This document shows positions 1 through 64,000 of a DNA stretch of 64,000 nt, piece by piece. Below the pieces are notes generated by a model. It saw only the letters and a program-made list of their open reading frames with translations. It was not told the origin of the DNA and searched no databases. The translations under genes and the position numbers were made by a program. Position 1 is the stretch's first letter, and every line of letters begins with the position of its first letter. The DNA is from Phenylobacterium sp. (GTDB taxonomy: Bacteria; Pseudomonadota; Alphaproteobacteria; Caulobacterales; Caulobacteraceae). Location of the stretch: assembly GCF_044358365.1 (NCBI RefSeq), contig NZ_JBIKNZ010000007.1, forward strand, positions 9,488 to 73,487, in the 5' to 3' direction.

Positions 1-125
1 ATCGGTGACCGACAGCCGCAAATAGGACACGGTGCGGCCCAGACCGTCGATCAGGGGTGGCGCTTGCGGCGCGGCGATGTCGTCGTACGGCGTCATTCGA
101 ACGACAAGATAGGGGAAGCGGGCGC

Positions 126-740
126 TTGGCGACAGAGCCAGACTTAAACGACGGGTTCCATGCGGTGGTTCTGGCGGCCGGCTCGGCTACGCGGTTCGGC
201 GGCCGTAAGCTTTTGGCGGACTGGAACGGTGCGCCCTTGCTGCACGCCGCCCTGGAGATCGCACGGGCCGCGCCGGTAGATTCCCTGACCGTGATCACCG
301 GTGCAGACGCAGTCGAGGTCGCCGCCTGTGTACAGGCGTTTGATGCCTCGATCCGGCAGGTCCACGCTGCGGGATTCGCCGAGGGGATGGCCGCCTCGCT
401 CCGGGCCGGGATCGCCAGCCTGCCGAAAGACGCCAGGGGCGCCTTCGTGTTTCTGGGTGACATGCCGCGCGTGCCATCAAGCATACTGCCGCTGATGTCC
501 GAGGCGGTGCGCCTCGGAGCCGCCGCCGCCGCGCCGGTGTTTCTGGGACGGCGTGGAAACCCGGTCGTACTTGGCCGCGGTCTCTTTCCGGCTGTTGCTG
601 TGCTGGAAGGCGACTCCGGCGCCCGCAGCCTGCTTCAGACGCTGGGCGCGCGACTGGCGTTGATCGAAAGTCCCGACGACGGCGTCCTTTTCGATGTGGA
701 TAGGCCGGAGGATCTGCCGGGAAGGTCGCCTGGACCTTGA
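126..740 (+). CDS. Nucleotidyltransferase family protein (MocA-like molybdenum cofactor cytidylyltransferase)
   Basis: VVLAAGSATRFGGRKLL, LGDMP and GNPV motifs. TTG start at 126 follows a purine-rich AGGGGA stretch (ORF track starts at 57). Confidence 0.8.
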   Translation: MATEPDLNDGFHAVVLAAGSATRFGGRKLLADWNGAPLLHAALEIARAAPVDSLTVITGADAVEVAACVQAFDASIRQVHAAGFAEGMAASLRAGIASLPKDARGAFVFLGDMPRVPSSILPLMSEAVRLGAAAAAPVFLGRRGNPVVLGRGLFPAVAVLEGDSGARSLLQTLGARLALIESPDDGVLFDVDRPEDLPGRSPGP

Positions 741-889
741 TCTTGAGACGGGCTACGGGCGCGAGAACCACACACCTCAAGAACCCGTGTTCGCTGATTT
801 GACCTGTCCGATGGGTGAGGTGGCGCTCGAGATTGCCTCAGCCGGTCTGCCGCGCCATGCTGTCTGAAAGTGTTAGAACCGGAGAGCCC

Positions 890-1630
890 ATGGACGACGA
901 CATTCTTGTGTCCGAGATGCTGGGGGATGGCCTGGAACGGTTGACCCTCAATCGTCCGAACCGTCTCAACGCGCTGAACCAGCCGATGGCCGAGGCGTTG
1001 CTCGCGCATTTCGAATCCCGGCGGCGCGACGAGGACACCCGCGTCATCGTGATCCGCGGCGCGGGGCGGGCCTTTTCCTCGGGCGCCGATCTGAAGGCCA
1101 TGGGTCAGCCCGACGCCCTGCGTGACGGCCCCAGGGGCGACTGGGTGTTGCGTGATCTGATGAAGGCCATGCGCGCCTGCCCGCAGCCACTGATCGCCCT
1201 GGTCAAGGGCCCGGCCGCCGGCGGTGGGCTGACCCTGGCTCTGGCCTGTGACGTGATCGTCGCTGGAGAAAGTGCGGCCTTCCACTCGGCCTTCATCAAT
1301 ATTGGTCTGTCCGGCGCGGAACTGGGGGTGAGTTGGCGCCTGCAGCGCACCATCGGGGTTTCCCGTGCGCGCGAGATGCTGCTGACGGGCCGGCCCATCA
1401 ACGCCGTTGACGCACTTCGCCTGGGGCTGGTGTCGGCCACCGTGCCCGATGACGATCTTGACGCCCATGGTCTCGCGCTGGCCGCTGACATGCTGAAGGC
1501 GCGGCCTGATGCGCTGCGTCTGTCGAAGCGGAGCTTCGACGCCACACTTGACGCTGTCAGCCTCGACACCGCCATGGAGATCGAGGAGCGCGCCCAGATG
1601 CTGATGATTGCGCGCCGCGGGGCCGGCTGA
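890..1630 (+). CDS. Enoyl-CoA hydratase/isomerase (crotonase) family protein
   Basis: LTLNRPNRLNAL, AFSSGADL, GPAAGGGLTLALACD. GGAGAG RBS before ATG 890. Confidence 0.9.
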   Translation: MDDDILVSEMLGDGLERLTLNRPNRLNALNQPMAEALLAHFESRRRDEDTRVIVIRGAGRAFSSGADLKAMGQPDALRDGPRGDWVLRDLMKAMRACPQPLIALVKGPAAGGGLTLALACDVIVAGESAAFHSAFINIGLSGAELGVSWRLQRTIGVSRAREMLLTGRPINAVDALRLGLVSATVPDDDLDAHGLALAADMLKARPDALRLSKRSFDATLDAVSLDTAMEIEERAQMLMIARRGAG

Positions 1631-1671
1631 CGTCGGACACAAGCCCTCGCGTTCCTCGCGGGTTGCGAAGG

Positions 1672-3384
1672 TCAGGCGCCGAAGATCCAGTTTCCGGTGA
1701 GCGTGGTCAGCGAAACGCCAACCAGAACCATCTGGCCGCCGCCGGTCATGTTGATGACCGTGTCTTCGCCCACCTGGCTCGTGGTGAACTGGGTCCCGGG
1801 CCCAAGCTGCACCCGGTCGCCCGCGCTCAGGTTGAAGTCCAGGACCCGGTCGATCCCGGCGTCACCGAAGGTGTGAAAGATATCGGCGCCGCTACCGCCG
1901 GCCATGGTGTCGTCGCCCTTGTCGCCAGAAACGAAGTCGGCGCCGTCGCCGCCGGAGACCACGTCATTGTCCTGACCTCCGCGGATCGTATCGTTGCCCG
2001 CGCCACCGTCGCAGGTGTCGTTTCCGAGGTTGCCGTAGACCAGATTCTGTCCCGCGCCGCCGGACAGGCTGTCATTGTCCTTGCCGCCGACAGCCCAGGA
2101 ATCGCCTGTTCCGGCGACAACGGTATCATTGCCCATGTTGCCGTTGATGTCGTTGAAGCCGGAGCCACCCATCAACAGATCGTCGCCCTCGTCGCCGCGC
2201 AGATAGTTCGAAACCCCGCTGTCGTCCGTGATCGTGTCATTGCCGAGACCGCCGAAGATCCGATCATCGCCGGCGCCGCCCTCGAGGCTGTCATCGCCGG
2301 ATCCGCCGAACAGATTGTCGGCGCCGCCATTGCCGCGCAGGGTGTTGGCGAAGGCGTTGCCGATCATCAGGTCACCGCCGCTTCCCCCGCTGGCGGATTC
2401 GATGCGGGCGCCGTTGGCGATCACGTAGCCGCCCGGCTCCCGACGGTCGCCCTGCAGGAGCGATGAAAAGAAACCACCCGCAGAGCGCACGGGGTCGATG
2501 ATCTCGGACCTTGTGAAGGCCGACAGCCCCGCGAAGATAGAAGAGTTCAACACCACGTCGCCGATCACGTCGGCGAGGTCACCGATCAGGGCCGTCGTCA
2601 GCAGCGTGGCGGCGTTCAGGTTCAGCAGCGCTGCGGTGGTTCCGCCGTAGGATAGGGTGTCGGTCCCGGAGGTATCCCAGATGCAGATGTAGCCCCCGCC
2701 ATTCTGCATGGTCCCGTCCGAACCGTCGTCATCAAGGACAAAGCGGCTCAGCGAGTAACGGGTATCGCTGACATTGTTGGCGGCGGCGCCATAGTTGGCC
2801 TGAAGAACGGCGACATCCAGGGCCATGGGGGTGAGCGGCAAACCGCCGCCGACGTCGAAATCCCCCAGCGTGAACCAGTCGCTGGCCATGATCGTGTACT
2901 GGCTGAAATCGAGCTCGGGCGGGGTGCCGGTCGGGTGGCGAAGGCCAAGCGTGTGGCCGAGTTCGTGCAGAACAATCCAGATCTGCTGCTGATCTGAATA
3001 GGTCTCCCAGGTACCGACATTGAAGGCCAGAATTGGCGTGTTGCCTGGACGTGCCGCGATGCCCGCCGTGTTGGGCGAGTCGGGACGCGAAAAGTCACTG
3101 ACGAAGTAGTTTGCGTCCGCCGCATTGGTCAGTTCAAACGTGATGTTAGCGAAGCTGTGCAATATCTCAAATGAGCGACCCACCAGGCTCCACATGGAGT
3201 TGGTCAGGCCGATACCCTGGGTGACGTAGATCGTCGGCAGGGCGGCCGAAAAGGCGGATACCTCAGCCGGATTGTCTGGGTCGACCCGGTTGTAGCCGAT
3301 GGTTCCGGTCCAGCGGAAACCCGTGTCTATGGTGTCGAGAAGGGCGTTGCCGGTCGCCCGGGATGATGTGAAAGCGGCGGGCAT
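1672..3384 (-). CDS. Serralysin-like (M10) zinc metalloprotease with RTX calcium-binding repeats, probable type I secretion substrate
   Basis: HELGHTLGLRH (HExxHxxGxxH), Met-turn YTIMAS, about 16 GGxGxD-type nonapeptides, no N-terminal signal peptide. Confidence 0.9.
   Translation of the reverse strand: MPAAFTSSRATGNALLDTIDTGFRWTGTIGYNRVDPDNPAEVSAFSAALPTIYVTQGIGLTNSMWSLVGRSFEILHSFANITFELTNAADANYFVSDFSRPDSPNTAGIAARPGNTPILAFNVGTWETYSDQQQIWIVLHELGHTLGLRHPTGTPPELDFSQYTIMASDWFTLGDFDVGGGLPLTPMALDVAVLQANYGAAANNVSDTRYSLSRFVLDDDGSDGTMQNGGGYICIWDTSGTDTLSYGGTTAALLNLNAATLLTTALIGDLADVIGDVVLNSSIFAGLSAFTRSEIIDPVRSAGGFFSSLLQGDRREPGGYVIANGARIESASGGSGGDLMIGNAFANTLRGNGGADNLFGGSGDDSLEGGAGDDRIFGGLGNDTITDDSGVSNYLRGDEGDDLLMGGSGFNDINGNMGNDTVVAGTGDSWAVGGKDNDSLSGGAGQNLVYGNLGNDTCDGGAGNDTIRGGQDNDVVSGGDGADFVSGDKGDDTMAGGSGADIFHTFGDAGIDRVLDFNLSAGDRVQLGPGTQFTTSQVGEDTVINMTGGGQMVLVGVSLTTLTGNWIFGA
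1873..2388 (-). repeat. RTX/hemolysin-type GGxGxDxL nonapeptide repeat tract (about 16 units) inside the metalloprotease
   Basis: GGSGGDLMI, GNGGADNLF, GGSGDDSLE, GGAGDDRIF, GGLGNDTIT ... GGSGADIFH. Confidence 0.9.
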
Positions 3385-3562
3385 ACTCGACCTCAGGTGG
3401 CCGGCGCCGGCGACGCCGCTTTTCCAACCTTGCCGTGAACTTCGTTATCCCGCAAGCCAGGAGCGCATAGCGCGGAAAGATATCCGCGACGGAAATACTG
3501 GCGTGATGAATCGGCGCGAGGTTAGCCTGCAACAAAGCCAAGTCGCCAGGAAACGTGCCCAA

Positions 3563-4837
3563 ATGTCCAGATTCATCCGCAATCCATTCAAGACCCGGGC
3601 GGCGCAGATGCTGCTCGCCCTGGCGGTGCTCGGTCTGGCGCAGGGGCCGGCGGCGGCCCGGACCGTTGACCCGAAGGCCTCCTCCATCGTTCGGGCCGAC
3701 CCGGTGGCGCTGGGATTTGATCCGGCCAGGCTGGATGTGGCGCGCCAGGCGCTGGCGGCCGACGTGGCGTCGGGCAAGATCGCCGGCGCCTATCTGTTGG
3801 TGGGGCGGCGCGGCAAGGTGGCTTTCGAGCAGGGTTTCGGCGTTCAGGGCCCCGGCCAGACCACCCCGGTGAGCAACGAGACGATCTTCCGGGTGTTTTC
3901 CATGACCAAGCCGATCGTTTCGGTGACGGCCATGACCCTGGTGGAACAGGGCAAGCTGAGCGTGGACGATCCGGTTTCAAAGTATCTGCCGGAGTATGCG
4001 TCGCTGATGGTCTGGCAGGCTGACGGTACGCGCGTGCCGGCCGCGACGCCGATGCTTGTGCGGCATCTGATGAGCCACACCTCGGGTCTGATCTATGGGT
4101 TCATCCAGCCGAATGCGCCGATCTCGAAGGCGTGGGCGGCGGGTGGCGAGAACCGCAACGACCTGACGGCGCGCGAGTACGCCAGGCTGCTGGCGGGGCT
4201 GCCACTCAAGAGCGAGCCCGGCGCGGCCTTCAACTATTCACATTCCACCGACGTGCTGGGCGCAGTGGTCGAAGTGGCCGGCGGCAAACCGCTGGACGTG
4301 CTGGTCAGGGAACGGGTGACCGGGCCGCTGGGGATGACCGACACCCTGTTCTGGCAACCGGAAGCCGGGCGGGCGCGATTTGCCGAGCCGAAGAACAACC
4401 AGCCAGGCGTCTATTTTGACTACGCCAGACCCACGCCCTACCTGTCGGGCGGTGGCGGGATGTCGTCGACCACGGAGGACTATCTGCGCTTCGTGCTGAT
4501 GCTGGCCGGTAACGGTGAGTACAAGGGCGTGCGCATCCTGAAACCTGCGACCCTCTTGCGGATGCGCCAGGATGAGACCACGCCGGAGATCCGCCGTGCA
4601 GGCCTGTTCTTCCCCGGCCCCGGCATGGGGTTTGGGCTGGGTTTCAGCCTGGTGCAGGACGAGAAGGTACAGCGGCCGGGGGCGGGCACGTTTTCCTGGT
4701 GGGGCATTGCGGGGACCGAGTTCTGGGTCGACCCCAAGAACGAGGTGTTCATGGTGTTCATGGTCCAAGCCCGCGAATTTGCGCAGGAATACCAGCGCAA
4801 GAACCGCGCGTGGATCTATGACGCCCTGGTGAAGTAG
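3563..4837 (+). CDS. Exported serine hydrolase, beta-lactamase/class C esterase family
   Basis: SMTK (SxxK), FNYSHS, LxxxPG, WWGIAGT. Sec-type signal ending AAA. Confidence 0.85.
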   Translation: MSRFIRNPFKTRAAQMLLALAVLGLAQGPAAARTVDPKASSIVRADPVALGFDPARLDVARQALAADVASGKIAGAYLLVGRRGKVAFEQGFGVQGPGQTTPVSNETIFRVFSMTKPIVSVTAMTLVEQGKLSVDDPVSKYLPEYASLMVWQADGTRVPAATPMLVRHLMSHTSGLIYGFIQPNAPISKAWAAGGENRNDLTAREYARLLAGLPLKSEPGAAFNYSHSTDVLGAVVEVAGGKPLDVLVRERVTGPLGMTDTLFWQPEAGRARFAEPKNNQPGVYFDYARPTPYLSGGGGMSSTTEDYLRFVLMLAGNGEYKGVRILKPATLLRMRQDETTPEIRRAGLFFPGPGMGFGLGFSLVQDEKVQRPGAGTFSWWGIAGTEFWVDPKNEVFMVFMVQAREFAQEYQRKNRAWIYDALVK

Positions 4838-4864
4838 GCTGTTCGACCATTCGGGAGACCGCTC

Positions 4865-5254
4865 ATGACCCTGCCCGCGCTGGACGGCTGGTACGCCTAC
4901 ATGGCGTCACACGACAAGACCGCGCTCTGGGACCTGCTGGACCCGGACGCGGTGTTCGAAAGCCCGGTGGTGCATACCCCGCAGCGGGGCCGTGAGATCG
5001 CGTTCAAGTATCTGAGTGGCGCTGACCAGGTACTGGGCGGGCCGGAGTTTCGCTACACCGGCGAATGGCGGAATGCCGGCGGCGCCATCCTGGAGTTCGA
5101 GACCGAGGTCGAGGGTATCCGGATCAACGGTATCGATATGCTGGCCTTCAGCGACGACGGCCAGCGGATCGTGAACTTCAAGGTGATGATCCGACCGTTG
5201 AAGGCGATCAACCTTCTGCACCGCCTGATGGGCGAACAACTGGCCAAGGCCTGA
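4865..5254 (+). CDS. NTF2/SnoaL-like family protein
   Basis: 129 aa; LLDPDAVFESPV, INGIDML, FKVMIRPL. GGAGA RBS. Confidence 0.8.
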   Translation: MTLPALDGWYAYMASHDKTALWDLLDPDAVFESPVVHTPQRGREIAFKYLSGADQVLGGPEFRYTGEWRNAGGAILEFETEVEGIRINGIDMLAFSDDGQRIVNFKVMIRPLKAINLLHRLMGEQLAKA

Positions 5255-5256
5255 GC

Positions 5257-5793
5257 GTGAAACTCGCACCTCTGACCTGTCACCCGAATACGCCCTCGAT
5301 CATCACGGCTGTCGAGGTCGAGATGGGGCGCCCCCAGCCGGCGGTGCTGGCCTTGCGATACAGGGTGACCGATCCGAAGCGCGCGCTGGTGATCCCGCCG
5401 GCTGCGGTCGGTGAACGCCGGGACGATCTCTGGAAACGCACCTGTTTCGAGGCCTTTATCTGCATTCCAGGCGGTGAGGCCTACTACGAGTTGAACCTGT
5501 CGCCCTCAGCCCATTGGGCGGCTTACCGGTTCGATAGCTTCCGCGCCGGCATGGCCGACGCAGATGGGATCATCTCGCCGCGGCTGGATTGGCTGAAGGC
5601 GGACAATGGCTTTGAACTCAGAACACTGACCGACCTGTCGGGCATGGCGGGATTACCGCTCGATGCGCCCTGGCGGATCGGCCTCACCGCAGTGATCGAG
5701 GATGGCCCGGACCAGCTATCCTATTGGGCCCTGACCCACCCGCCCGGCGTGCAGGACTTCCACAATGCCGAAGGCTGGACCGCCGAAGTCTGA
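5257..5793 (+). CDS. DOMON-like domain protein (no signal peptide)
   Basis: LWKRTCFEAF, YYELNLSPS, SYWALTHP..DFH. GTG start 2 nt after the upstream stop. Confidence 0.7.
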   Translation: MKLAPLTCHPNTPSIITAVEVEMGRPQPAVLALRYRVTDPKRALVIPPAAVGERRDDLWKRTCFEAFICIPGGEAYYELNLSPSAHWAAYRFDSFRAGMADADGIISPRLDWLKADNGFELRTLTDLSGMAGLPLDAPWRIGLTAVIEDGPDQLSYWALTHPPGVQDFHNAEGWTAEV

Positions 5794-5799
5794 CTCGAC

Positions 5800-5997
5800 C
5801 TATTTCCGCATCGAGCTGTCGCCACGGCGGGCCTGGCTGTTCAGCAGTTTGAGCATGTGCTGGGCGTCGTCTTCCGACAGGGTGGTCTGGGCGACGCCGC
5901 CGGCCAGGGCGGGCTTTCCGGTCCAGATCTCAACCACGGTCCACCCTGCTGCGTCGGGGCGAAGGGCGAAGCGATCTTTCTTGCGTTCGTCAGGCAT
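5800..5997 (-). CDS. Small hypothetical protein (65 aa)
   Basis: MPDERKKDRFALRPDAAGWTVVEIWTGKP...; fills the gap between flanking genes and has host-like codon usage. Confidence 0.55.
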   Translation of the reverse strand: MPDERKKDRFALRPDAAGWTVVEIWTGKPALAGGVAQTTLSEDDAQHMLKLLNSQARRGDSSMRK

Positions 5998-6123
5998 GGC
6001 CGCAACTTGCCCGATCCAGTGGGAGCTTTCAAAGCAGCAAACTCTATTTGAGCAAAAAGAGGGTGGTGCTACGGGGCCGATCTTCTGGAAGAGTAGAGGG
6101 CAAAGCGACAAGGGAGCAGACGA

Positions 6124-7551
6124 ATGAGCCTACCCGACTATGCGGACCATGACGGCCTGGGCCTGGCCAGCCTGGTGGCCAGGGGTGAGGTTTCTCCGGT
6201 CGAACTGGTGGAGGCGGCCATCGAGAGAATCGAGCGCCACAACGGCGTGCTGAATGCGGTGGTGCACAAGGCCTATGACGAGGCCCGCGCCACGGCCGCT
6301 GGCGATCTCCCCAATGGGCCGTTCAAGGGCGTGCCGTTCCTGATCAAGGATCTGGGGGCCCAGGTCAAAGGCTGGCCACGCACCTCGGGCAGCCGGTTCG
6401 CCCGGGTGGCTGCGGATGCTGACGACAGCGAGCTGGTGCGGCGCTATCGACAGTCCGGTGTGGTGTTGCTTGGCAAGAGCAATACGCCGGAGTTCGGTAT
6501 CCCGGGCGTGACCAATTCAGACCAGCTCGGCGCCTGCGGTAATCCCTGGAACCCGGAGCATATCAGCGGCGGTTCGTCCGGTGGCGCGGCCTCGGCGACG
6601 GCAGCGGGGATTGTGCCGCTGGCGCACGCCAGCGACGGCCTCGGTTCGATCCGTATCCCGGCGGCGTGCTGTGGTCTGGTGGGCATGAAGATCACGCGGG
6701 ACCGCACGCCGATCTGCGAGGTTTCGGACGGCGCCCTCGGGTTCTCGGTGCACCATGTGGTGAGCCGCACGGTGCGCGACAGCGCTGCGATGCTTGACGC
6801 CACGGGCTATGTGCAGTCGGGCGACCCCTTCCAGGCGCCGGCGAAGGATGGCCCCTATCTCGACGAGGTGTCGCGCAGTCCGGGCAAGCTGCGGATCGCC
6901 TGGTCCGCGGAAACCCCCAGCGGGCGGCCGATCCCCGATGAGATGATGGGCGCGTTGCTGAAGACGGTGGAGGCGCTGAAGGCGCTGGGTCATGAGGTGT
7001 TCGAGCGGGGGCTCGGCATCGACTACCGACTGCTGTTCAAGGCCCAGGGACTGGCCAGCGCATCCAACTTCTCGGCCAATGTGCGCCGCTGGGTGGAGGC
7101 GCTGGGCCGCGAGCCGGGGGATGACGAACTGGGCCCGCTGGCCCGCCGCGGATATGAGGCCGGCAAACGGGTAACCGGCCAGCAGGCGTTCTGGGGCTTT
7201 CAGCAGCTGCGCCTGATGAACCGCCAGATGCTGGCGGCCTGGGATCACTTCGACGTTTATCTGACCCCGGTGATGAGCACCCCGGCGCCCCGGCTGGACT
7301 GGTTGAATCCGCTGATGGACGACACCAAGGAGTTCGACAAGCGCCAGGCCGCCACCTACGCCACCACCCCGCCCGCCAATTTCATTGGGCAACCCTCGAT
7401 GTCGCTGCCGCTCTGGCAGTCTGGGAACGGCCTGCCGATCGGCATGATGTTCACCGGCCGGTTCGCCGATGAAGCCACGCTCTACCGACTGGCCGGACAA
7501 CTGGAAAAGGAACTGCCCTGGAAGGACCGCCGTCCGCCGATCTGGAACTAG
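6124..7551 (+). CDS. Amidase signature family enzyme
   Basis: GVPFLIKD, GGSSGGAA, ASDGLGSIRIPA (Ser-cisSer-Lys triad). Confidence 0.92.
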   Translation: MSLPDYADHDGLGLASLVARGEVSPVELVEAAIERIERHNGVLNAVVHKAYDEARATAAGDLPNGPFKGVPFLIKDLGAQVKGWPRTSGSRFARVAADADDSELVRRYRQSGVVLLGKSNTPEFGIPGVTNSDQLGACGNPWNPEHISGGSSGGAASATAAGIVPLAHASDGLGSIRIPAACCGLVGMKITRDRTPICEVSDGALGFSVHHVVSRTVRDSAAMLDATGYVQSGDPFQAPAKDGPYLDEVSRSPGKLRIAWSAETPSGRPIPDEMMGALLKTVEALKALGHEVFERGLGIDYRLLFKAQGLASASNFSANVRRWVEALGREPGDDELGPLARRGYEAGKRVTGQQAFWGFQQLRLMNRQMLAAWDHFDVYLTPVMSTPAPRLDWLNPLMDDTKEFDKRQAATYATTPPANFIGQPSMSLPLWQSGNGLPIGMMFTGRFADEATLYRLAGQLEKELPWKDRRPPIWN

Positions 7552-7660
7552 GCAGGCCGAATCGGTCGGCGCGGCCAAGGCCACCTGTTCGGTCGGTGGA
7601 CCTCTTGCGGTCCGGGGCGCTATCGTCGCGGACGCCCGAAAGAGGCGAGGGGGAATCACG

Positions 7661-9358
7661 ATGCGCAGCTTTGATGCCGATCCGTCGGTAACGGTCGAAG
7701 ACAGCCGGGGCCAGAGGGTGCACCGTCGCGCCCTGGAACAGTCCGCACGGATGGTGCGGCGGCTATACGATGTGGCGCCCGGGGTCTGGACGCTGGTGGG
7801 CAACGGCCTGTCAAACCAGACCTTTATCGAAGGCCCTGAGGGTGTGATCGCCATCGATACCGGCGAGAGCAACGAGGAGATGGCCTCGGCGCTGGCCGAG
7901 CTTCGGACCCGTACCCAGGCGCCGATGGTGGCGGTGATGTACACGCACTTCCACTATGTGAACGGCACGCGCGCGATCTTCGCCGAGGCCGGCCGTGACC
8001 TGCCCGTCTATGGCCACGAACGCATTCCCCTGAACCTGGCCCGTGTCTCCACCGAGATCGCTCCGGCCTATTCCAGCGGTCTGATTCATCAGTTCGGCTT
8101 GCGGTTGCCGGCCGAGGGGCCGGACGGCGTGGTCAACATGGGGCTGGGTCTGGTGTTCCGCGATCCGTCCCACGCACCGTTCACGCCAGGTCATGTGACG
8201 CCTACCGCGACGTTCCGGGGCGGTGAAACACTGACGATCGCCGGTCTTATGGTCGAGGTCGCCCACGCCCCGTCGGACGCCGACGATTCCGTGACCTTCT
8301 GGTTTCCGGCGCTCGGGGTCTGCGTGCAGAACATCGTCTGGCCCACACTGTTCAACATCTTCGCCATCCGCGGGGAGGAGTATCGAGACCCGCAGGTGTT
8401 GTTGCCGGGCATCGACCATGTGCTCAGCCTGGAGGCCGAGCATCTGCTAGGCGCACATGGACCGCCGCTGTCCGGGAAGGCCGAGATCAAGGCGCGGACT
8501 ACGCGCTATCGCGACTCCATCCAGTTCCTCTGGGACCAGACAGTACGCGGCATGAACAAGGGCCAGACCACCGATCATCTGGCCCATTCCATCGTGCTTC
8601 CGCCGGCGTGCGACGACGACTACCTGACGACGGAATTCTACGGCGTGGCCGAGCACCATGTCCGCCAGATCGCCGCTGGCGTTCGCGGCTGGTTTGACGG
8701 CGATCCGGGGGGACTGTTCAAGGTCGAGCCGACGGAGCGCGCCGGGCGGATGGTCGCGGGCTTTGGCGGTGCGGAGACCGTGCGTAATCTGGTCGATGAA
8801 GCCCGGACTGCAAACGACCTGCGATGGGCGCTGGAGTTGTCCAGCTGGCTGGCCGCGCGAGCCGGGGCGACGGCCGGGGACCGGCAGCTTCTGGCCGATG
8901 TGCTGCGGGACATCGCCAGTCGAACCACTGCGGCCAATATCCGCAACTGGTGTCTGACCAGGGCCCGCGATATCGACGGGTCGACTGACCTTTCGCGCCT
9001 GCGGGAGCACCGGTTCCGCGCTGGTCAACTGGCCCGGCTGACGCCCCGCGAAGCGCTCAACCTGATCCGGGTAACCCTGGACCCGGCTCCCGCGGCGGGT
9101 CTTGATCACCATATCGGCTTCCATTTCAGCGACGCGCCGGCGGCGGGTCTGCATATCCGTAACAGCGTGTCTGTGGCCACAGACGGTGTCGGCGCGACCT
9201 CAACCTTGTCCATGTCCTACAGCGACCTGACGAGTGTCATCTCCGGGGCATCAACCCTCGCGGAGGCCCTGGCGGCGGGCGCAGCGACTATTGACGGGGA
9301 CGCCGCGGCGGTACGCGCCGCGCTGGCCTGCTTCGAAATCTCCGGCTTCAGGGCTTAG
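7661..9358 (+). CDS. Alkyl sulfatase (SdsA1/BDS1)-fold protein: MBL domain, dimerisation domain, SCP2-like C-terminus; metal motif degenerate
   Basis: GLSNQTFIEG, IDTG, IRGEEYRD, GAHG, YGVAEHH, GWFDGDP. GGGGGAA RBS before ATG 7661. Confidence 0.8.
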   Translation: MRSFDADPSVTVEDSRGQRVHRRALEQSARMVRRLYDVAPGVWTLVGNGLSNQTFIEGPEGVIAIDTGESNEEMASALAELRTRTQAPMVAVMYTHFHYVNGTRAIFAEAGRDLPVYGHERIPLNLARVSTEIAPAYSSGLIHQFGLRLPAEGPDGVVNMGLGLVFRDPSHAPFTPGHVTPTATFRGGETLTIAGLMVEVAHAPSDADDSVTFWFPALGVCVQNIVWPTLFNIFAIRGEEYRDPQVLLPGIDHVLSLEAEHLLGAHGPPLSGKAEIKARTTRYRDSIQFLWDQTVRGMNKGQTTDHLAHSIVLPPACDDDYLTTEFYGVAEHHVRQIAAGVRGWFDGDPGGLFKVEPTERAGRMVAGFGGAETVRNLVDEARTANDLRWALELSSWLAARAGATAGDRQLLADVLRDIASRTTAANIRNWCLTRARDIDGSTDLSRLREHRFRAGQLARLTPREALNLIRVTLDPAPAAGLDHHIGFHFSDAPAAGLHIRNSVSVATDGVGATSTLSMSYSDLTSVISGASTLAEALAAGAATIDGDAAAVRAALACFEISGFRA

Positions 9359-10826
9359 CGGCGGCGACCGTCTGCGCCGACGTTCGCCAATCCGAAGCGA
9401 CGGCGGCGTAGAGCCGGATCATGTCGAGGTCATACTGACCCTGAGAGCGGGCGACGGTCTGCCGTGCCCGGTTCACCAGCTGCTGCACCTCAACCACCTG
9501 GCGCAGGCTCGCACCGCCCAGATCATAGGCTGCGTGTGCGGTGCGTAACTTGCCTTCTTCGGCTGCCAGCGAACGGCGATCCGCCTCCAGTTCCGCGTGG
9601 TCGGAACTCGCGGCGGAGAGTGCGTCGCTGACCTGCACGAACGCTCTGAGGACGGTCGACTGATATCGCGCCAGAGCGACCCGCGCCTCCGCCTCGGCTG
9701 CGCGCTGGCGGGCCTTTAGCGTTCCGCCGTTGAACACCGGCGCCGACAGGCCGGAGAACAGGTTCCAGCCACTGCCGCTGTAGCCGAACAGCCCCTCGGG
9801 TGTGGTCGCCGTCTGGGTCAGAGTCGCGGTCAGGCGGATGTCCGGGTAGCGGTTGGCCTGGGCGATTCCTATCGCGGCAGTGGCGGCGTGCAGTTCCGCT
9901 TCAGCGGCGAGGATATCGGGTCGAGTACGGACAAGGGCTGATGGAAGGGCGACGGGAACGTCGGCGACGGCCTGCGCAGGATCCAGGGCGAAGTCCGGTG
10001 GCGTCCATTCTGCGGGGGCGCGTCCGACGAGCAGCGCCAGCTGATGGCGCGCGGAGGCCAGGTCTTTCTGCAGGCGAGGCAACGACGCCTCGCTGTCAGT
10101 CAATTGCCGGTAGATCAGCACCAGATCGGAGAGGGGGACGCCGCCCTCCGCCTGGGCCGCCCTGACCATCTCGAAGATCCGGCGGTCGTCGGCGATGACG
10201 GCCTCGATCGCGGTGATCTGGGCCCGAAGCGCGGCGATGGTCATGGCCTGACGCGCGACGTTGGCCGTCAGCGTCAACCGGGCGGCGTCGGCCTCATGGC
10301 GCGCCACCTCCACCATGGCCCGGGCCTGCTCTGTCGCCCGCCGGCGGGCGCCGAACAGATCGAGGTCGTAGTTCACGTTCCCACCGACCGAAAGCAGCCC
10401 GATCGTCGGTGGCGTGAAGCCGGAGAAGCCGAACAGCTTGGAGTTAATCCGGGTCTTCCTGGCGCTGGCATTGAGGTCAGCTTGCAGCCGCTGTTGGCCT
10501 CGGGCGGAATCCGCCTCGGCCTGGGCGCGTTCCAGGGCGGCATTGGCTTCGGCCAGGCCTTGGTTGTTGGCCAGCGCCAACTGCATGACCTCGTCCAGCC
10601 CCGCCAGGCCAAGGGCCCGCCACCAGGGGCCGTTGGGTGAGGCGACCGGATCGAGGCGCACGCCAGGCGGCGTGGCGTCCCCCTTCATGGCGTATCCAAC
10701 GGCAGCGGCGCCTTGCGGCGGGGCGGGCGTCTCGAAATTCGGGCCAGCGGTCGTGCAGGCGCCTGTTGCAAGCGCCAGGGCGATCACCCACGTCGCGCGA
10801 GATTGAAGCTCAGGGCGCCCGGGCAT
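9348..10826 (-). CDS. Efflux outer-membrane factor lipoprotein (NodT/TolC family)
   Basis: Lipobox-like TGAC, YDLDLFG, LVRTRPDILAAE, two OEP repeats. Confidence 0.9.
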   Translation of the reverse strand: MPGRPELQSRATWVIALALATGACTTAGPNFETPAPPQGAAAVGYAMKGDATPPGVRLDPVASPNGPWWRALGLAGLDEVMQLALANNQGLAEANAALERAQAEADSARGQQRLQADLNASARKTRINSKLFGFSGFTPPTIGLLSVGGNVNYDLDLFGARRRATEQARAMVEVARHEADAARLTLTANVARQAMTIAALRAQITAIEAVIADDRRIFEMVRAAQAEGGVPLSDLVLIYRQLTDSEASLPRLQKDLASARHQLALLVGRAPAEWTPPDFALDPAQAVADVPVALPSALVRTRPDILAAEAELHAATAAIGIAQANRYPDIRLTATLTQTATTPEGLFGYSGSGWNLFSGLSAPVFNGGTLKARQRAAEAEARVALARYQSTVLRAFVQVSDALSAASSDHAELEADRRSLAAEEGKLRTAHAAYDLGGASLRQVVEVQQLVNRARQTVARSQGQYDLDMIRLYAAVASDWRTSAQTVAAAKP

Positions 10827-11865
10827 CAGCGGCCTTCTGCGGCTGGGCGCGAATGTCCACCTTCACCGTGGCCGAGAGGCCTGCGGCGAGGTCGCGGGTG
10901 GGGGTGTCCAGTTCGATCCGAACCGGCAGGCGCTGTGTGACCTTGACCCAGTTCCCGGTGGCGTTCTGGGCGGGAAGTGCGGAGAAGGCCGCACCGGTGC
11001 CGGGTGAGAAACTGGCGACATGACCTCGTAACCCGGCGTCGGGGCGAGCGTCCACGTTGATCTCTACGGGTTGGCCGACCTTCATTCCGGCCAACTGGTC
11101 TTCCTTGAAGTTGGCCTCGATCCAGGGTTTTCCAGACAGCAGCCAGAATGCGGTCTGAGAGGCGTTGAGATAGGTTCCGACAGGCATCTGCTGAACCCGG
11201 GCCACCACACCGTCAGCCGGAGCGGTAACCGTGGCGTCGGATACTGACAGTTCCGCCCTGTCAAGCTGGGCCCGGGCCTGCATCACCGCCGGCGCGGCGT
11301 CGGTAGCCAGGTTTGGGTCCCCGCCGAGGCCTGCCAACGCCTGGGCGGCAGCCTGCTGGGCCGCAGCCAGTTGTCCGCGCGCCAGCGTCGCTGTGTGAAC
11401 GGCCTGATCCACCTGGAGCTGGGAGATGACCCCCACCCTGAACAGCTTGCGCAAGCGTTCTGCCTCTCGCTGGGAGAAGGCCAAAGTCTCGCGCGCGGCT
11501 TCGACGTTGGCGGCCTGGACCCGGTAGGCGGCGCGCAAGGTGTCCACCTGCATCCGTGCGCCGGCCAGTTGCGCGGCGGCGGCCTGAGCGGCGGCCTGAT
11601 GATCGCGGACATCCAGCCGGAACAGGACCTGGCCGCGCTTCACGACCTGGTTCTCCGTCACATAGATCTCGGTCACCCGTCCGCTGATCGAGGGCGCGAC
11701 CGGCGCCTTGGCGATCTGGACATAGGCGTCGTCGGTTGTCTGGTAGCGACCGCTCAGCATGAAGTAGGCGATGACGCCGCCGAGAATCAGCACCGGTCCG
11801 GCGATGATCAGCGGCCATCGCCAACGGCGTCGGCGAGGCGGCTCTGTGGGATTTGTAGCGGTCAT
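10810..11865 (-). CDS. emrA: EmrA-like membrane fusion protein (HlyD family)
   Basis: N-terminal TM, TDDAYV, ANFKEDQL, PAQNATGNWVKVTQRLPVRI (EmrA signature). Confidence 0.88.
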   Translation of the reverse strand: MTATNPTEPPRRRRWRWPLIIAGPVLILGGVIAYFMLSGRYQTTDDAYVQIAKAPVAPSISGRVTEIYVTENQVVKRGQVLFRLDVRDHQAAAQAAAAQLAGARMQVDTLRAAYRVQAANVEAARETLAFSQREAERLRKLFRVGVISQLQVDQAVHTATLARGQLAAAQQAAAQALAGLGGDPNLATDAAPAVMQARAQLDRAELSVSDATVTAPADGVVARVQQMPVGTYLNASQTAFWLLSGKPWIEANFKEDQLAGMKVGQPVEINVDARPDAGLRGHVASFSPGTGAAFSALPAQNATGNWVKVTQRLPVRIELDTPTRDLAAGLSATVKVDIRAQPQKAADARAP

Positions 11866-12353
11866 GATCCGGCCTCTTCGTCCGGTGTTTCGATCTTCAT
11901 CTCAGCAAGGCGCACACGTACCCGCTCCAGGCTGGTCTGTAGCAATCCCAGCTCGTGCTCGGACAGATCGCGGAAACAATCGGCCTGCAATTCATCGGAC
12001 GTTGCGAACATCACCGGGATCAGTTCGCGCGACAGCGGCGTCAGATGCACGCGCCATTTTCGGCGATCCGACGGGTCGGCCCGTCGCTCCACGTGACCGC
12101 TTTTCTCCAGCCGGTCGACCGTCTCGCCCAACGCGACCCTGCTGATTTCGAGACGCTCCGCCAGCGCCGCCTGGGTCAGACCGTCCTGACGCGACAGATA
12201 GGCCAGTGCCCGCCAGGTCGCCGTCGTCAGCCCCAGCTTGCGCATCCGCACATCGAAGTGGGCCCTGAGCAGGCGCGTGACCTCTGCAAGACCGAAACCG
12301 ATCTCGTAGCGGGCGTTCGACCCTTCCCGCAGCACAGCTGTCGGCGCGTCCAT
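11862..12353 (-). CDS. MarR family transcriptional regulator
   Basis: LTQAALAERLE..., LEKSGHVERRADPSDRR; overlaps emrA by 4 nt. Confidence 0.9.
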   Translation of the reverse strand: MDAPTAVLREGSNARYEIGFGLAEVTRLLRAHFDVRMRKLGLTTATWRALAYLSRQDGLTQAALAERLEISRVALGETVDRLEKSGHVERRADPSDRRKWRVHLTPLSRELIPVMFATSDELQADCFRDLSEHELGLLQTSLERVRVRLAEMKIETPDEEAGS

Positions 12354-12453
12354 ATCGATCCGTTTTTCAACTAGACGTCATCGCCTTTGAATGTAATGGA
12401 CCTTATCGTCAAGTGCCTTCCTAGAGAGGCCGTTTCAGGGTCGAGACCGGTTC

Positions 12454-13977
12454 GTGGCCACCGCGAAGGACATCAAGAACCGGATTCCCATCACCGGCGC
12501 CCTGATGCTGGCGACCTTGATGAACACGCTCGACTCCACCATCGCCAACGTCGCCTTGCCGCACATCCAGGGCAGTGTCTCGGCGGCGCAGGACCAGATC
12601 ACCTGGGTGCTGACCTCCTACATCATCGCCACGGCGATCATGACCCCGCTGTCCGGCTGGCTTTCGCAGCGGATCGGGCGGAAAAAGATGTTTCTGTACT
12701 CGGTCGCCGGCTTCACCCTGGCCTCCGTGCTGTGTGGCACGGCGACCAGTCTGCCTGAGATCGTGATCTATCGCCTGCTGCAGGGCATCGCGGGCGCCTC
12801 GCTGATTCCGCTGTCACAGGCGACCATGCTGGATCTCTACCCCCAGCACATGATCCCCCGGGTTATGAGCCTGTGGAGTGCGGCGATAATTCTCGGGCCA
12901 GTGATCGGCCCCAGCCTGGGGGGCTGGCTGACCGAGACCCTGAGCTGGCGCTGGGTTTTCTACATCAATGTGCCGATCGGCATCCTGGCGTTCCTCGGCA
13001 TCCAGACCTACATGGACACGGATGAGGGCGGGCGACAGCGGCCCTTCGACTTTCTGGGTTTCGGGGCGCTCACCCTGTTTGTCGGCAGCTTCCAGCTGAT
13101 GCTGGATCGGGGGCCAGGCCAGGACTGGCTGGAGTCCCGGGAGATCATTCTCACCGCCGCGATCACGGCCGCAGGCCTCTATGTCTTTGTCGCCCAAAGC
13201 TTGACGTCGAAGAACCCCTTTTTCCATCGAGATCTGGCGCGAGACGCCAACTTCGTGGGCTCGGCGGTGTTTGGCTTCTTCATAGGCATCCTGCTGTTCT
13301 CTACCACCGCATTGCTGCCGCTCCTGATGCAGAACCTGATGGGTTACTCCGCGCTGCAGAGCGGTTGGGCCAGCATGCCGCGCGGCCTGGGTTCGCTGAT
13401 CGCCTTCCTGGCCGTGCCGTTTCTGGTCTCGCGGTTCGGCGCCAGGCAGGTGCTGGTCGTAGGCGTCCTCGTTTCGGCCTATTCGCTTTGGGATATGAGC
13501 CACTTCGACCTTAGCATGACGGCTACGCCGATCATGGTCACCGGCTTTGTCCAGGGCCTGGGCACCGGCCTTATGTTCGCCCCGTTGAGCGCGCTGGGCT
13601 ACGCCACCCTGAGCCCGGTTCACCGCACCGAGGGCACCATCATCGCCACCATGGCCCGGACCCTGGGCTCGAGCGTCGGCATCTCGGTGGTCCAGGCCCT
13701 GCTGATCAACAACAGCGCACTCGCCCACGCCCGTATCACCGAGCGGGTGGCGATCGGCGATCCCGTTCTGGCCGCCGCCCTGCCGCCCGCCTACAGCCCG
13801 GCGACGACGGAAGGCCTGCAGATCCTGAACGCCGAGGTAACCCGGCAGGGCGCCATGGTAGGCTACGACAATCTCTTCAGCTGGATGGCGGTGGCCGCGC
13901 TGATCCTGCTGCCGATGATCTTTGTGATGCGGGCGACCCCGGCAGCCCCCAGCCGCGCCGAGCCGCCGGCCGACTGA
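12454..13977 (+). CDS. emrB: DHA2 (EmrB/QacA) 14-TMS MFS efflux permease
   Basis: LDSTIANVALP, WVLTSY, GPVIGPSLGG, WRWVFYINVP. Confidence 0.9.
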   Translation: MATAKDIKNRIPITGALMLATLMNTLDSTIANVALPHIQGSVSAAQDQITWVLTSYIIATAIMTPLSGWLSQRIGRKKMFLYSVAGFTLASVLCGTATSLPEIVIYRLLQGIAGASLIPLSQATMLDLYPQHMIPRVMSLWSAAIILGPVIGPSLGGWLTETLSWRWVFYINVPIGILAFLGIQTYMDTDEGGRQRPFDFLGFGALTLFVGSFQLMLDRGPGQDWLESREIILTAAITAAGLYVFVAQSLTSKNPFFHRDLARDANFVGSAVFGFFIGILLFSTTALLPLLMQNLMGYSALQSGWASMPRGLGSLIAFLAVPFLVSRFGARQVLVVGVLVSAYSLWDMSHFDLSMTATPIMVTGFVQGLGTGLMFAPLSALGYATLSPVHRTEGTIIATMARTLGSSVGISVVQALLINNSALAHARITERVAIGDPVLAAALPPAYSPATTEGLQILNAEVTRQGAMVGYDNLFSWMAVAALILLPMIFVMRATPAAPSRAEPPAD

Positions 13978-13991
13978 CCAACGAAGGACCC

Positions 13992-14816
13992 ATGACCGCA
14001 ACGACCACCCACGCCATGCCCCTCACCGCCGTCTCCCCCGGACGGTGGACGACGATCGCCGCGCCGGAATGGAACAATCCCGGCGGGGGGCTTTGGGGCG
14101 GTTACGCCATCGGCCTGTTCATCCGGGTGCTGGAGGCCGAGCCCGATGCGGTGGGCGAGGCGCTGTCGCTGACCCTGACCTATGCCGCCGGCCTGCCCGC
14201 GGGCCCGCTCGACATCCGTACCCGGCGCCTGAGACAGGGCGGGTCCATCGGCGTGTGGGAGGTAGAACTGCTGGCGTCCGGCTCGGACCAGGTGGGGGTG
14301 CATGGCATCGTCACCCTGGCCAGGCGACCAGAGACCCCGGCCTTCGCCTTCGCCAGGATGCCCGAGGCGCCGGACCCCGACAGCTTGCCCAGCCCGATCA
14401 TGCCCGGCGCCTCTCAACACTATGGTGCATCCGCCTTCGAACGTCGGACACTGGAGGAGTTTCCGCCGCAAGCCAGCGGCGATTCCTACACGCTGGCCTG
14501 GGTGCGTTCGCGCAACGGTCCGATGGACAAGGCGCGACTGGGGATGGTCACTGACAATTCCGCGCCGCGCGCCATGTATGCGCTGGGCCGCACGATCATG
14601 ACCACCACACTGACCCTGACCGCCTATCTGCACGCCACCTCCGAGGAACTGGCCGCAGTCGGCGAGGACTTCATCCTGGTGGAGTGCGAAGGCAGGGTCG
14701 GCGGTGGGGGCGCCTCGGACGAGCGCTCTAGCTACTGGAGCCGCGACGGCAGGCTGCTGGCCACCAGTGAGCAATTGGCCTGGTACCGACCGCTGACGCG
14801 GAGCCCATCCGAATAG
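13992..14816 (+). CDS. TesB-like double-hotdog acyl-CoA thioesterase family protein
   Basis: GLWGGY, RRLRQG, WSRDGRLLATSEQL. GAAGGA RBS; 14 nt after emrB. Confidence 0.8.
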   Translation: MTATTTHAMPLTAVSPGRWTTIAAPEWNNPGGGLWGGYAIGLFIRVLEAEPDAVGEALSLTLTYAAGLPAGPLDIRTRRLRQGGSIGVWEVELLASGSDQVGVHGIVTLARRPETPAFAFARMPEAPDPDSLPSPIMPGASQHYGASAFERRTLEEFPPQASGDSYTLAWVRSRNGPMDKARLGMVTDNSAPRAMYALGRTIMTTTLTLTAYLHATSEELAAVGEDFILVECEGRVGGGGASDERSSYWSRDGRLLATSEQLAWYRPLTRSPSE

Positions 14817-14824
14817 GCGCGGGA

Positions 14825-14986
14825 TCAGACCCGTAAACCGCCGTACAGATACAACAACACCAGAACGACGAGGATCAGGCCGAGCACCCCGCCCAGGCCA
14901 GGCATGCCATAGCTGCGGTGCGCATAGTATCCGCCGCCGCCGCCGAACAGCACAACCAGAATGATGATAATCAGGATGAGAGACAC
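14825..14986 (-). CDS. Small membrane protein (DUF3309-like, 53 aa)
   Basis: MSLILIIIILVVLFGGGGGYY...GGVLGLILVVLVLLYL; two hydrophobic stretches; AGGTGG before GTG. Confidence 0.7.
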   Translation of the reverse strand: MSLILIIIILVVLFGGGGGYYAHRSYGMPGLGGVLGLILVVLVLLYLYGGLRV

Positions 14987-15070
14987 GGGCCACCTGCCGG
15001 GATCGCCCCGCACAAGCGCCGGAGCCAGACCTTAACCCGAGAGGGCGCGGAGTGTTCCCGAAACGATGAC

Positions 15071-16378
15071 TTAGCCCGCCTTCGCCTTCGGCCAGTCCGG
15101 CATGGAGATCTTGACCGGCGCTCCGGCGTCCGTCGTGGCCAGATGCAGCAGGAAGCTGGCGATGCCAGCCGCGCCCTGCATGTAGCCGGTCTGGGCCTGC
15201 AGGAATTCAGGCCGGTCGCGGTGCTCGCCGTGTCGCCAGCTGCGGCCCGTTTCGCCCTGCTCGGCGTTGGCGACGATGACGTCGGCGCAACGGGCCGCAA
15301 GATCACGATAGGCCGGCTCCCCGGTGCGAGCCGCCATCAACAGGGCGAAGTCGCCCACGCCGGCGTCGCCGCAGCACTGGCCGTGGTTGTTCCAGAAACC
15401 CTTGGAGCGGGTTTCTGGCGCGCCTGTCGAGACAAGGCCATCCACCAGCGATCGGGCGGCGTCCAGCCACTGGGTCTCGCCAGTGACGTCGTACAGTTCC
15501 AGCAGCAGGCGGCCGGTGCCGGCCGGTCCGTGACAGGCGCCCAGGTAGAAGATCGGCTTGCGGGCCTCTTCGGTATGGCAGACCAGGCGTCCCGAGGGCC
15601 CTGCGGCGGTCGCGCGGCTCATCGTGTAGCGGGCAGCCTCGCGGGCGGCGTCTAGATAGCGGGGCTCACCGGTGGCGCGGTGCAACTGGAGCAGGAAATA
15701 GCCCACGCCGGCGCCGCCATGGGCGAAGTTGGGCGCGGTGAATTCAAACGGCATGTCGCTCATCATCCGCCAGCGCAGGCCGTCCGGGTCTGATTCAGAG
15801 ACCTCAAGCAGGCGTTCGCCTACGGCCACGGCATGATCGAGCGCGGCGGCATGCAGGCCCTGTTCGTGAGCGTAAAGCAGGATCAGTCCGGCCCCTGCAG
15901 CGCCAACGGACTGGTCATAGATTTCCCGGTCGCCCTTGAGGCCGGTAATGTCGGAGAATGGCATGGGCTCGATCCAGCCGATTCCGGCGCCCAGTTTCGC
16001 GGCCTGGCTGTGCAGCCGGTCCAGGCACATCGCGGCGGTGGCGCGAAAGTCGTCGCGGCCGCTGGCGCGCGCAAGCTCGTTTAGCGCAAACGCGTAGCCG
16101 GGCCAACCGGTGGAGGGGCTGACGGACAGCCAGTCCTTGCGCTGCAGATAGGTCTGCACCTCTTCGCCTGCCGCGACGGCTTCGGCCAGGGCGCCGGTGT
16201 CCTGGCCCGCCGCGTGCAGTTCCAGCAACAACAGGATGATGCCGCTCGAGCCGTGATAGAGGCTGTAGTCCGAGCCCGCCGCTGGCGCGTCATGCCGACG
16301 CCACTTGGCGCGGCCCTCGATCTTCTGGGCCCGGATGAACCTGACCGCGTCCAGCGCGGCTGAAAGATGGGCGTTCAT
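15071..16378 (-). CDS. Stand-alone lanthionine synthetase C-like (LanC/LanCL) protein
   Basis: Seven GxxG helix-loop motifs: SLYHGSSG, TGWPG, YDQSVGAAG, NFAHGGAG, ACHGPAG, QCCGDAG, GYMQGAAG. Confidence 0.88.
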   Translation of the reverse strand: MNAHLSAALDAVRFIRAQKIEGRAKWRRHDAPAAGSDYSLYHGSSGIILLLLELHAAGQDTGALAEAVAAGEEVQTYLQRKDWLSVSPSTGWPGYAFALNELARASGRDDFRATAAMCLDRLHSQAAKLGAGIGWIEPMPFSDITGLKGDREIYDQSVGAAGAGLILLYAHEQGLHAAALDHAVAVGERLLEVSESDPDGLRWRMMSDMPFEFTAPNFAHGGAGVGYFLLQLHRATGEPRYLDAAREAARYTMSRATAAGPSGRLVCHTEEARKPIFYLGACHGPAGTGRLLLELYDVTGETQWLDAARSLVDGLVSTGAPETRSKGFWNNHGQCCGDAGVGDFALLMAARTGEPAYRDLAARCADVIVANAEQGETGRSWRHGEHRDRPEFLQAQTGYMQGAAGIASFLLHLATTDAGAPVKISMPDWPKAKAG

Positions 16379-16455
16379 GGCGACGTTCCCTCGGTTCCCT
16401 TGGCCTGTCTGCCGCCGTTGACCGGTCGTGCAGCCTTGAGCGGCCTTGAGCAGTC

Positions 16456-16992
16456 CTAGACCGAACCGACCGCCACGCCCATCATCGAGGTGGCTTCCTC
16501 TCGCCAGTCCTTGCGGGTGCGCGCGTACAGCAGGCAGTCGGCGGGATCGCCGTCGCCGAAGCCGGCGCTGCGCAGCAGGCCCTCGCGGGTGAAGCCGCAC
16601 CGTTCGGCCAGCTTCCACGACGCGGTATTCCAGGCCTCGATGATCAATTGCTGGCGATAGACTGCGGGACGCTCGGTGAACAAAAGGTCGGAAAACGCCC
16701 TCACGGCTGGCGGCGCGAGGCCGTGTCCGCGGTGGGCCGGATCGTGCAGGATGTAGCCCAGTTCGAAGCCATGAATGCAGGGCGCCGCGCGGTAGAACTG
16801 GCAGGTGCCGACCATGCGTCCGTCCTTCACGATGGCCATGGCGCCCGCCTCATCGGTCCAGAAGCCTGTGGCCTCGAAGGTTGCGCGCAGAGCGCCTGCA
16901 TCAGTCAGCGGCTCGCGGATCGAAACTGTGAACGGGAAGCGGGCGATCTGCTCAAGGTCATCCGATTGAATGCGGCGCAGGGTCGCGGTCAT
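16456..16992 (-). CDS. GNAT N-acetyltransferase (RimJ/RimL-like)
   Basis: ELGYIL..HRGHG, NTASWKLAERCGFTREGLLR. Confidence 0.85.
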   Translation of the reverse strand: MTATLRRIQSDDLEQIARFPFTVSIREPLTDAGALRATFEATGFWTDEAGAMAIVKDGRMVGTCQFYRAAPCIHGFELGYILHDPAHRGHGLAPPAVRAFSDLLFTERPAVYRQQLIIEAWNTASWKLAERCGFTREGLLRSAGFGDGDPADCLLYARTRKDWREEATSMMGVAVGSV

Positions 16993-17042
16993 GGCAGCCT
17001 TGCCAAAATGAGGACGCGCGTGACGGCGCTTTGGGGCCGGGT

Positions 17043-18311
17043 TTAGATCAGGCTCAAAAAGAACACCACCGTAGCCACGGCCATGACCCCGGTGGCAGCC
17101 CAGCCCAGCACCGCCGCGCCAGGCGAGAGGGTGAGACGGCCCATCGCCAGGGGGTTCCGGACGATCAGCATCATCGCCGCCATCAGCGGCGCGGCGAGCA
17201 CGCCATTGACGACGGCGGCCCAGTAGAGGGCCTTGGCCGGGTCAATCCCGATGAAGTTGAGCGAGGCGCCCAGCAGGGTCGTTACCGCGATCGTGGCGTA
17301 GAATAGCCGGGCGCGCAGCGGCTTGGCGTCTAGACTGCCTGCCACGCCGACCATCTCTGTGACCGCATAGGCCGCCGACCCTGCCAGCACCGGAACCGCC
17401 AGCATGCCGGTGCCGATAATGCCCAGGGCGAACAGGGCGAAGGCGAAGGGGCCGGCGATGGGCCTAAGCGCTTCGGCGGCCTGCGCCGAGGTCGTGATGT
17501 CGGTGATGCCATGTGCGTTGAGGGTTGCCGCTGTGGCGTAGACGATGGCCAGCGAGACCAGAGTGGAGAACCCCATGCCCACCAGAGTGTCCAGCCGGAT
17601 GCGCTTCAGTTCCGGACCGGCCTCGCGCGGGGTGATGCACAGGGGCTTGGCATGGTGGCGGTGTTGTTCCTCGATCTCCTGCGCGGCCTGCCAGAAGAAC
17701 AGGTAGGGGCTGATCGTGGTGCCCAGGATGGCGACCACGGCCATGGCATAAGCCGGGGTCCACTGGATTTCCGGGATCACCAGCGCCGTCAGGGCCCGGC
17801 CCCAGGGCACATCGGCGACCATCACAACGGCGAAATAGGAAAACAGCGAAAGCGTCGTCCATTTCAGCAGCGAGGCATAGCGGGCGTAGTTCAGGGCGAC
17901 TTCGATCACGACGCAGACCACACCAAACATCAGGGTGTAAAGCGCGCCGCTACCCCCCAGCAGCAAAGCCAGCGCCGCCCCCATGGCCCCCAGGTCCGCG
18001 CCCAGATTGACGATGTTGGCGATCAGCAGCAGCAGGACCACGCTCCAGAGCAGGGGCCTGGGATAGTGACGGCGAAGGTTGCGCGCGATCCCGGCGCCGG
18101 TGACGCGGCCGATCAGCGCGGCGACCTCCTGGATCACCACCATCAGCGGAAAACTCAGGACAAAGGTCCAGGCCAGACCATAGCCGAACTCGGCCCCCAC
18201 CTGGCTGTGGGTGCCGATGCCGCTCGGGTCATCGTCCGCTGCGCCGGTAATCAATCCCGGCCCCAACTGCGAGAAGAACCGGCGCAGGCGTGACGGCTCG
18301 GGTTTGTCCAT
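17043..18311 (-). CDS. NRAMP-related divalent cation transporter (non-canonical DPSG/TISPY subfamily)
   Basis: LGPGLITGAADDDPSGI, LGTTISPYLFFWQ, about 11 hydrophobic segments. Confidence 0.85.
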   Translation of the reverse strand: MDKPEPSRLRRFFSQLGPGLITGAADDDPSGIGTHSQVGAEFGYGLAWTFVLSFPLMVVIQEVAALIGRVTGAGIARNLRRHYPRPLLWSVVLLLLIANIVNLGADLGAMGAALALLLGGSGALYTLMFGVVCVVIEVALNYARYASLLKWTTLSLFSYFAVVMVADVPWGRALTALVIPEIQWTPAYAMAVVAILGTTISPYLFFWQAAQEIEEQHRHHAKPLCITPREAGPELKRIRLDTLVGMGFSTLVSLAIVYATAATLNAHGITDITTSAQAAEALRPIAGPFAFALFALGIIGTGMLAVPVLAGSAAYAVTEMVGVAGSLDAKPLRARLFYATIAVTTLLGASLNFIGIDPAKALYWAAVVNGVLAAPLMAAMMLIVRNPLAMGRLTLSPGAAVLGWAATGVMAVATVVFFLSLI

Positions 18312-18414
18312 ATCACCCGTCTAGGCCTCGAAGGCTTTTCGCGACTTGAGAAATGCCAAGGCCGGATCGGGTCGAAGGCGAAGGCGACTGACAGCGCGAT
18401 CTTTTCGCGGCACG

Positions 18415-19452
18415 ATGCCCCTCATGACCCTGCTCGTACTCCCCGACCAAGCCCATGACGTCCCCTGGCCGACAAAGGACTGGCCAGCCGGATCCCTGCC
18501 GGCCGGGCTGAACCGCGGCGCCTTCGAGGCGCTGATCTCCGAGGCGTTTGCCGAGCCTGCCTCTGAGCTCCTGGGTGAGACGCATGCCTTGCTGGTCGTC
18601 CATGGCGGGCGATTGGTCTACGAGCGCTATGGCGTGGCATCGGGTCCCGAGGCCACCCAGCCATCCTGGTCCATGGCCAAGAGCATGACCCACGCCCTGG
18701 TCGGCATGCTGGTTGCCGATGGCAAGCTCGATATCCACCGGCCTGCTGACGTGCCCGAATGGCAGGGCGCGGGGGATCCTCGCGCCGCGATTACCCTGGA
18801 CCAGCTGTTGCGTATGTCGAGCGGCCTGGCGTTCATCGAGGACTATGTGCCCGGCCACCCGTCCGACGTGATCGCGATGCTCTATGGCGTGGGGAAATCC
18901 GATGTGGCCCACTACGCCGCTGATCTGCCGCTGGCGTATCCGCCGGGGTCGTTCTGGAACTATGCCAGCGGCACCAGCAACATCGTCGCCCGCTGCGCCG
19001 CACAGGCCCAGGGCGTGGACTTTGCCGCCTTCATGCGCGAGCGGCTGTTCGGGCCTCTGGGCATGACCAGCGCCACGCCGAAATTCGACGCGGCGGGGAC
19101 GTTCATTGGCTCGTCCTATTGCTTCTGCACGGCCCGCGACTTCGCCCGGTTCGGTCTGCTCTATCTGCGCGACGGGATCTGGGAAGGGCGTCGCCTTTTG
19201 CCGCCCGGCTGGGTCGACTATGCACGGACTCCGACCTTCCAGCAGGCCGGCGTGACCGACGGGCGATACGGCTCCCACTGGTGGCTGGATATCGGCGGTC
19301 CGGGCTCGTTCTCCGCCAACGGCTACGACGGCCAGTTGATTGTGATCGTGCCAGACCTTGATCTGGTGGTGGTGCGGAATGGCGCGACGCCGCTGGACAA
19401 GAAGGACGCGCTCAGGGCGTGGATGGGCGAGCTGGTGTCAGCCTTCCGGTAG
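18415..19452 (+). CDS. Serine hydrolase, class C beta-lactamase/NylB-like
   Basis: WSMAKS (SxxK), LLRMSSG, WNYASG, ARDFARFG, YGSHWW. Confidence 0.88.
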   Translation: MPLMTLLVLPDQAHDVPWPTKDWPAGSLPAGLNRGAFEALISEAFAEPASELLGETHALLVVHGGRLVYERYGVASGPEATQPSWSMAKSMTHALVGMLVADGKLDIHRPADVPEWQGAGDPRAAITLDQLLRMSSGLAFIEDYVPGHPSDVIAMLYGVGKSDVAHYAADLPLAYPPGSFWNYASGTSNIVARCAAQAQGVDFAAFMRERLFGPLGMTSATPKFDAAGTFIGSSYCFCTARDFARFGLLYLRDGIWEGRRLLPPGWVDYARTPTFQQAGVTDGRYGSHWWLDIGGPGSFSANGYDGQLIVIVPDLDLVVVRNGATPLDKKDALRAWMGELVSAFR

Positions 19453-19455
19453 CGC

Positions 19456-20085
19456 TCAACGCCGCTCAAGCGCCAGCCGCACCCCGAAGGCCAGAAAGAC
19501 GCCGCCAGTCAGGCGGTCCAGCCAGCGCACGACCACCGCGCGTTGCAGGACACCCGCGATCGGGCGCGTGGCCCCAATCAGAGCTGCGAACCAGACCACG
19601 CCCATAACGCCGTGCAAGGCCGCCAGCAGGAAGATGAAGGGCCCCGCCGCCACGCCGTCCGGCACAAACTGCGGCAGGAACGAAATGTAGAAGACGCCGA
19701 CCTTCGGGTTCAGCAGATTGGTCAGGAACCCCCGGCGCATCCAGGCCAGGTCACCGCCTGAGACCGAAGTAGCGTCGCTGGCGATCTCAAAACGCTCGCG
19801 CGGCCTGAGGATCAGCCCGACTCCCAGCCAGACCAGATAGGCTGCGCCAGCCCAACGGATGACATTGAACGCCAGGTTGGAAGCCTCCAGAACCACGCCA
19901 AGGCCCAGCGCCACGGCGGCGCCCCAGACGAGACACCCGGCAATCACGCCCAGGGCCGCAAAAGCAGCGCGCTTTGAGCCCTCGACAGCGGCTGTCCGCA
20001 GCACGATGGCGGTGTCGAGACCCGGCGTCATGGTCAGCAGGCCCGCCGCCAGTGTGAAGGCGAGCAATGCCTCAACGACCGTCAC
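19456..20085 (-). CDS. LysE family translocator
   Basis: [20 protein letters not shown]; GTG start overlaps the hisI stop (GTGA). Confidence 0.88.
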
Positions 20086-20468
20086 TTGCGCACCAGCTTG
20101 CCGCCCTCGATGGCGCGATAAAAGCAGGAGACCGCGCCCGTGTGGCAGGCCCCGCCGTCGCCCTGGGGCCGCACCTTCATCCAGACGGCATCCTGGTCGC
20201 AGTCGATGCGGATCTCGTCGACGATCTGCACCTGTCCGGAGGTGGCCCCCTTGTGCCAAAGCTCGTTCCGGGATCGGCTGAAGTAGTGCGCCTCGCCGGT
20301 GGCCAGAGTACGCTCCAGCGCCTCGGCGTTCATCCAGGCCAGCATCAGCACCTCGCCCGTGATGGCGTGAGTGGTCACCGCCGCGATCAGGCCATTGGCG
20401 TCAAAGCGGGGGGTCAGGGCGTCGCCCTGTTCAAGGGCGGCCTTCGCAGGAGAAGAAGCGGCTTTCAT
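20082..20468 (-). CDS. hisI: Phosphoribosyl-AMP cyclohydrolase
   Basis: [31 protein letters not shown]. Confidence 0.95.
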
Positions 20469-20541
20469 GCGCCTAGATATGGCGCCGTTGGACCACGATG
20501 CGCTACCCCTCCCGGCGTGTCAGCGGGGCGGGTGACCGCCT

Positions 20542-21174
20542 CTAGCGCTTGTTCACGAAATCCAGGAACCGTTGCCTCAGCGTCGCATCAGTCTTGAACA
20601 CGCCGGTAAACTGGGTGGTGATGGTCGTCACGTGGCGATGGTGCACGCCGCGGGTAGTCATGCACTGGTGTGCGGCGTCGATCAGAACGGCCACGCCGGC
20701 AGGGCGAAGGCTGTCGGTGATGGCGTCGCAGATCTGCTGGGTCATGGTTTCCTGGGTCTGGAGACGGCGCGCGAAGATCTCGACCACCTTGGCCAGCTTG
20801 GAGATGCCTACCACCCGGTTGGTGGGCATGTAGGCCACATAAGCCTTGCCCAGGAACGGGGCCATGTGATGCTCGCAGTGGCTCTCCACCTCGATCTCGC
20901 GCAGCATGACGATGTCGTCATAGCCCTGCACGTCCTCGAAGGTGCGCGAGAGCTCCTTTGCGGGATCCAGCGTGTAGCCCACGAACCATTCGCCGTAGGC
21001 GTCAACCACGCGCTTGGGCGTGTCGATCACGCCTTCGCGGCGCGGATCATCGCCGGCCCAGGCGATCAGGGTGCGGACGGCCTCCATGGCCTCCTCGCGC
21101 GAGGGGCGCTTGAACGGCTCGAGCGAGCTGTCGTCGGACCCGATCAGGGTTCGGTCACGGGAGGGAGCGTCCAT
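20542..21174 (-). CDS. folE: GTP cyclohydrolase I
   Basis: TPKRV, SHCEHHM, GISKL, RRLQTQE, HQCMTTRG. Confidence 0.96.
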   Translation of the reverse strand: MDAPSRDRTLIGSDDSSLEPFKRPSREEAMEAVRTLIAWAGDDPRREGVIDTPKRVVDAYGEWFVGYTLDPAKELSRTFEDVQGYDDIVMLREIEVESHCEHHMAPFLGKAYVAYMPTNRVVGISKLAKVVEIFARRLQTQETMTQQICDAITDSLRPAGVAVLIDAAHQCMTTRGVHHRHVTTITTQFTGVFKTDATLRQRFLDFVNKR

Positions 21175-21344
21175 CGGAGATCGGTTCTTTCCAGGGCCTG
21201 AGTTGCGCCGGGACGAAGGCCCCGGAAATCACGCGTGTCACCCTTTCACTTCGAACGTGAGGCGTGGTTGGCCTCGGGTCCGGTCCCCCTGTATATGGGT
21301 CAAGGCCCAATCCCGGCAACTGTTTCGCGGCGTAAACCTCGACC

Positions 21345-22781
21345 ATGACCCTCAGTCTGTACGACACCATGACCCGCAAGAAGCGGGCGTTCACCCCCCG
21401 CAATGAGCACCGGGTGACGCTCTATGTCTGCGGACCGACGGTCTACAACTATGCGCACATCGGCAATTTCAGGCCTGTTGTAGTGTTTGATCTGCTGTTC
21501 CGGGTGCTGCGTGACCTCTACGGCGAGGACGCGGTGCTTTACGCGGCCAACGTCACGGACGTGGACGACAAGATCAACGCGAAGGCCGCCGAAGAGGGCG
21601 TGCCCATCGGCGTGATTTCGGATCGCTACCTGGCCGCCTACAACGCTGACGCCGCCGCGCTGGGCGCGATGAAGCCCACCTTCCAGCCGCGCGTCACCGA
21701 GACCATGGACGCCATCACGGCCTTCATCGCCGACCTGGTGGCGCAGAAGGCGGCCTACGCGGCCGAGGGCCATGTGGTCTTCGACACCCAAGCCTTCCCG
21801 GACTATGGCAAGCTGTCGGGTCGGCCGATGGACGAGATGATCGCCGGGGCGCGCGTGGATGTGGCCCCCTACAAGCGCCATCCTGCCGACTTTGTGCTCT
21901 GGAAGCCTTCGAAGCCCGGCGAGCCGTCGTGGGACAGCGCCTTCGGACCGGGCCGCCCCGGCTGGCATATCGAGTGCACCGCGATGATCGAGCAGGCGCT
22001 GGGTCTGCCCATCGACATTCACGGCGGCGGCATCGACCTGGTGTTTCCGCACCACGAGAATGAGCTGGCCCAGGGGGTCTGCGCCGGCCACGGGACAGAA
22101 TACGCCGACGTCTGGATGCACAACGGCTTCCTCAACATGGGCGACGAGAAGATGTCCAAGAGCGTGGGCAACGTCGCACTGGCCCATGATCTGTTGAAAA
22201 CCTGGCCGGGCGAGGCGCTGCGATGGGCCCTGCTGGCCGGCCACTATCGCCAGCCGCTGGAATGGACGGGCGACCTGATCGAGCAGGCCAAGAGCGCGCT
22301 GGACCGGCTCTATCGGGTGCTGGACGATTCCGCCCGGTTCCTCGAGGGCGTTCCGACGGCGGCGCGGGCGTCCGGCGGCGAGCATCGCGGGGCCGTCGAG
22401 GCTCACGACGCAGTGGTCTCGGCCCTGCGGGACGATCTCAACACGCCGCTGGCGTTCGCCGCGCTCTTCCAGCTGGCGGACCACGTGCGGACTTCCACGA
22501 CGGGCAAGGATGTGGCTGGCGTCGAACGCGGCCGCAGTCTCCTGCTGGAGGCGGGACAGCTGATGGGCTTGCTGGTCGCCGATCCCCGGGCCTGGTTCCA
22601 GGGCGGCGCCGACGACGACATGAAGGCCCGGGTCGAGGCGTTGATCGCAGCCCGGGGCGAGGCGCGTGCGGCCAAGGACTGGCCCGCCGCCGACCGTATT
22701 CGCGACGAACTTTCGGCGTTAAAGGTCGAGGTCATGGATGGCCCCACCGGCGCCACCTGGCGGATCAAGGAGCAAGCCTGA
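21345..22781 (+). CDS. cysS: Cysteine--tRNA ligase
   Basis: CGPTVY, HIGN, PGWHIEC, HHENE, KMSKS. Confidence 0.97.
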   Translation: MTLSLYDTMTRKKRAFTPRNEHRVTLYVCGPTVYNYAHIGNFRPVVVFDLLFRVLRDLYGEDAVLYAANVTDVDDKINAKAAEEGVPIGVISDRYLAAYNADAAALGAMKPTFQPRVTETMDAITAFIADLVAQKAAYAAEGHVVFDTQAFPDYGKLSGRPMDEMIAGARVDVAPYKRHPADFVLWKPSKPGEPSWDSAFGPGRPGWHIECTAMIEQALGLPIDIHGGGIDLVFPHHENELAQGVCAGHGTEYADVWMHNGFLNMGDEKMSKSVGNVALAHDLLKTWPGEALRWALLAGHYRQPLEWTGDLIEQAKSALDRLYRVLDDSARFLEGVPTAARASGGEHRGAVEAHDAVVSALRDDLNTPLAFAALFQLADHVRTSTTGKDVAGVERGRSLLLEAGQLMGLLVADPRAWFQGGADDDMKARVEALIAARGEARAAKDWPAADRIRDELSALKVEVMDGPTGATWRIKEQA

Positions 22782-23347
22782 TGCCTATCAAGCCCGAGCC
22801 CGACCTGCTGGCCGGCCCCTTCGCCAAACGCGGAACGATGGGCCCCAGGATCGCCGCGCCCGACGCTGGGTCGCGACTGCCGCCGCCCAAGGCGCCCAGC
22901 GGTCTGCGCGTGGAGGACCGGATCGGAATCCAGGCTCCCGCCGAGGTGATCTGGGAAATCGTCCGCGACCTGGACCGATGGTTCGAATGGAATCCGACCT
23001 ATCCGCAGGCCGCCGGCCAGATCAGGATTGGCGAGGTGCTGTCCGTGACCCTGGCTCTGCCCGGCCAGCCGCCCCAGGCGCTGACGCCGAAGGTGCTGGA
23101 ATGGGTGCCGAACGAGCAGCTGCACTGGCAGCTGAAAATGATGGGCGGCCTGATCCGGACGCTGCGCTACATCGAGATCGAGACGCTCGCCAACCAGAGC
23201 TGCGTGGTCGACAACGGCGAGATCTTCGGCGGGTTGATGGGCCCGTCGCTGGGCAAGCGGATGGGACGTACGGTCCAGCGCGGGTTCCGGGCCATGAATG
23301 AGGCGCTGAAGGTCCGCGCCGAGGCCGAGTGGGCGGCGGGACGCTAG
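22781..23347 (+). CDS. SRPBCC (polyketide cyclase/dehydrase-like) domain protein with Pro-rich N-terminus
   Basis: IQAPAEVIWEIVRD..W.EWNP, MNEALK.RAE; TGATG coupling to cysS. Confidence 0.8.
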   Translation: MPIKPEPDLLAGPFAKRGTMGPRIAAPDAGSRLPPPKAPSGLRVEDRIGIQAPAEVIWEIVRDLDRWFEWNPTYPQAAGQIRIGEVLSVTLALPGQPPQALTPKVLEWVPNEQLHWQLKMMGGLIRTLRYIEIETLANQSCVVDNGEIFGGLMGPSLGKRMGRTVQRGFRAMNEALKVRAEAEWAAGR

Positions 23348-23349
23348 CC

Positions 23350-25584
23350 ATGGCAGGCAGGATTGGTCGGACGGTGGCTGAGTCGACACCCTATTGGCCT
23401 GACACACCCAGGCCACCCAGGGGTGCTCCAAACATTCTCGTCGTTCTGTTCGACGACGTCGGGTTCTCGGACTTCGGCTGCTACGGCTCGCCCATCCGTA
23501 CGCCCAACATTGATCGGCTGGCCGCCGAGGGACTGCGCTACTCGGGGTTTCATACGACGGCCATGTGCTCGACGACCCGGGCGGCGCTGCTGAGCGGGCG
23601 CAATCACCATTCCGTCGGCGTGGGCTGCCTGGCCAATTTCGACAGTGGCTATCCGGGTTATCGCGGCAAGATCGCGCGGGAGGCGGGGATCCTGCCCGAA
23701 CTGCTGCGGCCTCACGGTTACCGGAACTATATGCTGGGCAAGTGGCATGTGACGCCGCTGACCGAGACCGGACCCTCCGGCCCCTTCGACGGCTGGCCGC
23801 TGGGCCGGGGTTTCGACCGGTTCTATGGCTTCATGGACGCCGAGACCGACCAGTACGCGCCGGAACTGGTGCGTGACAACACGCCCGTGTCTCCGCCGGG
23901 AATGTTCGCCGACGGCTATCACCTGACCTCGGATCTGGTGGACGAGGCGATCCGCTTCATCGCCGATCACACGGCCGACGCGCCGGATAAACCCTGGCTC
24001 ACCTGGCTGGCGCTGGGCGCCTGTCACGCTCCGCATCAGGCTCCGGCCGATCTGATCCGCAGCTATGACGCCGTGTTCGAGCATGGCTGGGATGTGGAGC
24101 GCGAACAGCGGCTGGCTCGCCAGATCGCCATGGGGCTGGTCCCGGCGGATACCCGCCTGCCGGACCGCAACGACGGCGTCCGCCCCTGGGACAGCTATTC
24201 CGCCGATGAGCGCCGCCTTTTTACCCGCCTGCAAAGCGCGTTCGCCGCCATGCTGGATCACGCCGATCAGCATCTTGCGCGGCTGGTCAGCTTTCTGGAG
24301 CGCGCCGGACTTCGCGACGACACCCTGATTCTGGTGATGTCCGACAACGGCGCCAGTCAGGAGGGTGGCCCTCAGGGCTTCGTCAACGCCATGGGTCCCT
24401 TCAACATGCGGCCCGAACCCATGGCCGAGAAGATCGCGCGCATCGACGACATCGGCGGACCCGACACCCATTCCAACTTCCCGCAAGGTTGGGCCATGGC
24501 GTCCAACACCCCGCTGCGGCGCTACAAGCAGAACACCCACGGCGGCGGCATCCGCGATCCGCTGGTGATTTCCTGGCCGGCGAAGGTGGCCGCGCGCGGG
24601 GAGGTGCGCACCCGCTTCGCCCATGCCTGCGACATCGTTCCGACGCTGATGGACCTGATCGGGATCGAAGGCCTGCCGGACACGATTGCCGGGGTTCCTC
24701 AATGGCCGCTTGAGGGAGAGAGCTTTGCGGCGAGTTTGAGCGATCCAGCTGCGCCGCCACGCATCAAGCCGCAGTATTTCGAGATGTTTGGACACCGGGG
24801 CATGTGGCGAGACGGCTGGAAAGCCGTGGCCTTCCATCCGCCCGGGACCCCCTTCGAGGATGATCGATGGGAGCTCTACCATCTCGACGACGATTTCGCC
24901 GAAACCCGCGATCTGGCTGAACAGGAGCCTGAACGCCTCAAGGCCCTGATCGACGCCTGGTGGACAGCTGCCGAAGCGCACAAGGTATTGCCGCTGGACG
25001 ACCGGTTCGGTCCGCGGTTCGCCGAGAACTCGGCGCGTTTCCACGGCGCCCGGAAGCACTTTGTACTCCATGCCGGCATGGGTCACCTGCCCACCGATGT
25101 GGCGCCGGATGTTCGCGCTCGGAGCTATCGCATCGAGGCGGACGTGGTCCTGAAACCGGGCGCCGAGGGTGTGCTGATCGCCCACGGCGACGCCACCAGC
25201 GGCTACAGCCTCTATCTGCAGGACGGCCATCTCCATCACACCCTCAATATCGGCGGTGAGAAGACGACGGCCACTTCGCGATCGCCGGTACCGCTGGACG
25301 CCACACGGCTGGGCGTGGTGGCCCGTCGGGGCGAAACCGGCCCGCGAACCTTCACCCTGATCATCGACGGGGCGTCTGCCGGGGAGGTCACGGCGACGAC
25401 CGGGTTCGGCAATTTCATCTCCTGGTCGGGTCTGGACATCGGCCTGGATCGAGGTAGTCCCGTGGCGGGGTATGCTGCCCCGTTTGCGTTCACCGGAACC
25501 CTTCGCAAGGTCACGGTGACCATGGGCGACGATCAGGACCTTGACGGCGAGGCGGTGGGCGCGGCGGAAATGGCGCGGCAATAG
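23350..25584 (+). CDS. Type I (formylglycine) arylsulfatase with C-terminal beta-rich extension
   Basis: PNILVVLFDDVG, CSTTRAALLSGRNHH, GKWH, SDNG; no signal peptide. Confidence 0.9.
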   Translation: MAGRIGRTVAESTPYWPDTPRPPRGAPNILVVLFDDVGFSDFGCYGSPIRTPNIDRLAAEGLRYSGFHTTAMCSTTRAALLSGRNHHSVGVGCLANFDSGYPGYRGKIAREAGILPELLRPHGYRNYMLGKWHVTPLTETGPSGPFDGWPLGRGFDRFYGFMDAETDQYAPELVRDNTPVSPPGMFADGYHLTSDLVDEAIRFIADHTADAPDKPWLTWLALGACHAPHQAPADLIRSYDAVFEHGWDVEREQRLARQIAMGLVPADTRLPDRNDGVRPWDSYSADERRLFTRLQSAFAAMLDHADQHLARLVSFLERAGLRDDTLILVMSDNGASQEGGPQGFVNAMGPFNMRPEPMAEKIARIDDIGGPDTHSNFPQGWAMASNTPLRRYKQNTHGGGIRDPLVISWPAKVAARGEVRTRFAHACDIVPTLMDLIGIEGLPDTIAGVPQWPLEGESFAASLSDPAAPPRIKPQYFEMFGHRGMWRDGWKAVAFHPPGTPFEDDRWELYHLDDDFAETRDLAEQEPERLKALIDAWWTAAEAHKVLPLDDRFGPRFAENSARFHGARKHFVLHAGMGHLPTDVAPDVRARSYRIEADVVLKPGAEGVLIAHGDATSGYSLYLQDGHLHHTLNIGGEKTTATSRSPVPLDATRLGVVARRGETGPRTFTLIIDGASAGEVTATTGFGNFISWSGLDIGLDRGSPVAGYAAPFAFTGTLRKVTVTMGDDQDLDGEAVGAAEMARQ

Positions 25585-25600
25585 CCCGGAGTTCACGCCG

Positions 25601-26848
25601 ATGACGCCTTCACGCCGCGCCGTACTTGCTGCCGGAGCCACCGCCATGGCGGCGCCCGCCCTTGCGGCCGATCCTGTGTCCCTGGCCCGCGATGAGCGGC
25701 ACTGGGCCAGGGTCGCGGCCTTGTTCGACTCACCGCCACCCGGCGTCATCCAGCTTGAGAACGGCCAGTTCGGGGCGATGACCCGGGCAACGCGGGCGGC
25801 CTACGAGCAGAAGCTGGCCAGGGTGAACCGGGAAACGACGCTCTACACCCGTCGCGGCGCCTTGCAGGACGTCCAGGCGGTGCGCGCGAAGGCTGCGGCG
25901 TTCCTTGGCGTGGACGTGGACGAGATCGCCTTCACGCGGGGCGGCACGGAGTCCATGCTGGTCCTGATCGGTGGCTACAGTCGACTGAAACCGGGCAATG
26001 CGGTCCTCTATGCCGACCTCGACTATGACAGCATGCAGGTAGGGATGGAGTCGCTGGCCCGGCTCCGGGGTGTTCGCGTGGTGCGGTTCGCCCTGCCGGA
26101 GCCGGCCACCCGGCAGAGACTGATCGACGCCTACGAGCAAGCCCTGAAAGCCAATCCTGACGTCCGGATGATGCTGCTGACCCACCTCAGCCATCGCACG
26201 GGGTTGATCCCGCCGGTGAAGGAGATCACGGCGCTGGCCAAGGCCCGCGGCGTCGACGTGTTGCTGGATTGTGGTCATGCCCTGGGACAAACCGAGTTTT
26301 CACTGCGTGACATGGGTGTCGAGTTTGCCGGCCTGAACCTGCACAAGTGGATCGGCAGCCCGCTGGGCGTCGGGCTCGTCTATATCCGCAGGGACCGGAT
26401 TCGCGACATCGAGATCTCGATCCTGGCCGAACCCAGCGACGCCATTGACGCGCGGGTCCACACGGGCACCGTCAGTTACGCCAGCGTCCTGACGGTCGCC
26501 GACGCGTTTGATGCGCACGCGGCGATTGGACCCGCCGCCAAGGCGCGACGACTTCAGTTTCTGCGAGATCGCTGGGCGGAGACCCTTCGCGACCATCCGC
26601 GCATACAGGTGCTGACGCCGCCGGATCCCTCCCTGCATGCAGGAATTACGTCCTTCCGCATTACAGGCCAGACCTCGCTGGGTCAGGCCCTTGAGCTCAA
26701 GAAAACCCTCTTTGAACGCCATGGCATCTTCACCGTCGAACGTCCGGGCGCGGCCAAGGGGGCCTGCATTCGCGTTTCGCCGTCTTTCGTGAATACGGTC
26801 GACCATATGGATGCCCTGGTCGCAGCCCTGAAGGAGATTGCCGCATGA
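25601..26848 (+). CDS. Class V PLP enzyme (isopenicillin-N-epimerase-like) with a Tat signal peptide
   Basis: MTPSRRAVLAAGATAMAAPALA, DCGHALG, NLHKW (PLP Lys), IRVSP. Confidence 0.82.
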   Translation: MTPSRRAVLAAGATAMAAPALAADPVSLARDERHWARVAALFDSPPPGVIQLENGQFGAMTRATRAAYEQKLARVNRETTLYTRRGALQDVQAVRAKAAAFLGVDVDEIAFTRGGTESMLVLIGGYSRLKPGNAVLYADLDYDSMQVGMESLARLRGVRVVRFALPEPATRQRLIDAYEQALKANPDVRMMLLTHLSHRTGLIPPVKEITALAKARGVDVLLDCGHALGQTEFSLRDMGVEFAGLNLHKWIGSPLGVGLVYIRRDRIRDIEISILAEPSDAIDARVHTGTVSYASVLTVADAFDAHAAIGPAAKARRLQFLRDRWAETLRDHPRIQVLTPPDPSLHAGITSFRITGQTSLGQALELKKTLFERHGIFTVERPGAAKGACIRVSPSFVNTVDHMDALVAALKEIAA

Positions 26849-27168
26849 TCGTCGAGATGCGCACCTACACGCTGTCGATCGGCGCCACCGGCCGCTACTT
26901 CAAGGCCTATGGCGAAAAAGGTCTGGCGGTGCAGAAGCGGATCCTGGGCCATCTGGCCGGCTACTACAGCGTCGAGGTCGGCGGCCTCAACAAGGTGATC
27001 CACCTGTGGGCCTACGAGAGCCTGGATGAGCGGGCACAACGACGTGCGACACTCTGGAGCGACCCCGAGTGGTTGGACTACGTGAAGGAGGTGGGCGGCC
27101 TGGTGCAGCATCAGGAAAACCAGATCCTGTCGCCGGCGCCATTTTTCCAGGTCCCGCCTGCGGTTTGA
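26845..27168 (+). CDS. NIPSNAP family protein
   Basis: EMRTYTL, HLWAYESLDERAQRR, ENQILSPAPF. Confidence 0.9.
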   Translation: MIVEMRTYTLSIGATGRYFKAYGEKGLAVQKRILGHLAGYYSVEVGGLNKVIHLWAYESLDERAQRRATLWSDPEWLDYVKEVGGLVQHQENQILSPAPFFQVPPAV

Positions 27169-27199
27169 CTTCCCGACCCTGAAGGCCGACCTAGGGGCC

Positions 27200-27634
27200 A
27201 TGATCGATGATCTCTATTCGGCGAAACTGTTGCGGCTGGCGGCCGACTTGCCGCGCACCGGGCGGCTGGTCGATCCGGACGCGACTTCGGAGAAGGTCTC
27301 GAAGCTTTGCGGCAGCCGGATTGTCGTTGACGTCAAGGTCTCGGGCGGCAGGGTGACGGACTTCGCGCAGGACGTGAAGGCCTGCGCGCTGGGACAGGCT
27401 GCGGCCTCGGTGCTGGGCGCCCATGTGATTGGCGCCAGTCTGGCCGAGCTGGAGACGACAAGAGACGCCTTCCGCGCCATGTTAAAGGCGGACGGGCCTC
27501 CCCCTGAGGGTCGGTTCGCGGAACTCGGACTGCTCGCGCCAGTTAGGGACTATCCGGCGCGCCACACCTCGACGATGCTGGCGTTCGAAGCTGTTACGGA
27601 GGCGGTGGCCGAGGCGGTCACAAGGGAAAGCTGA
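27200..27634 (+). CDS. NifU/IscU-like scaffold-fold protein (alphaproteobacterial type, third Cys absent)
   Basis: SKLCGS, VKACALGQA, RHTSTMLAF. Confidence 0.85.
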   Translation: MIDDLYSAKLLRLAADLPRTGRLVDPDATSEKVSKLCGSRIVVDVKVSGGRVTDFAQDVKACALGQAAASVLGAHVIGASLAELETTRDAFRAMLKADGPPPEGRFAELGLLAPVRDYPARHTSTMLAFEAVTEAVAEAVTRES

Positions 27635-27924
27635 TGGCCGACTACATCTTCCTGATGCACGACGATGCGGCGGGTGGCGCAGGCCTCGACTGGGAGCGCT
27701 ATCTCTCGCGGTTGAGGGAGGCCGGCGTCTTCCAAGGTGGCAGCGCCATCGGCAATGGTCAGTGCGAGCGCAAGTCCGGCGCGACCCCCGCGCCTACGGC
27801 CCATATCACCGGCTTTATCCGGGTCACCGCGGAGGACATGGCCCACGCCCGCCTGCTGCTGGCCGGCAATCCGGTGTTCGAGGCGGGCGGCACGGTGGAG
27901 ATACGCGAGCTGCCGACCGGATAG
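27634..27924 (+). CDS. YciI-like (DGPF-related) protein
   Basis: ITGFIRV.AED..HA..L..GNP....GGTVEIREL. Confidence 0.65.
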   Translation: MADYIFLMHDDAAGGAGLDWERYLSRLREAGVFQGGSAIGNGQCERKSGATPAPTAHITGFIRVTAEDMAHARLLLAGNPVFEAGGTVEIRELPTG

Positions 27925-27949
27925 GCCGAGGTTCCGTTTTCGCCTCGGC
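27925..27949 (+). terminator. GC-rich hairpin directly after the yciI-like stop, possible terminator
   Basis: GCCGAGG-11 nt-CCTCGGC; no U-tract. Confidence 0.35.
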
Positions 27950-27969
27950 TGTGCTACGGGCGTGAGGCC

Positions 27970-28083
27970 ATGTTGACGTCAGTTCGTAACGCTTGCGCCT
28001 TTCAGGCCCCCGCCATCCCGGCGGTCCGGGCTGCCATGACGGTCGAGCGTGTCACCCGAACTATCCCCGCCGACGCGGCTTGA
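27970..28083 (+). CDS. Candidate small ORF (37 aa), not in the ORF track
   Basis: ATG..TGA encoding MLTSVRNACAFQAPAIPAVRAAMTVERVTRTIPADAA; TGAGG only 2 nt upstream. Confidence 0.3.
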   Translation: MLTSVRNACAFQAPAIPAVRAAMTVERVTRTIPADAA

Positions 28084-28139
28084 TCCCCCTGGACCCTTGG
28101 GCGTAGGCACGGGGTCCGATCCAACAGTCCGCAGTCGGC

Positions 28140-28376
28140 ATGAATCTCTATGAGAGCTGCGTCAGAGGCGCCCTTCGCGCCTACAAGCTGACGCTTTCGC
28201 CGCTGATCGGGCGGCAATGCCGGTTTGCCCCGACCTGTTCGGAGTATGCCTGCGAAGCCTTGATCGGCCACGGACCGTGGCGCGGGAGTTTGCTCACCGT
28301 GAAACGTCTGTGTCGTTGCCATCCCTGGGGCGGTGCGGGATATGACCCGCCGCCGCCCCCGCGCAAAACGGGCTGA
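28140..28376 (+). CDS. yidD: Membrane protein insertion efficiency factor
   Basis: [24 protein letters not shown]. Confidence 0.93.
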
Positions 28377-28405
28377 ACCCAGGCGCGAACCAGGACGACT
28401 GAACC

Positions 28406-30367
28406 ATGATTGATCTGATTTTTCCCGACGGCACGAAACGAGAGTTCGAGGCCGGGGTCACGGGCAAGGAGGTCGCGGCGTCCATCGCGATCTCGCTGGC
28501 CAAACGCGCCGTGCTGGTGAAGCTGGACGGTGAACTGCTGGACGTGGACCGTGCGCTGGAGCGGGGCGGCAAGTTCGAGATCCTGTCGCGTGATGCGCCC
28601 GAGGCGCTGGAGACCATCCGCCACGACGTCAGCCACATCCTGGCCGAGGCGGTTCAGGAGCTGTTCCCCGGCACGCAGGTGACCATCGGGCCTGCCATCG
28701 AGGACGGCTTCTACTACGACTTCGCGCGTGACACGCCGTTCAGCCTGGATGACCTGGCCGCCATCGAACAGCGCATGAAGGAGATCGTCGACCGAGACGA
28801 ACCGATCGTGCGCGAGGTGTGGAGCCGCGACGAAGCCATCGCGCACTTCAAGTCCATCGGCGAGATCTACAAGGCCGAGATCATCGAGGGCATCCCCGCG
28901 GGAGAGGATGTCACGGTCTATCGACAGGGCCAGTGGAAGGACCTCTGCCGGGGGCCGCACCTGCCATCCACGAAGGCGGCGGGCAAGGCGTTCAAGCTGA
29001 CGAAGCTGGCGGGCGCCTATTGGCGCGGGGATCACCGCAACCCGATGCTCCAGCGGATCTATGGCACGGCCTGGGCCAGCGAGGCTGACCTGGCGGCCCA
29101 CCTGCACCGGCTCGAGGAGGCCGAGAAGCGCGATCACCGCAAGATCGGCAAGGCCATGGACCTCTTCCACATGCAGGAAGAAGCCAAGGGCATGATCTTC
29201 TGGCACGCCAAGGGCTGGACGCTCTATCGCACGGTGGAGGCCTACATGCGCCGCCGCCTGGACGCGGACGGCTACGTCGAGGTCAAGGCGCCCCAGATCA
29301 TGGATCGCGAGATGTGGGAACGCTCCGGCCATTGGCAGAAGTTCGGCAAGAACATGTTCACGTGCGAGACGGAGGAGGGTGAGAGCCTTGCCGTGAAGCC
29401 GATGAACTGCCCCGGCCATGTGCAGATCTTCAACCACGGCCAGAAGAGCTACCGCGACCTGCCGCTCAGGATGGCCGAGTTCGGCGCCTGTCACCGCTAT
29501 GAGCCGTCCGGCGCCCTTCACGGCATTTTCCGGGTGCGCGCGTTTACTCAGGACGACGCCCACATCTTCTGCCGCGAGGATCAGATCGAGGAGGAGTCCA
29601 CGAAGTTCGTGCGGCTGCTGAACTCGATCTACTCCGACTTCAACATGCACCTGGACAGTGTGAAGCTGGCGCTGCGGCCCGAGGAGCGTTTCGGTACGGA
29701 CGCTGTATGGGACGTGGCCGAACAGAAGCTGGACCGCGCCGCCCGCCAGGCCGTGAACATGCCCGTGGACCCGTTGCCTGGCGAAGGCGCCTTCTATGGG
29801 CCAAAACTGGAGTTCCACCTGAAGGACGCCATCGGCCGGACCTGGCAGTGCGGCACGCTACAACTGGACTATGTGCTGCCCGAACGCCTTGACGCCGAGT
29901 ACACCGCCGAGGATGGATCCAAGCAGCGGCCGGTCATGCTGCATCGGGCCATTTGCGGGTCGATGGAGCGGTTCATCGGGGTGATGATCGAAAACTTCGC
30001 TGGCGCCTTCCCGCTCTGGCTCTCGCCGGTACAGGTGGTTGTGACGACGATCACGTCCGACGCCGACGACTTCGCGCTGAAGGCGGCGGCCACCCTCCGG
30101 GCCAGGGGCCTGCGCGTCGAGACCGACCTGCGAAACGAAAAGATCAACTACAAGATCCGGGAGCACAGCCTGGCCAAGGTCCCCGTCATCGCCGTGATCG
30201 GTCGCCGTGAGGCCGAGGAGGGCAAGCTGGCGCTGCGGCGCTTTGGCTCCGACGGCCAGCAAATCCTGATGCTGGACGAGGCGGCGAACCTCCTTGCCAG
30301 CGAGGCGCAACCGCCGGATGTTGCGCGTCAGACGGTGGAGCGGGTCGGAGAGGTGCAGGCTGGATGA
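28406..30367 (+). CDS. thrS: Threonine--tRNA ligase
   Basis: TGS domain, [40 protein letters not shown]. Confidence 0.98.
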
Positions 30368-31296
30368 ACGGCGTCGCCGCCCCCAGGCGTACCGCAGAGA
30401 CCCTGACAGTCGCCGAGGTCGGTGAGCACCCGCGCGCCGTCTCGGTCGTCATGGTGATCTACTTCCCGGGTGAACCGATGAAGCGCAGCCTCGCCTGCGT
30501 TCTGGCGGACCCGGCGGTCAGCGAACTGGTGGTGGTGGACAACGGCTCCAGCGCGGAGGAGGCGGCGCACCTACGGGCCCTGGCCGTCACAGATCACCGC
30601 GTCGTCGTGGTCTCCGGCCAGGGCAACGTTGGCTTCGCGCGGGCCAGCAATCTCGGCGCGCGCAAGGCTGGCGGCGAAAGGCTGGTATTCCTGAACCCTG
30701 ACGCCTTCCTGCAGCCGGGCTGCATCGCTGAACTGGTGCAGGCCATCGAGAATCGCCCCGTCCCTAGCCTGGTCGGCGCCCGGGTGCTGAACGCTGACGG
30801 TACGGAGCAACGCGGTGGGCGGCGCGGCGAGATCACGCCCCTGAGCGCCATGCTGTCCTTAAGCACCCTTGCGGCGCGGATCCCGGCGCTCAGCCGCTTT
30901 GAGGTGCATTGGGAATCCGACACCTCGCCCGACCATATGATCGAGGTCCCGACCATCTCGGGTGCCTGTTTCTGCATGCGCCGGGAGGATTTTGAGGCCG
31001 TGGGTGGCTTCGATGAGGGTTATTTCCTGCACGTGGAGGACGTCGACCTGTGCTGGCGCGTGCGCGGCCAGGGGGGTGTGGTCCTGTTCCATCCCGGCGC
31101 TGAGGTCATCCACCTGGGCGGCACCAGTCAGACCAGTCCGATGAAGGTGGAATTCCACAAGGGCGTCGGTCTGGCCCGCTTCTTCCGCCGTCGGGCCGAT
31201 GGCGTGGGTCAGCATCTGACGGCCTGGTTGCTTTGGCCGGTGATAGTGGGCGCGGCGTTGCTGCGGCCGCTCATATGGCAGTTGCGTCGGGGGTAG
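30364..31296 (+). CDS. Glycosyltransferase family 2
   Basis: [39 protein letters not shown]. Confidence 0.9.
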
Positions 31297-31321
31297 GCGG
31301 GCGCGTCGCTGCAAACGGGCC

Positions 31322-31360
31322 GGCCGGCGGCAAGCAGCGCGGGTGTCCTGCCGCCAGGCC
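31322..31360. terminator. Hairpin between convergent GT2 and TonB receptor genes
   Basis: GGCC-GGCGGCA...TGCCGCC-A-GGCC. Confidence 0.4.
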
Positions 31361-31404
31361 CGCACCTATTGCGCAATCACCCGGCTGTAGTGCTCCGCGA
31401 TCGT

Positions 31405-33477
31405 TCAGAACTTCATTCGCACCCGTCCGACAACGCTGCGCGCCGCACCCGGCGTGATCCAGACGTTGCTGAAAGAGCTCTCGAGATAATAGCTGTTGAA
31501 CAGGTTTTCGACGTCCAGATGCAGGCTGGCCTTCTCGTTCAAATGATAGGCGATATTGAGCCGCATGGTCACATATTCTGGCAATTTAAAGCCGCTGTTG
31601 ATGTCGTCGCCGGGCCGTTTACCGACGTAGACAACGCCGCCACCGAGGCTGATCGAGCCGGGCAGTTCCTCATCGGAGCGCCAGTTGGCATAGAGCGCTG
31701 CCGCAGACTTAGGTATGTTGCTGAAACCGCTGCCGACGAACCCGGCTCGGGTGTCCCGGATGATCTTCGTGTCAGTATAGGCGTAAACCGCCGTGATCGT
31801 CGTGCGAGTATCCAGCCGGTAGTTCACGTCAATCTCGAAGCCCCGGCTTCGACCTTCACCAACGGGAATCGAGAAACCGCTGTTGGTTGGATCGTTGACC
31901 AGGATGTTCCTCTTGGTGATCTCGAAGACAGAGGCCGTCCCGGTCAGGGCGTTATCCAGCAGCGCATACTTGACGCCGGCTTCCAGCGCCTCCCCGCGCT
32001 CCGGCGCGAATGCAGCGCCCGAGAAGCTGGAACCCTGATTGTACCGGAAGGAGCGCCCCCAACTGGCAAAGACAGATACCTGATCATTGGGCGCCCATGT
32101 GATCGCCGCGCGGGGGCTGGTTTCAGACGGGGACTGTTTGCTGACGCTGTTATTGCGGAAGTTGGTGTTGGTCTGCTGGACCCAGTCATGCCGGACACCC
32201 AGCAAGACGGTGATCTGCGACCCCAGCGAGACAAGGTCCTGGGCATATATGCTCTGGCCCCGCAATTCCTCCAGGATGTCCTGGTTCAGCGTGGCCAGAG
32301 GCTTGGGCTGACCGTAGACCGGATTGAAAATATCAATGAGGTAGGGATTGGCCGCCGTCGGGTTGAAGCGGAAGAAGACCCGCTTCTGGTCAAAGGCGAA
32401 GGCATCCGCACCCACGCGCAGTTGGTGTTCAACACCCAGGATTTCCCGGTTGGCGCTTAGTTCAAGTCGGCCCGAGAGATCATCCCAGTTGTAATCGTGC
32501 ACCCGAAGCTGGCGGCGAAGCTGGCTGCCGACCAGAAGGGAGTTGTGCGTTGACTGACCTTCAAACGATCCCTCACGATACTGGACGCCGCCTTCGATCG
32601 CTATGCCCTCGGCGATGTCCAGCGTCAGGGAAGCCTGATGCTGGAGTGACTCCTGCCGCATCTTGCCGTCGTTGGGTTCGCCCAGGAAACGTGAACGGGG
32701 AAGCGCTTTGCCATTGCCGGCGACCGCTACCAGGCCGCGATCATGGGTGAAGTGAACGAGCGCGCCCTCAAACTGGTACAGCAGCCGCAGGGTCTCTGTC
32801 GGCTCCCAGGCGATTGATGGTGCGACCAACAGGCGGTCGCTGCCGACAAAGTCGCGGAAGCCGTCGGTCTCCTGATAGACGCCGATCAGGCGCGCCGATA
32901 GGCCTGCTCCCAGAGGTCCGCCAACGTCGATGGCGCCGCGTCCCGTATTCTGGGCGCCGTAGGAGAGTTCGGTCGACGCGTGAGTGTCCTTGAGGGGCGC
33001 TTTGGTGACAATGTTGATCGAGCCCCCAGGTTCGCCTTTGCCTGACAGAGCGGAAGCCGGCCCCTTCAGTACCTGGAATAGTTCGACGGTGGCCACATCG
33101 CGTCTGGCGTTGAAGCCACGGTTGGCTGTGAAGCGGTTCACCAGCAGATCGGGGCCCTGATTGATATCGCCCGAGAACCCGCGAATGGCATAGGCGTCCC
33201 AGGCGCCGCCGAAGCTGTTCTGCCGCGCCATGCCGCCTGCGTAGTCGAACAGGTCTGAAAGATTGGCGATTCCGGTTGTCGTGATCAGGGCCTCGTCAAG
33301 AACGCGAACGCTTTGTGGCAGGCGCAGGGTCTCGATCTCGATGCCATTGATGCTGGCGTTGGCCGCCCGCGATCCCGTGACGATGACGGCCTCTACGTCG
33401 GTCACATCGGCGGCCAGGGCCGGCGTCGCGCTGAACAACGCTGCGGAAGTCATCAGAATGGCGAAACGCTGGCTCAT
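31405..33477 (-). CDS. TonB-dependent receptor, probably zinc-related (ZnuK-like)
   Basis: Signal peptide, TonB box VEAVIVTG, QVLKGPASAL.G.GEPGG.INIVTK, C-terminal Phe; Zur box upstream. Confidence 0.9.
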   Translation of the reverse strand: MSQRFAILMTSAALFSATPALAADVTDVEAVIVTGSRAANASINGIEIETLRLPQSVRVLDEALITTTGIANLSDLFDYAGGMARQNSFGGAWDAYAIRGFSGDINQGPDLLVNRFTANRGFNARRDVATVELFQVLKGPASALSGKGEPGGSINIVTKAPLKDTHASTELSYGAQNTGRGAIDVGGPLGAGLSARLIGVYQETDGFRDFVGSDRLLVAPSIAWEPTETLRLLYQFEGALVHFTHDRGLVAVAGNGKALPRSRFLGEPNDGKMRQESLQHQASLTLDIAEGIAIEGGVQYREGSFEGQSTHNSLLVGSQLRRQLRVHDYNWDDLSGRLELSANREILGVEHQLRVGADAFAFDQKRVFFRFNPTAANPYLIDIFNPVYGQPKPLATLNQDILEELRGQSIYAQDLVSLGSQITVLLGVRHDWVQQTNTNFRNNSVSKQSPSETSPRAAITWAPNDQVSVFASWGRSFRYNQGSSFSGAAFAPERGEALEAGVKYALLDNALTGTASVFEITKRNILVNDPTNSGFSIPVGEGRSRGFEIDVNYRLDTRTTITAVYAYTDTKIIRDTRAGFVGSGFSNIPKSAAALYANWRSDEELPGSISLGGGVVYVGKRPGDDINSGFKLPEYVTMRLNIAYHLNEKASLHLDVENLFNSYYLESSFSNVWITPGAARSVVGRVRMKF

Positions 33478-33555
33478 TGGCTTTCCCCGGCCCGGTTCCA
33501 CACGAACACGGGACTGGTGACCGGATAGTGGTCACAAAAACCGAGGTCAAGAATT

Positions 33556-33572
33556 ATGTTATGATATAACAT
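33556..33572. promoter_or_regulatory. Zur-binding site between divergent TonB receptor and ABC genes
   Basis: ATGTTATG-A-TATAACAT, one mismatch to the ATGTTATA-N-TATAACAT palindrome. Flanked by TTGACC (minus strand, 33545-33550) and TTGACA (plus strand, 33577-33582). Confidence 0.8.
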
Positions 33573-33642
33573 CGCATTGACATCTGGCGGTCAGGTCTGC
33601 GATCAATCCTCTCCAACCATGATCCAGCGGGGGTGCAGAACC

Positions 33643-34377
33643 GTGGTCGAGCCTTCAGCAGACGTGCTTCTGCAAGTAAAAGACCTGCATGTTTCCTATG
33701 GCGACCGGGTGGTGCTGGACGGGCTCTCGCTGTCAGTTCGCAAAGCTGAGATCTATGGCTTGCTCGGCGGGAACGGCGCTGGAAAGTCGACGGCGCTGCA
33801 AGCCCTGCTCGGCCTCCTGAAACCGCAATCCGGATCCATAGACATTGCGGGCGTTGACCCTCGGGATCGCCCGGATCTGGCGCGGGAGCGGATTGCCTAC
33901 ATTCCAGAGAATGTGGCGCTTTATGATCACCTGAGCGCAAAGGAAAACGTGTCGTATTTCCTGAGCCTGTCCGGTGGGAGCCGAACTGCCGCTGAACTTG
34001 AAGCGGCCTTTGGCGCCGTCGGGCTGGCAAGGGAAGCCTGGGGGCAGCGGGTCGCGGGCTTCTCGAAAGGCATGCGCCAGAAGACGGCGATCGCTATTGC
34101 AATCCTGCGCAGGGCGCCGGTCTTGCTGATGGATGAGCCTACGTCAGGACTCGATCCGGGCGCCGCCGCTGATTTCAATGCCCTGTGTGGTCGCCTTCGC
34201 GATGAGGGCGCGGCGATTCTGGTCGTGAGCCATGACCTGCTGGGCGTCGTGGATCTGGCGGACAGGATCGGCTTTCTCGATCAAGGCCGGATCGTCGCCG
34301 AGGTCATCGCGGAGGGTCAGGAGCGCTTTGATCTCCGCGCGCTGCATGATCGTTTTGCCCGGGCGCGTCCGGCGTGA
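33643..34377 (+). CDS. ABC transporter ATP-binding protein (ZnuG-like)
   Basis: Walker A GGNGAGKS, signature FSKGMRQK, LLMDEPT, SHD. Start uncertain (33619 or 33643). Confidence 0.9.
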   Translation: MVEPSADVLLQVKDLHVSYGDRVVLDGLSLSVRKAEIYGLLGGNGAGKSTALQALLGLLKPQSGSIDIAGVDPRDRPDLARERIAYIPENVALYDHLSAKENVSYFLSLSGGSRTAAELEAAFGAVGLAREAWGQRVAGFSKGMRQKTAIAIAILRRAPVLLMDEPTSGLDPGAAADFNALCGRLRDEGAAILVVSHDLLGVVDLADRIGFLDQGRIVAEVIAEGQERFDLRALHDRFARARPA

Positions 34378-35822
34378 AGCGGGCTTTGGCAATTGCCGCA
34401 AACGAAGTTCAACGTCTTGTGCGCAGCCGGGTCGCATTGACGGGCCTGTTGATGGTGCTGCTGCTGACGGTCGCTGCCGCCATTGCGTCTTCCGCCTACT
34501 ACCGCGACCAGAGTGCGCTGCGAGAGCGGATGGAAGCCCAGGCGAACGCGGACTTCACCCAGCAACCGGACCGTCATCCGCACCGTGTTGTCCACTTCGG
34601 ACACTTCGCCATGCGCCCGCCCAGCGGGCTAGCGGCCATGGATCCCGGGGTGGAGCCCTTCACCGGTGTGATGGTCTATCTGGAGGGGCACAGGCAGAAC
34701 AGCGCCAACTTCGGTGATGCCCGTCAATCCTCATTGCTGGTCCGGTTTGGCCAACTCTCGCCCGCCTTTGTCCTGCAAGCGGTCGCCCCGCTGCTGCTGA
34801 TCTTTCTGGGCGCAGGTATGGTGGCGCGAGAGCGAGAGCGCGGGACCCTGCGGCAGATGATGCTCGCCGGGGCGTCAGGTGGCGACCTGATGATCGGCAA
34901 GATGCTGGCCCTGGGCGCCGCGGCGGCTGTCATGACGACGCCTGCGGTGCTGCTTGTCGGGAACCTCGGTCTCAATGGTCAGGTCGCAGCCATAACCGGT
35001 GGCATGATGCTGATGGGTTACGGAGCCTATCTGGTTTTCTGGGTCGTGCTCACTGTCCTGGTCTCCGCCTTGACCCCTAGCGCCCGTCCTGCGCTCGTTT
35101 TGCTCACGGCATTGTGGGCATTGAGCGTGGTCGTTGCGCCGCGCGTTGCAGCAGAAGCCGGCGCCGGACTTACCCAACTGGCCACACGCCTGGAGAATGA
35201 CGTCGCGATCCAGCGTGACCTGCGCGACATGGGCGACAGCCATGATCCAGACGATCCCTACTTCGACGCCTTCAAGCGGGCGACCCTGAAACAATACGGT
35301 GTGGCGCGGGTTGAAGACCTGCCGGTCAACTATCGGGGCCTGCTGGGCATCGAGGGCGAACGCATGACCGCCAGCCTGTTCAATCGATACGCCGCGCAGA
35401 ATTTTGCGGCGATGGCGGACCAGAGCCGGACAATGGATCTCGTGGCCGCCATAAGTCCAACCGTGGCCCTGCGTCGTCTCTCCATGACGACAGCCGGGAC
35501 GGATCTCGCCACCTATCGTCGCTTTATCGATGAAGCCGAGCGCTATCGATATGAACTCGTTCAGCGCTTGAACCGGATGCAGGCCGAAAGCGTCACCTTC
35601 AAGGACGATGCCGCCAAGAGCAATGATGCCGCCGCCGAGGCAAGAAGCCGCGTCAGCGCCGACAACTGGCGTGCGACGCCGGCGTTCCGGTTCCCGCAGG
35701 AACCCGCTGCGGAGACTGCCGCGCGCGCGACGCCGTCGCTTGTGGTCATTCTGGTCTGGCTCGCGCTCGCTGCGGGGTTCGCAAGCCTGGCAGCCTCGCG
35801 TCTTCAGCGGGTGGCCCGATGA
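34374..35822 (+). CDS. ABC-2-type permease, DUF3526 family
   Basis: HPHRVVHFGH, ARERERGTL, multiple TMs, large periplasmic helical region; 4-nt overlaps on both sides. Confidence 0.8.
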   Translation: MKRALAIAANEVQRLVRSRVALTGLLMVLLLTVAAAIASSAYYRDQSALRERMEAQANADFTQQPDRHPHRVVHFGHFAMRPPSGLAAMDPGVEPFTGVMVYLEGHRQNSANFGDARQSSLLVRFGQLSPAFVLQAVAPLLLIFLGAGMVARERERGTLRQMMLAGASGGDLMIGKMLALGAAAAVMTTPAVLLVGNLGLNGQVAAITGGMMLMGYGAYLVFWVVLTVLVSALTPSARPALVLLTALWALSVVVAPRVAAEAGAGLTQLATRLENDVAIQRDLRDMGDSHDPDDPYFDAFKRATLKQYGVARVEDLPVNYRGLLGIEGERMTASLFNRYAAQNFAAMADQSRTMDLVAAISPTVALRRLSMTTAGTDLATYRRFIDEAERYRYELVQRLNRMQAESVTFKDDAAKSNDAAAEARSRVSADNWRATPAFRFPQEPAAETAARATPSLVVILVWLALAAGFASLAASRLQRVAR

Positions 35823-37084
35823 GCGCCATGACCCGGGAGCTGTACTTCTTTCTTCGCCTGCGGTCGGGGATTGCCGCGCTCGCGCTCCTCTTGTTGCTGG
35901 GACTGGGCGGCGTCGCGTCGGGTCTGCTGGAAACGCAACGACAGCAGGACGCCATCACGCGCCTGCAGCCGTTGCAGGCGTCGGATGTGTCGGCGATTTC
36001 CGCCTGGGTATCGCGCAGCGGGGATCCCGGGAACGCGGCCTACTACACATTCCACGCCACCTGGAATCCGCCCTCGAATCTGGCCTTTGCGGCACTTGGC
36101 ATGGGCGATGTCGCGCCGTCGATCCTGAGGGTTCGGGCCCTTGGACTCGAGGCTCAACTCTACGAAGGCGATATCGTAAACCCGGAAGTCGCGATGCCGG
36201 GCCGCTTCGACTTCGCCTTTGTGCTCATCTACGTCGCGCCCTTGTTCGTCATCCTGTTGCTGCACGATCTGTTTTCTGCCGAACGGGAGGCCGGGCGCCT
36301 GGGTGTTCTTCGGTCGACACCGCAGGCGACGGCGCGGCTATGGGCGCCGAGGATCGCGGTGCGGCTTGCAGGGCTGCTTGTCGCCCTGGCGCTCCCGTTC
36401 CTGCTGGGAGCCTTGATCGCCGGAACCCCGGGGTGGAAGACCGCCGCAGTCCTTGGATTGATTGCAGCCTATCTGGCGTTCTGGTCGCTGCTGTCGCTGG
36501 CCGTCGGCTGGCGTGGGACAACGTCCATCGGCAATGGCATGACGCTCGCCGCGCTCTGGCTTGTACTGGCGCTGGTGGCGCCTTCACTCGCACACGTCGC
36601 GATCAATACCGCAGTCCCGCTACGGCAGGGCGCGGAACTTTCACTCCTGCAGCGAAACGCCGTACATCGAGCGTGGGATATACCGAAAACGGCGACCATG
36701 GACCCGTTCTTCCGGTCTCATCCGGAATGGGCGGGCACCGCGCCCGTAACCGCACCCTTTCACTGGAAGTGGTACTTTGCTTTCCATCAGGTTGGCGATG
36801 AGTCAGTCGCCACCCTGGCGCAGCAATATCGCGACGGGATCCTGGAACGGTCACGTCTGGCCGAGCAGGTTGGCCTGATCCTGCCGACGGTTGGCGTGCA
36901 ACTGGCCCTCCATCGCCTGGCGGAGACCGATCCACGTGCGCAACTCGCCTATCAGGACCGCATCCGCGCTTTTCACAAGCGCCTACGGACATTCTACTAT
37001 CCGTACATCTTCAACGAGCTTCCTTTCGGGATGGAGGATTTCGAAAGGGCGCCCCGCTATGCGCCTGAAACCAAACAGCCATGA
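35819..37084 (+). CDS. Second ABC-2-type permease, DUF3526 family
   Basis: RVRALGLEAQLYE, GRFDFAFV, EREAGRL, FHWKWYFAFHQVGD. Confidence 0.8.
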   Translation: MSAMTRELYFFLRLRSGIAALALLLLLGLGGVASGLLETQRQQDAITRLQPLQASDVSAISAWVSRSGDPGNAAYYTFHATWNPPSNLAFAALGMGDVAPSILRVRALGLEAQLYEGDIVNPEVAMPGRFDFAFVLIYVAPLFVILLLHDLFSAEREAGRLGVLRSTPQATARLWAPRIAVRLAGLLVALALPFLLGALIAGTPGWKTAAVLGLIAAYLAFWSLLSLAVGWRGTTSIGNGMTLAALWLVLALVAPSLAHVAINTAVPLRQGAELSLLQRNAVHRAWDIPKTATMDPFFRSHPEWAGTAPVTAPFHWKWYFAFHQVGDESVATLAQQYRDGILERSRLAEQVGLILPTVGVQLALHRLAETDPRAQLAYQDRIRAFHKRLRTFYYPYIFNELPFGMEDFERAPRYAPETKQP

Positions 37085-37156
37085 CGGTTTGATCCCGGCT
37101 GTCCCTGTAGCTTCAGTCTGCGCCGTGCGGGCTGGCCGCCTTCTGTAGCCCTTGAA

Positions 37157-38059
37157 TCACCCCGGAACCGGAAACCCGCCTGCCCGGCTGACCGAAGCCG
37201 CCGGCGTCTTGCCCACCAGCGCTGACGCCCAGTTGCCGATCTCGATGAGCTTGCCCAGATCGTAGGTCGTCTCAAACCCGGCGCGTTCCAGCATATAGAC
37301 CAGATCCTCGGTGCCGATGTTGCCGGTTGCGTTGGGGGCGAACGGACAGCCGCCCAGGCCGCCGACGCTGGCGTCCAGAATGTCGACCCCGGCCTCGACG
37401 CCCGCAAAGGCGTTGGCCAGGCCGGTGTTGCGCGTGTCGTGGAAGTGCAGGCGCAGCGGAATGTCGCCGGTCAGCTTGCGGGCCGCCTCCACGCGGCGGC
37501 GCACCAGCCAGGGATCGGCGACGCCGATGGTGTCAGCCAGAGCGATCTCGGCCACCTTCAGGTCGGCGGCGGCCTTCACGATTTCCATCACACGGGCTTC
37601 GGGGACCTCGCCCTCGAAAGGGCATCCGAATGCAACGGAGATCGTCATAGAGATCGGCGGGTCACCCGGCTTGCGGGCCGCCACGATGGCGGCCAGCGCG
37701 TCCACCTGCTCGGCCGTCGAAGCGCCCTGATTGCGGATGCCGAAGCCATCGCTGGCGCAGACCACCACATTGGCCTCGTCGCACCGGGCTTCGACGCAGC
37801 GCTCCCAGCCCCGGGCGTTCAGCACCAGGCCGATCCGGGAGCGGCCCTCGGCGTGGGGCAGGGCGGCCATGATCTCCTCGGCGCCGGCCATCTGCGGCAC
37901 GCGCTTGGGATTGACGAAGGACACCACCTCCATGCGCCGTGCGCCGGCGGCCTCGAGCCGGGCGATCATCTCCAGCTTCTGGCCGACATCCAGCAGGGTC
38001 TTTTCGTTCTGCAGGCCGTCGCGCGGGCCCACTTCCACGATCTCGATCTTGCGTCCCAT
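37157..38059 (-). CDS. hmgL: Hydroxymethylglutaryl-CoA lyase
   Basis: EVGPRDGLQNE, HFHDT, GGCPFAP.ATGN. Confidence 0.9.
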   Translation of the reverse strand: MGRKIEIVEVGPRDGLQNEKTLLDVGQKLEMIARLEAAGARRMEVVSFVNPKRVPQMAGAEEIMAALPHAEGRSRIGLVLNARGWERCVEARCDEANVVVCASDGFGIRNQGASTAEQVDALAAIVAARKPGDPPISMTISVAFGCPFEGEVPEARVMEIVKAAADLKVAEIALADTIGVADPWLVRRRVEAARKLTGDIPLRLHFHDTRNTGLANAFAGVEAGVDILDASVGGLGGCPFAPNATGNIGTEDLVYMLERAGFETTYDLGKLIEIGNWASALVGKTPAASVSRAGGFPVPG

Positions 38060-39747
38060 TATGGTGTCTCCCGGGCGTCCATGTCGGGCGCCACATAGAC
38101 CCTCAACGTCATCGGGTCGCCCTTGGAGTAGTTCAGGCCCTCGATCTTGGCCACTTCCTCGGCCCGGCCGCCGCGCGCCTTCAGCGCGGCGCGGAAGGCG
38201 GCCTCCTCGAGATCCTCGACAATGGCGGGGCGGTTCTCGACCACGGCGCGGGCGGCTTCATCCGGCCCGTCCAGCTCGGTGGCGGTGCCCAGGGCGAAGA
38301 CCAGACTGGGCTCGGCGAACCCGGCCACAGCGACGGGCGCCTCGGCCACGCCCTGTCGCGGCAGCAGCCGGTTGTCGCCCATGGCTTGTTCCAGGCGGGC
38401 TGAAAGCCACAACGGTTCAAGGCGCGGCGCCAGGCCCGCCGCCAGCGCGCCATGACCCAGCACGCCCAGTGTCAGCGCCGCAGCGGTAGCGGCGACAGGT
38501 GCCTTGCGGATCAACAGCCCCGCGCCGACAAGACCCGCACCGCCCAGCAGCCCCACTGTCAGGGTTGCGGCCCATAGATCGCTCGGGTCTCCGTAGAGCG
38601 ACAGCAGATAGACCACCCCGCCAGCCAGCGCCAGGCCAGCCAGGGCGCAAAGGCCAGCGCCCATCCAGCGTGAGACCACGCCCATCGGCTCGGCTAGGGC
38701 ACGCGCCGCCAGCCAGGCCAGTGCGCCATAGGTGGGCAGCGTATAGTGGGGCAGTTTGGTGGGCAGCAGCTCAAACAGGATCCAGGTCGGGATCAGCCAG
38801 GCCATCGCGAACCGCACCCCGGGCTCCTGCCGCCAGCGCCAGGCGCCGATCACCGCAGCGGGCAGCAACAGGGTCATGGGAAAGGCCAGAATGGGCGTCA
38901 GCAGGGTGTGATAGCCGAACGGTGCGCCATGTGTTTCCTGACCACCAGCCAGCTTGGGCGCAAGGTCGGACCCCACCGCCTGGGACCAGAAACCGCCGTC
39001 TGTGGCGACGGTCACTGCCCCCGCCCAGGGCCCGACCACCGCAAGTACGATCATCAGACCCCACCACCATTGCAACTGGCCGAGCCAACCCGCGCGACGG
39101 TCGGCAAGGATCAGGGCCAAGATCGCAAGCAGAGCCACCATCGGCCCGACCGGCCCCTTTATCAGGGTCGCCAGGGCGATGCCGGTCCAGAATAGCCAGA
39201 CTGCTGCGGAACCTGCTGCCGGTCCGCCATTGCGGGCCGAATAGAGCCGGGCCAGGGCGGCCATCGCCAGAGTCGTCACGCCGGCCAGCATGGCGTCAGT
39301 CTTGGCGATGAAGGCCTCGGTCGAAAGCAGGAAGCTGGCCCCCAGCAGGGCGCCGGCTACCAGCGCCGTCCGGGCGTTGAAGAACGCCGCCGCCCCCCAG
39401 ACGCAGGCGGCCGCAGCCAGCATTGCGCCCAGCAGGGAGGGGATGCGGTAGGCCCAGATCTGTCGGGCTTCGGGACTGGAGAAGGTTGAGACGCTGGCTG
39501 CCTGTAACCAGTGAATACCCACGGGCTTCTTGAAACGTGGCGCATCCTGGAATTGGATGACCACGAAGTCATGGCTCTCCAGCATCTGGACCGTGGCCTG
39601 GGCGAAGCGGGATTCGTCCCGGTCGAGTGGCGGCATGGCCATCAGCCCGGGCAAGCCGGCCAGAAAGGCGATCAGGGCCGCAACCGCCGGACCCCGCCAG
39701 CCGCCGCTCCATTTCGCCATGATGTCGTCCAGCGTCATGCGACTCAA
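38059..39747 (-). CDS. ArnT/RgtF-like polyprenol-phosphate-sugar-dependent glycosyltransferase (GT83), probable lipid A modifier
   Basis: DRDESRFAQA, KKPVGIHW, AKTDA, LIKGPV, TKLPHY; about 13 TMs. Confidence 0.85.
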   Translation of the reverse strand: MSRMTLDDIMAKWSGGWRGPAVAALIAFLAGLPGLMAMPPLDRDESRFAQATVQMLESHDFVVIQFQDAPRFKKPVGIHWLQAASVSTFSSPEARQIWAYRIPSLLGAMLAAAACVWGAAAFFNARTALVAGALLGASFLLSTEAFIAKTDAMLAGVTTLAMAALARLYSARNGGPAAGSAAVWLFWTGIALATLIKGPVGPMVALLAILALILADRRAGWLGQLQWWWGLMIVLAVVGPWAGAVTVATDGGFWSQAVGSDLAPKLAGGQETHGAPFGYHTLLTPILAFPMTLLLPAAVIGAWRWRQEPGVRFAMAWLIPTWILFELLPTKLPHYTLPTYGALAWLAARALAEPMGVVSRWMGAGLCALAGLALAGGVVYLLSLYGDPSDLWAATLTVGLLGGAGLVGAGLLIRKAPVAATAAALTLGVLGHGALAAGLAPRLEPLWLSARLEQAMGDNRLLPRQGVAEAPVAVAGFAEPSLVFALGTATELDGPDEAARAVVENRPAIVEDLEEAAFRAALKARGGRAEEVAKIEGLNYSKGDPMTLRVYVAPDMDARETP

Positions 39748-39794
39748 ATAGCACGATCCTTACGCGCGCCGACTTTTCCGCTATGCAGACAGCC

Positions 39795-40520
39795 ATGGTT
39801 TTGGCGCCTGAAATTTCTGTGGTCGTTCCGGTGTTCGATGAAGCCGGCGCAGCGCCTGACCTGGCGCGAGAGATCGCGACGGCGTTCGCAGGCCGATCCT
39901 TTGAAATCCTGTTCGTTGATGACGCCAGCCGGGATGGCACCCGAGAAGCCCTCAATGCCCTGCGCGCCGAAATTCCACAGCTACGCGTGTTGGCGCACCG
40001 GCGTAACTCGGGACAAAGCCGCGCCATCCGCAGCGGCATCCTTGCCGCCCGCGGGCCGGTGATTGTCACTCTGGACGGCGACGGACAGAACGACCCTGCT
40101 GATGGCCCCGCCCTGGTGGACGCGCTTGCGGCGGGCGGGGCAGATTTGGCCATGGTCGGTGGCGAGCGGATCAAGCGGCAGGACAGCCAGGCCAAGAAGC
40201 TTGCGTCACGCTTCGGCAACGGTATCCGGCGGCGGCTTCTGCGTGACACGGCCCGTGATACCGGCTGTGGCCTGAAGGCCTTCCGACGGGAGGCGTTCCT
40301 GCAGCTTCCCTACTTCGACCATATCCACCGCTATCTGCCGGCGTTGATGTTGAGGGAGGGCTATGACGTGACATTCCAGCCGGTCCATCACCGCCACCGA
40401 CAGACCGGGCGGTCGAAATACACCAACCTCGGCCGGCTGATGGCCTCGCTCTCGGACCTGCTCGGCGTCATATGGCTACAGTCGCGCTCGCGGAACCCAG
40501 GCGGCGTCGACGAACTCTGA
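39795..40520 (+). CDS. GT2 polyprenol-phosphate glycosyltransferase (ArnC/RgtE/Dpm1-like)
   Basis: VVVPVFDE, VDDASRD, NSGQSRA, TLDGDGQNDP, RDTGCGLKAF, HRYLPAL. Confidence 0.88.
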   Translation: MVLAPEISVVVPVFDEAGAAPDLAREIATAFAGRSFEILFVDDASRDGTREALNALRAEIPQLRVLAHRRNSGQSRAIRSGILAARGPVIVTLDGDGQNDPADGPALVDALAAGGADLAMVGGERIKRQDSQAKKLASRFGNGIRRRLLRDTARDTGCGLKAFRREAFLQLPYFDHIHRYLPALMLREGYDVTFQPVHHRHRQTGRSKYTNLGRLMASLSDLLGVIWLQSRSRNPGGVDEL

Positions 40521-40530
40521 GTCCACGCCG

Positions 40531-40599
40531 TCAGGTCAGGGCGGAGAGGATAAGGGTCACGACGGCGACATCGATGAAACGGGACAGAAGGAGCAGCAT
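40531..40599 (-). CDS. Candidate 22-aa single-helix membrane peptide, not in the ORF track
   Basis: MLLLLSRFIDVAVVTLILSALT; host-like GC3-rich codons; bounded upstream by an in-frame TAA at 40633-40635. Confidence 0.45.
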   Translation of the reverse strand: MLLLLSRFIDVAVVTLILSALT

Positions 40600-40665
40600 G
40601 GGCAGGTCCGTGGTCGCGGGTTGCAAACACGGTTAAGCAAGAGTTGCGCCACAGGATGTCCCGGT

Positions 40666-40980
40666 ATGGCCCTCTTCTTCGACGCCCCCTGGTTTGACGG
40701 AAAACTCGCCGAGCGCGGCCTGTCCCGCGGCGTGATGGCCGCGGTTTCGGGTTTGAGCGAGGATCAGCTCATCCTGGTCTTCAAGGATCAGATGGAACTT
40801 TCCGCCGGGCAGGTGGCGGCCTTTGCCCAGTTGCTGGGCGTTTCGCCTTCAGAGGTGGCCAACCGCGCAGGCGTTTCGACGCCCACACCCAGAGCTTCGT
40901 CACGGGATGTGCAGATCGAGGCGCTGGAACAACGACTGGCTGCGCTGGAGGCCGAGGTCGCGCGCCTGAAAGGCAGCTAG
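40666..40980 (+). CDS. Putative HTH (XRE-like) DNA-binding protein with C-terminal coiled coil
   Basis: KLAERGLSRGVMAAVSGLS, IEALEQRLAALEAEVARLK. Confidence 0.65.
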   Translation: MALFFDAPWFDGKLAERGLSRGVMAAVSGLSEDQLILVFKDQMELSAGQVAAFAQLLGVSPSEVANRAGVSTPTPRASSRDVQIEALEQRLAALEAEVARLKGS

Positions 40981-41309
40981 ATGTCGCGGCTGCGGCGGCC
41001 TTGCCTGGCGCGACGGTCCCAGGACCCGGACCATTCAATGCGGCTGTAGGCGCTGCGCGCCCGCTCCAGGAGGGAGGCGCCCGCCCGCAGGCCGCGCCGC
41101 TCGCCATGTTGACCGAGAAGCTGGGCGACGTAGCCGCTGTCCACATCGCGGCGCTCCTGACGGAACCCGGCTGATGCGCTCACCCTTTGGGTTGTGGCCG
41201 GCAGACCGGTAGGGGAGACTTCGAAGGTCTCATCGACGGGCGCGTCCTCGTAGCTCGCCGCTCTTCGCGCCGAGACCGCCCGTCGGATGCGGTCAATGCG
41301 GGACATCAT
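40977..41309 (-). CDS. Hypothetical protein downstream of phaR
   Basis: Arg-rich 110 aa ORF, 32 nt after the phaR stop. Confidence 0.6.
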   Translation of the reverse strand: MMSRIDRIRRAVSARRAASYEDAPVDETFEVSPTGLPATTQRVSASAGFRQERRDVDSGYVAQLLGQHGERRGLRAGASLLERARSAYSRIEWSGSWDRRARQGRRSRDI

Positions 41310-41341
41310 GCCTCACAACTTGCAATGGATGGGCCACAACC

Positions 41342-41950
41342 TCAGCTTTTTGCCAGCTTGTCCAGTTGCGCCTGCATGTCGGACATCTGCTTGCGCAATA
41401 GGTTCAGTGCCTCATCGGCTGCAGGCGCGGGCTTTGGCGGCGGCGCAGGCGCCGGCTGTTCGTTTCGCGCAAGAGGCGCATAGGCGAATGGCGAGAACAT
41501 TTTCATCGCCTTGTCGAACAACTGCAGATTCTGGCGAATCTGTTCCTCGTAGGCGCCTGTCGACTGGCCGAGGCTTGAGAACTGGGTTCGCATCCGCTCC
41601 TGCTGTTGGGTGAAGCTGGATAGCGACAGCTCCAGATAGCTGGGCAGAAAGGCTTGCATCGAGTTGCCGTAGAACCCGATCAACTGGCGCAGGAACTCGA
41701 TCGGCAACAGGCTTTGCCCCTGGCTCTCTTCCTCGAAAATGATCTGGGTCAGGACGGTGCGGGTGATGTCATCGTTGGTCTTGGCGTCATAGACGACGAA
41801 ATCGACGCCCTGCTTTACCATTTCCGACAGGTGTTCGAGGGTCACGTAGCTGGAGGACGCGGTGTTGTAGAGCCGCCGGTTGGCGTACTTCTTGATGACC
41901 ACGCGTTCCCCCGGATTGACGCCGCCGCCGGTCTCTTGAGTGTCGGCCAT
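41342..41950 (-). CDS. phaR: Polyhydroxyalkanoate synthesis repressor
   Basis: VIKKYANRRLYNTASSSYVTLE, DITRTVLTQIIFEEE. Confidence 0.95.
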   Translation of the reverse strand: MADTQETGGGVNPGERVVIKKYANRRLYNTASSSYVTLEHLSEMVKQGVDFVVYDAKTNDDITRTVLTQIIFEEESQGQSLLPIEFLRQLIGFYGNSMQAFLPSYLELSLSSFTQQQERMRTQFSSLGQSTGAYEEQIRQNLQLFDKAMKMFSPFAYAPLARNEQPAPAPPPKPAPAADEALNLLRKQMSDMQAQLDKLAKS

Positions 41951-41998
41951 CGTTGATCCTTGTTCCCGGGCCTGATGGCGCGCCCCGCCGACCCGTTT

Positions 41999-42009
41999 CT
42001 GCGGCGCAG
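41999..42009. promoter_or_regulatory. Putative PhaR operator
   Basis: CTGC-GGC-GCAG matches the CTGC-N3-4-GCAG PhaR motif, in the phaR/phbA divergent region. Confidence 0.65.
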
Positions 42010-42131
42010 TATCGCGGATGCGAGCGCTTTAGCAAATGCCCTCAAATCAATTGCGTGGCGGCCTTGCCCTCCGGGGACGCGCGGTCGATAAATGATCCAA
42101 CAAGGCCACAAAAGAACGTCAGGGATCCGCC

Positions 42132-43307
42132 ATGAGCGACATCGTCATCGTTTCCGCAGCCCGCACGCCGGTGGGATCCTTCAACGGCGCGCTCTCCGGT
42201 CTTCCCGCCCATGAATTGGGGCGCATTGCAATTCAGGCCGCGGTTGAACGCGCCGGGATCACCGCTGCTGACGTCGACGAGGTGATAATGGGCCAGGTCC
42301 TGCAGGCCGGCGCGGGACAGGGCCCGGCTCGGCAAGCGGCGGTGAACGCCGGCATCCCCAACGCCAGCCCCGCCTGGAGCCTGAACCAGCTCTGCGGTTC
42401 CGGTCTTCGCGCCATCGCACTGGCCGCCCAGCAGATCAGCGATGGTTCAGCCGACATCGTGGTCGCCGGGGGTCAGGAGAGCATGAGCCAATCGCCCCAC
42501 GCCGCCCACATCCGCAACGGCCAGAAGATGGGCGATCTGGGTTTCGTCGACACCATGATCAAGGATGGCCTCTGGGATGCTTTCCACGGCTATCACATGG
42601 GCCAGACGGCGGAGAACATCGCCAGCCGCTGGCAGATCACCCGCGGTGATCAGGACGCCTTCGCCGTCGCCTCCCAGAACAAGGCCGAGGCCGCGCAGAA
42701 GGCCGGCAAGTTTGTCGGAGAGATTGCGCCGGTCACGATCAAGGGTCGCAAGGGCGACACGATTGTCGATCAGGATGAGTACATTCGCCACGGCGCCACG
42801 CTGGAGAGCGTCTCGGGCCTGAAGCCTGCCTTCAACAAGGAAGGCACTGTCACGGCGGCCAATGCCTCGGGCCTTAACGACGGCGCCGCGGCCATGGTGC
42901 TGATGACGGCCGCAGAAGCGAAGAAACGCGGCCTGACGCCATTGGCCAGGATCGCCTCATGGGCCAATGCCGGTGTTGATCCGGAGATCATGGGCACCGG
43001 GCCGATCCCTGCCAGCCGCAAGGCGCTGGAGCGCGCCGGCTGGACAGTCGCCGATCTGGATCTTGTGGAATCCAACGAGGCGTTCGCGGCGCAGTCGATC
43101 TGCGTTGTCCGCGATCTCGGCCTTGACCCGGCCAAGGTGAACGTGAACGGCGGCGCCATCGCCATCGGTCATCCCATCGGCGCCTCGGGGGCCCGTATCC
43201 TGACCACACTGCTGCATGAGATGAAGCGCACCGGCGTATCAAAAGGCCTGGCCACACTGTGCGTTGGTGGCGGTATGGGCGTGGCCATGTGCGTCGAGAA
43301 GATCTGA
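42132..43307 (+). CDS. phbA: Acetyl-CoA C-acetyltransferase (beta-ketothiolase)
   Basis: [29 protein letters not shown]. Confidence 0.95.
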
Positions 43308-43355
43308 ACACATAGACCCGGATCAACCGGCGTCGGCGACAAGGGAGTTTGAGGC

Positions 43356-44081
43356 ATGGCCAGGGTTGCGTTTGTCACCGGGGGAACCCGGGGCATTGGA
43401 CGGGCGATCTGCGAACGTTTGAAGGCGGATGGTATCCTGGTGGCGGCGGGCTACTCCGGCAATGATGCAGCGGCCGAAGCCTGCGCCCGCGAGCTGGGCG
43501 TAATGGTCGTGAAGGGCAATGTCGGCAACTTCGCAGACTGCAAGGCCGCCGTGGACGCGGTGACCGCCGAACTCGGCCCTATCGATATTCTGGTGAACAA
43601 CGCCGGCATCACCCGCGACGGTGTGTTCCACCGCATGACCTCCGAGCAGTGGAGCGAGGTGATCCGCGTCAACATGGACTCCCTTTTCAACATGACCCGC
43701 CAGGTCATTGAAGGGATGCGTGAGCGCGAGTGGGGCCGGATCATCAATATTTCCTCGATCAACGGTCAGAAGGGCCAGATCGGCCAGACCAACTATTCAG
43801 CGGCCAAGGCGGGCGTGATTGGCTTCACCAAGGCGCTGGCGCTGGAAAACGCGAGGAAGGGCGTCACGGTCAATTGCGTCGCGCCCGGCTACATCGACAC
43901 CGAGATGGTACAGGCGGTGCCGCCCAAGGTGCTGGAATCGATCATTGGCCAGATCCCCGCCGGTCGCCTCGGTAGCGGGGAGGAGATCGCCGATACGGTG
44001 TCGTTCCTGGCCGGTGAACGGGCGGCGTACGTGACCGGCACCACACTTTCGCTCAATGGCGGCCAATACCTGGTCGGGTGA
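43356..44081 (+). CDS. phbB: Acetoacetyl-CoA reductase
   Basis: TGGTRGIG, NNAGITRD, GQTNYSAAKAG. Confidence 0.95.
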   Translation: MARVAFVTGGTRGIGRAICERLKADGILVAAGYSGNDAAAEACARELGVMVVKGNVGNFADCKAAVDAVTAELGPIDILVNNAGITRDGVFHRMTSEQWSEVIRVNMDSLFNMTRQVIEGMREREWGRIINISSINGQKGQIGQTNYSAAKAGVIGFTKALALENARKGVTVNCVAPGYIDTEMVQAVPPKVLESIIGQIPAGRLGSGEEIADTVSFLAGERAAYVTGTTLSLNGGQYLVG

Positions 44082-44136
44082 AGACCGTCGCCCGGTCCAA
44101 AAAGCGCCCCGATCAAAGCGCATCTGTTCGTCCGAC

Positions 44137-44901
44137 ATGATGAGTTATTGGATGGCGCACGGGCGAACCCTTTGCGCGGTGGTGCTCGGCGCCGCTGCGC
44201 TGGGTCTGGCCTTGCCGGCAATTGCCGGGCCGACGGAGCGGGTTCGCGAGAGCCTGTTCCGCCGTCAGGTTGGCGAGGCGGCGGGCCCGCCGCTGGCGCG
44301 CTATGTCTCCGAGCAGGGTCGGGTCTTCATTCTTGATCGCAGCCAGCCGGTCCCGATGCTCAAGTTCGAGGACAGTCCCGAGGTCTGGGCGCTGCAACCT
44401 TCGCCCGCGCCGCGTGGTGATCTGATTTACAAGAACGATCTGGGCGAGCCGGTTCTGCGGGCCACCCGTCTTGGCGGCTACACCCTGTTTACCGATGCTC
44501 GTCCCAGTGGGGAGGCGGTGTCACTGATCGGCGGGGCGTCGCCGTTGCGTCTCATGGGGCTTAGCCCCCAGGCACTGGGCGAACGGCTTCTACAGGCGTC
44601 CGTACGCTCCGGTCGGGCCGCGCGGCGGCCGGTGATTTTCGAAGCTGAAGCTACGCCCGCCTCCGCCGCGCTCATCGCTGATGCGGCCACGGTCGTCAGC
44701 GTCGCTTTCCTCAAGATGGCCGGGCGGGACAAGGATCGGGCCCGTCTTTCCCGGGTCGCAAGGGTGCAGTTCGCCTCGGGCAACACCGTCTCGGCCACCC
44801 TGACCAATGGCGTGCTGCAAGTGGTGGTCGCGCCCTCCCGGGGCATGGCGGGACGCCCCTCGTCCGACAAGCTGGAACGTCTGCTGCGCAGCGCGAAGTA
44901 G
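44137..44901 (+). CDS. Exported DUF4908-like protein
   Basis: Signal peptide; PAPRGDLIYKNDLGEPVLRATRLGG.T.F. Confidence 0.65.
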   Translation: MMSYWMAHGRTLCAVVLGAAALGLALPAIAGPTERVRESLFRRQVGEAAGPPLARYVSEQGRVFILDRSQPVPMLKFEDSPEVWALQPSPAPRGDLIYKNDLGEPVLRATRLGGYTLFTDARPSGEAVSLIGGASPLRLMGLSPQALGERLLQASVRSGRAARRPVIFEAEATPASAALIADAATVVSVAFLKMAGRDKDRARLSRVARVQFASGNTVSATLTNGVLQVVVAPSRGMAGRPSSDKLERLLRSAK

Positions 44902-44904
44902 GCC

Positions 44905-45666
44905 TCAGCCCTTGAAGTTGTCCTTGGCCGTCCGTACAGCCGCGAAGGCTTGAGCGTCAGGCTGGCCGCCAGCCCCGACCCGGTTCGCCAGGGCCGGCGC
45001 CCGCAGAAACGGGTTTGTCGCCTTTTCCAGCCCGATGGTGGTGGGCACGGTCCACTCGTCACGCTCGCGCGCCGCAAAGATCGCCTCGGCGCGGGTCTTC
45101 AACGCGGCCCCATCATCGACAGAGAGTGCGAACCGGGCGTTGGAGGCGGTATACTCATGGGCGCAGTAGACCCGGGTGTCATCGGGCAAGGCGGCCAGCC
45201 GCTGCAGGCTGTCCCACATCTGTTCCGGCGTGCCCTCGAAAAGCCGTCCGCATCCCAGCGCAAACAGGGTGTCGCCCACGAAAGCTACCCGATCGGTCGA
45301 ATCGTAGAAGGCGATATGGCCCAGGGTATGGCCGCCGCTCTCGATCACCTGGAACCGGGTCTCGCCGAGATCGACGACGTCACCACCGGCCACCTCGCGG
45401 TCCAGCGGCGCAATCCGCGTCACCTCGGGCGGGCCAACAATCGTGCACCCAGTCATCGCCTTGATGTCGGCGTTACCGCCGGCGTGGTCCGGGTGCCAAT
45501 GCGTGTTGAGGATCATGTCCAGCTCCCATCCCAGATCGTCCAGCTCACGCAGGATCGCGCCCGCGTCGGGGGTATCGATGCAGGCAGTTTTGCCACTGGC
45601 CTCATCGCGGATCAGGAACCCGTAGTTGTCCGAGAGGCAGGCGAATTGGTGAATGGTGAGCGGCAT
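44905..45666 (-). CDS. gloB: Hydroxyacylglutathione hydrolase (glyoxalase II)
   Basis: THWHPDHAGG, GHTLGH, GDTLFALGCGR, CAHEYT. Confidence 0.95.
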   Translation of the reverse strand: MPLTIHQFACLSDNYGFLIRDEASGKTACIDTPDAGAILRELDDLGWELDMILNTHWHPDHAGGNADIKAMTGCTIVGPPEVTRIAPLDREVAGGDVVDLGETRFQVIESGGHTLGHIAFYDSTDRVAFVGDTLFALGCGRLFEGTPEQMWDSLQRLAALPDDTRVYCAHEYTASNARFALSVDDGAALKTRAEAIFAARERDEWTVPTTIGLEKATNPFLRAPALANRVGAGGQPDAQAFAAVRTAKDNFKG

Positions 45667-45736
45667 GGCAGATCTCCCGGAATTTCCAGATCGATTTAGG
45701 CTGGTCGAGACGCCCCGTCGAGCATAGCCATCACAC

Positions 45737-46501
45737 ATGCGCCGCGACGTTCTTGAGCTTCGTCAGTTCTACGCCTCCGACCTGGGTCGTGCGGCCAGGG
45801 CCATGGTCGAGCGAAAGCTGAGAGAGGCGTGGGGCGACACCTATGGGCTGGACGTGCTGGCGCTGGGCTACGCCACGCCCTTCATCACACCCTTCCGGGA
45901 GCGCGCGCGCCGCGTGGTCGCCGCCATGCCGGCCCAGCAGGGGGTCGAGGTCTGGCCTGGCGACGGTCCGATCCTGTCGACGCTGACACCCGAAGATGTG
46001 CTGCCCTTCACCAACGCCCTGTTCGACCGGATTCTGGTGGTGCACGGGCTGGAGGAAAGCGCCGATCCCGTCGGTTATCTGCGGGAAGTCTGGCGCGTGC
46101 TGGCGCCATCCGGCCGGGCGATCATTACCGTCGCTTCGCGGACCGGGCTCTGGGCCGATACCGAACGCACCCCTTTCGGTCATGGGAGGCCCTATACCCG
46201 TGGCCAGCTGGCCGATCTGATGCGGGAGGCGGATCTGGAGCCCTCGGGCTGGACGCGCGCGCTGTACGTGCCGCCAGTCGGCTGGATGGCGCGGTGGGCC
46301 GACGGTTTCGAGCAGGCCGGGTCCCGGCTGTGGCCGGGGTTTGCTGGACTACTGCTGATGGAATGCACCAAACAGACCTTCGCTGTGAAACCAAAAGGCT
46401 CGCGATCCGTTGTCCGTACCGTTCGCCCTGTGCTGGCGCCGTCGCCAGCCGGAACCGCGCGCCGTGGACAACGCTTGGCGCCGCCGCCCGGAAGGTCTTA
46501 G
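45737..46501 (+). CDS. Class I SAM methyltransferase-fold protein (YafS-like, divergent from gloB)
   Basis: VLALGYATP, FDRILVVHGLE, TPFGHGRPY. Confidence 0.8.
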   Translation: MRRDVLELRQFYASDLGRAARAMVERKLREAWGDTYGLDVLALGYATPFITPFRERARRVVAAMPAQQGVEVWPGDGPILSTLTPEDVLPFTNALFDRILVVHGLEESADPVGYLREVWRVLAPSGRAIITVASRTGLWADTERTPFGHGRPYTRGQLADLMREADLEPSGWTRALYVPPVGWMARWADGFEQAGSRLWPGFAGLLLMECTKQTFAVKPKGSRSVVRTVRPVLAPSPAGTARRGQRLAPPPGRS

Positions 46502-46544
46502 CTACACGTCCTGACTTTTCCTCGAAACGGAGGCGCGACGACCC

Positions 46545-46889
46545 ATGAAACTGATCATCGCCGTCATCAAGCCCAGCCGCCTCGACGCCGTTCTTGATGC
46601 GGTCACCCAAGCCGGCGCCTCGGGCCTTACAGTTACCGAAGTCCGCGGCTACGGCCGCCAGCGCGGCAAGACCGAAGTCTATCGCGGCGCGGAGTACGAG
46701 GTGAAGCTGCTGCCTAAGGTGAAACTGGAAATCGCGGTTCCCACCGACATCGTCGAAGCGGTCATCGAAGCCATCACGCAAAGCGCCAACACCAACAAGA
46801 TCGGCGACGGCAAGATCTTCGTTCTGGATCTGGAGCGTGCCTTGCGTATCCGCACCGGCGAGGAAAACGCGGCGGCGATCGCGGGATAG
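46545..46889 (+). CDS. P-II nitrogen regulator, stand-alone paralogue (GlnC-like)
   Basis: MKLIIAVIKP, GYGRQRGKTEVYRGAEY, IGDGKIFV, IRTGE. Confidence 0.93.
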   Translation: MKLIIAVIKPSRLDAVLDAVTQAGASGLTVTEVRGYGRQRGKTEVYRGAEYEVKLLPKVKLEIAVPTDIVEAVIEAITQSANTNKIGDGKIFVLDLERALRIRTGEENAAAIAG

Positions 46890-46901
46890 GGCGCTCCCGA
46901 T

Positions 46902-46923
46902 CAGGGTCAGGAAATCCCTGTTT
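46902..46923. terminator. Short hairpin plus T-tract between convergent P-II and metW
   Basis: CAGGG-9 nt-CCCTG-TTT; stem only 5 bp. Confidence 0.3.
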
Positions 46924-46936
46924 GGCGGTCTCCAGG

Positions 46937-47590
46937 CTACCCGAACAGGTCGGATTTCGCTGGCGCAACGACCCCCGCCTCGGTCTTCCGGCTCAGCAGA
47001 AACAGCGCCGTCTCGGCCCGCCAGTTCTCAATCGGCTGGCGCGGATCAATGCTGCGGGCCGGTTTGCCATCGGCCAGCGACATGCAGGCGTCGATCCTGA
47101 GACCCAGGTCGTCGCAGAGTGTTGTGAAATCCCTCAGCGTGCACAGGTGAATGTTGGGCGTCGACCACCAGGGTTCGGGCAGGGCGCCGGTTTCCGGCAT
47201 CCGCCCCCGGCTCAGCAACGCCCAGCGCACGCGCCAGTGGCCGAAGTTCGGCACGGAAACCACCGCCTGCTCGGCGATCCGCAGAAGTTCGGACAGAACG
47301 TGCCGGGGCTCGCGCATCTGCTGCAGGGTTTTCGAGAGGATCGCGTAGTCAAAAGCCCGCGTCGGAAAATGATCGAGGTCGCGGTCGCCGTCGCCCTGCA
47401 CCACCGCCAGTCCGCGCGCCAGGCAGGCGGCGACGCCCTCGGGGCTGATCTCCAGGCCCTGGCCGTCTACGCCCTTGTCGCGGGTGAGGAGTTCCAGCAG
47501 TGCGCCATCTTCACAGCCGACGTCGAGCACCCGTGCGCCGGGTCGCACCAGGCTGAGGATCTCGCGAAAATCCTCGCGTACGGCGCTCAC
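46937..47590 (-). CDS. metW: Methionine biosynthesis protein MetW
   Basis: [33 protein letters not shown]. Confidence 0.93.
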
Positions 47591-48744
47591 CCAAGACCCC
47601 TGGCCTGAGCCTGGGCGTTCATGAAGCCGCGGAGCGTCTGGTCCAGCTGCGGCTCGTCCAGCAGGAAAGCGTCGTGGCCCTTATCGGTTACGATCTCGGC
47701 GAAGCTGGCCCGGCAGCCCGCAGCGTTCAGCGCGCGAACCACGTCACGGCTCTCGGATGTGGGATAGAGCCAGTCCGAGGAGAACGACAGAATGCAGAAC
47801 CTGACCGTTCGGGCTTTCAGGAACGCCTCGGTCAGAATGCCGCCATGGTTTGCGGCGAGGTCGAAATAGTCCATGGCCCGGGTTATGTAGAGATAGGAGT
47901 TGGCGTCGAAACGGTCGACGAAACTGGCGCCCTGATGGCGCAGGTAGCTTTCTACCTGAAAGTCTGCGTCAAAGCCCCACGATAGCCCGTCGCGCTGCAG
48001 TTCGCGGCCAAATTTTCTCTGGAGAGCCGATTCCGAAAGATAGGTGATGTGCGCGGCCATCCGCGCCACGGCGAGACCCTTGTCCGGCCGCAACCCTGCC
48101 GCCAGATAGGCGCCGCCGCACCAGTTGGGATCGGCCATAATCGCCTGGCGGCCGACTTCGTGGAACGCGATGTTCTGGGCTGAGTGGCGAGGCGCCGCAG
48201 CGATACAGACGGCGCTGAACAGCTTCTCCGGATAGTCCGCCGCCCACTGCAACACCTGCATGCCGCCCATGGACCCGCCGACGACGGCGAACAGGGTCTC
48301 GATCCCCAACGCCTCGACCAGCATCGCCTGGGCGCGGACCATGTCGCCGATCGTGATCACCGGAAAACCGAGGCCGTAGGGCGCGCCAGTTGCAGGATCG
48401 GTCGAGGCCGGGCCTGTCGTACCCATGCAGCCTCCGACGACGTTCGCGCAGACGATGAAATACCGCTCCGGGTCGAGAGGCAGACCAGGTCCCACCGCGC
48501 GGTTCCACCATCCGGGCTTACCGGTGGTCGGGTGGGTTGACGCCACATGTTGATCCAGAGTCAGGGCATGGCAGACCAGCACGGCATTGGTCTTGCCGGC
48601 GTTCAGCTTCCCATAGGTTTCGTAAGCCACCTCAAGGGGAGCCAGGGTCGCGCCCGAATCAAGCCGCAGGGGCTGGTTCGCGGCGAACCGCCAGGTTCCG
48701 CCGCTCCGCTCGATTTCACCGGATATGGGCGCCTGCGCCGTCAT
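47587..48744 (-). CDS. metX: Homoserine O-acyltransferase
   Basis: [26 protein letters not shown]. Confidence 0.95.
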
Positions 48745-48830
48745 GCCGCCTTGGACCGCCTCGCCCCATCACTGTCAATGGGTTGCAGCCGGCTACGCGT
48801 GGGCTATGACAGCCTCTTGAGGGAGCGTTC

Positions 48831-49322
48831 ATGGATCGGCTGATCCTTCTGCGGCACGGCAAGGCCGAACCGGAGTCAGAAACCGGCGACGATTTTGATC
48901 GGCGGCTCGCGGTCCACGGGGCGGTCGAGTCGGCGGCCATGGGCCTGCGTCTGGCTGACACGGGCTTTCGCCCGGATCTGGCGATGGTGTCGACCGCTGC
49001 GCGCGCGCGCGGAACCTGGGAGGCGGCGGCGCCTGCCTTTCCGGAAGCTCAGGTCCGCTATGAGGACGAACTCTATCACGCTGACATGCAGACAATCCGC
49101 CATGTGGCTCAGCGCGCTGCCGCCGAGGCGGCCACAGTGATGATCGTCGGCCATAATCCGGGCCTGCAGGAACTGACGATAGCCTTGCTGATGGAGGGCC
49201 GCGCGCCTGCGGGGCTGATCGCCAAGGTCCAGCGGAATTATCCCACGGCCGCAGCCTCGGTGTTCCTGATAGATGGGGCCGGTCGCCCGCATTACGACGG
49301 CCTGTTCTTCCCGGAACGCTGA
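48831..49322 (+). CDS. SixA-like histidine phosphatase
   Basis: LILLRHGKA, STAARARGT, IVGHNPG. Confidence 0.88.
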   Translation: MDRLILLRHGKAEPESETGDDFDRRLAVHGAVESAAMGLRLADTGFRPDLAMVSTAARARGTWEAAAPAFPEAQVRYEDELYHADMQTIRHVAQRAAAEAATVMIVGHNPGLQELTIALLMEGRAPAGLIAKVQRNYPTAAASVFLIDGAGRPHYDGLFFPER

Positions 49323-49323
49323 G

Positions 49324-49662
49324 ATGCGCGTCTACAAGATATTGCCTCGCAGCGAATGGGCCACGGCGCAGGCGTCGGGACGTTTCGAGGGCTCCGCCAT
49401 CGACCTTCAGGATGGTTACATCCACCTCTCCACGGCGGCCCAGGCAGGCGAAACCGCCCGGCGTTACTTCCGGGATCTGACCGGCCTTGTTGTCCTGGAG
49501 ATCGAGGGCGATGACCTGGGCCCGGCCTTGAAGTGGGAGCCGTCGCGCGGCGGCGACCTGTTTCCCCACCTCTACTCTGGCCTGCCCGTCGGCGCGGTCC
49601 GGGCGGTCCATGACGCACCGCTCGACGCCGGGGGCACGCCGCAATTGTCGTTACCGACATGA
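49324..49662 (+). CDS. DUF952 family protein
   Basis: DLQDGYIHLST, LKWEPSRGGDLFPHLY. Confidence 0.88.
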   Translation: MRVYKILPRSEWATAQASGRFEGSAIDLQDGYIHLSTAAQAGETARRYFRDLTGLVVLEIEGDDLGPALKWEPSRGGDLFPHLYSGLPVGAVRAVHDAPLDAGGTPQLSLPT

Positions 49663-50702
49663 TCGACCTCCATCGCCTTGCCACAGGCGCTCTTCGGGGG
49701 CTGGATCCGGAAGATGCCCACAACCTGGCGATCCGTGCCCTTAAGCTGGGGTTGGGTCCCGTGGCGCGAGCCGACGATCCGATTCTGGCCTGTGAGCTGG
49801 CGGGCCTGAAGCTACCCAATCCCATCGGTCTCGCACCGGGTTTCGACAAGAACGCCGAGGTGTTCGGACCGATGCTGCGCGCAGGCTTCGGGTTCGCCGA
49901 GTGCGGCACCGTCACGCCGCTGCCACAGGTCGGCAATTCCCGGCCCCGCCTGTTCCGCCTGGCCGAGGATCGCGCGGTGATCAACCGGATGGGTTTTAAC
50001 AACGCAGGTCTGGAGGCTTTCGCCGCCCGTCTGGCGAAACGTGGATCCGGCGTGGTCGGCGCCAATCTGGGCGCCAACAAGGACAGCGAAGACCGTCTTG
50101 CCGACTACACCAGTGGCTTGAGACGGCTGTGGGGCATGGCGTCCTATTTCACGATCAACATCTCCTCGCCGAATACACCGGGCCTTCGCGCGCTGCAGAC
50201 CCGCGCGGCGCTGGACGAACTTCTCGGGCGCCTGATGAACACCGCCCAGTCGCTGCCGTCGGGCGTCGCTGCACCCATGTTCCTGAAGGTTGCGCCGGAT
50301 CTGGAAGATGCCGAGATCGAGGCCATTGCCGAAGTGGTGGCGGGGCACGGCATGGCCGGGGTGATCGTCGCCAACACCACCCTGGCCCGACCGGGGCTGA
50401 AGTCTGCCCATCGTGACGAGACCGGCGGTCTTTCAGGTGCGCCCCTGATGGCGCCGTCGACGCAGGTGCTCCGACGGTTCCATAGTTTGACCAACGGCCG
50501 GTTCCTGCTGATCGGGGCAGGCGGGATAGGCTCCGGCGCGGACGCCTACGCCAAGATCCGGGCTGGCGCTCAGGCCGTCCAGCTCTATTCGGCGCTGGCC
50601 TACGAGGGGCCGGGCCTTGTCGTCCGCATCAAGCGCGATCTTGCCGCTCTTTTGCGCGCCGACGGGTTTCGCTCCGTGCAAGAGGCCGTAGGCGCCGAAT
50701 AG
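49659..50702 (+). CDS. pyrD: Quinone-dependent dihydroorotate dehydrogenase
   Basis: GLAPGFDKN, INRMGFNN, NISSPNTPG, GGLSG. Confidence 0.96.
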   Translation: MIDLHRLATGALRGLDPEDAHNLAIRALKLGLGPVARADDPILACELAGLKLPNPIGLAPGFDKNAEVFGPMLRAGFGFAECGTVTPLPQVGNSRPRLFRLAEDRAVINRMGFNNAGLEAFAARLAKRGSGVVGANLGANKDSEDRLADYTSGLRRLWGMASYFTINISSPNTPGLRALQTRAALDELLGRLMNTAQSLPSGVAAPMFLKVAPDLEDAEIEAIAEVVAGHGMAGVIVANTTLARPGLKSAHRDETGGLSGAPLMAPSTQVLRRFHSLTNGRFLLIGAGGIGSGADAYAKIRAGAQAVQLYSALAYEGPGLVVRIKRDLAALLRADGFRSVQEAVGAE

Positions 50703-50763
50703 TCACCTCGCGACGGTGCGCCACGTTGCCGCGCCGGTCAGGCTGCAGTAACGCGTAGAGACG

Positions 50764-52245
50764 ATGGCCGACGCGTCCCCGCCGACCAAGCCGCCTGAGA
50801 GACCCTGGCGCCGCCGCCTGTTCTGGCCCGGGGGCCTTTCGGCACGCCTGCTGGTCCTGACGGTCGTCATCGCCACCCTGGGCGGCGCGCTGGCGATTCT
50901 GCCGGCCATGGCGGCCTATGAGAAACAGTGGTTGCTCGACCGCGTACGCGCCGCAGAGCTGGCTTCCCTCGCCGCAGAAGTCGCCCCGGACCGGGTGGTC
51001 TCCGAACAACTCAAGACCCAGCTGCTGGAGGGCGCGGGGGTCGAGATCGTGGCGGTTTCCAGTGATGGCGTCCGCAGGCTGGTGTTCGCCAGTTCGCGAC
51101 CAGCCAGGGCGCCCTACCTTGTAGATTTGCGGTCCCGGGCGGCGGGACTGGGTCTGTTTGCGCCGTTCCAGACCCTGTTCGGTCCCGGAGATCGCATGCG
51201 CGTGGTCGCCGAACCCCGGTTCCGTGAGGCCGATTTCATCGAGTTCGTCGCCACTGATACCGAGCTCAAGAAGGCCTTGGCGAGCTATCTCTGGCGGCTG
51301 GTGGCGATCGTGGCGGGAGTCTCGGCGCTGGCCGGCCTGATCGTGTTTCTGGCGCTCAACCTGTTTCTGGTGCGCCCGATGCAGCGGATCACGCACGCCA
51401 TGGAGCGTTTCCGCGCCGATCCGGATGATCCCGACGCCCGGGTCCAGCTTTCCGGCCGTCGCGACGAGATCGGCCGCGCCGAGGCGGAACTGGATCGCAT
51501 GCAGGCGGACCTGCGGGTGGCGCTCAGCTCGCGGGCGCGACTGGCGGCGCTGGGCGAGGCCGTGGCCAAGATCAATCACGACCTGAAGAACATGCTGACC
51601 GGCGCCCAGCTGGCTTCGGAACGGCTGGCGGCCCTCAAGGACCCGAAGGTGAGCCAGGCCCTGCCGAGGCTCGAGCGGGCGCTGGATCGCGCGGTAAAGC
51701 TGGCTTCGGGCGTCCTGGCCTATGGCAAGACCCAGGAAGCCGCACCGGAGACCCAGACACTCGGCCTGGCCGGTGCGCTGGCCGAAGCGGCCGCCGAGGC
51801 GCGGCTGGCTGATTCGGGTATCCGATTCGCCTCCAAGGTGACCGCTGCCGATCAGGTGATCGCGGACCCCGATCAATTTCACCGCATTCTGGTCAACCTG
51901 CTACGCAATGCCCGCCAGGCTATCGAGCACCAGCCGGACCGCAAGCTCGCAGGCCGGATCGAGGTGTCGCTGGAGGCGGTGGGCGGAGCCAGCCTGATCC
52001 GGATCTCTGACAACGGCCCGGGCGTGCCGGAGCGGATGCGCGAGCGCCTGTTCCAGCCCTTCGCCGGTTCGGGACGGCCGGACTCCACCGGGCTTGGCCT
52101 CGCCATCGCCCGCGAACTGGCGCAGGCCCACGGCGGCGACCTGACCCTTTCGGTCACCGGCGACGAAGGCACGGTCTTCGAGCTTCGCCTGCCGGGCACG
52201 CCGGGTCCCCGGGCGCGGACCCGAAAGAGCGCCAGCGCGAGCTAG
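50764..52245 (+). CDS. Membrane sensor histidine kinase with HAMP domain (probable CenK orthologue by gene order)
   Basis: Two TMs, H-box KINHDLKN, N-box NLLRNA, DNGPG, TGLGLAIA; no adjacent response regulator. Confidence 0.88.
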   Translation: MADASPPTKPPERPWRRRLFWPGGLSARLLVLTVVIATLGGALAILPAMAAYEKQWLLDRVRAAELASLAAEVAPDRVVSEQLKTQLLEGAGVEIVAVSSDGVRRLVFASSRPARAPYLVDLRSRAAGLGLFAPFQTLFGPGDRMRVVAEPRFREADFIEFVATDTELKKALASYLWRLVAIVAGVSALAGLIVFLALNLFLVRPMQRITHAMERFRADPDDPDARVQLSGRRDEIGRAEAELDRMQADLRVALSSRARLAALGEAVAKINHDLKNMLTGAQLASERLAALKDPKVSQALPRLERALDRAVKLASGVLAYGKTQEAAPETQTLGLAGALAEAAAEARLADSGIRFASKVTAADQVIADPDQFHRILVNLLRNARQAIEHQPDRKLAGRIEVSLEAVGGASLIRISDNGPGVPERMRERLFQPFAGSGRPDSTGLGLAIARELAQAHGGDLTLSVTGDEGTVFELRLPGTPGPRARTRKSASAS

Positions 52246-52272
52246 GCGTCGCCTCCAGAGAAGTTTGAAGCC

Positions 52273-53979
52273 TCAGGGCGCCTTGGCCACGCCCTCGCGG
52301 CGGGGGTCCGCGGCGCCGCGAAGGCCCTGCGGCGTGACCTCGATGCCGTGCAGGCCCGAGCCCTCGGCGCCGAAGCCACTCGACATCTTCACCCCGCGCG
52401 CCTCCAGGCCCGCTGTCAGTTCCGGCGAGAACTTCGTGGTCTCCGCGGCGTAGAAGGTTCCACCGGAGATCAGGTTCGGAAGGGCGATCGCGTCCTGCAT
52501 GGTCATCTTCCAGTCCAGTACGCCCACCAGGGCCTTCAGATTGTAGGCCAGGATCGACGGCCCGCCTGGCGAACCCACCGCGGCGACAAACCGATAGTTC
52601 CGATCAAGCACGATGGCCGGCGCCATGGATGAGCGTGGTCGCTTGCCAGGACCCACCGCATTGGCCGCGGGGGCCCCATCGCGCTCGCGGGGTGTGAACG
52701 AGAAATCGGTGAGCTGGTTGTTCAGGAAAAAGCCCCCGACCATCCGGCCCGAGCCGAAGATGCTTTCCACCGTTGTGGTCATCGAAACCACGTTGCCCCA
52801 TCTGTCGACGATGGAGAAATGGGTGGTGCCGCCTGGCTCCTGGGTGCGGTCCGGGGCCCGGGGCCCGGCGCCCTTCGGATTGCCGGGGGCGGGCGGGGCG
52901 GGGTCGGCGTTCGGGCCGATCAGCTTCGCGCGCGCCGCCACATAGGCTGGGTCGAGCAGGCCCTTGACGGGTACGTCGATGAAGTCCGGGTCACCGATGT
53001 AGCGATCACGGTCGGCGTACATAAGCCGGCTAGCCTGGCTGAACAGGTACCAGCCCTCCACGTCGTTCGGATGATTGCCGATGGCGGTATTCTCGAGAAT
53101 GCCCAGCCCCAGCAGGACCGCAGGGCCGCCGGAAGGCGCGCCGGGCACGCAAACAATGTAGGCGCGATAGGGTCGGCAGAGTCCGGCCTCGGCCTTGGGG
53201 CGATAGGCCTTCAGGTCCGCAAGGGTGAGAGATCCTGGCATGTCGCCCTCTCGCACCTTGGCCACGATGGCCTCGGCGATCGGACCTTCCAGCAGCGCCT
53301 TCGGCCCCTCGGCGGCGATCTTTCGCACCGTGGCGGCATAGGCGGGATTCCTGACGATGTCGCCCGGCTGGATCTTGGTCCCGTCCGCCTTGGTGAAGTA
53401 GGCGACGGCGTCCCTGGTCGCGGCCTGGCCCGCGCGGCTGGAGGCGGCGGCGGCCATCCGACCCGGCGCCGGGAACCCACGGTCGGCCAGTTGTTCGGCC
53501 TCGCCGAACAGGTCCTTCCAGGCCAGCTTCCCGTGTTGGTACTGGGCCAGCGACAGCATCGCCACCGCGCCGGGTACGCCGGTGGAGCGCCCGCTCAGGA
53601 TCGCCGCGCCCTTGTTGAGCGGCTTGCCATCGGCGCCGTAAAACAGCTCCGGCGTCGCCGCCATCGGCGCTGTCTCGCGGCCATTGTAGGCGGTCACCTT
53701 TTTCGTCTTCGCGTCGTAGTAGGTCAGGAACGCGCCGCCGCCGAGGCCGGAGCTCTGCGGTTCCACCAGACCCAGCGCCGCCTGTACCGCTACCGCAGCG
53801 TCCACGGCGGTTCCACCGGCGCGCAGAATCTTCAGGCCCGCCTCCACCGCCATCGGATTGGCGGCGGCCACCATACCGGTCGACGCCGCCGCCGGCTGCG
53901 ACACGGCGGCCTGCGGGGTGGCGCAGGCGCTAAGCATCAGGGCAAGGGCCAGGGGGGTGCAGACGGAAGACAGTTTCAC
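52273..53979 (-). CDS. ggt: Gamma-glutamyltransferase (lipoprotein signal)
   Basis: LSAC lipobox, EPQSSGLGGG, TTHFSIVD (Thr nucleophile), KRPRSSM, GSPGG. Confidence 0.93.
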   Translation of the reverse strand: MKLSSVCTPLALALMLSACATPQAAVSQPAAASTGMVAAANPMAVEAGLKILRAGGTAVDAAVAVQAALGLVEPQSSGLGGGAFLTYYDAKTKKVTAYNGRETAPMAATPELFYGADGKPLNKGAAILSGRSTGVPGAVAMLSLAQYQHGKLAWKDLFGEAEQLADRGFPAPGRMAAAASSRAGQAATRDAVAYFTKADGTKIQPGDIVRNPAYAATVRKIAAEGPKALLEGPIAEAIVAKVREGDMPGSLTLADLKAYRPKAEAGLCRPYRAYIVCVPGAPSGGPAVLLGLGILENTAIGNHPNDVEGWYLFSQASRLMYADRDRYIGDPDFIDVPVKGLLDPAYVAARAKLIGPNADPAPPAPGNPKGAGPRAPDRTQEPGGTTHFSIVDRWGNVVSMTTTVESIFGSGRMVGGFFLNNQLTDFSFTPRERDGAPAANAVGPGKRPRSSMAPAIVLDRNYRFVAAVGSPGGPSILAYNLKALVGVLDWKMTMQDAIALPNLISGGTFYAAETTKFSPELTAGLEARGVKMSSGFGAEGSGLHGIEVTPQGLRGAADPRREGVAKAP

Positions 53980-54068
53980 GGGACGGTTCGCTCCAGATTG
54001 ACAGTCGGCGGGACCATAGACCGGCGGCGGCGTGGACAACAAACGCCGGGTCGTGCGAGGTCCCTCCT

Positions 54069-55103
54069 ATGGATGCAAATCGCCCCGGTCCAGGCCCGCG
54101 CAATCTGATCACCGATGTTCCTGGCCTAAGGGTCGGGCAGGCGCAAGATGCGGGCGTTCGCACGGGCGTCACAGTGATTCTGCCTGATGAACGCGCAGTC
54201 GCGGCCTGCGACGTGCGCGGCGGTGCGCCCGGCACGCGCGAAACCGACGCGCTTCAGCCCGAGAACCTCGTCGAGGCGGTGGACGCCATCGTGCTCTCCG
54301 GCGGTTCTGTCTATGGCCTCGCCGCAGCGGACGGAGTGGTGACCTGGCTGGGCGCGAGGGGGCGCGGCTTTGGTCTGGCAGCGGGCATCCCGAAGTCTCC
54401 GGTGGTGCCGGGGGCGATCCTGTTTGACGTGGCCAATGGCGGCGACAAGGGTTGGGACGAACAGCCGCCTTATCGCGAACTGGGCCGGGTCGCTGTGGCT
54501 GCAGCCGGTCTCAACTTTGCGCTGGGTACTGCCGGCGCCGGTTACGGGGCCATGGCCGGCGGTTTGAAGGGCGGCACGGGCTCGGCGTCGGTGATCACCA
54601 CCGACGGCTTTGCGGTCGGCGCGGTGGTGGCGGTCAATAGTTGGGGTTCGGTGATCGCGCCTGGCGGTCGCACCTTCTGGGCCGCGCCGTTCGAGCTGGG
54701 TGGCGAGTTCGGCGGTCTTGGCTCCGCCGGTCTGGCGGCAGGCCCGGACGCATGGGGTTCCGCCAAACGGCCCGTCGAGACCCGCAATACGACCATCGCC
54801 TGTGTGGCCACCGACGCCATCCTGACCCCGGCCCAGGCCAAGCGGTTCGCCGTCATGGCTCAGGACGGCCTTGCCCGCGCTATTCGGCCTATCCACGCGC
54901 CTTTCGACGGCGACGTGGTCTTTGCGATCGGTACGGGTCTGCGGCCGCTGGGCGAGCAGCCCGATTACATGATCGCCCGCCTTGGCGCGCTGGCCGCCGA
55001 CACCCTGGCCCGCGCTGTCGCCCGCGGGGTGTTTGAGGCGACCCCTTGGCCGGGAACGGGAGTTCCTTGCTGGCGGGACCTTCCGGTCGAAGGTTCGCGC
55101 TGA
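54069..55103 (+). CDS. P1/DmpA family aminopeptidase (Ntn-like)
   Basis: NLITDVPGLRVG, GGAPGTRET, NTTIACVATDA, FDGD. Confidence 0.85.
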   Translation: MDANRPGPGPRNLITDVPGLRVGQAQDAGVRTGVTVILPDERAVAACDVRGGAPGTRETDALQPENLVEAVDAIVLSGGSVYGLAAADGVVTWLGARGRGFGLAAGIPKSPVVPGAILFDVANGGDKGWDEQPPYRELGRVAVAAAGLNFALGTAGAGYGAMAGGLKGGTGSASVITTDGFAVGAVVAVNSWGSVIAPGGRTFWAAPFELGGEFGGLGSAGLAAGPDAWGSAKRPVETRNTTIACVATDAILTPAQAKRFAVMAQDGLARAIRPIHAPFDGDVVFAIGTGLRPLGEQPDYMIARLGALAADTLARAVARGVFEATPWPGTGVPCWRDLPVEGSR

Positions 55104-55140
55104 TAACGTCGAACAGGGTTCTGTTCAGGAGATCACGTCC

Positions 55141-56430
55141 ATGGGTCTGGCTCGCACACTCACCCTGCTTTCCGGCGTCGCCGCGACGGTTACGGTTTCG
55201 GGCGCCACGGCGCAGACCGGCCAGGTCGTCCAGAAAGTCACCGGCCCTGTCGCAGTCTACTGGATGAGCGCCCAGACCCAGACCGGCTTCGGCCTGCCCA
55301 CCGGCGGCGGCAATCCCAATCCCATGGCGATGATGCGCCAGATGATGGGCGGCGGCGGGGCCGGGGCCAACAAGTCGCTCACCCTGCAACTGGGCTCCAG
55401 CCAGACCAATGCGGCGCCGTCGGCCGAACACCTGCCCCCGCAAAACCTGGCTGTGGGCGCCAGCCTGCCCCTGATAACGCCGAAGCTCACCCCGCCGGAG
55501 CCGCGTGAGCCTGGCCAGATACCGCGCGATTTCCAGAAACCCCGGGGGCGCCTGCTGATCTTCTGGGGTTGTGGTGAGAAGGCCAGGCCCGGCCAGCCCA
55601 TCGTCATCGATTTCGCCAAGCTCGCGGCGGGTCAGATCCCGGCGGGTCTGTCCGGCCTCAACGGCATCGATTTCCGCAACATGTCGCCGCCCTCGGTCTC
55701 GAAGAACCGCACCTATGGCGACTGGCCGAACGAAAAGACACGCAACGCCGGCATCCCCTCCCAGGGTTCGCTGCTGGGCGAACACACGATCCGTGGCAAC
55801 TACAGCCCGCAGATCAACTTCACGCTCGAGGAGGACCAGGATTTCCTGGGCCCGCTCAACCTGACCACCAACGCCAAGGCGCCTGGTGGATGGGCCAATA
55901 TCGGCTGGAACCTGGTGGGTAACGCTCAGGCCTATTTCGCGACCGCTGTCGGCGGCGGTGACGGCGAGACCATGGTGCTCTGGAGTTCGTCGGAGTCCCA
56001 GACGGCGGCCTTCGTGATGCCAGACTACCTTGCACCGTCGGAGATCAACCGGCTGGTGGCCGCCAAGGCCCTGATGGGCCCCGCAACCCGGTCATGCGCC
56101 ATCCCCAAGGAAGTGGTCGACGCCGCGCCCCAGGCTCTGTTGCAACTGGCCGCCTTTGGCGGCGAGGCCAATTTCGTCTACCCGCCCCGGCCGACCAATC
56201 CAAAGATCGCCTGGAACCAGGAGTGGGCCGTCAAGGTGCGCTACCGGTCCGCCACCGGCGGCCTGCTGGGCATGGACATAAACGAGGTGATGGGTGGTCG
56301 CGCCGGTCGCAGCAGCGCCAACCCGCCTGCCCAGCAACCCGGCCAACCCCAAAAGCCCGCCAAGGCGCCCAGCGCGGCCGACATCCTCCGCAAGGGTATT
56401 CTGGGCGGCGGCCTTCCATTCCCGCGCTGA
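55141..56430 (+). CDS. Secreted hypothetical protein of unknown family
   Basis: Signal peptide, strongly host-like codons, Met/Gly-rich and Pro/Gln-rich low-complexity segments. Confidence 0.7.
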   Translation: MGLARTLTLLSGVAATVTVSGATAQTGQVVQKVTGPVAVYWMSAQTQTGFGLPTGGGNPNPMAMMRQMMGGGGAGANKSLTLQLGSSQTNAAPSAEHLPPQNLAVGASLPLITPKLTPPEPREPGQIPRDFQKPRGRLLIFWGCGEKARPGQPIVIDFAKLAAGQIPAGLSGLNGIDFRNMSPPSVSKNRTYGDWPNEKTRNAGIPSQGSLLGEHTIRGNYSPQINFTLEEDQDFLGPLNLTTNAKAPGGWANIGWNLVGNAQAYFATAVGGGDGETMVLWSSSESQTAAFVMPDYLAPSEINRLVAAKALMGPATRSCAIPKEVVDAAPQALLQLAAFGGEANFVYPPRPTNPKIAWNQEWAVKVRYRSATGGLLGMDINEVMGGRAGRSSANPPAQQPGQPQKPAKAPSAADILRKGILGGGLPFPR

Positions 56431-56511
56431 GCCTTGAAATTTCAGGGCGTCGGGGCCTTGCGCTCCGCCCCGCCCACGACTAGGTTCCGCGCCCTTGCCG
56501 TAAGGCTCTGC

Positions 56512-56588
56512 GCGCCCGTAGCTCAGCTGGATAGAGCATCAGACTACGAATCTGAGGGTCGGACGTTCGAATCGTTCCGGGCGCGCCA
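56512..56588 (+). tRNA. tRNA-Arg (ACG)
   Basis: Cloverleaf: acceptor GCGCCCG/CGGGCGC, D-arm GCTC/GAGC, anticodon ACG at 56546-56548, T-loop TTCGAAT, encoded CCA. Confidence 0.97.
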
Positions 56589-56626
56589 TTTCTTCCCATT
56601 GAAATCAAACGTCCTCCTCCCGCCCA

Positions 56627-57790
56627 TTAGGCCCGCGGCGCCACCGCGCGCAGACGATCCGATACAAACTCCGCCAACCGGTTGACCGGGTTCTCGCCCG
56701 GGGTCTTGCGACTGGAGATGAACGTCAGCAGGCATACGGTCGAGAAGATCGCGAAGGGCCAGCCGATCACGGTGGCGGCCGATGCCGCCCCTTTGTCCGC
56801 CAGGCCCTGGCCGAGCAGCAGGGAGGTCTGGAACGCAAAGAGCAACAGCCCGGCGATGGCAAAAGCCGCGCGGGATTGCGCGCGCTTGGCGGAGAGACCG
56901 AAGGGCACGGCCAGCAGGGGCATCAGTGGCAGCACCAGCGCCCGCGCCAGTCGCGAGTAGAGTTCGGCCAGCAGTGTCTCGCGAGGGAGAGCCGGCGTGG
57001 GGCCTCCATAGCCCATCCGGGCCAGCTCTGTGAGGGTGAGCTCGGTTTCCTCGCCGCTGCCGCGGCTGCGCAGTAGCCGCGCTGCCGGAGCCAGGGGAAG
57101 GCGCAGGGTCAACTCCGAGAAGGTCAGGAGGTGCGGCGCGCCGGTTGGGTCAGTACTGAGCTGCTGACCGTCCCGTAGATCGAGGGTCACACTGAGGCCG
57201 TCCTGGTTGTGATGGATGTCAGCGGTTGCGGCCGTCAGCACGTCCTCGCGGCCGCCAGGCGATAGCCGGCGCAGAAACACCTTCTGCAGCCGCTGCCCCG
57301 TGGGGTCCACGCCCTCGGCGGTCAGCAACAGGCTGGGGTCTGGCGACAACAAGGCCCTTGGCTGGATCTGGCCGCTCCAACCGGCATTCTCGGCGGCATG
57401 CAATACGGCGCGATAGCCATAGCGGCTGTAGGGTTGGATGAAACCGTAGAGCAGCAGGCTAAGCAGCATCAGCACCACGCCCAGCGCCACAAACGGCGCT
57501 GCGATCCTCCCCAGTGACATACCGCTGGCCAACATGGCGTCGATCTCGGATTCGTTGTTAAGGCGGTTCACCACCACGAACAGCGCGATGAAGAAGCCTA
57601 CCGGCAGGATCAGGCCCAGATAGTGCGGGGCAAGATTCATCATCAGCCCCACGAGGTAGCTGAATCCGTCCTGTGTCTGCGCCAGCAAATCGAACGATCT
57701 GAGCACCCGCTCCAGCAGAAAGGCCAGCATGGTGCTGGTCAGGACCGCGGCCATGGGGCCGAAGGTGCGGCTGAGGAGGTAGCGGTTCAT
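56627..57790 (-). CDS. LptF/LptG (YjgP/YjgQ) family permease with no adjacent partner
   Basis: RYLLSRTF, ESEIDAMLASGMSL.RI..P, periplasmic beta-jellyroll, ELYSRLA, LAVPFG. Alternative start 57934. Confidence 0.88.
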   Translation of the reverse strand: MNRYLLSRTFGPMAAVLTSTMLAFLLERVLRSFDLLAQTQDGFSYLVGLMMNLAPHYLGLILPVGFFIALFVVVNRLNNESEIDAMLASGMSLGRIAAPFVALGVVLMLLSLLLYGFIQPYSRYGYRAVLHAAENAGWSGQIQPRALLSPDPSLLLTAEGVDPTGQRLQKVFLRRLSPGGREDVLTAATADIHHNQDGLSVTLDLRDGQQLSTDPTGAPHLLTFSELTLRLPLAPAARLLRSRGSGEETELTLTELARMGYGGPTPALPRETLLAELYSRLARALVLPLMPLLAVPFGLSAKRAQSRAAFAIAGLLLFAFQTSLLLGQGLADKGAASAATVIGWPFAIFSTVCLLTFISSRKTPGENPVNRLAEFVSDRLRAVAPRA

Positions 57791-58004
57791 CAGGCCGCCA
57801 ATCGTGGGACGCACCCATGCTGGCCGCTGGGCGGCCCTGGAGGTCCGCGCCGTCGAGGTCATCGACGGGCGGAGTCCGGACGTCGGGTCCTTGTCCACCG
57901 GACGGTGAGCGGGAGCAGCCAGATCCGTGTTCATGTTCGACGCCCGTCTGTCCGTAGCGAAGGCATCGCCTGTCGCCGACTGGACCTGGCGAGAGTGCAA
58001 AACA

Positions 58005-59270
58005 TCACTCGCCCGGCAGTGGACCGGCGGCGGTCAGCCCGCCGTAGGCTGGTTCCAGCAGACGCCGGCCGGAAGCGCGGGCGCGCAAGCCGGGTCGCGG
58101 TGCGGCCATGGCTTCACGATAGACGCCCACCATCTGGTCCAGAATCCGGGGCCACAGATAGGCCGCGCTCTCCAGATGTGCCGCACGGCCCATCGCAAGG
58201 CGCCTGGCCGGGTCATCCATGAGGGAGAGGATCGCATCGGCGTAGGCGCCCGGGTCATGCGAGCGGCAGAGGATTCCGGTGCGCCCTGGCTCCACCAGGA
58301 CCCGGCAATTGGGCGCGTCGGCGCACACCATGGCCAGTCCCGAGGCCATGGCTTCAAGGTTCACATTGCCGAATGTTTCGGTGCTGCTGGGGTTGAAGAA
58401 GATGTCGCCGCTTGCGATCGCCGTCGCCAGGGCGTCTCCGGAAAGGAAGCCGGTGAACACCGCGTCGGGAAGGCGTTCCCGGAACCAGGGCAGAGCCGGG
58501 CCGTCGCCGACCACCAGCACCTGGACCGGACCGCGGGCAGCCTCGAGCGCCTGGATGGTCTCGACGAAGACGCCAAGACCCTTTTCCATAACCACCCGAC
58601 CAAGGAATACCACCACCGGGCGATCATCTTCAAAGCCGTGGGCGCGCCGCCAGGCGTCGCTGCGTCGTTCCGGGTTGAAGAGCTGTGGTTCCACCCCCCG
58701 CGCCCAGACCCGTGCTCGCGCGGCCGGCGAGTCCCGCTGCACCTGCTCGGCGATTGATGGGTTGGGAGCCAGCACATAGTCGCAGCCGTTGTAGAATGCG
58801 GCCAGACGCCGTTCCATCCAGGGCTTGAGAAGGCCAAGGCCGTAGTAGTCGAGGTAGCTCTCGAAGTGGGTGTGCAAACTCGCGACCACGGGAACATCCA
58901 GTTTCCGGGCCAGGCTCTGGGCCGCCGAGCCCAGCAGGTCAGGGGCCGATAGATGAATGATGTCGGGTTTGAACGCTCTGACATCCTGTTGAATGTGACG
59001 CGGCAGCCCCATGGCCACGCGGTACTCCGGCCGCAGTGGAATGGCGAATGAAGGCACCGAGACCAGTTCTCCGACCGGCGCAAACGCAGGCTTCGGGGCG
59101 GTTGGCGAATAGATGCGAACCTGGACACCGGCCTGCGACTGGAGATGGTCAACCAACCTGTTGAGGGTCTTGTTTGCGCCGTCGAGTGTGCAGTTGTAGT
59201 TGCCCGAGAACAGGGCGACGCGCGCCGGTCGCTGCAGGTAGGCGCTGCTGGTGGGCCGCTCTGTGGTCAT
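58005..59270 (-). CDS. GT4 glycosyltransferase (MGDG/alpha-monoglucuronosyl-lipid-type)
   Basis: VALFSGNYN, FLGRVVMEKG, PSSTETFGNVNLEAMASG. GAGGGA RBS. Confidence 0.9.
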   Translation of the reverse strand: MTTERPTSSAYLQRPARVALFSGNYNCTLDGANKTLNRLVDHLQSQAGVQVRIYSPTAPKPAFAPVGELVSVPSFAIPLRPEYRVAMGLPRHIQQDVRAFKPDIIHLSAPDLLGSAAQSLARKLDVPVVASLHTHFESYLDYYGLGLLKPWMERRLAAFYNGCDYVLAPNPSIAEQVQRDSPAARARVWARGVEPQLFNPERRSDAWRRAHGFEDDRPVVVFLGRVVMEKGLGVFVETIQALEAARGPVQVLVVGDGPALPWFRERLPDAVFTGFLSGDALATAIASGDIFFNPSSTETFGNVNLEAMASGLAMVCADAPNCRVLVEPGRTGILCRSHDPGAYADAILSLMDDPARRLAMGRAAHLESAAYLWPRILDQMVGVYREAMAAPRPGLRARASGRRLLEPAYGGLTAAGPLPGE

Positions 59271-59485
59271 TGATAGTCCCTCGAACATGAAATCGGCCGT
59301 CTGGTGGGGAGGCGCCGTCGAACGGCAACCGCCTCAATCATCCTGAGTTCCGCCATTCGGTAGGGCTTTGCGCGCGACGTCCTGTCACGTAGCGGCCTTA
59401 CGGAGAGCTGGGCGATTCGCCGGTCGCTCCGGCGCGACGCCGCGCCAGGGACGTGACGACCCGGGCGGCAGATCAGGGGTGGAAG

Positions 59486-60673
59486 ATGCGAATAGTCGAT
59501 GTGGCGGAGTTCTATGCGCCGAACGGCGGCGGCGTCCGGACCTACATCGATCGCAAGTTCATAGCCGCCGCCGAGGCGGGCCACGAGCTTTTCGTCATCG
59601 CTCCGGGCCCGAAAGACGGGTTCGAGGCGCGCCCGGGCGGCGGAGTGATCTGGGTGCGTTCGCCGGGATTGCCGTTTGATTCCAACTACTGGATGTTTGT
59701 CCATGCTGGCCCGGTGCACGCTCACCTCGACCGGCTGAAGCCCGATCTGGTCGAAGCCTCGTCGCCCTGGCGCGGCGCATGGATTGTTGCGAGCTGGGCA
59801 GGATGCGCTGCGAAGGCAATGTTCTGGCATGCGGATCCCGTCGCCTCCTATCCCCAGCGTTGGCTGGCCCCCCACGTCGATCCGGACCGAATCGATCAGC
59901 TCTTCGCGGGGTTCTGGTCTCACCTCCGCCGCTTAGCGACTTACTTTGACAGTTCGGTTGCAGGCAGCGTCTGGCTTGGCAGACGGCTGCACGATCTGGA
60001 CATGGGCCTCCTGGCGACGATCCCTCTGGGCGCCGACTGCAGCGCCTTTTCCCCTGCGCTCCGTGACGACGCGCTCCACGCCAGGCTGGTCAGCGATCTG
60101 GGCCTGCCGCCGGATGGCAAGGTGCTGCTCGGGGTCGGACGGTTTCACCCACAGAAGCGCTGGCCGATGATCGCCGCCGCCGTTGCTGCGGCAAATGGCC
60201 CCGAACAGCCGATTGGATTACTGATTCTGGGCGACGGCATGGACCGCGCGCGGGTGGCCCGGGCGGCGCGGCGCTATCCCAACATCCAGCTGATGACGCC
60301 CACGCGGGATCGTAGCTATCTGGCCAAACTGTTCGCCAGCGTCGACGGCCTCGTGCACGGGAGCGAATCGGAGACCTTTGGACTTGTGATCGCCGAGGCG
60401 CTGGCTTCGGGTCTGCCGGTGGTCTTGCCGGATCGCGGGGCCTGCTCGGAACTCGCCCCGCCGCCGGTGCGCGAAATCTATCGTTCGGCAGATGTGCGAT
60501 CCGCGACGGCGGCGATCCTGCGCCTGTTCGCCCGCGACCCGGTTGCGCTGAGGGCCGCTAGCCTGCAGGCCGCGACGGAAGTCCGAAGTGACAGCCAACA
60601 CTATGTCGAACTGTTTGACTTCTACGACCAGCTGATTCGGGACAGGCACGCCGAAAGCGCCACGGCCGCATGA
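59486..60673 (+). CDS. GT4 glycosyltransferase
   Basis: IVDVAEFYAPNGGGVRTY, GVGRFHPQKR, SESETFGLVIAEALASG. Confidence 0.9.
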   Translation: MRIVDVAEFYAPNGGGVRTYIDRKFIAAAEAGHELFVIAPGPKDGFEARPGGGVIWVRSPGLPFDSNYWMFVHAGPVHAHLDRLKPDLVEASSPWRGAWIVASWAGCAAKAMFWHADPVASYPQRWLAPHVDPDRIDQLFAGFWSHLRRLATYFDSSVAGSVWLGRRLHDLDMGLLATIPLGADCSAFSPALRDDALHARLVSDLGLPPDGKVLLGVGRFHPQKRWPMIAAAVAAANGPEQPIGLLILGDGMDRARVARAARRYPNIQLMTPTRDRSYLAKLFASVDGLVHGSESETFGLVIAEALASGLPVVLPDRGACSELAPPPVREIYRSADVRSATAAILRLFARDPVALRAASLQAATEVRSDSQHYVELFDFYDQLIRDRHAESATAA

Positions 60674-61617
60674 CACTGGAAACGCCCGATGCTCCCAGCG
60701 GACCTGAAACCCGCAAGGCTCGACTGAAGCGGATTGCGCTGGCCGTGGCGCCTTGGGCGGGCGGCCTGTTCGCGATCGCGCTGTTCATCGTCACTCTGCT
60801 GCAACTGAGCCAGGTGTCATCGGAAGCCCTCGCCACCGTTCAGGGGCTGTCGCCCGCAGTCTGGTTGGTGTTCGTCCTGCTCTATCTGGCTCAACCGGTG
60901 GCTGATCAGGTGATCTTCCAGCGACTCTGGCGGCTTCCTGTCCGCAGTTTCGGGGTGATGCTGCGCAAGGTGGTCATCAACGAAGTGCTGTTCGGCTATA
61001 GCGGCGAGCTCTACTTCTACGTCTGGGCCAAAAGCCGGGCTGGCCTCAGCGACGCGCCATTCGGGGCCGTCAAGGACGTCAACATCCTCTCGGCGCTGGG
61101 CGGCAACGTCCAGACCCTGATCCTGCTGTTGGTCAGTGCGATCAGCCTGACCCAGATCGATCTGGCGCATCAGCTAGGTCCCGCACTTTGGCCCGGCCTG
61201 GCTATGGTTGCGCTGACCTTCGGTGTGTTGCTGTTCCGCAAACGCGTGTTCTCGCTGACGCGCCCGGAGCTGGTCTTTGTCGCTTGGGTCCATACGGCGC
61301 GGATGATCGCGACCACAGGGCTCACGCTGCTGCTCTGGTCGCTGGCGCTGCCGGAGGTCGGGCTGGGCGTATGGCTGGTGTTGCTGGCCAGTCGCCTGTT
61401 GCTGGCGCGGCTGCCGTTCGTGGCCAACAAGGACCTTGTGTTCGCCAATCTAGTCCTGGTGCTGATGGGTGCGGGATCATCGGCGGCGCTGCTGCTGGCC
61501 ACCCTGGCCATCGCAACGCTGATGGCCCATCTGGCCGTAACCCTGGTCGTCGGCGCGCCTGACCTGGTTCGGGCGGTGTCGAAGGTATCGAGCCACCGCC
61601 GCGAGACACTCACCTGA
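60670..61617 (+). CDS. Polytopic membrane protein (lysylphosphatidylglycerol-synthase TM/UPF0104 flippase-like)
   Basis: About 8 hydrophobic segments, NEVLFGYSGELYF, RLPFVANKDLVF; ATGA-coupled to the GT4. Confidence 0.6.
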   Translation: MTLETPDAPSGPETRKARLKRIALAVAPWAGGLFAIALFIVTLLQLSQVSSEALATVQGLSPAVWLVFVLLYLAQPVADQVIFQRLWRLPVRSFGVMLRKVVINEVLFGYSGELYFYVWAKSRAGLSDAPFGAVKDVNILSALGGNVQTLILLLVSAISLTQIDLAHQLGPALWPGLAMVALTFGVLLFRKRVFSLTRPELVFVAWVHTARMIATTGLTLLLWSLALPEVGLGVWLVLLASRLLLARLPFVANKDLVFANLVLVLMGAGSSAALLLATLAIATLMAHLAVTLVVGAPDLVRAVSKVSSHRRETLT

Positions 61618-61733
61618 GACTTTAGGGTTCGGGAGAACGGGCGCGTCGCGGGCCCTTAACTTGTCGCCAGCCGCGCCGGGGCCTAACTAAGCCCGGCACC
61701 AGTCTTCCTGCCCCACCCCGAGACCCCCTGCGC

Positions 61734-62468
61734 ATGCGCCAGTTCACCTTCGGAGAGATCACCGAGGCGCTGGCGGGTCTGCGGGACCAGACGCGTGGCG
61801 CTACGGATGAGCGGCTGGCCTTCATCCACTTCTGCCTGACCCACCTGGCCAGCAGCCGCGCGCAGTTCCTGCAGGATCTATGGGTGGCCTGGGAACTTGG
61901 GTCGTTGCGCGACGGCTACTTCGTGGAGTTCGGCGCCACCGACGGCGTGAAGTTCAGCAACAGCTGGTATCTGGAGCTTGAGCTGGGCTGGCAGGGCATT
62001 CTGGCGGAGCCCGCGCACGTCTGGCAGACGGCGCTGCGACAGAATCGCACCTGCCACATCGATACGCGATGCGTCTGGATCGAAACCGGCCGCACCCTGA
62101 CCTTCAATCAACCCGAGATCGCCGCCCACGCCACCATCGACAGCTTCTCCGACAGTGACATGCACGCCGAAAGCCGCCGTGCGGGCGCACGCTATCCGGT
62201 GGAAACGGTCTCGCTCGACGACCTGCTGGCCTTCTGGAATGCGCCTCGCCGCATCGACTATCTGTCCATCGATACCGAGGGCTCGGAGCTCGACATCCTG
62301 CAGCATTTCGACTGGTCCGCCCATGATGTGCGGTTGATCACGGTGGAGCACAACCATACCGAACGCCGGGCGCTGATCCACGCGTTCCTCACCTCGAAGG
62401 GCTATGTGCGCAAATTCGAGGCCCTGTCCAACGTCGACGACTGGTACGTCAAGACAGGCGCCGGGTAG
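61734..62468 (+). CDS. FkbM family SAM methyltransferase
   Basis: FVEFGATDGVKFSNS, GWQGILAEP, IDYLSIDTEGSE, ITVEHN. Confidence 0.9.
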   Translation: MRQFTFGEITEALAGLRDQTRGATDERLAFIHFCLTHLASSRAQFLQDLWVAWELGSLRDGYFVEFGATDGVKFSNSWYLELELGWQGILAEPAHVWQTALRQNRTCHIDTRCVWIETGRTLTFNQPEIAAHATIDSFSDSDMHAESRRAGARYPVETVSLDDLLAFWNAPRRIDYLSIDTEGSELDILQHFDWSAHDVRLITVEHNHTERRALIHAFLTSKGYVRKFEALSNVDDWYVKTGAG

Positions 62469-62475
62469 GGCGTCC

Positions 62476-63672
62476 GTGGACCTCAAGCGCAGCGCCCGAT
62501 TGCTCCTGACCACCAAGGCGATCCGGGGCTATGGCGATGGCTTCACCGCACTGCTGCTGCCGGTCTATCTGATCAGTCTGGGTCTTGGGCCATTCGAGGT
62601 GGGTCTCGTGGCGACCGCCGCCATGCTGGGTTCGGCCATCCTGACCCTTGCCGTAGGCGTCGCCGGCCACAGGGTCAGCGCGCGCGGCCTGCTGATGCTG
62701 AGCTGCCTGCTGATGTTGATCACCGGCCTGGCGTTTTCCCAGGCCCAGAGCTTCTGGCCTCTGATAATCGTGGCATTTGTCGGTACGCTCAATCCGTCCA
62801 GCGGCGATGTCGGTGTCTTCGTGCCGCTGGAACAGGCGATGATGGCCAACGCCGGACCCGACGCAGACCGGACCACCCGATTCGCCATGTACAATGTGGT
62901 GGGCGCCGTGGGTGTGGCGCTGGGGGCCCTTTCGGTCGGCCTGATCGATCCGCTGACCCGCCTGCTAGCCCGGTCCCGTAGCGATATGCTGGAGGCCGCC
63001 TTTGCGCTCTACGGTCTGATCGGCGTAGCCGCCTTCCTGCTCTATCGCCAGCTGCCGACGGAGGCGGCGGAGGTCGCGGCCCAGCGCACGGGACTTGGCC
63101 CTTCGCGCAAGCGGGTGTTCCAGCTTGCCGCGCTGTTCAGCCTGGATTCCTTCGGCGGGGGCTTTCTGGTGCAGTCGCTGCTGGCGCTGTGGTTGTTCAA
63201 CCGGTTCGACATGACTCTGGCCACGGCAGGCGTCTTCTTCTTCTGGACCGGGCTGCTGGGGGCGGCCTCGCAGTTCCTCGCCGGGCGGATCGCGGGAAGG
63301 ATTGGACTGATCAACACAATGGTCTTCACCCATGTGCCCGCCAACCTCTGCGTCATGGCGGCAGCTTTTGCGCCGACACTGCCGATCGCGCTGGGCCTGC
63401 TGATCGTTCGCGCGGCGCTCTCCAGCATGGATGTGCCGGCGCGCACATCCTACGTCATGGCGGTGGTGACGCCGCCAGAGCGGGCGGCGGCGGCGGGGAT
63501 CACCAATGTGCCACGCAGCCTGGCCGCAGCTTTAAGCCCTGCGCTGGCCGGCGCGCTCTTCACCGCCTTCGTGTTTCCCTGGCCGCTACTGATCGGCGGA
63601 GGCCTTAAGGTGGCCTATGATGTGCTGCTGCTGAACCAGTTTCGGCACGTGAAACCGCCGGAGGAGCTTTAG
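62476..63672 (+). CDS. MFS transporter
   Basis: 12 TMs, NPSSGDVGVF, GLINTMVFTH, MDVPARTSY. Confidence 0.88.
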   Translation: MDLKRSARLLLTTKAIRGYGDGFTALLLPVYLISLGLGPFEVGLVATAAMLGSAILTLAVGVAGHRVSARGLLMLSCLLMLITGLAFSQAQSFWPLIIVAFVGTLNPSSGDVGVFVPLEQAMMANAGPDADRTTRFAMYNVVGAVGVALGALSVGLIDPLTRLLARSRSDMLEAAFALYGLIGVAAFLLYRQLPTEAAEVAAQRTGLGPSRKRVFQLAALFSLDSFGGGFLVQSLLALWLFNRFDMTLATAGVFFFWTGLLGAASQFLAGRIAGRIGLINTMVFTHVPANLCVMAAAFAPTLPIALGLLIVRAALSSMDVPARTSYVMAVVTPPERAAAAGITNVPRSLAAALSPALAGALFTAFVFPWPLLIGGGLKVAYDVLLLNQFRHVKPPEEL

Positions 63673-64000
63673 GTCGCCAGCAGCTCATCGACCCTGCGGA
63701 TGTCCATGACTTCCGACGCAATCCCGCCGTCCAGTCGCATCACCTTGTTGCAGTAGAGCTTGAGCAGCGGAGCCTCGTGGGTAGCCAGAACCAGGATGCC
63801 CGCCCGCTCCACCAGCTTCAGTAGCCGCTTGTGCGCCAGTTTCTGGAATTCGGCGTCCCCGACGGCGATCCACTCGTCCATCAGCAGCACATCGCAGTCC
63901 ACCGCCGTGGCGGCGGCAAAGGCCAGACGGCCCTGCATGCCCGCCGAATAGGTCTTTACCGGCATCGCCAGGAACGGTCCGAGGCCGGTGAACGCGGCGA
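63669..64000 (-). CDS. C-terminal fragment of Wzt/KpsT-type polysaccharide-export ABC ATPase (runs off the window)
   Basis: MPVKTYSAGMQGRLAFA, LLMDEWIAVGDAEFQK, ATH. Confidence 0.88.
   Translation of the reverse strand, partial: AAFTGLGPFLAMPVKTYSAGMQGRLAFAAATAVDCDVLLMDEWIAVGDAEFQKLAHKRLLKLVERAGILVLATHEAPLLKLYCNKVMRLDGGIASEVMDIRRVDELLAT

Follow-up and report, generated by a model that had tools for sequence, protein, structure and literature searches.

A Zur-boxed TonB receptor and a NosY-like ABC complex in a Phenylobacterium-like bacterium: an ortholog of Caulobacter znuK/znuGHI with a probable role in zinc acquisition

In Caulobacter crescentus the Zur regulon includes the TonB-dependent receptor ZnuK (CC1517) and the ABC system ZnuGHI (CC1518-1520), encoded by a receptor gene and a divergent ATPase/permease/permease operon (Mazzon et al. 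2014, PMC4176598). Control of the znuK/znuGHI box by Zur and zinc is established by EMSA, lacZ fusions and microarray, and znuGHI is among the most strongly Zur-repressed genes, at 12- to 38-fold (PMC4176598). The mutants constructed in that work were znuK and znuL, not znuGHI (PMC4176598). Apart from this paper and a 2018 review table we found no literature on znuGHI function. The closest system of solved structure is NosDFY, which hands Cu(I) from NosL to nitrous oxide (N2O) reductase in the periplasm via an ATP-driven conformational change (PMC13685413). At the outer membrane, CntO of the pseudopaline system and Neisseria ZnuD are zinc-regulated TonB receptors, similar in this respect to ZnuK. 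ZnuABC is likewise a Zur-repressed ABC system for zinc starvation and its periplasmic site is rich in His and Glu, like the candidate site of ZnuH described below. However, ZnuABC employs the binding protein ZnuA and an ABC-3 permease (ZnuB), whereas the locus studied here has neither and belongs to a different ABC fold class (ABC-2/DUF3526).

The locus lies in a window of 64,000 nucleotides, the whole stretch of DNA analysed, from a freshwater Phenylobacterium-like bacterium. As in Caulobacter, the TonB receptor gene diverges from an operon of an ATPase and two permeases, with a palindrome between them. The znuK-like receptor (31405-33477, minus strand) carries the Plug and TonB_dep_Rec_b-barrel domains and matches TIGR01783 with 299 bits; its open reading frame (31405-33501) reaches a GTG at 33501, the likely start being the ATG at 33477. 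The znuG-like ATPase (33644-34377, plus strand; ABC_tran 2e-31) is located in a frame that opens at 33577 and spans 33577-34377. Its real start is most likely GTG 33644, because the ATG of L010, a relative with 98% identity, is aligned with this codon and because this codon is preceded by a GGGGG Shine-Dalgarno-like run; L010 has a one-base insertion upstream of its ATPase ATG. The znuH-like permease follows (permease 1, 482 aa; 34374-35822, plus strand; ABC2_membrane_2 and DUF3526 in Pfam), and then the znuI-like permease (permease 2, 421 aa; 35819-37084, plus strand; DUF3526 in Pfam). The start and stop codons of the operon overlap as GTGA and ATGA, thus indicating translational coupling of the ATPase and permease genes, and the ZnuI stop is separated from the next gene by 72 bp. 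A TonB-dependent receptor (TBDR), a GT2 glycosyltransferase, thrS, HMG-CoA lyase and an ArnT-like protein are encoded nearby. Domain searches return the receptor, ATPase and two DUF3526 permeases that the earlier note on this DNA had reported, and bear out its statement that no binding-protein or metallophore synthesis gene is present at the locus. NosD, NosL and NosZ genes are also missing among the locus neighbours.

The best named matches of the locus proteins come from Caulobacter and Phenylobacterium. Identity to the C. vibrioides locus L014 is 69% for the TBDR, 65% for the ATPase and 64% and 61% for the permeases, and the gene order is the same. These measures identify the locus as the ortholog of Caulobacter znuK/znuGHI, a parallel that the earlier note had drawn correctly, and it is therefore already known as a kind. 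New here are the NosY-like permease fold, the conservation of a candidate His3-Glu site, the genome inventory and the adjacency of a TBDR across loci.

The palindrome ATGTTATGATATAACAT (33556-33572, no strand) between the receptor gene and the ABC operon is a perfect 7-3-7 inverted repeat; the earlier note, which recognised it as a Zur operator, had called it near-perfect. The core TGTTATnnnATAACA has a single copy in the window, while 0.11 matches are expected by chance with two mismatches allowed, and the perfect core has only two copies in the 3.67-Mb genome. The TGTTATGATATAACA core is perfect here, is invariant across 9 aligned loci and agrees with the published Caulobacter box. The operator TTATGTTATGATATAACATC differs by a single base from ATTGTTATGATATAACATC of Caulobacter znuK/znuGHI, and L014 bears exactly the published znuG operator. 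Further copies of the box adjoin genes of zinc homeostasis: three COG0523 genes, a second TBDR, a CDF exporter, a NicO-type permease and zur itself. Among solved structures the product of this zur is most similar to E. coli Zur 4mtd (7.5e-20) and the Fur-family regulator 7dh7 (7e-23). From the operator sequence and its distribution we infer that Zur controls the locus in this host.

The back-to-back TTGAC hexamers proposed earlier as -35 boxes are present, and their promoter role is that of candidates. The left one, TTGACC (33545-33550, minus strand; GGTCAA on the plus strand), could serve the receptor gene as a -35 box, and 8 of 9 Caulobacterales intergenic regions have conserved it. The right one, TTGACA (33577-33582, plus strand), lies downstream of the palindrome and could do so for the ABC operon; outside the window it is shared only by the nearest relative, L010. 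Most relatives have instead a TTGAAC or TTGATC hexamer upstream of the box, which is absent here. A sigma-70 consensus scan of the intergenic region called no promoter, as expected for alphaproteobacterial promoters. In sphingomonad loci AT-rich palindromes such as TGATATGATGTATCA are located upstream of the ATPase; a motif of this type was not found upstream of COG0523 genes in two sphingomonad genomes with such loci.

The search for related loci was run with 14 sequences closer than the 107-sequence set used for conservation. At least 50 of the 80 related loci have a TBDR as the direct neighbour of the module, and of the 67 with adequate flanks at least 57 have one inside the flank, the receptor subfamily being variable; no other gene, biosynthetic ones included, recurs with the module in the 80 loci. 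Zur boxes are linked to the module in Caulobacterales and Stenotrophomonas. We consider it very probable that the locus is a zinc-acquisition module acting after the receptor.

By hydropathy and an AF2 model (pLDDT 96.3), ZnuH has six TM helices and two periplasmic parts, loop 1 (aa 39-131) and the all-alpha DUF3526 domain (aa 259-455). The model superimposes on NosY with Z 22.4 and an rmsd of 3.3 A over 249 of 267 residues; NosY is also the nearest solved relative in the profile search (5.7e-11) and among the top matches of Foldseek. Rv1217c (Z 18.9), ABCA4 (18.1), ABCG2 (17.4), PmtD (15.2) and Wzm (11.5) follow. FtsX, LolC and MacB-like chains reach Z 5.9-6.8 only, against 15-22 for type V, and a type VII identity of the MacB/FtsX/LolCDE kind was rejected, since ZnuH has six TM helices, whereas the FtsX fold has four and holds its periplasmic domain between TM1 and TM2. 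As modelled, the ZnuH membrane domain is of the type V (ABC-2) fold class, and structure prediction and fold search thus agree with the exporter or mechanotransducer class to which the permeases had been assigned earlier. The closest solved nucleotide-binding domains of ZnuG are those of ABCA3, ABCA4, ABCA1 and ABCA7, then NosF (1e-39). In comparison with NosDFY(L) (PDB 7o0y, 7znq, 7qba), NosY matches the ZnuH membrane domain and NosF matches ZnuG.

ZnuI, whose TM residues were inspected in 20 sequences, has five TM helices, followed at the C-terminus by its periplasmic DUF3526 domain, as seen from hydropathy and alignment. The sixth helix is absent in the host lineage, where there is no room for it downstream, and in sphingomonads. 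ZnuH has the six helices per half that characterise type V and ZnuI does not, unlike the Caulobacter ZnuI, which is 451 aa long and retains TM6.

Most ABC-2/type V systems are exporters, and PmtCD, Wzm-Wzt, TarGH and Rv1217c-1218c are among the matches. ZnuGHI might accordingly export a zinc-binding small molecule or envelope factor, which ZnuK would recapture loaded with zinc. The receptor resembles the chelate receptors FhuA (1e-47), CntO (9e-44) and FoxA, its closest solved chains, CntO being no nearer to it than FhuA. However, nicotianamine-synthase-like, IucA/IucC and NRPS condensation domains are all missing from the 99.99%-complete genome. No biosynthetic gene accompanies the module in the related loci, and the invariant periplasmic site described next is unexpected for a small-molecule exporter. 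We therefore regard this option, including the zincophore exporter offered in the earlier note, as very unlikely. The locus differs from the CntO/pseudopaline system in having no genes for metallophore synthesis or export and in pairing ZnuK at the inner membrane with a type V ABC complex.

In ZnuH the conserved residues cluster in the periplasmic parts. The permease His cluster pointed out earlier, RHPHRVVHFGH, is located at aa 67-77 of ZnuH (34572-34604, plus strand), with the invariant His70 and His74 on a short helix; Glu104-Gly-His106 (34683-34691, plus strand) forms the second half of a candidate His3-Glu metal site. Among 107 relatives His70, His74 and His106 are invariant and Glu104 is conserved at 98%, all of them in the periplasmic loop, and this pattern suggests that they bind zinc. 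With a conservation threshold of 50%, none of the TM segments in the same relatives has a conserved His, Cys, Asp, Glu or Met.

Three His and one Glu are a common catalytic zinc site as well. The complex may thus supply the cell with no zinc, the site acting as a zinc sensor for gating of the ATPase or as the catalytic centre of a periplasmic enzyme that remodels the envelope under zinc starvation. The DUF3526 domain is compatible with such a role: folded alone (pLDDT 90.7) it has no known fold match, with nothing below E 7 in Foldseek and a best Z of 6.6 in VIA-align, to generic helical bundles, which does not imply novelty. Type VII and NosFY-type ABC systems are, moreover, ATPases driving periplasmic work. 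Nevertheless, the close association with TonB receptors from several subfamilies speaks against a role of this kind, the linkage to Zur boxes in two lineages argues for acquisition, and it would be odd to produce a zinc-requiring enzyme during zinc starvation. We consider it improbable.

A more serious alternative, which we regard as possible but doubtful, is that ZnuGHI is a true inner-membrane importer and the first type V metal importer to work with no binding protein. Zinc delivered by the TonB receptor, or a zinc chelate, would pass the ZnuH/ZnuI membrane domain in an ATP-driven manner, and ZnuA would be replaced by the periplasmic domains built into the permeases, which include the His3-Glu site. 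Some type V transporters do import, such as ABCA4 and the plant ABCG hormone transporters, and the model matches their fold group at Z 15-18. The pairing of receptor and ABC genes in most of the 80 loci, the strong Zur repression in Caulobacter and the genome inventory point in the same direction: in the 99.99%-complete genome there is no match to the ZnuA family (PF01297) and no ZIP transporter. A ZnuA-type protein encoded elsewhere was what the earlier note had named as speaking against its readings, and the search for one came back empty; a ZnuA-family protein was not found in the Caulobacter genome either. However, the ZnuH TM helices lack a conserved metal-ligand residue, TM6 of ZnuI is lost here, and the closest solved relative, NosFY, is not known to transport anything. 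Nor is the distribution complementary to that of ZnuA, as replacement of ZnuABC by an importer would predict. In 121 sampled genomes of the order the receptor-ABC pair occurs in 22, ZnuA in 13, both in 4 and neither in 90, so the module is no regular stand-in for ZnuABC.

We suggest that ZnuGHI is an ATP-driven motor for zinc transfer in the periplasm, analogous to NosDFY. We give this reading a probability of about 0.4 and prefer it to an importer without a binding protein and to an exporter; of the two possibilities raised in the earlier note the import reading thus comes second here, the zincophore exporter is not supported, and the NosFY-type motor was missed. It is favoured because NosY is nearest by both profile and fold and the ATPase is NosF/ABCA-like, because the conserved residues of ZnuH are mainly periplasmic with no conserved metal ligand in the TM helices, because the lack of TM6 in ZnuI would be poorly tolerated by a sealed ion pathway, and because a Zur-boxed NicO-type permease is on hand for the membrane step. 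It is weakened because receptor-plus-ABC modules usually supply both membrane steps and the genome has neither ZnuA nor ZIP. It is weakened also because NosDFY requires a separate NosD, whereas here the periplasmic part is built in and all-alpha, its best solved match being that at Z 6.6.

In the proposed motor mechanism, when zinc is plentiful Zur would occupy the palindrome and repress both divergent transcription units, and when zinc is scarce the receptor and the ABC operon would both be expressed. ZnuK, powered by TonB, would then import zinc to the periplasm, either free or on a foreign chelator. There ZnuG2-ZnuH-ZnuI, a type V complex of the NosFY/ABCA kind, would carry a large periplasmic cap with the ZnuH site of His70, His74, His106 and Glu104. 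Binding and hydrolysis of ATP in the cytoplasm would move the cap, which may take up zinc, or strip its carrier, at this site and then pass the metal to an inner-membrane permease, while the ZnuGHI membrane domain itself would carry no ion across. A candidate recipient is the Zur-boxed NicO-family protein, although the choice of this partner is speculative, and the Caulobacter control genome gave no match to the Pfam NicO model.

NosDFY and ZnuGHI would be alike in handling a metal in the periplasm without a solute-binding protein, as far as the role proposed for ZnuGHI holds. In contrast, NosY is a 276-aa homodimer docking the separate beta-helix NosD, whereas ZnuH and ZnuI are two different permeases which, unlike NosY, have built-in all-alpha periplasmic domains and the candidate His3-Glu site. 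The metal of ZnuGHI would be zinc and its partner is a TonB receptor; that of NosDFY is copper and its client nitrous oxide reductase.

The zinc route across the periplasm and the inner membrane is a question for many bacteria without ZnuABC, and within the sampled order a ZnuA-family protein is confined to the 13 genomes noted above. If the motor reading is true, ZnuGHI would be a second NosDFY-style periplasmic metal motor, for zinc, and if the importer reading is true, an exporter-fold importer without a binding protein; either would be new. In Caulobacter, whose ortholog is genetically tractable, the invariant ZnuH site is a well-defined target for mutagenesis. The module is widespread, being present in about 5% of the sampled Pseudomonadota genomes, and the permease family comprises more than 600 protein clusters at 50% identity; in the single organism where it has been studied, zinc regulates the module strongly.

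The TonB-dependent receptor gene lies on the minus strand (ORF 31405-33501, 698 codons; start likely ATG 33477); its product has Plug and TonB-dependent barrel domains and passes the TIGR01783 siderophore-receptor model with 299 bits. On the plus strand follow the ABC ATPase ZnuG and two membrane proteins, ZnuH (34374-35822; DUF3526 and ABC2_membrane_2) and ZnuI (35819-37084; DUF3526), their genes being joined by GTGA and ATGA overlaps. The ZnuG ORF opens at 33577, and alignment with nine related loci places the start at GTG 33644, which aligns with the ATG of the nearest relative (L010, 98% identical; one-base insertion upstream of that ATG). These domain matches bear out the gene set of the earlier note, a receptor, an ATPase and two DUF3526 permeases. 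The flanks are ordinary: thrS overlaps a GT2 glycosyltransferase gene upstream (28406-31296), and HMG-CoA lyase and ArnT/PMT-like glycosyltransferase genes lie downstream on the minus strand (37157-39747).

Exactly the same arrangement was described in a 2014 study of Caulobacter Zur as znuK (CC1517) and znuGHI (CC1518-1520), with the box ATTGTTATGATATAACATC (PMC4176598). There the genes are derepressed 12- to 41-fold in a zur mutant, and lacZ fusions were reported, as was Zur EMSA on the common intergenic fragment; mutants were made in znuK and znuL, not in znuGHI, and zinc import by an ABC-2 system lacking a binding protein is not discussed (PMC4176598). A 2018 review merely lists znuGHI under “ABC-type zinc uptake systems”, and our literature search found no later functional work on it. 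The C. vibrioides locus (L014) has the published box verbatim and the same gene order, and its proteins are 69, 65, 64, and 61% identical to those of the window. On these sequence grounds the window locus is the ortholog of a named system with validated regulation, as the parallel to znuK/znuGHI drawn in the earlier note implied. At 98% identity, the nearest genomes are MAGs from freshwater that carry the label Phenylobacterium sp. or Alphaproteobacteria.

The Zur-type operator ATGTTATGATATAACAT (33556-33572), previously called near-perfect, is a perfect 7-3-7 palindrome within a 166-bp spacer of 54% G+C (66% in the window overall). Its core occurs once in the window, with a chance expectation of 0.11 matches even at two mismatches, and the perfect core just twice in the 3.67-Mb genome. 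Scanning the genome for the box gave other sites on contigs C113 (L006:1784 and 7621), C88 (L007:6513), C126 (L009:2845), and C141 (L008:2275). One box precedes a single operon of two COG0523 genes, the only NicO-family permease gene of the genome and a Fur-family gene (zur), whose closest solved structures are E. coli Zur (4mtd, 7.5e-20) and the Fur-family regulator 7dh7 (7e-23). Others are found ahead of a second TonB receptor gene, between a third COG0523 gene and a divergent CDF exporter gene, beside PhoD phosphatase and iron-type alcohol dehydrogenase genes, and beside an M19 dipeptidase gene. Since these boxes adjoin typical Zur-regulon genes in a coherent pattern, we infer that the window box is a Zur site in this organism.

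Two M19 membrane-dipeptidase genes, both on the plus strand, are near Zur-box-like sites (L008:2434-3708 and L007:9118-10023), one directly downstream of a box and the other after the second Zur-boxed TonB receptor gene; the pair may be zinc-sparing or zinc-starvation paralogs.

Both TTGAC-type hexamers of the earlier note are present beside the operator as candidate promoter elements. Of nine Caulobacterales loci, eight keep the left one (GGTCAA), and the right one is shared by the window with its nearest relative alone. In Caulobacter the operator covers the -10 region of both promoters (PMC4176598), and the hexamers are therefore no more than candidates for promoter elements here. On the znuG side, a TTGAAC/TTGATC hexamer stands ~20 bp upstream of the box in most Caulobacterales loci (intergenic alignment A5; L013, L014, L016, L018, and L019). 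The window has CACAAAA in its place (within 33520-33550) and TTGACA downstream of the box instead; the ABC operon promoter may have been rebuilt.

ZnuH is predicted to consist of TM1 (residues 20-38), a periplasmic loop 1 of about 93 aa (39-131), TM2-TM5 (132-258), a periplasmic domain of about 197 aa (259-455), and TM6 (456-474). In a profile search of the PDB with ZnuH, NosY, the membrane part of the copper-delivery complex NosDFY, came top (5.7e-11) and PmtD second. NosY chains also rank first in Foldseek with the AlphaFold model (107-sequence alignment; pLDDT 96.3, pTM 0.92), and a Foldseek-independent search gave NosY at Z 22.4 (rmsd 3.3 Å, 249 of 267 residues), followed by Rv1217c, ABCA4, ABCA3, ABCG2, PmtD, CcmB, KpsM, Wzm, and TarG. 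An FtsX/LolC/MacB-type fold was rejected, reaching Z 6-7 only, in contrast to 22.4 for NosY. ZnuG most closely resembles NosF and the nucleotide-binding domains of ABCA proteins. These matches place ZnuGHI among type V ABC systems, with NosFY as the nearest solved relative. Modelled by itself (pLDDT 90.7), the DUF3526 domain forms an all-alpha bundle, for which no convincing solved look-alike was found.

ZnuH and ZnuI also occur in nature as single-chain fusions of 966-967 aa (P0329 and P0379), which fits their acting as one heterodimeric membrane unit; the fusions keep the equivalents of H70, H74, and H106 in the first half only. ZnuI lacks TM6 in the window and in sphingomonad forms, and has it in Caulobacter. 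The window protein has five TM helices and a periplasmic C-terminus; lengths are 448-458 aa with the sixth helix (Caulobacter, most Phenylobacterium) and 416-421 aa without it (window lineage, sphingomonads).

Among 107 ZnuH relatives (mean identity 37%), three residues are invariant (His70, His74, and His106), Glu104 is kept in 98%, and Gln64, Pro69, and Asn109 in more than 90% each; all seven lie within periplasmic loop 1. His290 of the DUF3526 domain is 88% conserved. In the TM segments of these sequences, conservation of His, Cys, Asp, Glu, and Met stays below 50% at every position. In the model a short helix bears His70 and His74 one turn apart, and Glu104-x-His106 follows a strand, an arrangement typical of His3-Glu zinc sites; we regard it as a candidate site. 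ZnuI has no invariant His, and its FHWKWYFAFHQ motif is retained among close relatives only. We suggest, with a probability of about 0.85, that the locus is a module for zinc acquisition under Zur repression, in which the ABC part takes over from the receptor and binds periplasmic zinc.

NosDFY uses ATP-driven conformational change to transfer Cu(I), within the periplasm, from NosL to nitrous oxide reductase (PMC13685413). By analogy, ZnuGHI would work as a similar transfer motor. We propose this tentatively, from the kinship to NosFY, the concentration of conserved residues in the periplasm, the membrane devoid of conserved ligands, a ZnuI that can do without TM6, and the Zur-boxed permease encoded in the genome. 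The 99.99%-complete assembly encodes exactly two DUF3526 proteins, and no ZnuA-family protein or ZIP transporter was found in it. This double absence, together with the logic of a receptor-plus-ABC module, speaks for ZnuGHI as a true importer without a binding protein, which we consider rather doubtful. Searches of the same assembly for nicotianamine-synthase-like, IucA/IucC, and NRPS condensation domains were also empty, so that no known home-made metallophore route is visible; the absence of binding protein and metallophore synthesis noted earlier from the window holds genome-wide for these families. Export of a zincophore by ZnuGHI is left without any biosynthetic support and is very improbable, slightly more so than a role as sensor or enzyme, itself improbable. 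The mechanism of ZnuGHI is now sharply testable.

The order ATPase-ZnuH-ZnuI holds in all but one of 80 related loci (79), which come from Caulobacterales, Sphingomonadales, Xanthomonadales, Burkholderiales, Niveispirillum, and one myxobacterium. A TonB receptor directly adjoins the module in at least 50 of the 80. Where the flanks are sufficient (67 loci), at least 57 have one in the flank; receptor subfamily and orientation differ across loci. No other neighbour recurs broadly among the 80. Strong Zur boxes precede the ATPase gene in Caulobacterales and Stenotrophomonas. The DUF3526 pair is patchy, occurring in 22 of the 121 genomes sampled from the order and in 20 of 401 from the phylum. 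As ZnuA occurs in 13 of those 121, both systems in 4, and neither in 90, the DUF3526 system is not a regular replacement for ZnuABC.

Upstream of the ATPase gene, sphingomonad modules (L065:5801, L050:8152, L074:8150, and others) have AT-rich palindromes (TGATATnnnATATCA type), intermediate between the Zur and Fur consensus, and either protein is a candidate regulator. An M14 zinc-carboxypeptidase-domain protein of ~600 aa is encoded beside the module in 18 of the 80 loci (L056:6214-8046 and L031:350-2134, both minus strand, and 16 further sphingomonad loci). Two loci carry a plus-strand ORF of ~1285 aa with no family assigned (L056:13817-17680 and L083:13884-17738), and another TonB receptor also follows the module there.

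Follow-up and report, generated by a model that had tools for sequence, protein, structure and literature searches.

Sgt1/Sgt2 orthologues of Phenylobacterium lie in a conserved four-gene module with a third LptF-family paralogue and a candidate glycosphingolipid flippase

Within the window, the 64-kb stretch of Phenylobacterium sp. (Caulobacteraceae) DNA analysed here, four genes were confirmed at 56627-61617. The two divergent GT4 glycosyltransferase genes, the same-strand LptF/G-family permease and the coupled membrane protein described in the first-pass annotation are all present, as seen from the open reading frames (ORFs), a PF03739 match and an ATGA overlap, and are arranged as follows.

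56627..57790, minus strand: lptF3 permease, 387 aa, start chosen by alignment to relatives
58005..59270, minus strand: sgt1 orthologue (GT4-1), 421 aa, upstream of the permease on the shared strand
59271..59485, no strand: divergent sgt1/sgt2 intergenic region, 215 bp
59486..60673, plus strand: sgt2 orthologue (GT4-2), 395 aa, divergent from GT4-1
60670..61617, plus strand: predicted polytopic inner-membrane protein, about 8 TM segments, 315 aa

The raw permease ORF extends to 58000, and translation from an alternative upstream ATG at 57934 would add a low-complexity extension, for 435 aa in all. The raw ORF of the sgt2 orthologue begins at a GTG at 59453, and public collections record exactly the 395-aa form. 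The ATG of the membrane protein gene overlaps the sgt2 stop codon as ATGA (4 bp), an overlap also present in C. segnis and P. immobile, and the membrane protein is, on sequence grounds, translationally coupled to sgt2. In P. immobile and C. segnis 6-18 bp separate lptF3 from sgt1, against 214 bp in the Phenylobacterium window; these two genes are probably co-transcribed. A tRNA-Arg lies 38 bp past the permease stop.

The module itself holds no LptG, LptC or ATPase gene. No LptF/LptG-family gene besides lptF3 was found within the 64-kb window, and no LptG-like gene in the window or at any orthologous locus. Other Lpt-related Pfam domains were absent from the scanned window ORFs and called genes, a set that covers the window apart from 26.8-28 kb and, up to 28 kb, takes in ORFs of 300 aa or more and a minority of the shorter ones, and no ceramide-synthesis genes (spt, bcerS, cerR) were found among the scanned window ORFs. 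The earlier description of the unit as self-contained was therefore an overstatement, since none of the ceramide-synthesis genes, LptG, LptB or LptC was seen in the window, and the C. segnis sphingolipid locus, with its ceramide-synthesis genes, is ~1 Mb away from the module.

Both GT4 proteins match Glyco_transf_4 together with Glycos_transf_1 / Glyco_trans_1_4 in Pfam, the architecture of GT4 (GT-B) enzymes. Their orthology was anchored on the published sgt primers, which were mapped to the locus of C. vibrioides DSM 9893. For ccna_00793, both qPCR primers (forward and reverse) and EK788 fall in the C. vibrioides GT4-1 orthologue, and the EK785/EK786 cloning primers exactly bound the GT4-2 orthologue, with both ccna_00792 qPCR primers inside it. 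GT4-1 of the window is 64% identical to the C. vibrioides sgt1 product over 377 aa and GT4-2 is 61% identical to the sgt2 product over 387 aa, whereas cross-comparisons with each other's counterparts give only 24-27% identity, and both hold the same module positions as C. vibrioides sgt1 and sgt2. The first-pass annotation had proposed a comparison with Sgt1/Sgt2; because of the primer-anchored synteny and the 64%/61% identity, the relation goes beyond mere likeness, and by sequence GT4-1 and GT4-2 are syntenic orthologues of Sgt1 (CCNA_00793) and Sgt2 (CCNA_00792), respectively. Both divergent genes share order and orientation with C. crescentus, and the N-terminal motifs ALFSGNYN (Sgt1) and MRIVDVAEFY.P.GGGVRTYI (Sgt2) are common to the two systems. 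In NCBIfam, NF053787 (GpgS, GlcNAc-phosphatidylglycerol synthase) is the top hit for GT4-1 and GT4-2 alike, at 162-163 bits, far under its cut-off of 480 bits, and we rejected them as GpgS equivalogs.

In C. crescentus, Sgt1 and then Sgt2 act as sequential ceramide glycosyltransferases making GSL-2 (Stankeviciute et al. 2019, PMC6445935), and deletion of sgt1/sgt2 leads to loss of GSL-2 with DAG glycolipids unaltered (PMC6445935). Stepwise addition of HexA and then hexose to ceramide, as opposed to DAG, is a property demonstrated for the C. crescentus enzymes only. The sugar-adding enzymes are already known, and that the locus makes a GSL-2-type glycosphingolipid is well supported. GT4-1 is predicted to be a ceramide glucuronosyltransferase, and GT4-2 a second-sugar (hexose) transferase acting on HexA-ceramide. 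Phenylobacterium is a different genus, and both the product and its PhoB control there are proposed by analogy. The published C. crescentus work left the flanking permease and membrane protein genes outside the system; CCNA_00794 and CCNA_00791 were not found named in a paper in the literature searched, nor did we find either flanking gene described there.

The four-gene set is intact in 26/26 Caulobacteraceae loci of sufficient length, and since it is repeated in all of them with differing flanks, the arrangement is not a product of chance. Furthermore, Caulobacter sp. 1776 carries two complete modules in which the copies of each of the four proteins share 71-77% identity, and the unit has therefore been duplicated or acquired whole. 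Sphingomonadales have retained just the membrane protein with an sgt2-like gene, without LptF3, and LptF3 is therefore not universally required.

The flanks of the Phenylobacterium module contain an FkbM methyltransferase and an MFS transporter downstream and, past the window end, Wzm/Wzt-like ABC genes and a GT2. These neighbours, together with public annotations that give GT4-1 and GT4-2 as 'mannosyltransferase' or 'cell wall biosynthesis', would suit a locus for LPS, O-antigen or exopolysaccharide assembly, with a glycan as the product of the GT4s and an LPS-type LptF as the permease. We consider this highly improbable. The downstream polysaccharide-type genes travel with the module in the three nearest relatives and not in other Caulobacteraceae, deletion of the GT4 orthologues removes glycosylated ceramide only, and the permease is ~25% identical to LptF with no adjoining LptG, the LPS pair of C. 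crescentus being CCNA_01762/01761.

The lptF3 product matches PF03739 (LptF_LptG) with an E-value of 1.5e-66. In its structure model, three TM helices are followed by a beta-jellyroll and then by three further TM helices, and the PDB entries closest to it are LptF chains (Foldseek; 6mit_F, E 5.7e-13). Glu82-Ile83-Asp84 is invariant across the family alignment and lies within the region that aligns with A. baylyi LptF; we take it to be part of the helix that couples to LptB, with its Glu as the coupling residue, as in E. coli LptF. LptF3 is 48-49% identical to C. crescentus LptF2 (CCNA_01214), ~25% to LptF (CCNA_01762) and ~20% to LptG and LptG2. In a neighbour-joining tree that included LptF, LptG, LptG2 and LptF2, the lptF3 clade is recovered as monophyletic in all 100 bootstraps, and as the sister group of LptF2 (CCNA_01214) in 99/100, so that the permease, as the first-pass annotation had anticipated, groups with the sphingolipid-linked LptF2 and not with the housekeeping LptF. 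The comparator LptF/LptG sequences are machine-read text of a supplementary figure, and their validity as probes is borne out by a database protein that matches at 96%. Against the LptF model TIGR04407, whose equivalog cut-off is 230 bits, lptF3 scores 184 bits, C. segnis LptF2 188 and Sphingomonas lptF 243. We rejected lptF3 as the housekeeping LPS LptF on its identity to CCNA_01762, a score under the cut-off and the lack of an adjoining lptG. We likewise rejected lptF3 as LptF2 itself: in C. vibrioides, LptF3 and the species' own LptF2 are 45-46% identical, and the C. segnis chromosome carries both an lptF3 gene and lptF2-lptG2, ~1 Mb apart (2.34 and 3.34 Mb). By sequence comparison, lptF3 is a third LptF-family paralogue whose sister is LptF2, the sphingolipid transporter.

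Encoded at the sphingolipid locus, LptF2/LptG2/LptC2 (CCNA_01214/01213/01226) are paralogues of LPS extractor components (Uchendu, Isom and Klein 2026 preprint; Olea-Ozuna et al. 2024). LptF2 associates with LptG2 in a complex and the two bind LptB; they could be deleted only in strains unable to make the anionic sphingolipid CPG2 (bioRxiv 10.64898/2026.04.12.717747). LptF3 shares with this system the LptF fold, its place in the sister clade and the conserved Glu motif, and LptF2, like LptF3, scores under the LptF equivalog cut-off and has no dedicated ATPase gene. Unlike LptF2, LptF3 is encoded by a separate stand-alone gene with no LptG or LptC partner beside it, and is linked to sgt1 and not to spt/bcerS, its C. 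crescentus counterpart being PhoB-induced.

Expression of sgt1 and sgt2 in C. crescentus is PhoB-dependent (PMC6445935). In public C. crescentus RNA-seq, raw counts for CCNA_00793 (sgt1) are 1750/1132 and 1607/878 with PhoB ON and 174/208 and 27/43 with PhoB OFF; those for CCNA_00794, the permease orthologue by gene adjacency and numbering, are 1104/956 and 1166/640 with PhoB ON and 131/92 and 63/60 with PhoB OFF. CCNA_00794, which adjoins sgt1, tracks PhoB activity together with it. In the Phenylobacterium intergenic region a [CT]GTCA[CT] box is present as CTGTCAC at 59381-59387, and a box occurs at the aligned position in 17/22 aligned orthologous intergenic regions (counted on the alignment). 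This box is a candidate PhoB site (Pho box), and by analogy with C. crescentus PhoB probably activates the Phenylobacterium module when phosphate is limiting. The sgt1/sgt2 intergenic region gave no sigma-70-like promoter.

Such regulation would also be expected if LptF3 were an isoform or back-up of LptF2 for phosphate starvation, raising the general capacity for ceramide/sphingolipid export while phospholipids are replaced and neighbouring sgt1 through shared PhoB control alone. LptF3 is the closest relative of LptF2, the LptF3 counterpart CCNA_00794 is PhoB-induced, and the ceramide synthase is also reported in the PhoB regulon; furthermore, Sphingomonadales produce glycosphingolipids with one LptFG pair, and no LptF3 lies beside their membrane protein/sgt2-like operon. 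We nevertheless regard a general back-up role as unlikely. The lptF3-sgt1 linkage is very tight, with the 6-18 bp gaps in two species and conservation at all 26 loci, LptF3 has been duplicated along with the glycosyltransferase genes in Caulobacter sp. 1776, and 45-49% identity to LptF2 leaves ample room for an altered substrate cavity.

The fourth gene encodes a 315-aa membrane protein whose structure model (pLDDT 88.5, pTM 0.84) has 11 helices, about 8 of them hydrophobic membrane segments, and the earlier count of 8 TM segments was thus roughly right. In Foldseek the sole credible matches are to MprF, at probability 1.0 (7duw_A and 7f47; TM-scores 0.52/0.49) but with weak E-values of 0.011 and 0.07, and the next matches have a probability of 0.21 or less. 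The MprF alignment of ~300-321 columns spans essentially the whole protein at 16-17% identity. The family is compact, with 724 representatives among 1.84 billion proteins, and was seen solely in Caulobacteraceae and Sphingomonadales (80 kept of 371 matching loci); an sgt2-like gene lies beside or near the membrane protein gene in all but 2 of the 80. Sequence searches of Pfam, NCBIfam and the PDB yielded no match for the protein, and its hhalign comparison with one PF03706/HpnL protein gave a probability of 0.2%. Among 33 relatives there was no consistent or flippase-family Pfam match, PF03706 being absent even at E up to 5. We rejected it as a sequence-detectable member of PF03706/UPF0104/TIGR00374. 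The earlier description of this protein as flippase-like thus draws its backing from the predicted fold, through the MprF matches, and gains none from Pfam, PDB sequence and hhalign searches.

These negative searches would fit a protein that is not a flippase and serves instead as a membrane anchor of Sgt2, an acceptor-presenting partner, an activator or a head-group-modifying enzyme. Its strict partners are sgt2-like genes, in two orders, and even GpgF, its analogue, is a flippase by prediction only. Against such roles, which we think improbable, stands the match to the MprF membrane domain over nearly the whole protein (321 aligned columns), no other fold being matched. Furthermore, K100, N104, D136, R211 and R247, polar or charged and all invariant, sit in predicted helical segments, which we read as consistent with a head-group path. 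In addition, the pairing of a glycosyltransferase with a flippase-family gene repeats elsewhere: P. aeruginosa gpgSDF, for GlcN-phosphatidylglycerol, comprises a GT4 lipid glycosyltransferase, a deacetylase and a predicted flippase-family gene and has been likened to C. difficile hexSDF (PMC12713373). In C. segnis, near lptF2G2, another GT4 gene and a true PF03706 gene share a 4-bp overlap. We favour the 315-aa protein as a member of an unnamed family with an MprF-flippase-like predicted fold, and as a candidate glycosphingolipid flippase. It would differ from MprF, whose flippase domain (7duw, 7f47) it matches along its whole chain at a TM-score of ~0.5, in having no synthase domain and in its proposed substrate, a glycosphingolipid where that of MprF is aminoacyl-phosphatidylglycerol.

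We propose, with a probability of roughly 0.6, that the locus is the Phenylobacterium version of a Caulobacteraceae GSL-2-type module that includes the flipping step and extraction by LptF3. Sgt1, a cytoplasmic GT-B enzyme, would add hexuronic acid to ceramide, and Sgt2 would add a hexose to give an anionic Hex-HexA-ceramide. The sgt2-coupled membrane protein, with its predicted MprF flippase-domain fold, would move the glycosylated lipid to the periplasmic leaflet. LptF3 would then replace LptF2, or duplicate its role, in an LptB-powered extractor, probably borrowing LptG2 or LptG as partner, and this extractor would pass the lipid to the Lpt bridge and on to the outer membrane. We infer flipping and Lpt-type extraction from gene linkage, fold and co-regulation, and the lipid made in Phenylobacterium and the partners of LptF3 are likewise proposed. 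LptF2G2 alone might export GSL-2. LptF3 and the membrane protein are testable candidates for bacterial glycosphingolipid transport to the outer membrane.

The proposed module shares with gpgSDF/hexSDF the pairing of a GT4 lipid glycosyltransferase with a polytopic flippase-like protein, by a 4-bp overlap in Phenylobacterium. It differs in that the predicted acceptor is ceramide and not phosphatidylglycerol or DAG, that the membrane protein is not detectable by sequence as a UPF0104/PF03706 member, and that an Lpt-type permease is added while the window module holds no deacetylase gene. One Sphingomonadales relative adds a GpgD-like DUF2334 deacetylase, the sole locus with one.

The four genes that the first-pass annotation had read as a glycolipid synthesis and export module are present in the window, as seen from the open reading frame positions and, for the permease and both glycosyltransferases, from Pfam and NCBIfam models:

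stop 56627, start 57790, minus strand: LptF/LptG-family permease (lptF3), 387 aa, start supported by alignment
58005..59270, minus strand: GT4-1, assigned as the sgt1 orthologue, GT4 family confirmed by Pfam/NCBIfam
59486..60673, plus strand: GT4-2, assigned as the sgt2 orthologue, GT4 family confirmed by Pfam/NCBIfam
60670..61617, plus strand: membrane protein, 315 aa, its ATG overlapping the GT4-2 stop as ATGA

GT4-1 and GT4-2 are divergent and separated by a 215-bp intergenic region. The window has a G+C content of ~66%, exact matches to its proteins come from Phenylobacterium sp. and from MAGs of related Caulobacteraceae, a tRNA-Arg lies just past the permease, and the rest consists of ordinary metabolic and transport genes, according to a domain search of most of the remaining 64 kb, including 28-56 kb. 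This search of most of the 64-kb window showed neither another Lpt-related domain nor an LptG-like gene, and nothing recognisable as a ceramide-synthesis gene. The spacer between sgt1 and lptF3 is unusually long, at 214 bp (57791-58004) where C. segnis and P. immobile have 6-18 bp, and the Pro/Arg-rich N-terminal extension that some gene callers place in it, giving a 435-aa form of the permease, is probably spurious. Next after the module are an FkbM-family methyltransferase and an MFS transporter (61734-63672), and past the window end the longer contig carries Wzm/Wzt-like ABC genes, a GT2 and several unknown genes that look like a polysaccharide cluster (L001:5173-15056). FkbM adjoins the module in the three nearest relatives only; because their adjacency is not conserved, the FkbM, MFS and downstream polysaccharide genes were rejected as members of the unit.

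In C. crescentus, CCNA_00793 (Sgt1) puts hexuronic acid on ceramide and CCNA_00792 (Sgt2) puts on hexose (Stankeviciute et al., PMC6445935), and their joint product, the diglycosyl ceramide GSL-2, is PhoB-controlled, with DAG glycolipids unaffected (PMC6445935). Using the primer table of that study, we located the sgt genes in the C. vibrioides DSM 9893 locus (L029), where EK785/EK786 (sgt2 cloning) and both ccna_00792 qPCR primers match the GT4-2 orthologue exactly, and EK788 and both ccna_00793 qPCR primers match the GT4-1 orthologue exactly. The window GT4-1 and GT4-2 are 64% and 61% identical, respectively, to these primer-marked genes over essentially their full length, and the cross-comparisons (GT4-1 with the sgt2 gene, GT4-2 with the sgt1 gene) give 24-27% identity. 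Judged by sequence, GT4-1 and GT4-2 are the orthologues of Sgt1 and Sgt2, which places the Sgt1/Sgt2 link suggested in the first-pass annotation on a primer-anchored footing; the GT4 N-terminal motifs that it had named are likewise found in the characterised Sgt proteins. For both GT4s the top-scoring NCBIfam model is GpgS, a recently described GlcNAc-phosphatidylglycerol synthase, at about one third of its cut-off, so that they are relatives of that lipid-glycosylating clade and lie outside it. We are highly confident in assigning the locus to glycosphingolipid synthesis, and the sugar-adding enzymes of the module are already known; GSL-2 would be the product in this organism. A literature search returned nothing useful on Phenylobacterium sphingolipids.

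The permease belongs with a recently described sphingolipid transporter. LptF2, LptG2 and LptC2 were implicated in 2026 for the anionic sphingolipid ceramide phosphoglycerate (CPG2), LptF2 and LptG2 form a complex that binds the LPS ATPase LptB, and lptF2/lptG2 can be deleted only where the anionic sphingolipid cannot be made (bioRxiv 10.64898/2026.04.12.717747); a third LptF paralogue and glycosphingolipid export are both absent from this preprint. The comparators LptF2, LptF (CCNA_01762), LptG2 and LptG (CCNA_01761) were machine-read from its supplementary figure with the loss of a few residues, and the LptF2 string is still sound as a probe, given its 96% match to a database protein. The window permease is 48% identical to LptF2, about 25% to LptF and about 20% to LptG and LptG2. 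One Sphingomonas sphingolipid locus, from a plasmid search, also served as a comparator. A neighbour-joining tree of 22 sequences places the sgt-linked permeases in a single clade in 100/100 bootstraps, makes LptF2 the sister of that clade in 99/100, and leaves housekeeping LptF outside. A housekeeping LptF identity, which would have run against the specialised Lpt pathway of the first-pass annotation, was thus rejected on low identity and tree position. The C. vibrioides sgt1-adjacent permease shares 45-46% identity with LptF2 of the same species, so the two are different genes. C. segnis has both paralogues on one chromosome, the sgt-linked gene at 2.34 Mb and lptF2-lptG2 at 3.34 Mb, the latter in a locus that also contains spt, an ACP gene, cerR-like and kinase-like genes and, as the probable bcerS, a 384-aa gene without a Pfam match.

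The structure model of the permease has the LptF fold, and a Glu-Ile-Asp motif that is invariant in the family lies in a stretch aligned to A. baylyi LptF, which we take to be the LptB-coupling helix. The LptF equivalog model scores the permease and LptF2 similarly, both under its cut-off. By these comparisons of sequence, LptF3 is a new solo paralogue in the sphingolipid branch of LptF, a branch that was recognised only recently. Solo LptF-like permeases were also seen on plasmids of Acetobacter pomorum (pSH1, L086:6992-8101), Roseomonas and Diaphorobacter, 27-34% identical to LptF3 and LptF2 by alignment; the pSH1 gene has a glycosyltransferase and an 'LPS biosynthesis' gene nearby and IS elements around. 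Solitary LptF paralogues may be commoner than has been appreciated.

The four genes travel together. A locus scan with one genome per species, using a 14-sequence alignment of the membrane protein (a 33-sequence alignment was too divergent), found 371 loci encoding relatives of it, and the best 80 of the 371 are all from Caulobacteraceae or Sphingomonadales, the two groups of sphingolipid-producing Alphaproteobacteria treated in the cited papers. Among these 80, sgt2 lies directly or closely upstream of the membrane-protein gene in 30/30 Caulobacteraceae loci, and the order lptF3, sgt1, sgt2, membrane protein holds in all 26 Caulobacteraceae loci that are long enough. In one of the 26, a Caulobacterales MAG (L011:5337-6620), the LptF-like gene beside sgt1 is inverted, converging on sgt1, and is divergent (39% identical to LptF3, 37% to LptF2). 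The flanks of the module are wholly different among C. segnis, P. immobile and the window, and Caulobacter sp. 1776 carries two complete modules on different contigs (L015 and L028), with all four proteins 71-77% identical between the copies. The lptF3, sgt1, sgt2 and membrane-protein genes behave as a unit. In Sphingomonadales, the order is membrane protein, DUF2141, sgt2-like gene, and the lack of an LptF3 nearby fits the single LptFG pair reported for this group (bioRxiv 10.64898/2026.04.12.717747). The DUF2141 gene, which encodes a small secreted protein, sits between the flippase-like and sgt2-like genes at L049:10822-11352 and in most of the Sphingomonadales loci L031-L084, and another DUF2141 gene is the neighbour of lptF2 at the sphingolipid locus of C. 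segnis (L088:8999-9505); DUF2141 may act, so far unrecognised, in the periplasmic handling of sphingolipids.

Relatives of the membrane protein form a compact family without a Pfam domain: 1.84 billion representatives, searched by profile, gave 724 matches, and the best 150 of the 724 all look like full-length family members. Pfam and NCBIfam gave no match to the membrane protein itself, Pfam on 33 relatives gave no link to flippase families, a PDB profile search gave no match, and hhalign against one PF03706/HpnL protein detected no relation. In the alignment-based AlphaFold model, which is confident (pLDDT 88.5, pTM 0.84), the only credible PDB matches are two MprF structures (probability 1.0, TM-score 0.52/0.49 over ~300-320 columns, with weak E-values of 0.011 and 0.07), and all other structural matches have a probability of 0.21 or below. 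Because these E-values are weak and the sequence and profile tests failed, we hold the flippase role at the level of the fold: the protein belongs to an unnamed family whose modelled likeness to the MprF flippase domain is one of fold only, and it is a candidate flippase. Gene architecture supports this role. In the gpgSDF operon, which the authors of its description liken to hexSDF, a predicted flippase gene of UPF0104 accompanies a lipid glycosyltransferase of family GT4 (PMC12713373). C. segnis has a second pairing of a glycosyltransferase with a flippase-family gene close to its sphingolipid locus, ~3 kb from lptF2-lptG2 (L088:15424-17561), in which a GT4 with GpgS as its best match (154 bits) shares a 4-bp overlap with a true PF03706/HpnL gene. 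A Sphingomonadales MAG (L044:7862-13711) has a GpgD-like DUF2334/polysaccharide-deacetylase gene, sgt1-like, flippase-like and sgt2-like genes and an LptF/G-family gene, an order that follows gpgSDF in combining synthase, deacetylase and flippase and would fit glucosamine-containing glycosphingolipids.

In published C. crescentus RNA-seq (PMC11208175 Supplementary Data 1), strains with PhoB ON (pstS deletion, PitA present or absent) express CCNA_00793 and its neighbour CCNA_00794 at high levels, and expression of the two genes is low in phoB deletions at any cytoplasmic phosphate level. CCNA_00794, for which this supplement yielded no annotation text, was equated with the permease from its adjacency to CCNA_00793 and its number; a literature search found no paper naming it or CCNA_00791, the counterpart of the membrane protein. 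The intergenic region of sgt1 and sgt2 contains a conserved [CT]GTCA[CT] box, which may, we conjecture, be part of a Pho box. A promoter scan found no promoter-like site, and a terminator scan found terminator-like sites at chance level.

Sgt1 and Sgt2, as read from their sequences, have no signal peptide or TM segment, and GT-B enzymes of their kind use nucleotide sugars; given these features, they must work at the cytoplasmic leaflet. CerR is periplasmic (PMC11087976), so ceramide should be completed at the periplasmic face. In the explanation that we favour, with a probability of about 0.6, ceramide completed there would be glycosylated by Sgt1 and Sgt2 at the cytoplasmic leaflet; the anionic diglycosyl ceramide would need help crossing the membrane, for which the sgt2-coupled MprF-fold protein is the candidate; and an LptB-powered machine, with LptF3 as its LptF-type half, would then extract the lipid. 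The analysis itself establishes gene identity, paralogy, the two predicted folds, linkage and co-expression; the lipid made here, its flipping and extraction, and the proteins that LptF3 works with are proposed. For each transport role taken singly, flipping by the membrane protein and extraction with LptF3, we put the chances slightly above even. More tentatively, and with the odds somewhat against it, PhoB-controlled LptF3 could swap for LptF2 in the LptG2-LptB2 machine (or form its own dimer), re-tuning the extractor from ceramide phosphoglycerate to glycosylated ceramide, and the membrane protein could found a new MprF-like-fold family of glycosphingolipid flippases common to Caulobacteraceae and Sphingomonadales. 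C. crescentus lyses on ectopic expression of Sgt1/Sgt2 (PMC6445935), for which the locus suggests a reason: the lipid would then be produced in the absence of the export genes normally co-induced with them.

By what route bacteria carry sphingolipids through their envelope is still an open question, and no sphingolipid flippase or transporter had been identified as of 2024 (PMC11087976). The locus gives two genetically tractable candidates, the CCNA_00794-like LptF3 and the CCNA_00791-like flippase-fold protein, which travel with known sugar-adding enzymes and make this acknowledged question directly testable in a model organism. If true, a swap-in LptF3 would be the first case of an Lpt transporter whose substrate is re-specified by paralogue exchange, and the membrane protein would be the sphingolipid flippase still missing in 2024 (PMC11087976). 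Furthermore, biomedical uses of Sphingomonadales glycosphingolipids are a topic of the literature, which gives the export route some practical interest.

Elsewhere in the window, an HMGL-like gene adjoins a PMT-family (ArnT-like) membrane glycosyltransferase at 37157-40520, and a divergent GT2 there is reminiscent of the lipid-carrier sugar-transfer pair ArnC/ArnT. The stretch 1672-3384 encodes an RTX calcium-binding repeat protein, and an outer-membrane factor, an HlyD-type adaptor and an MFS pump at 9348-13977 form, by appearance, a tripartite efflux set.
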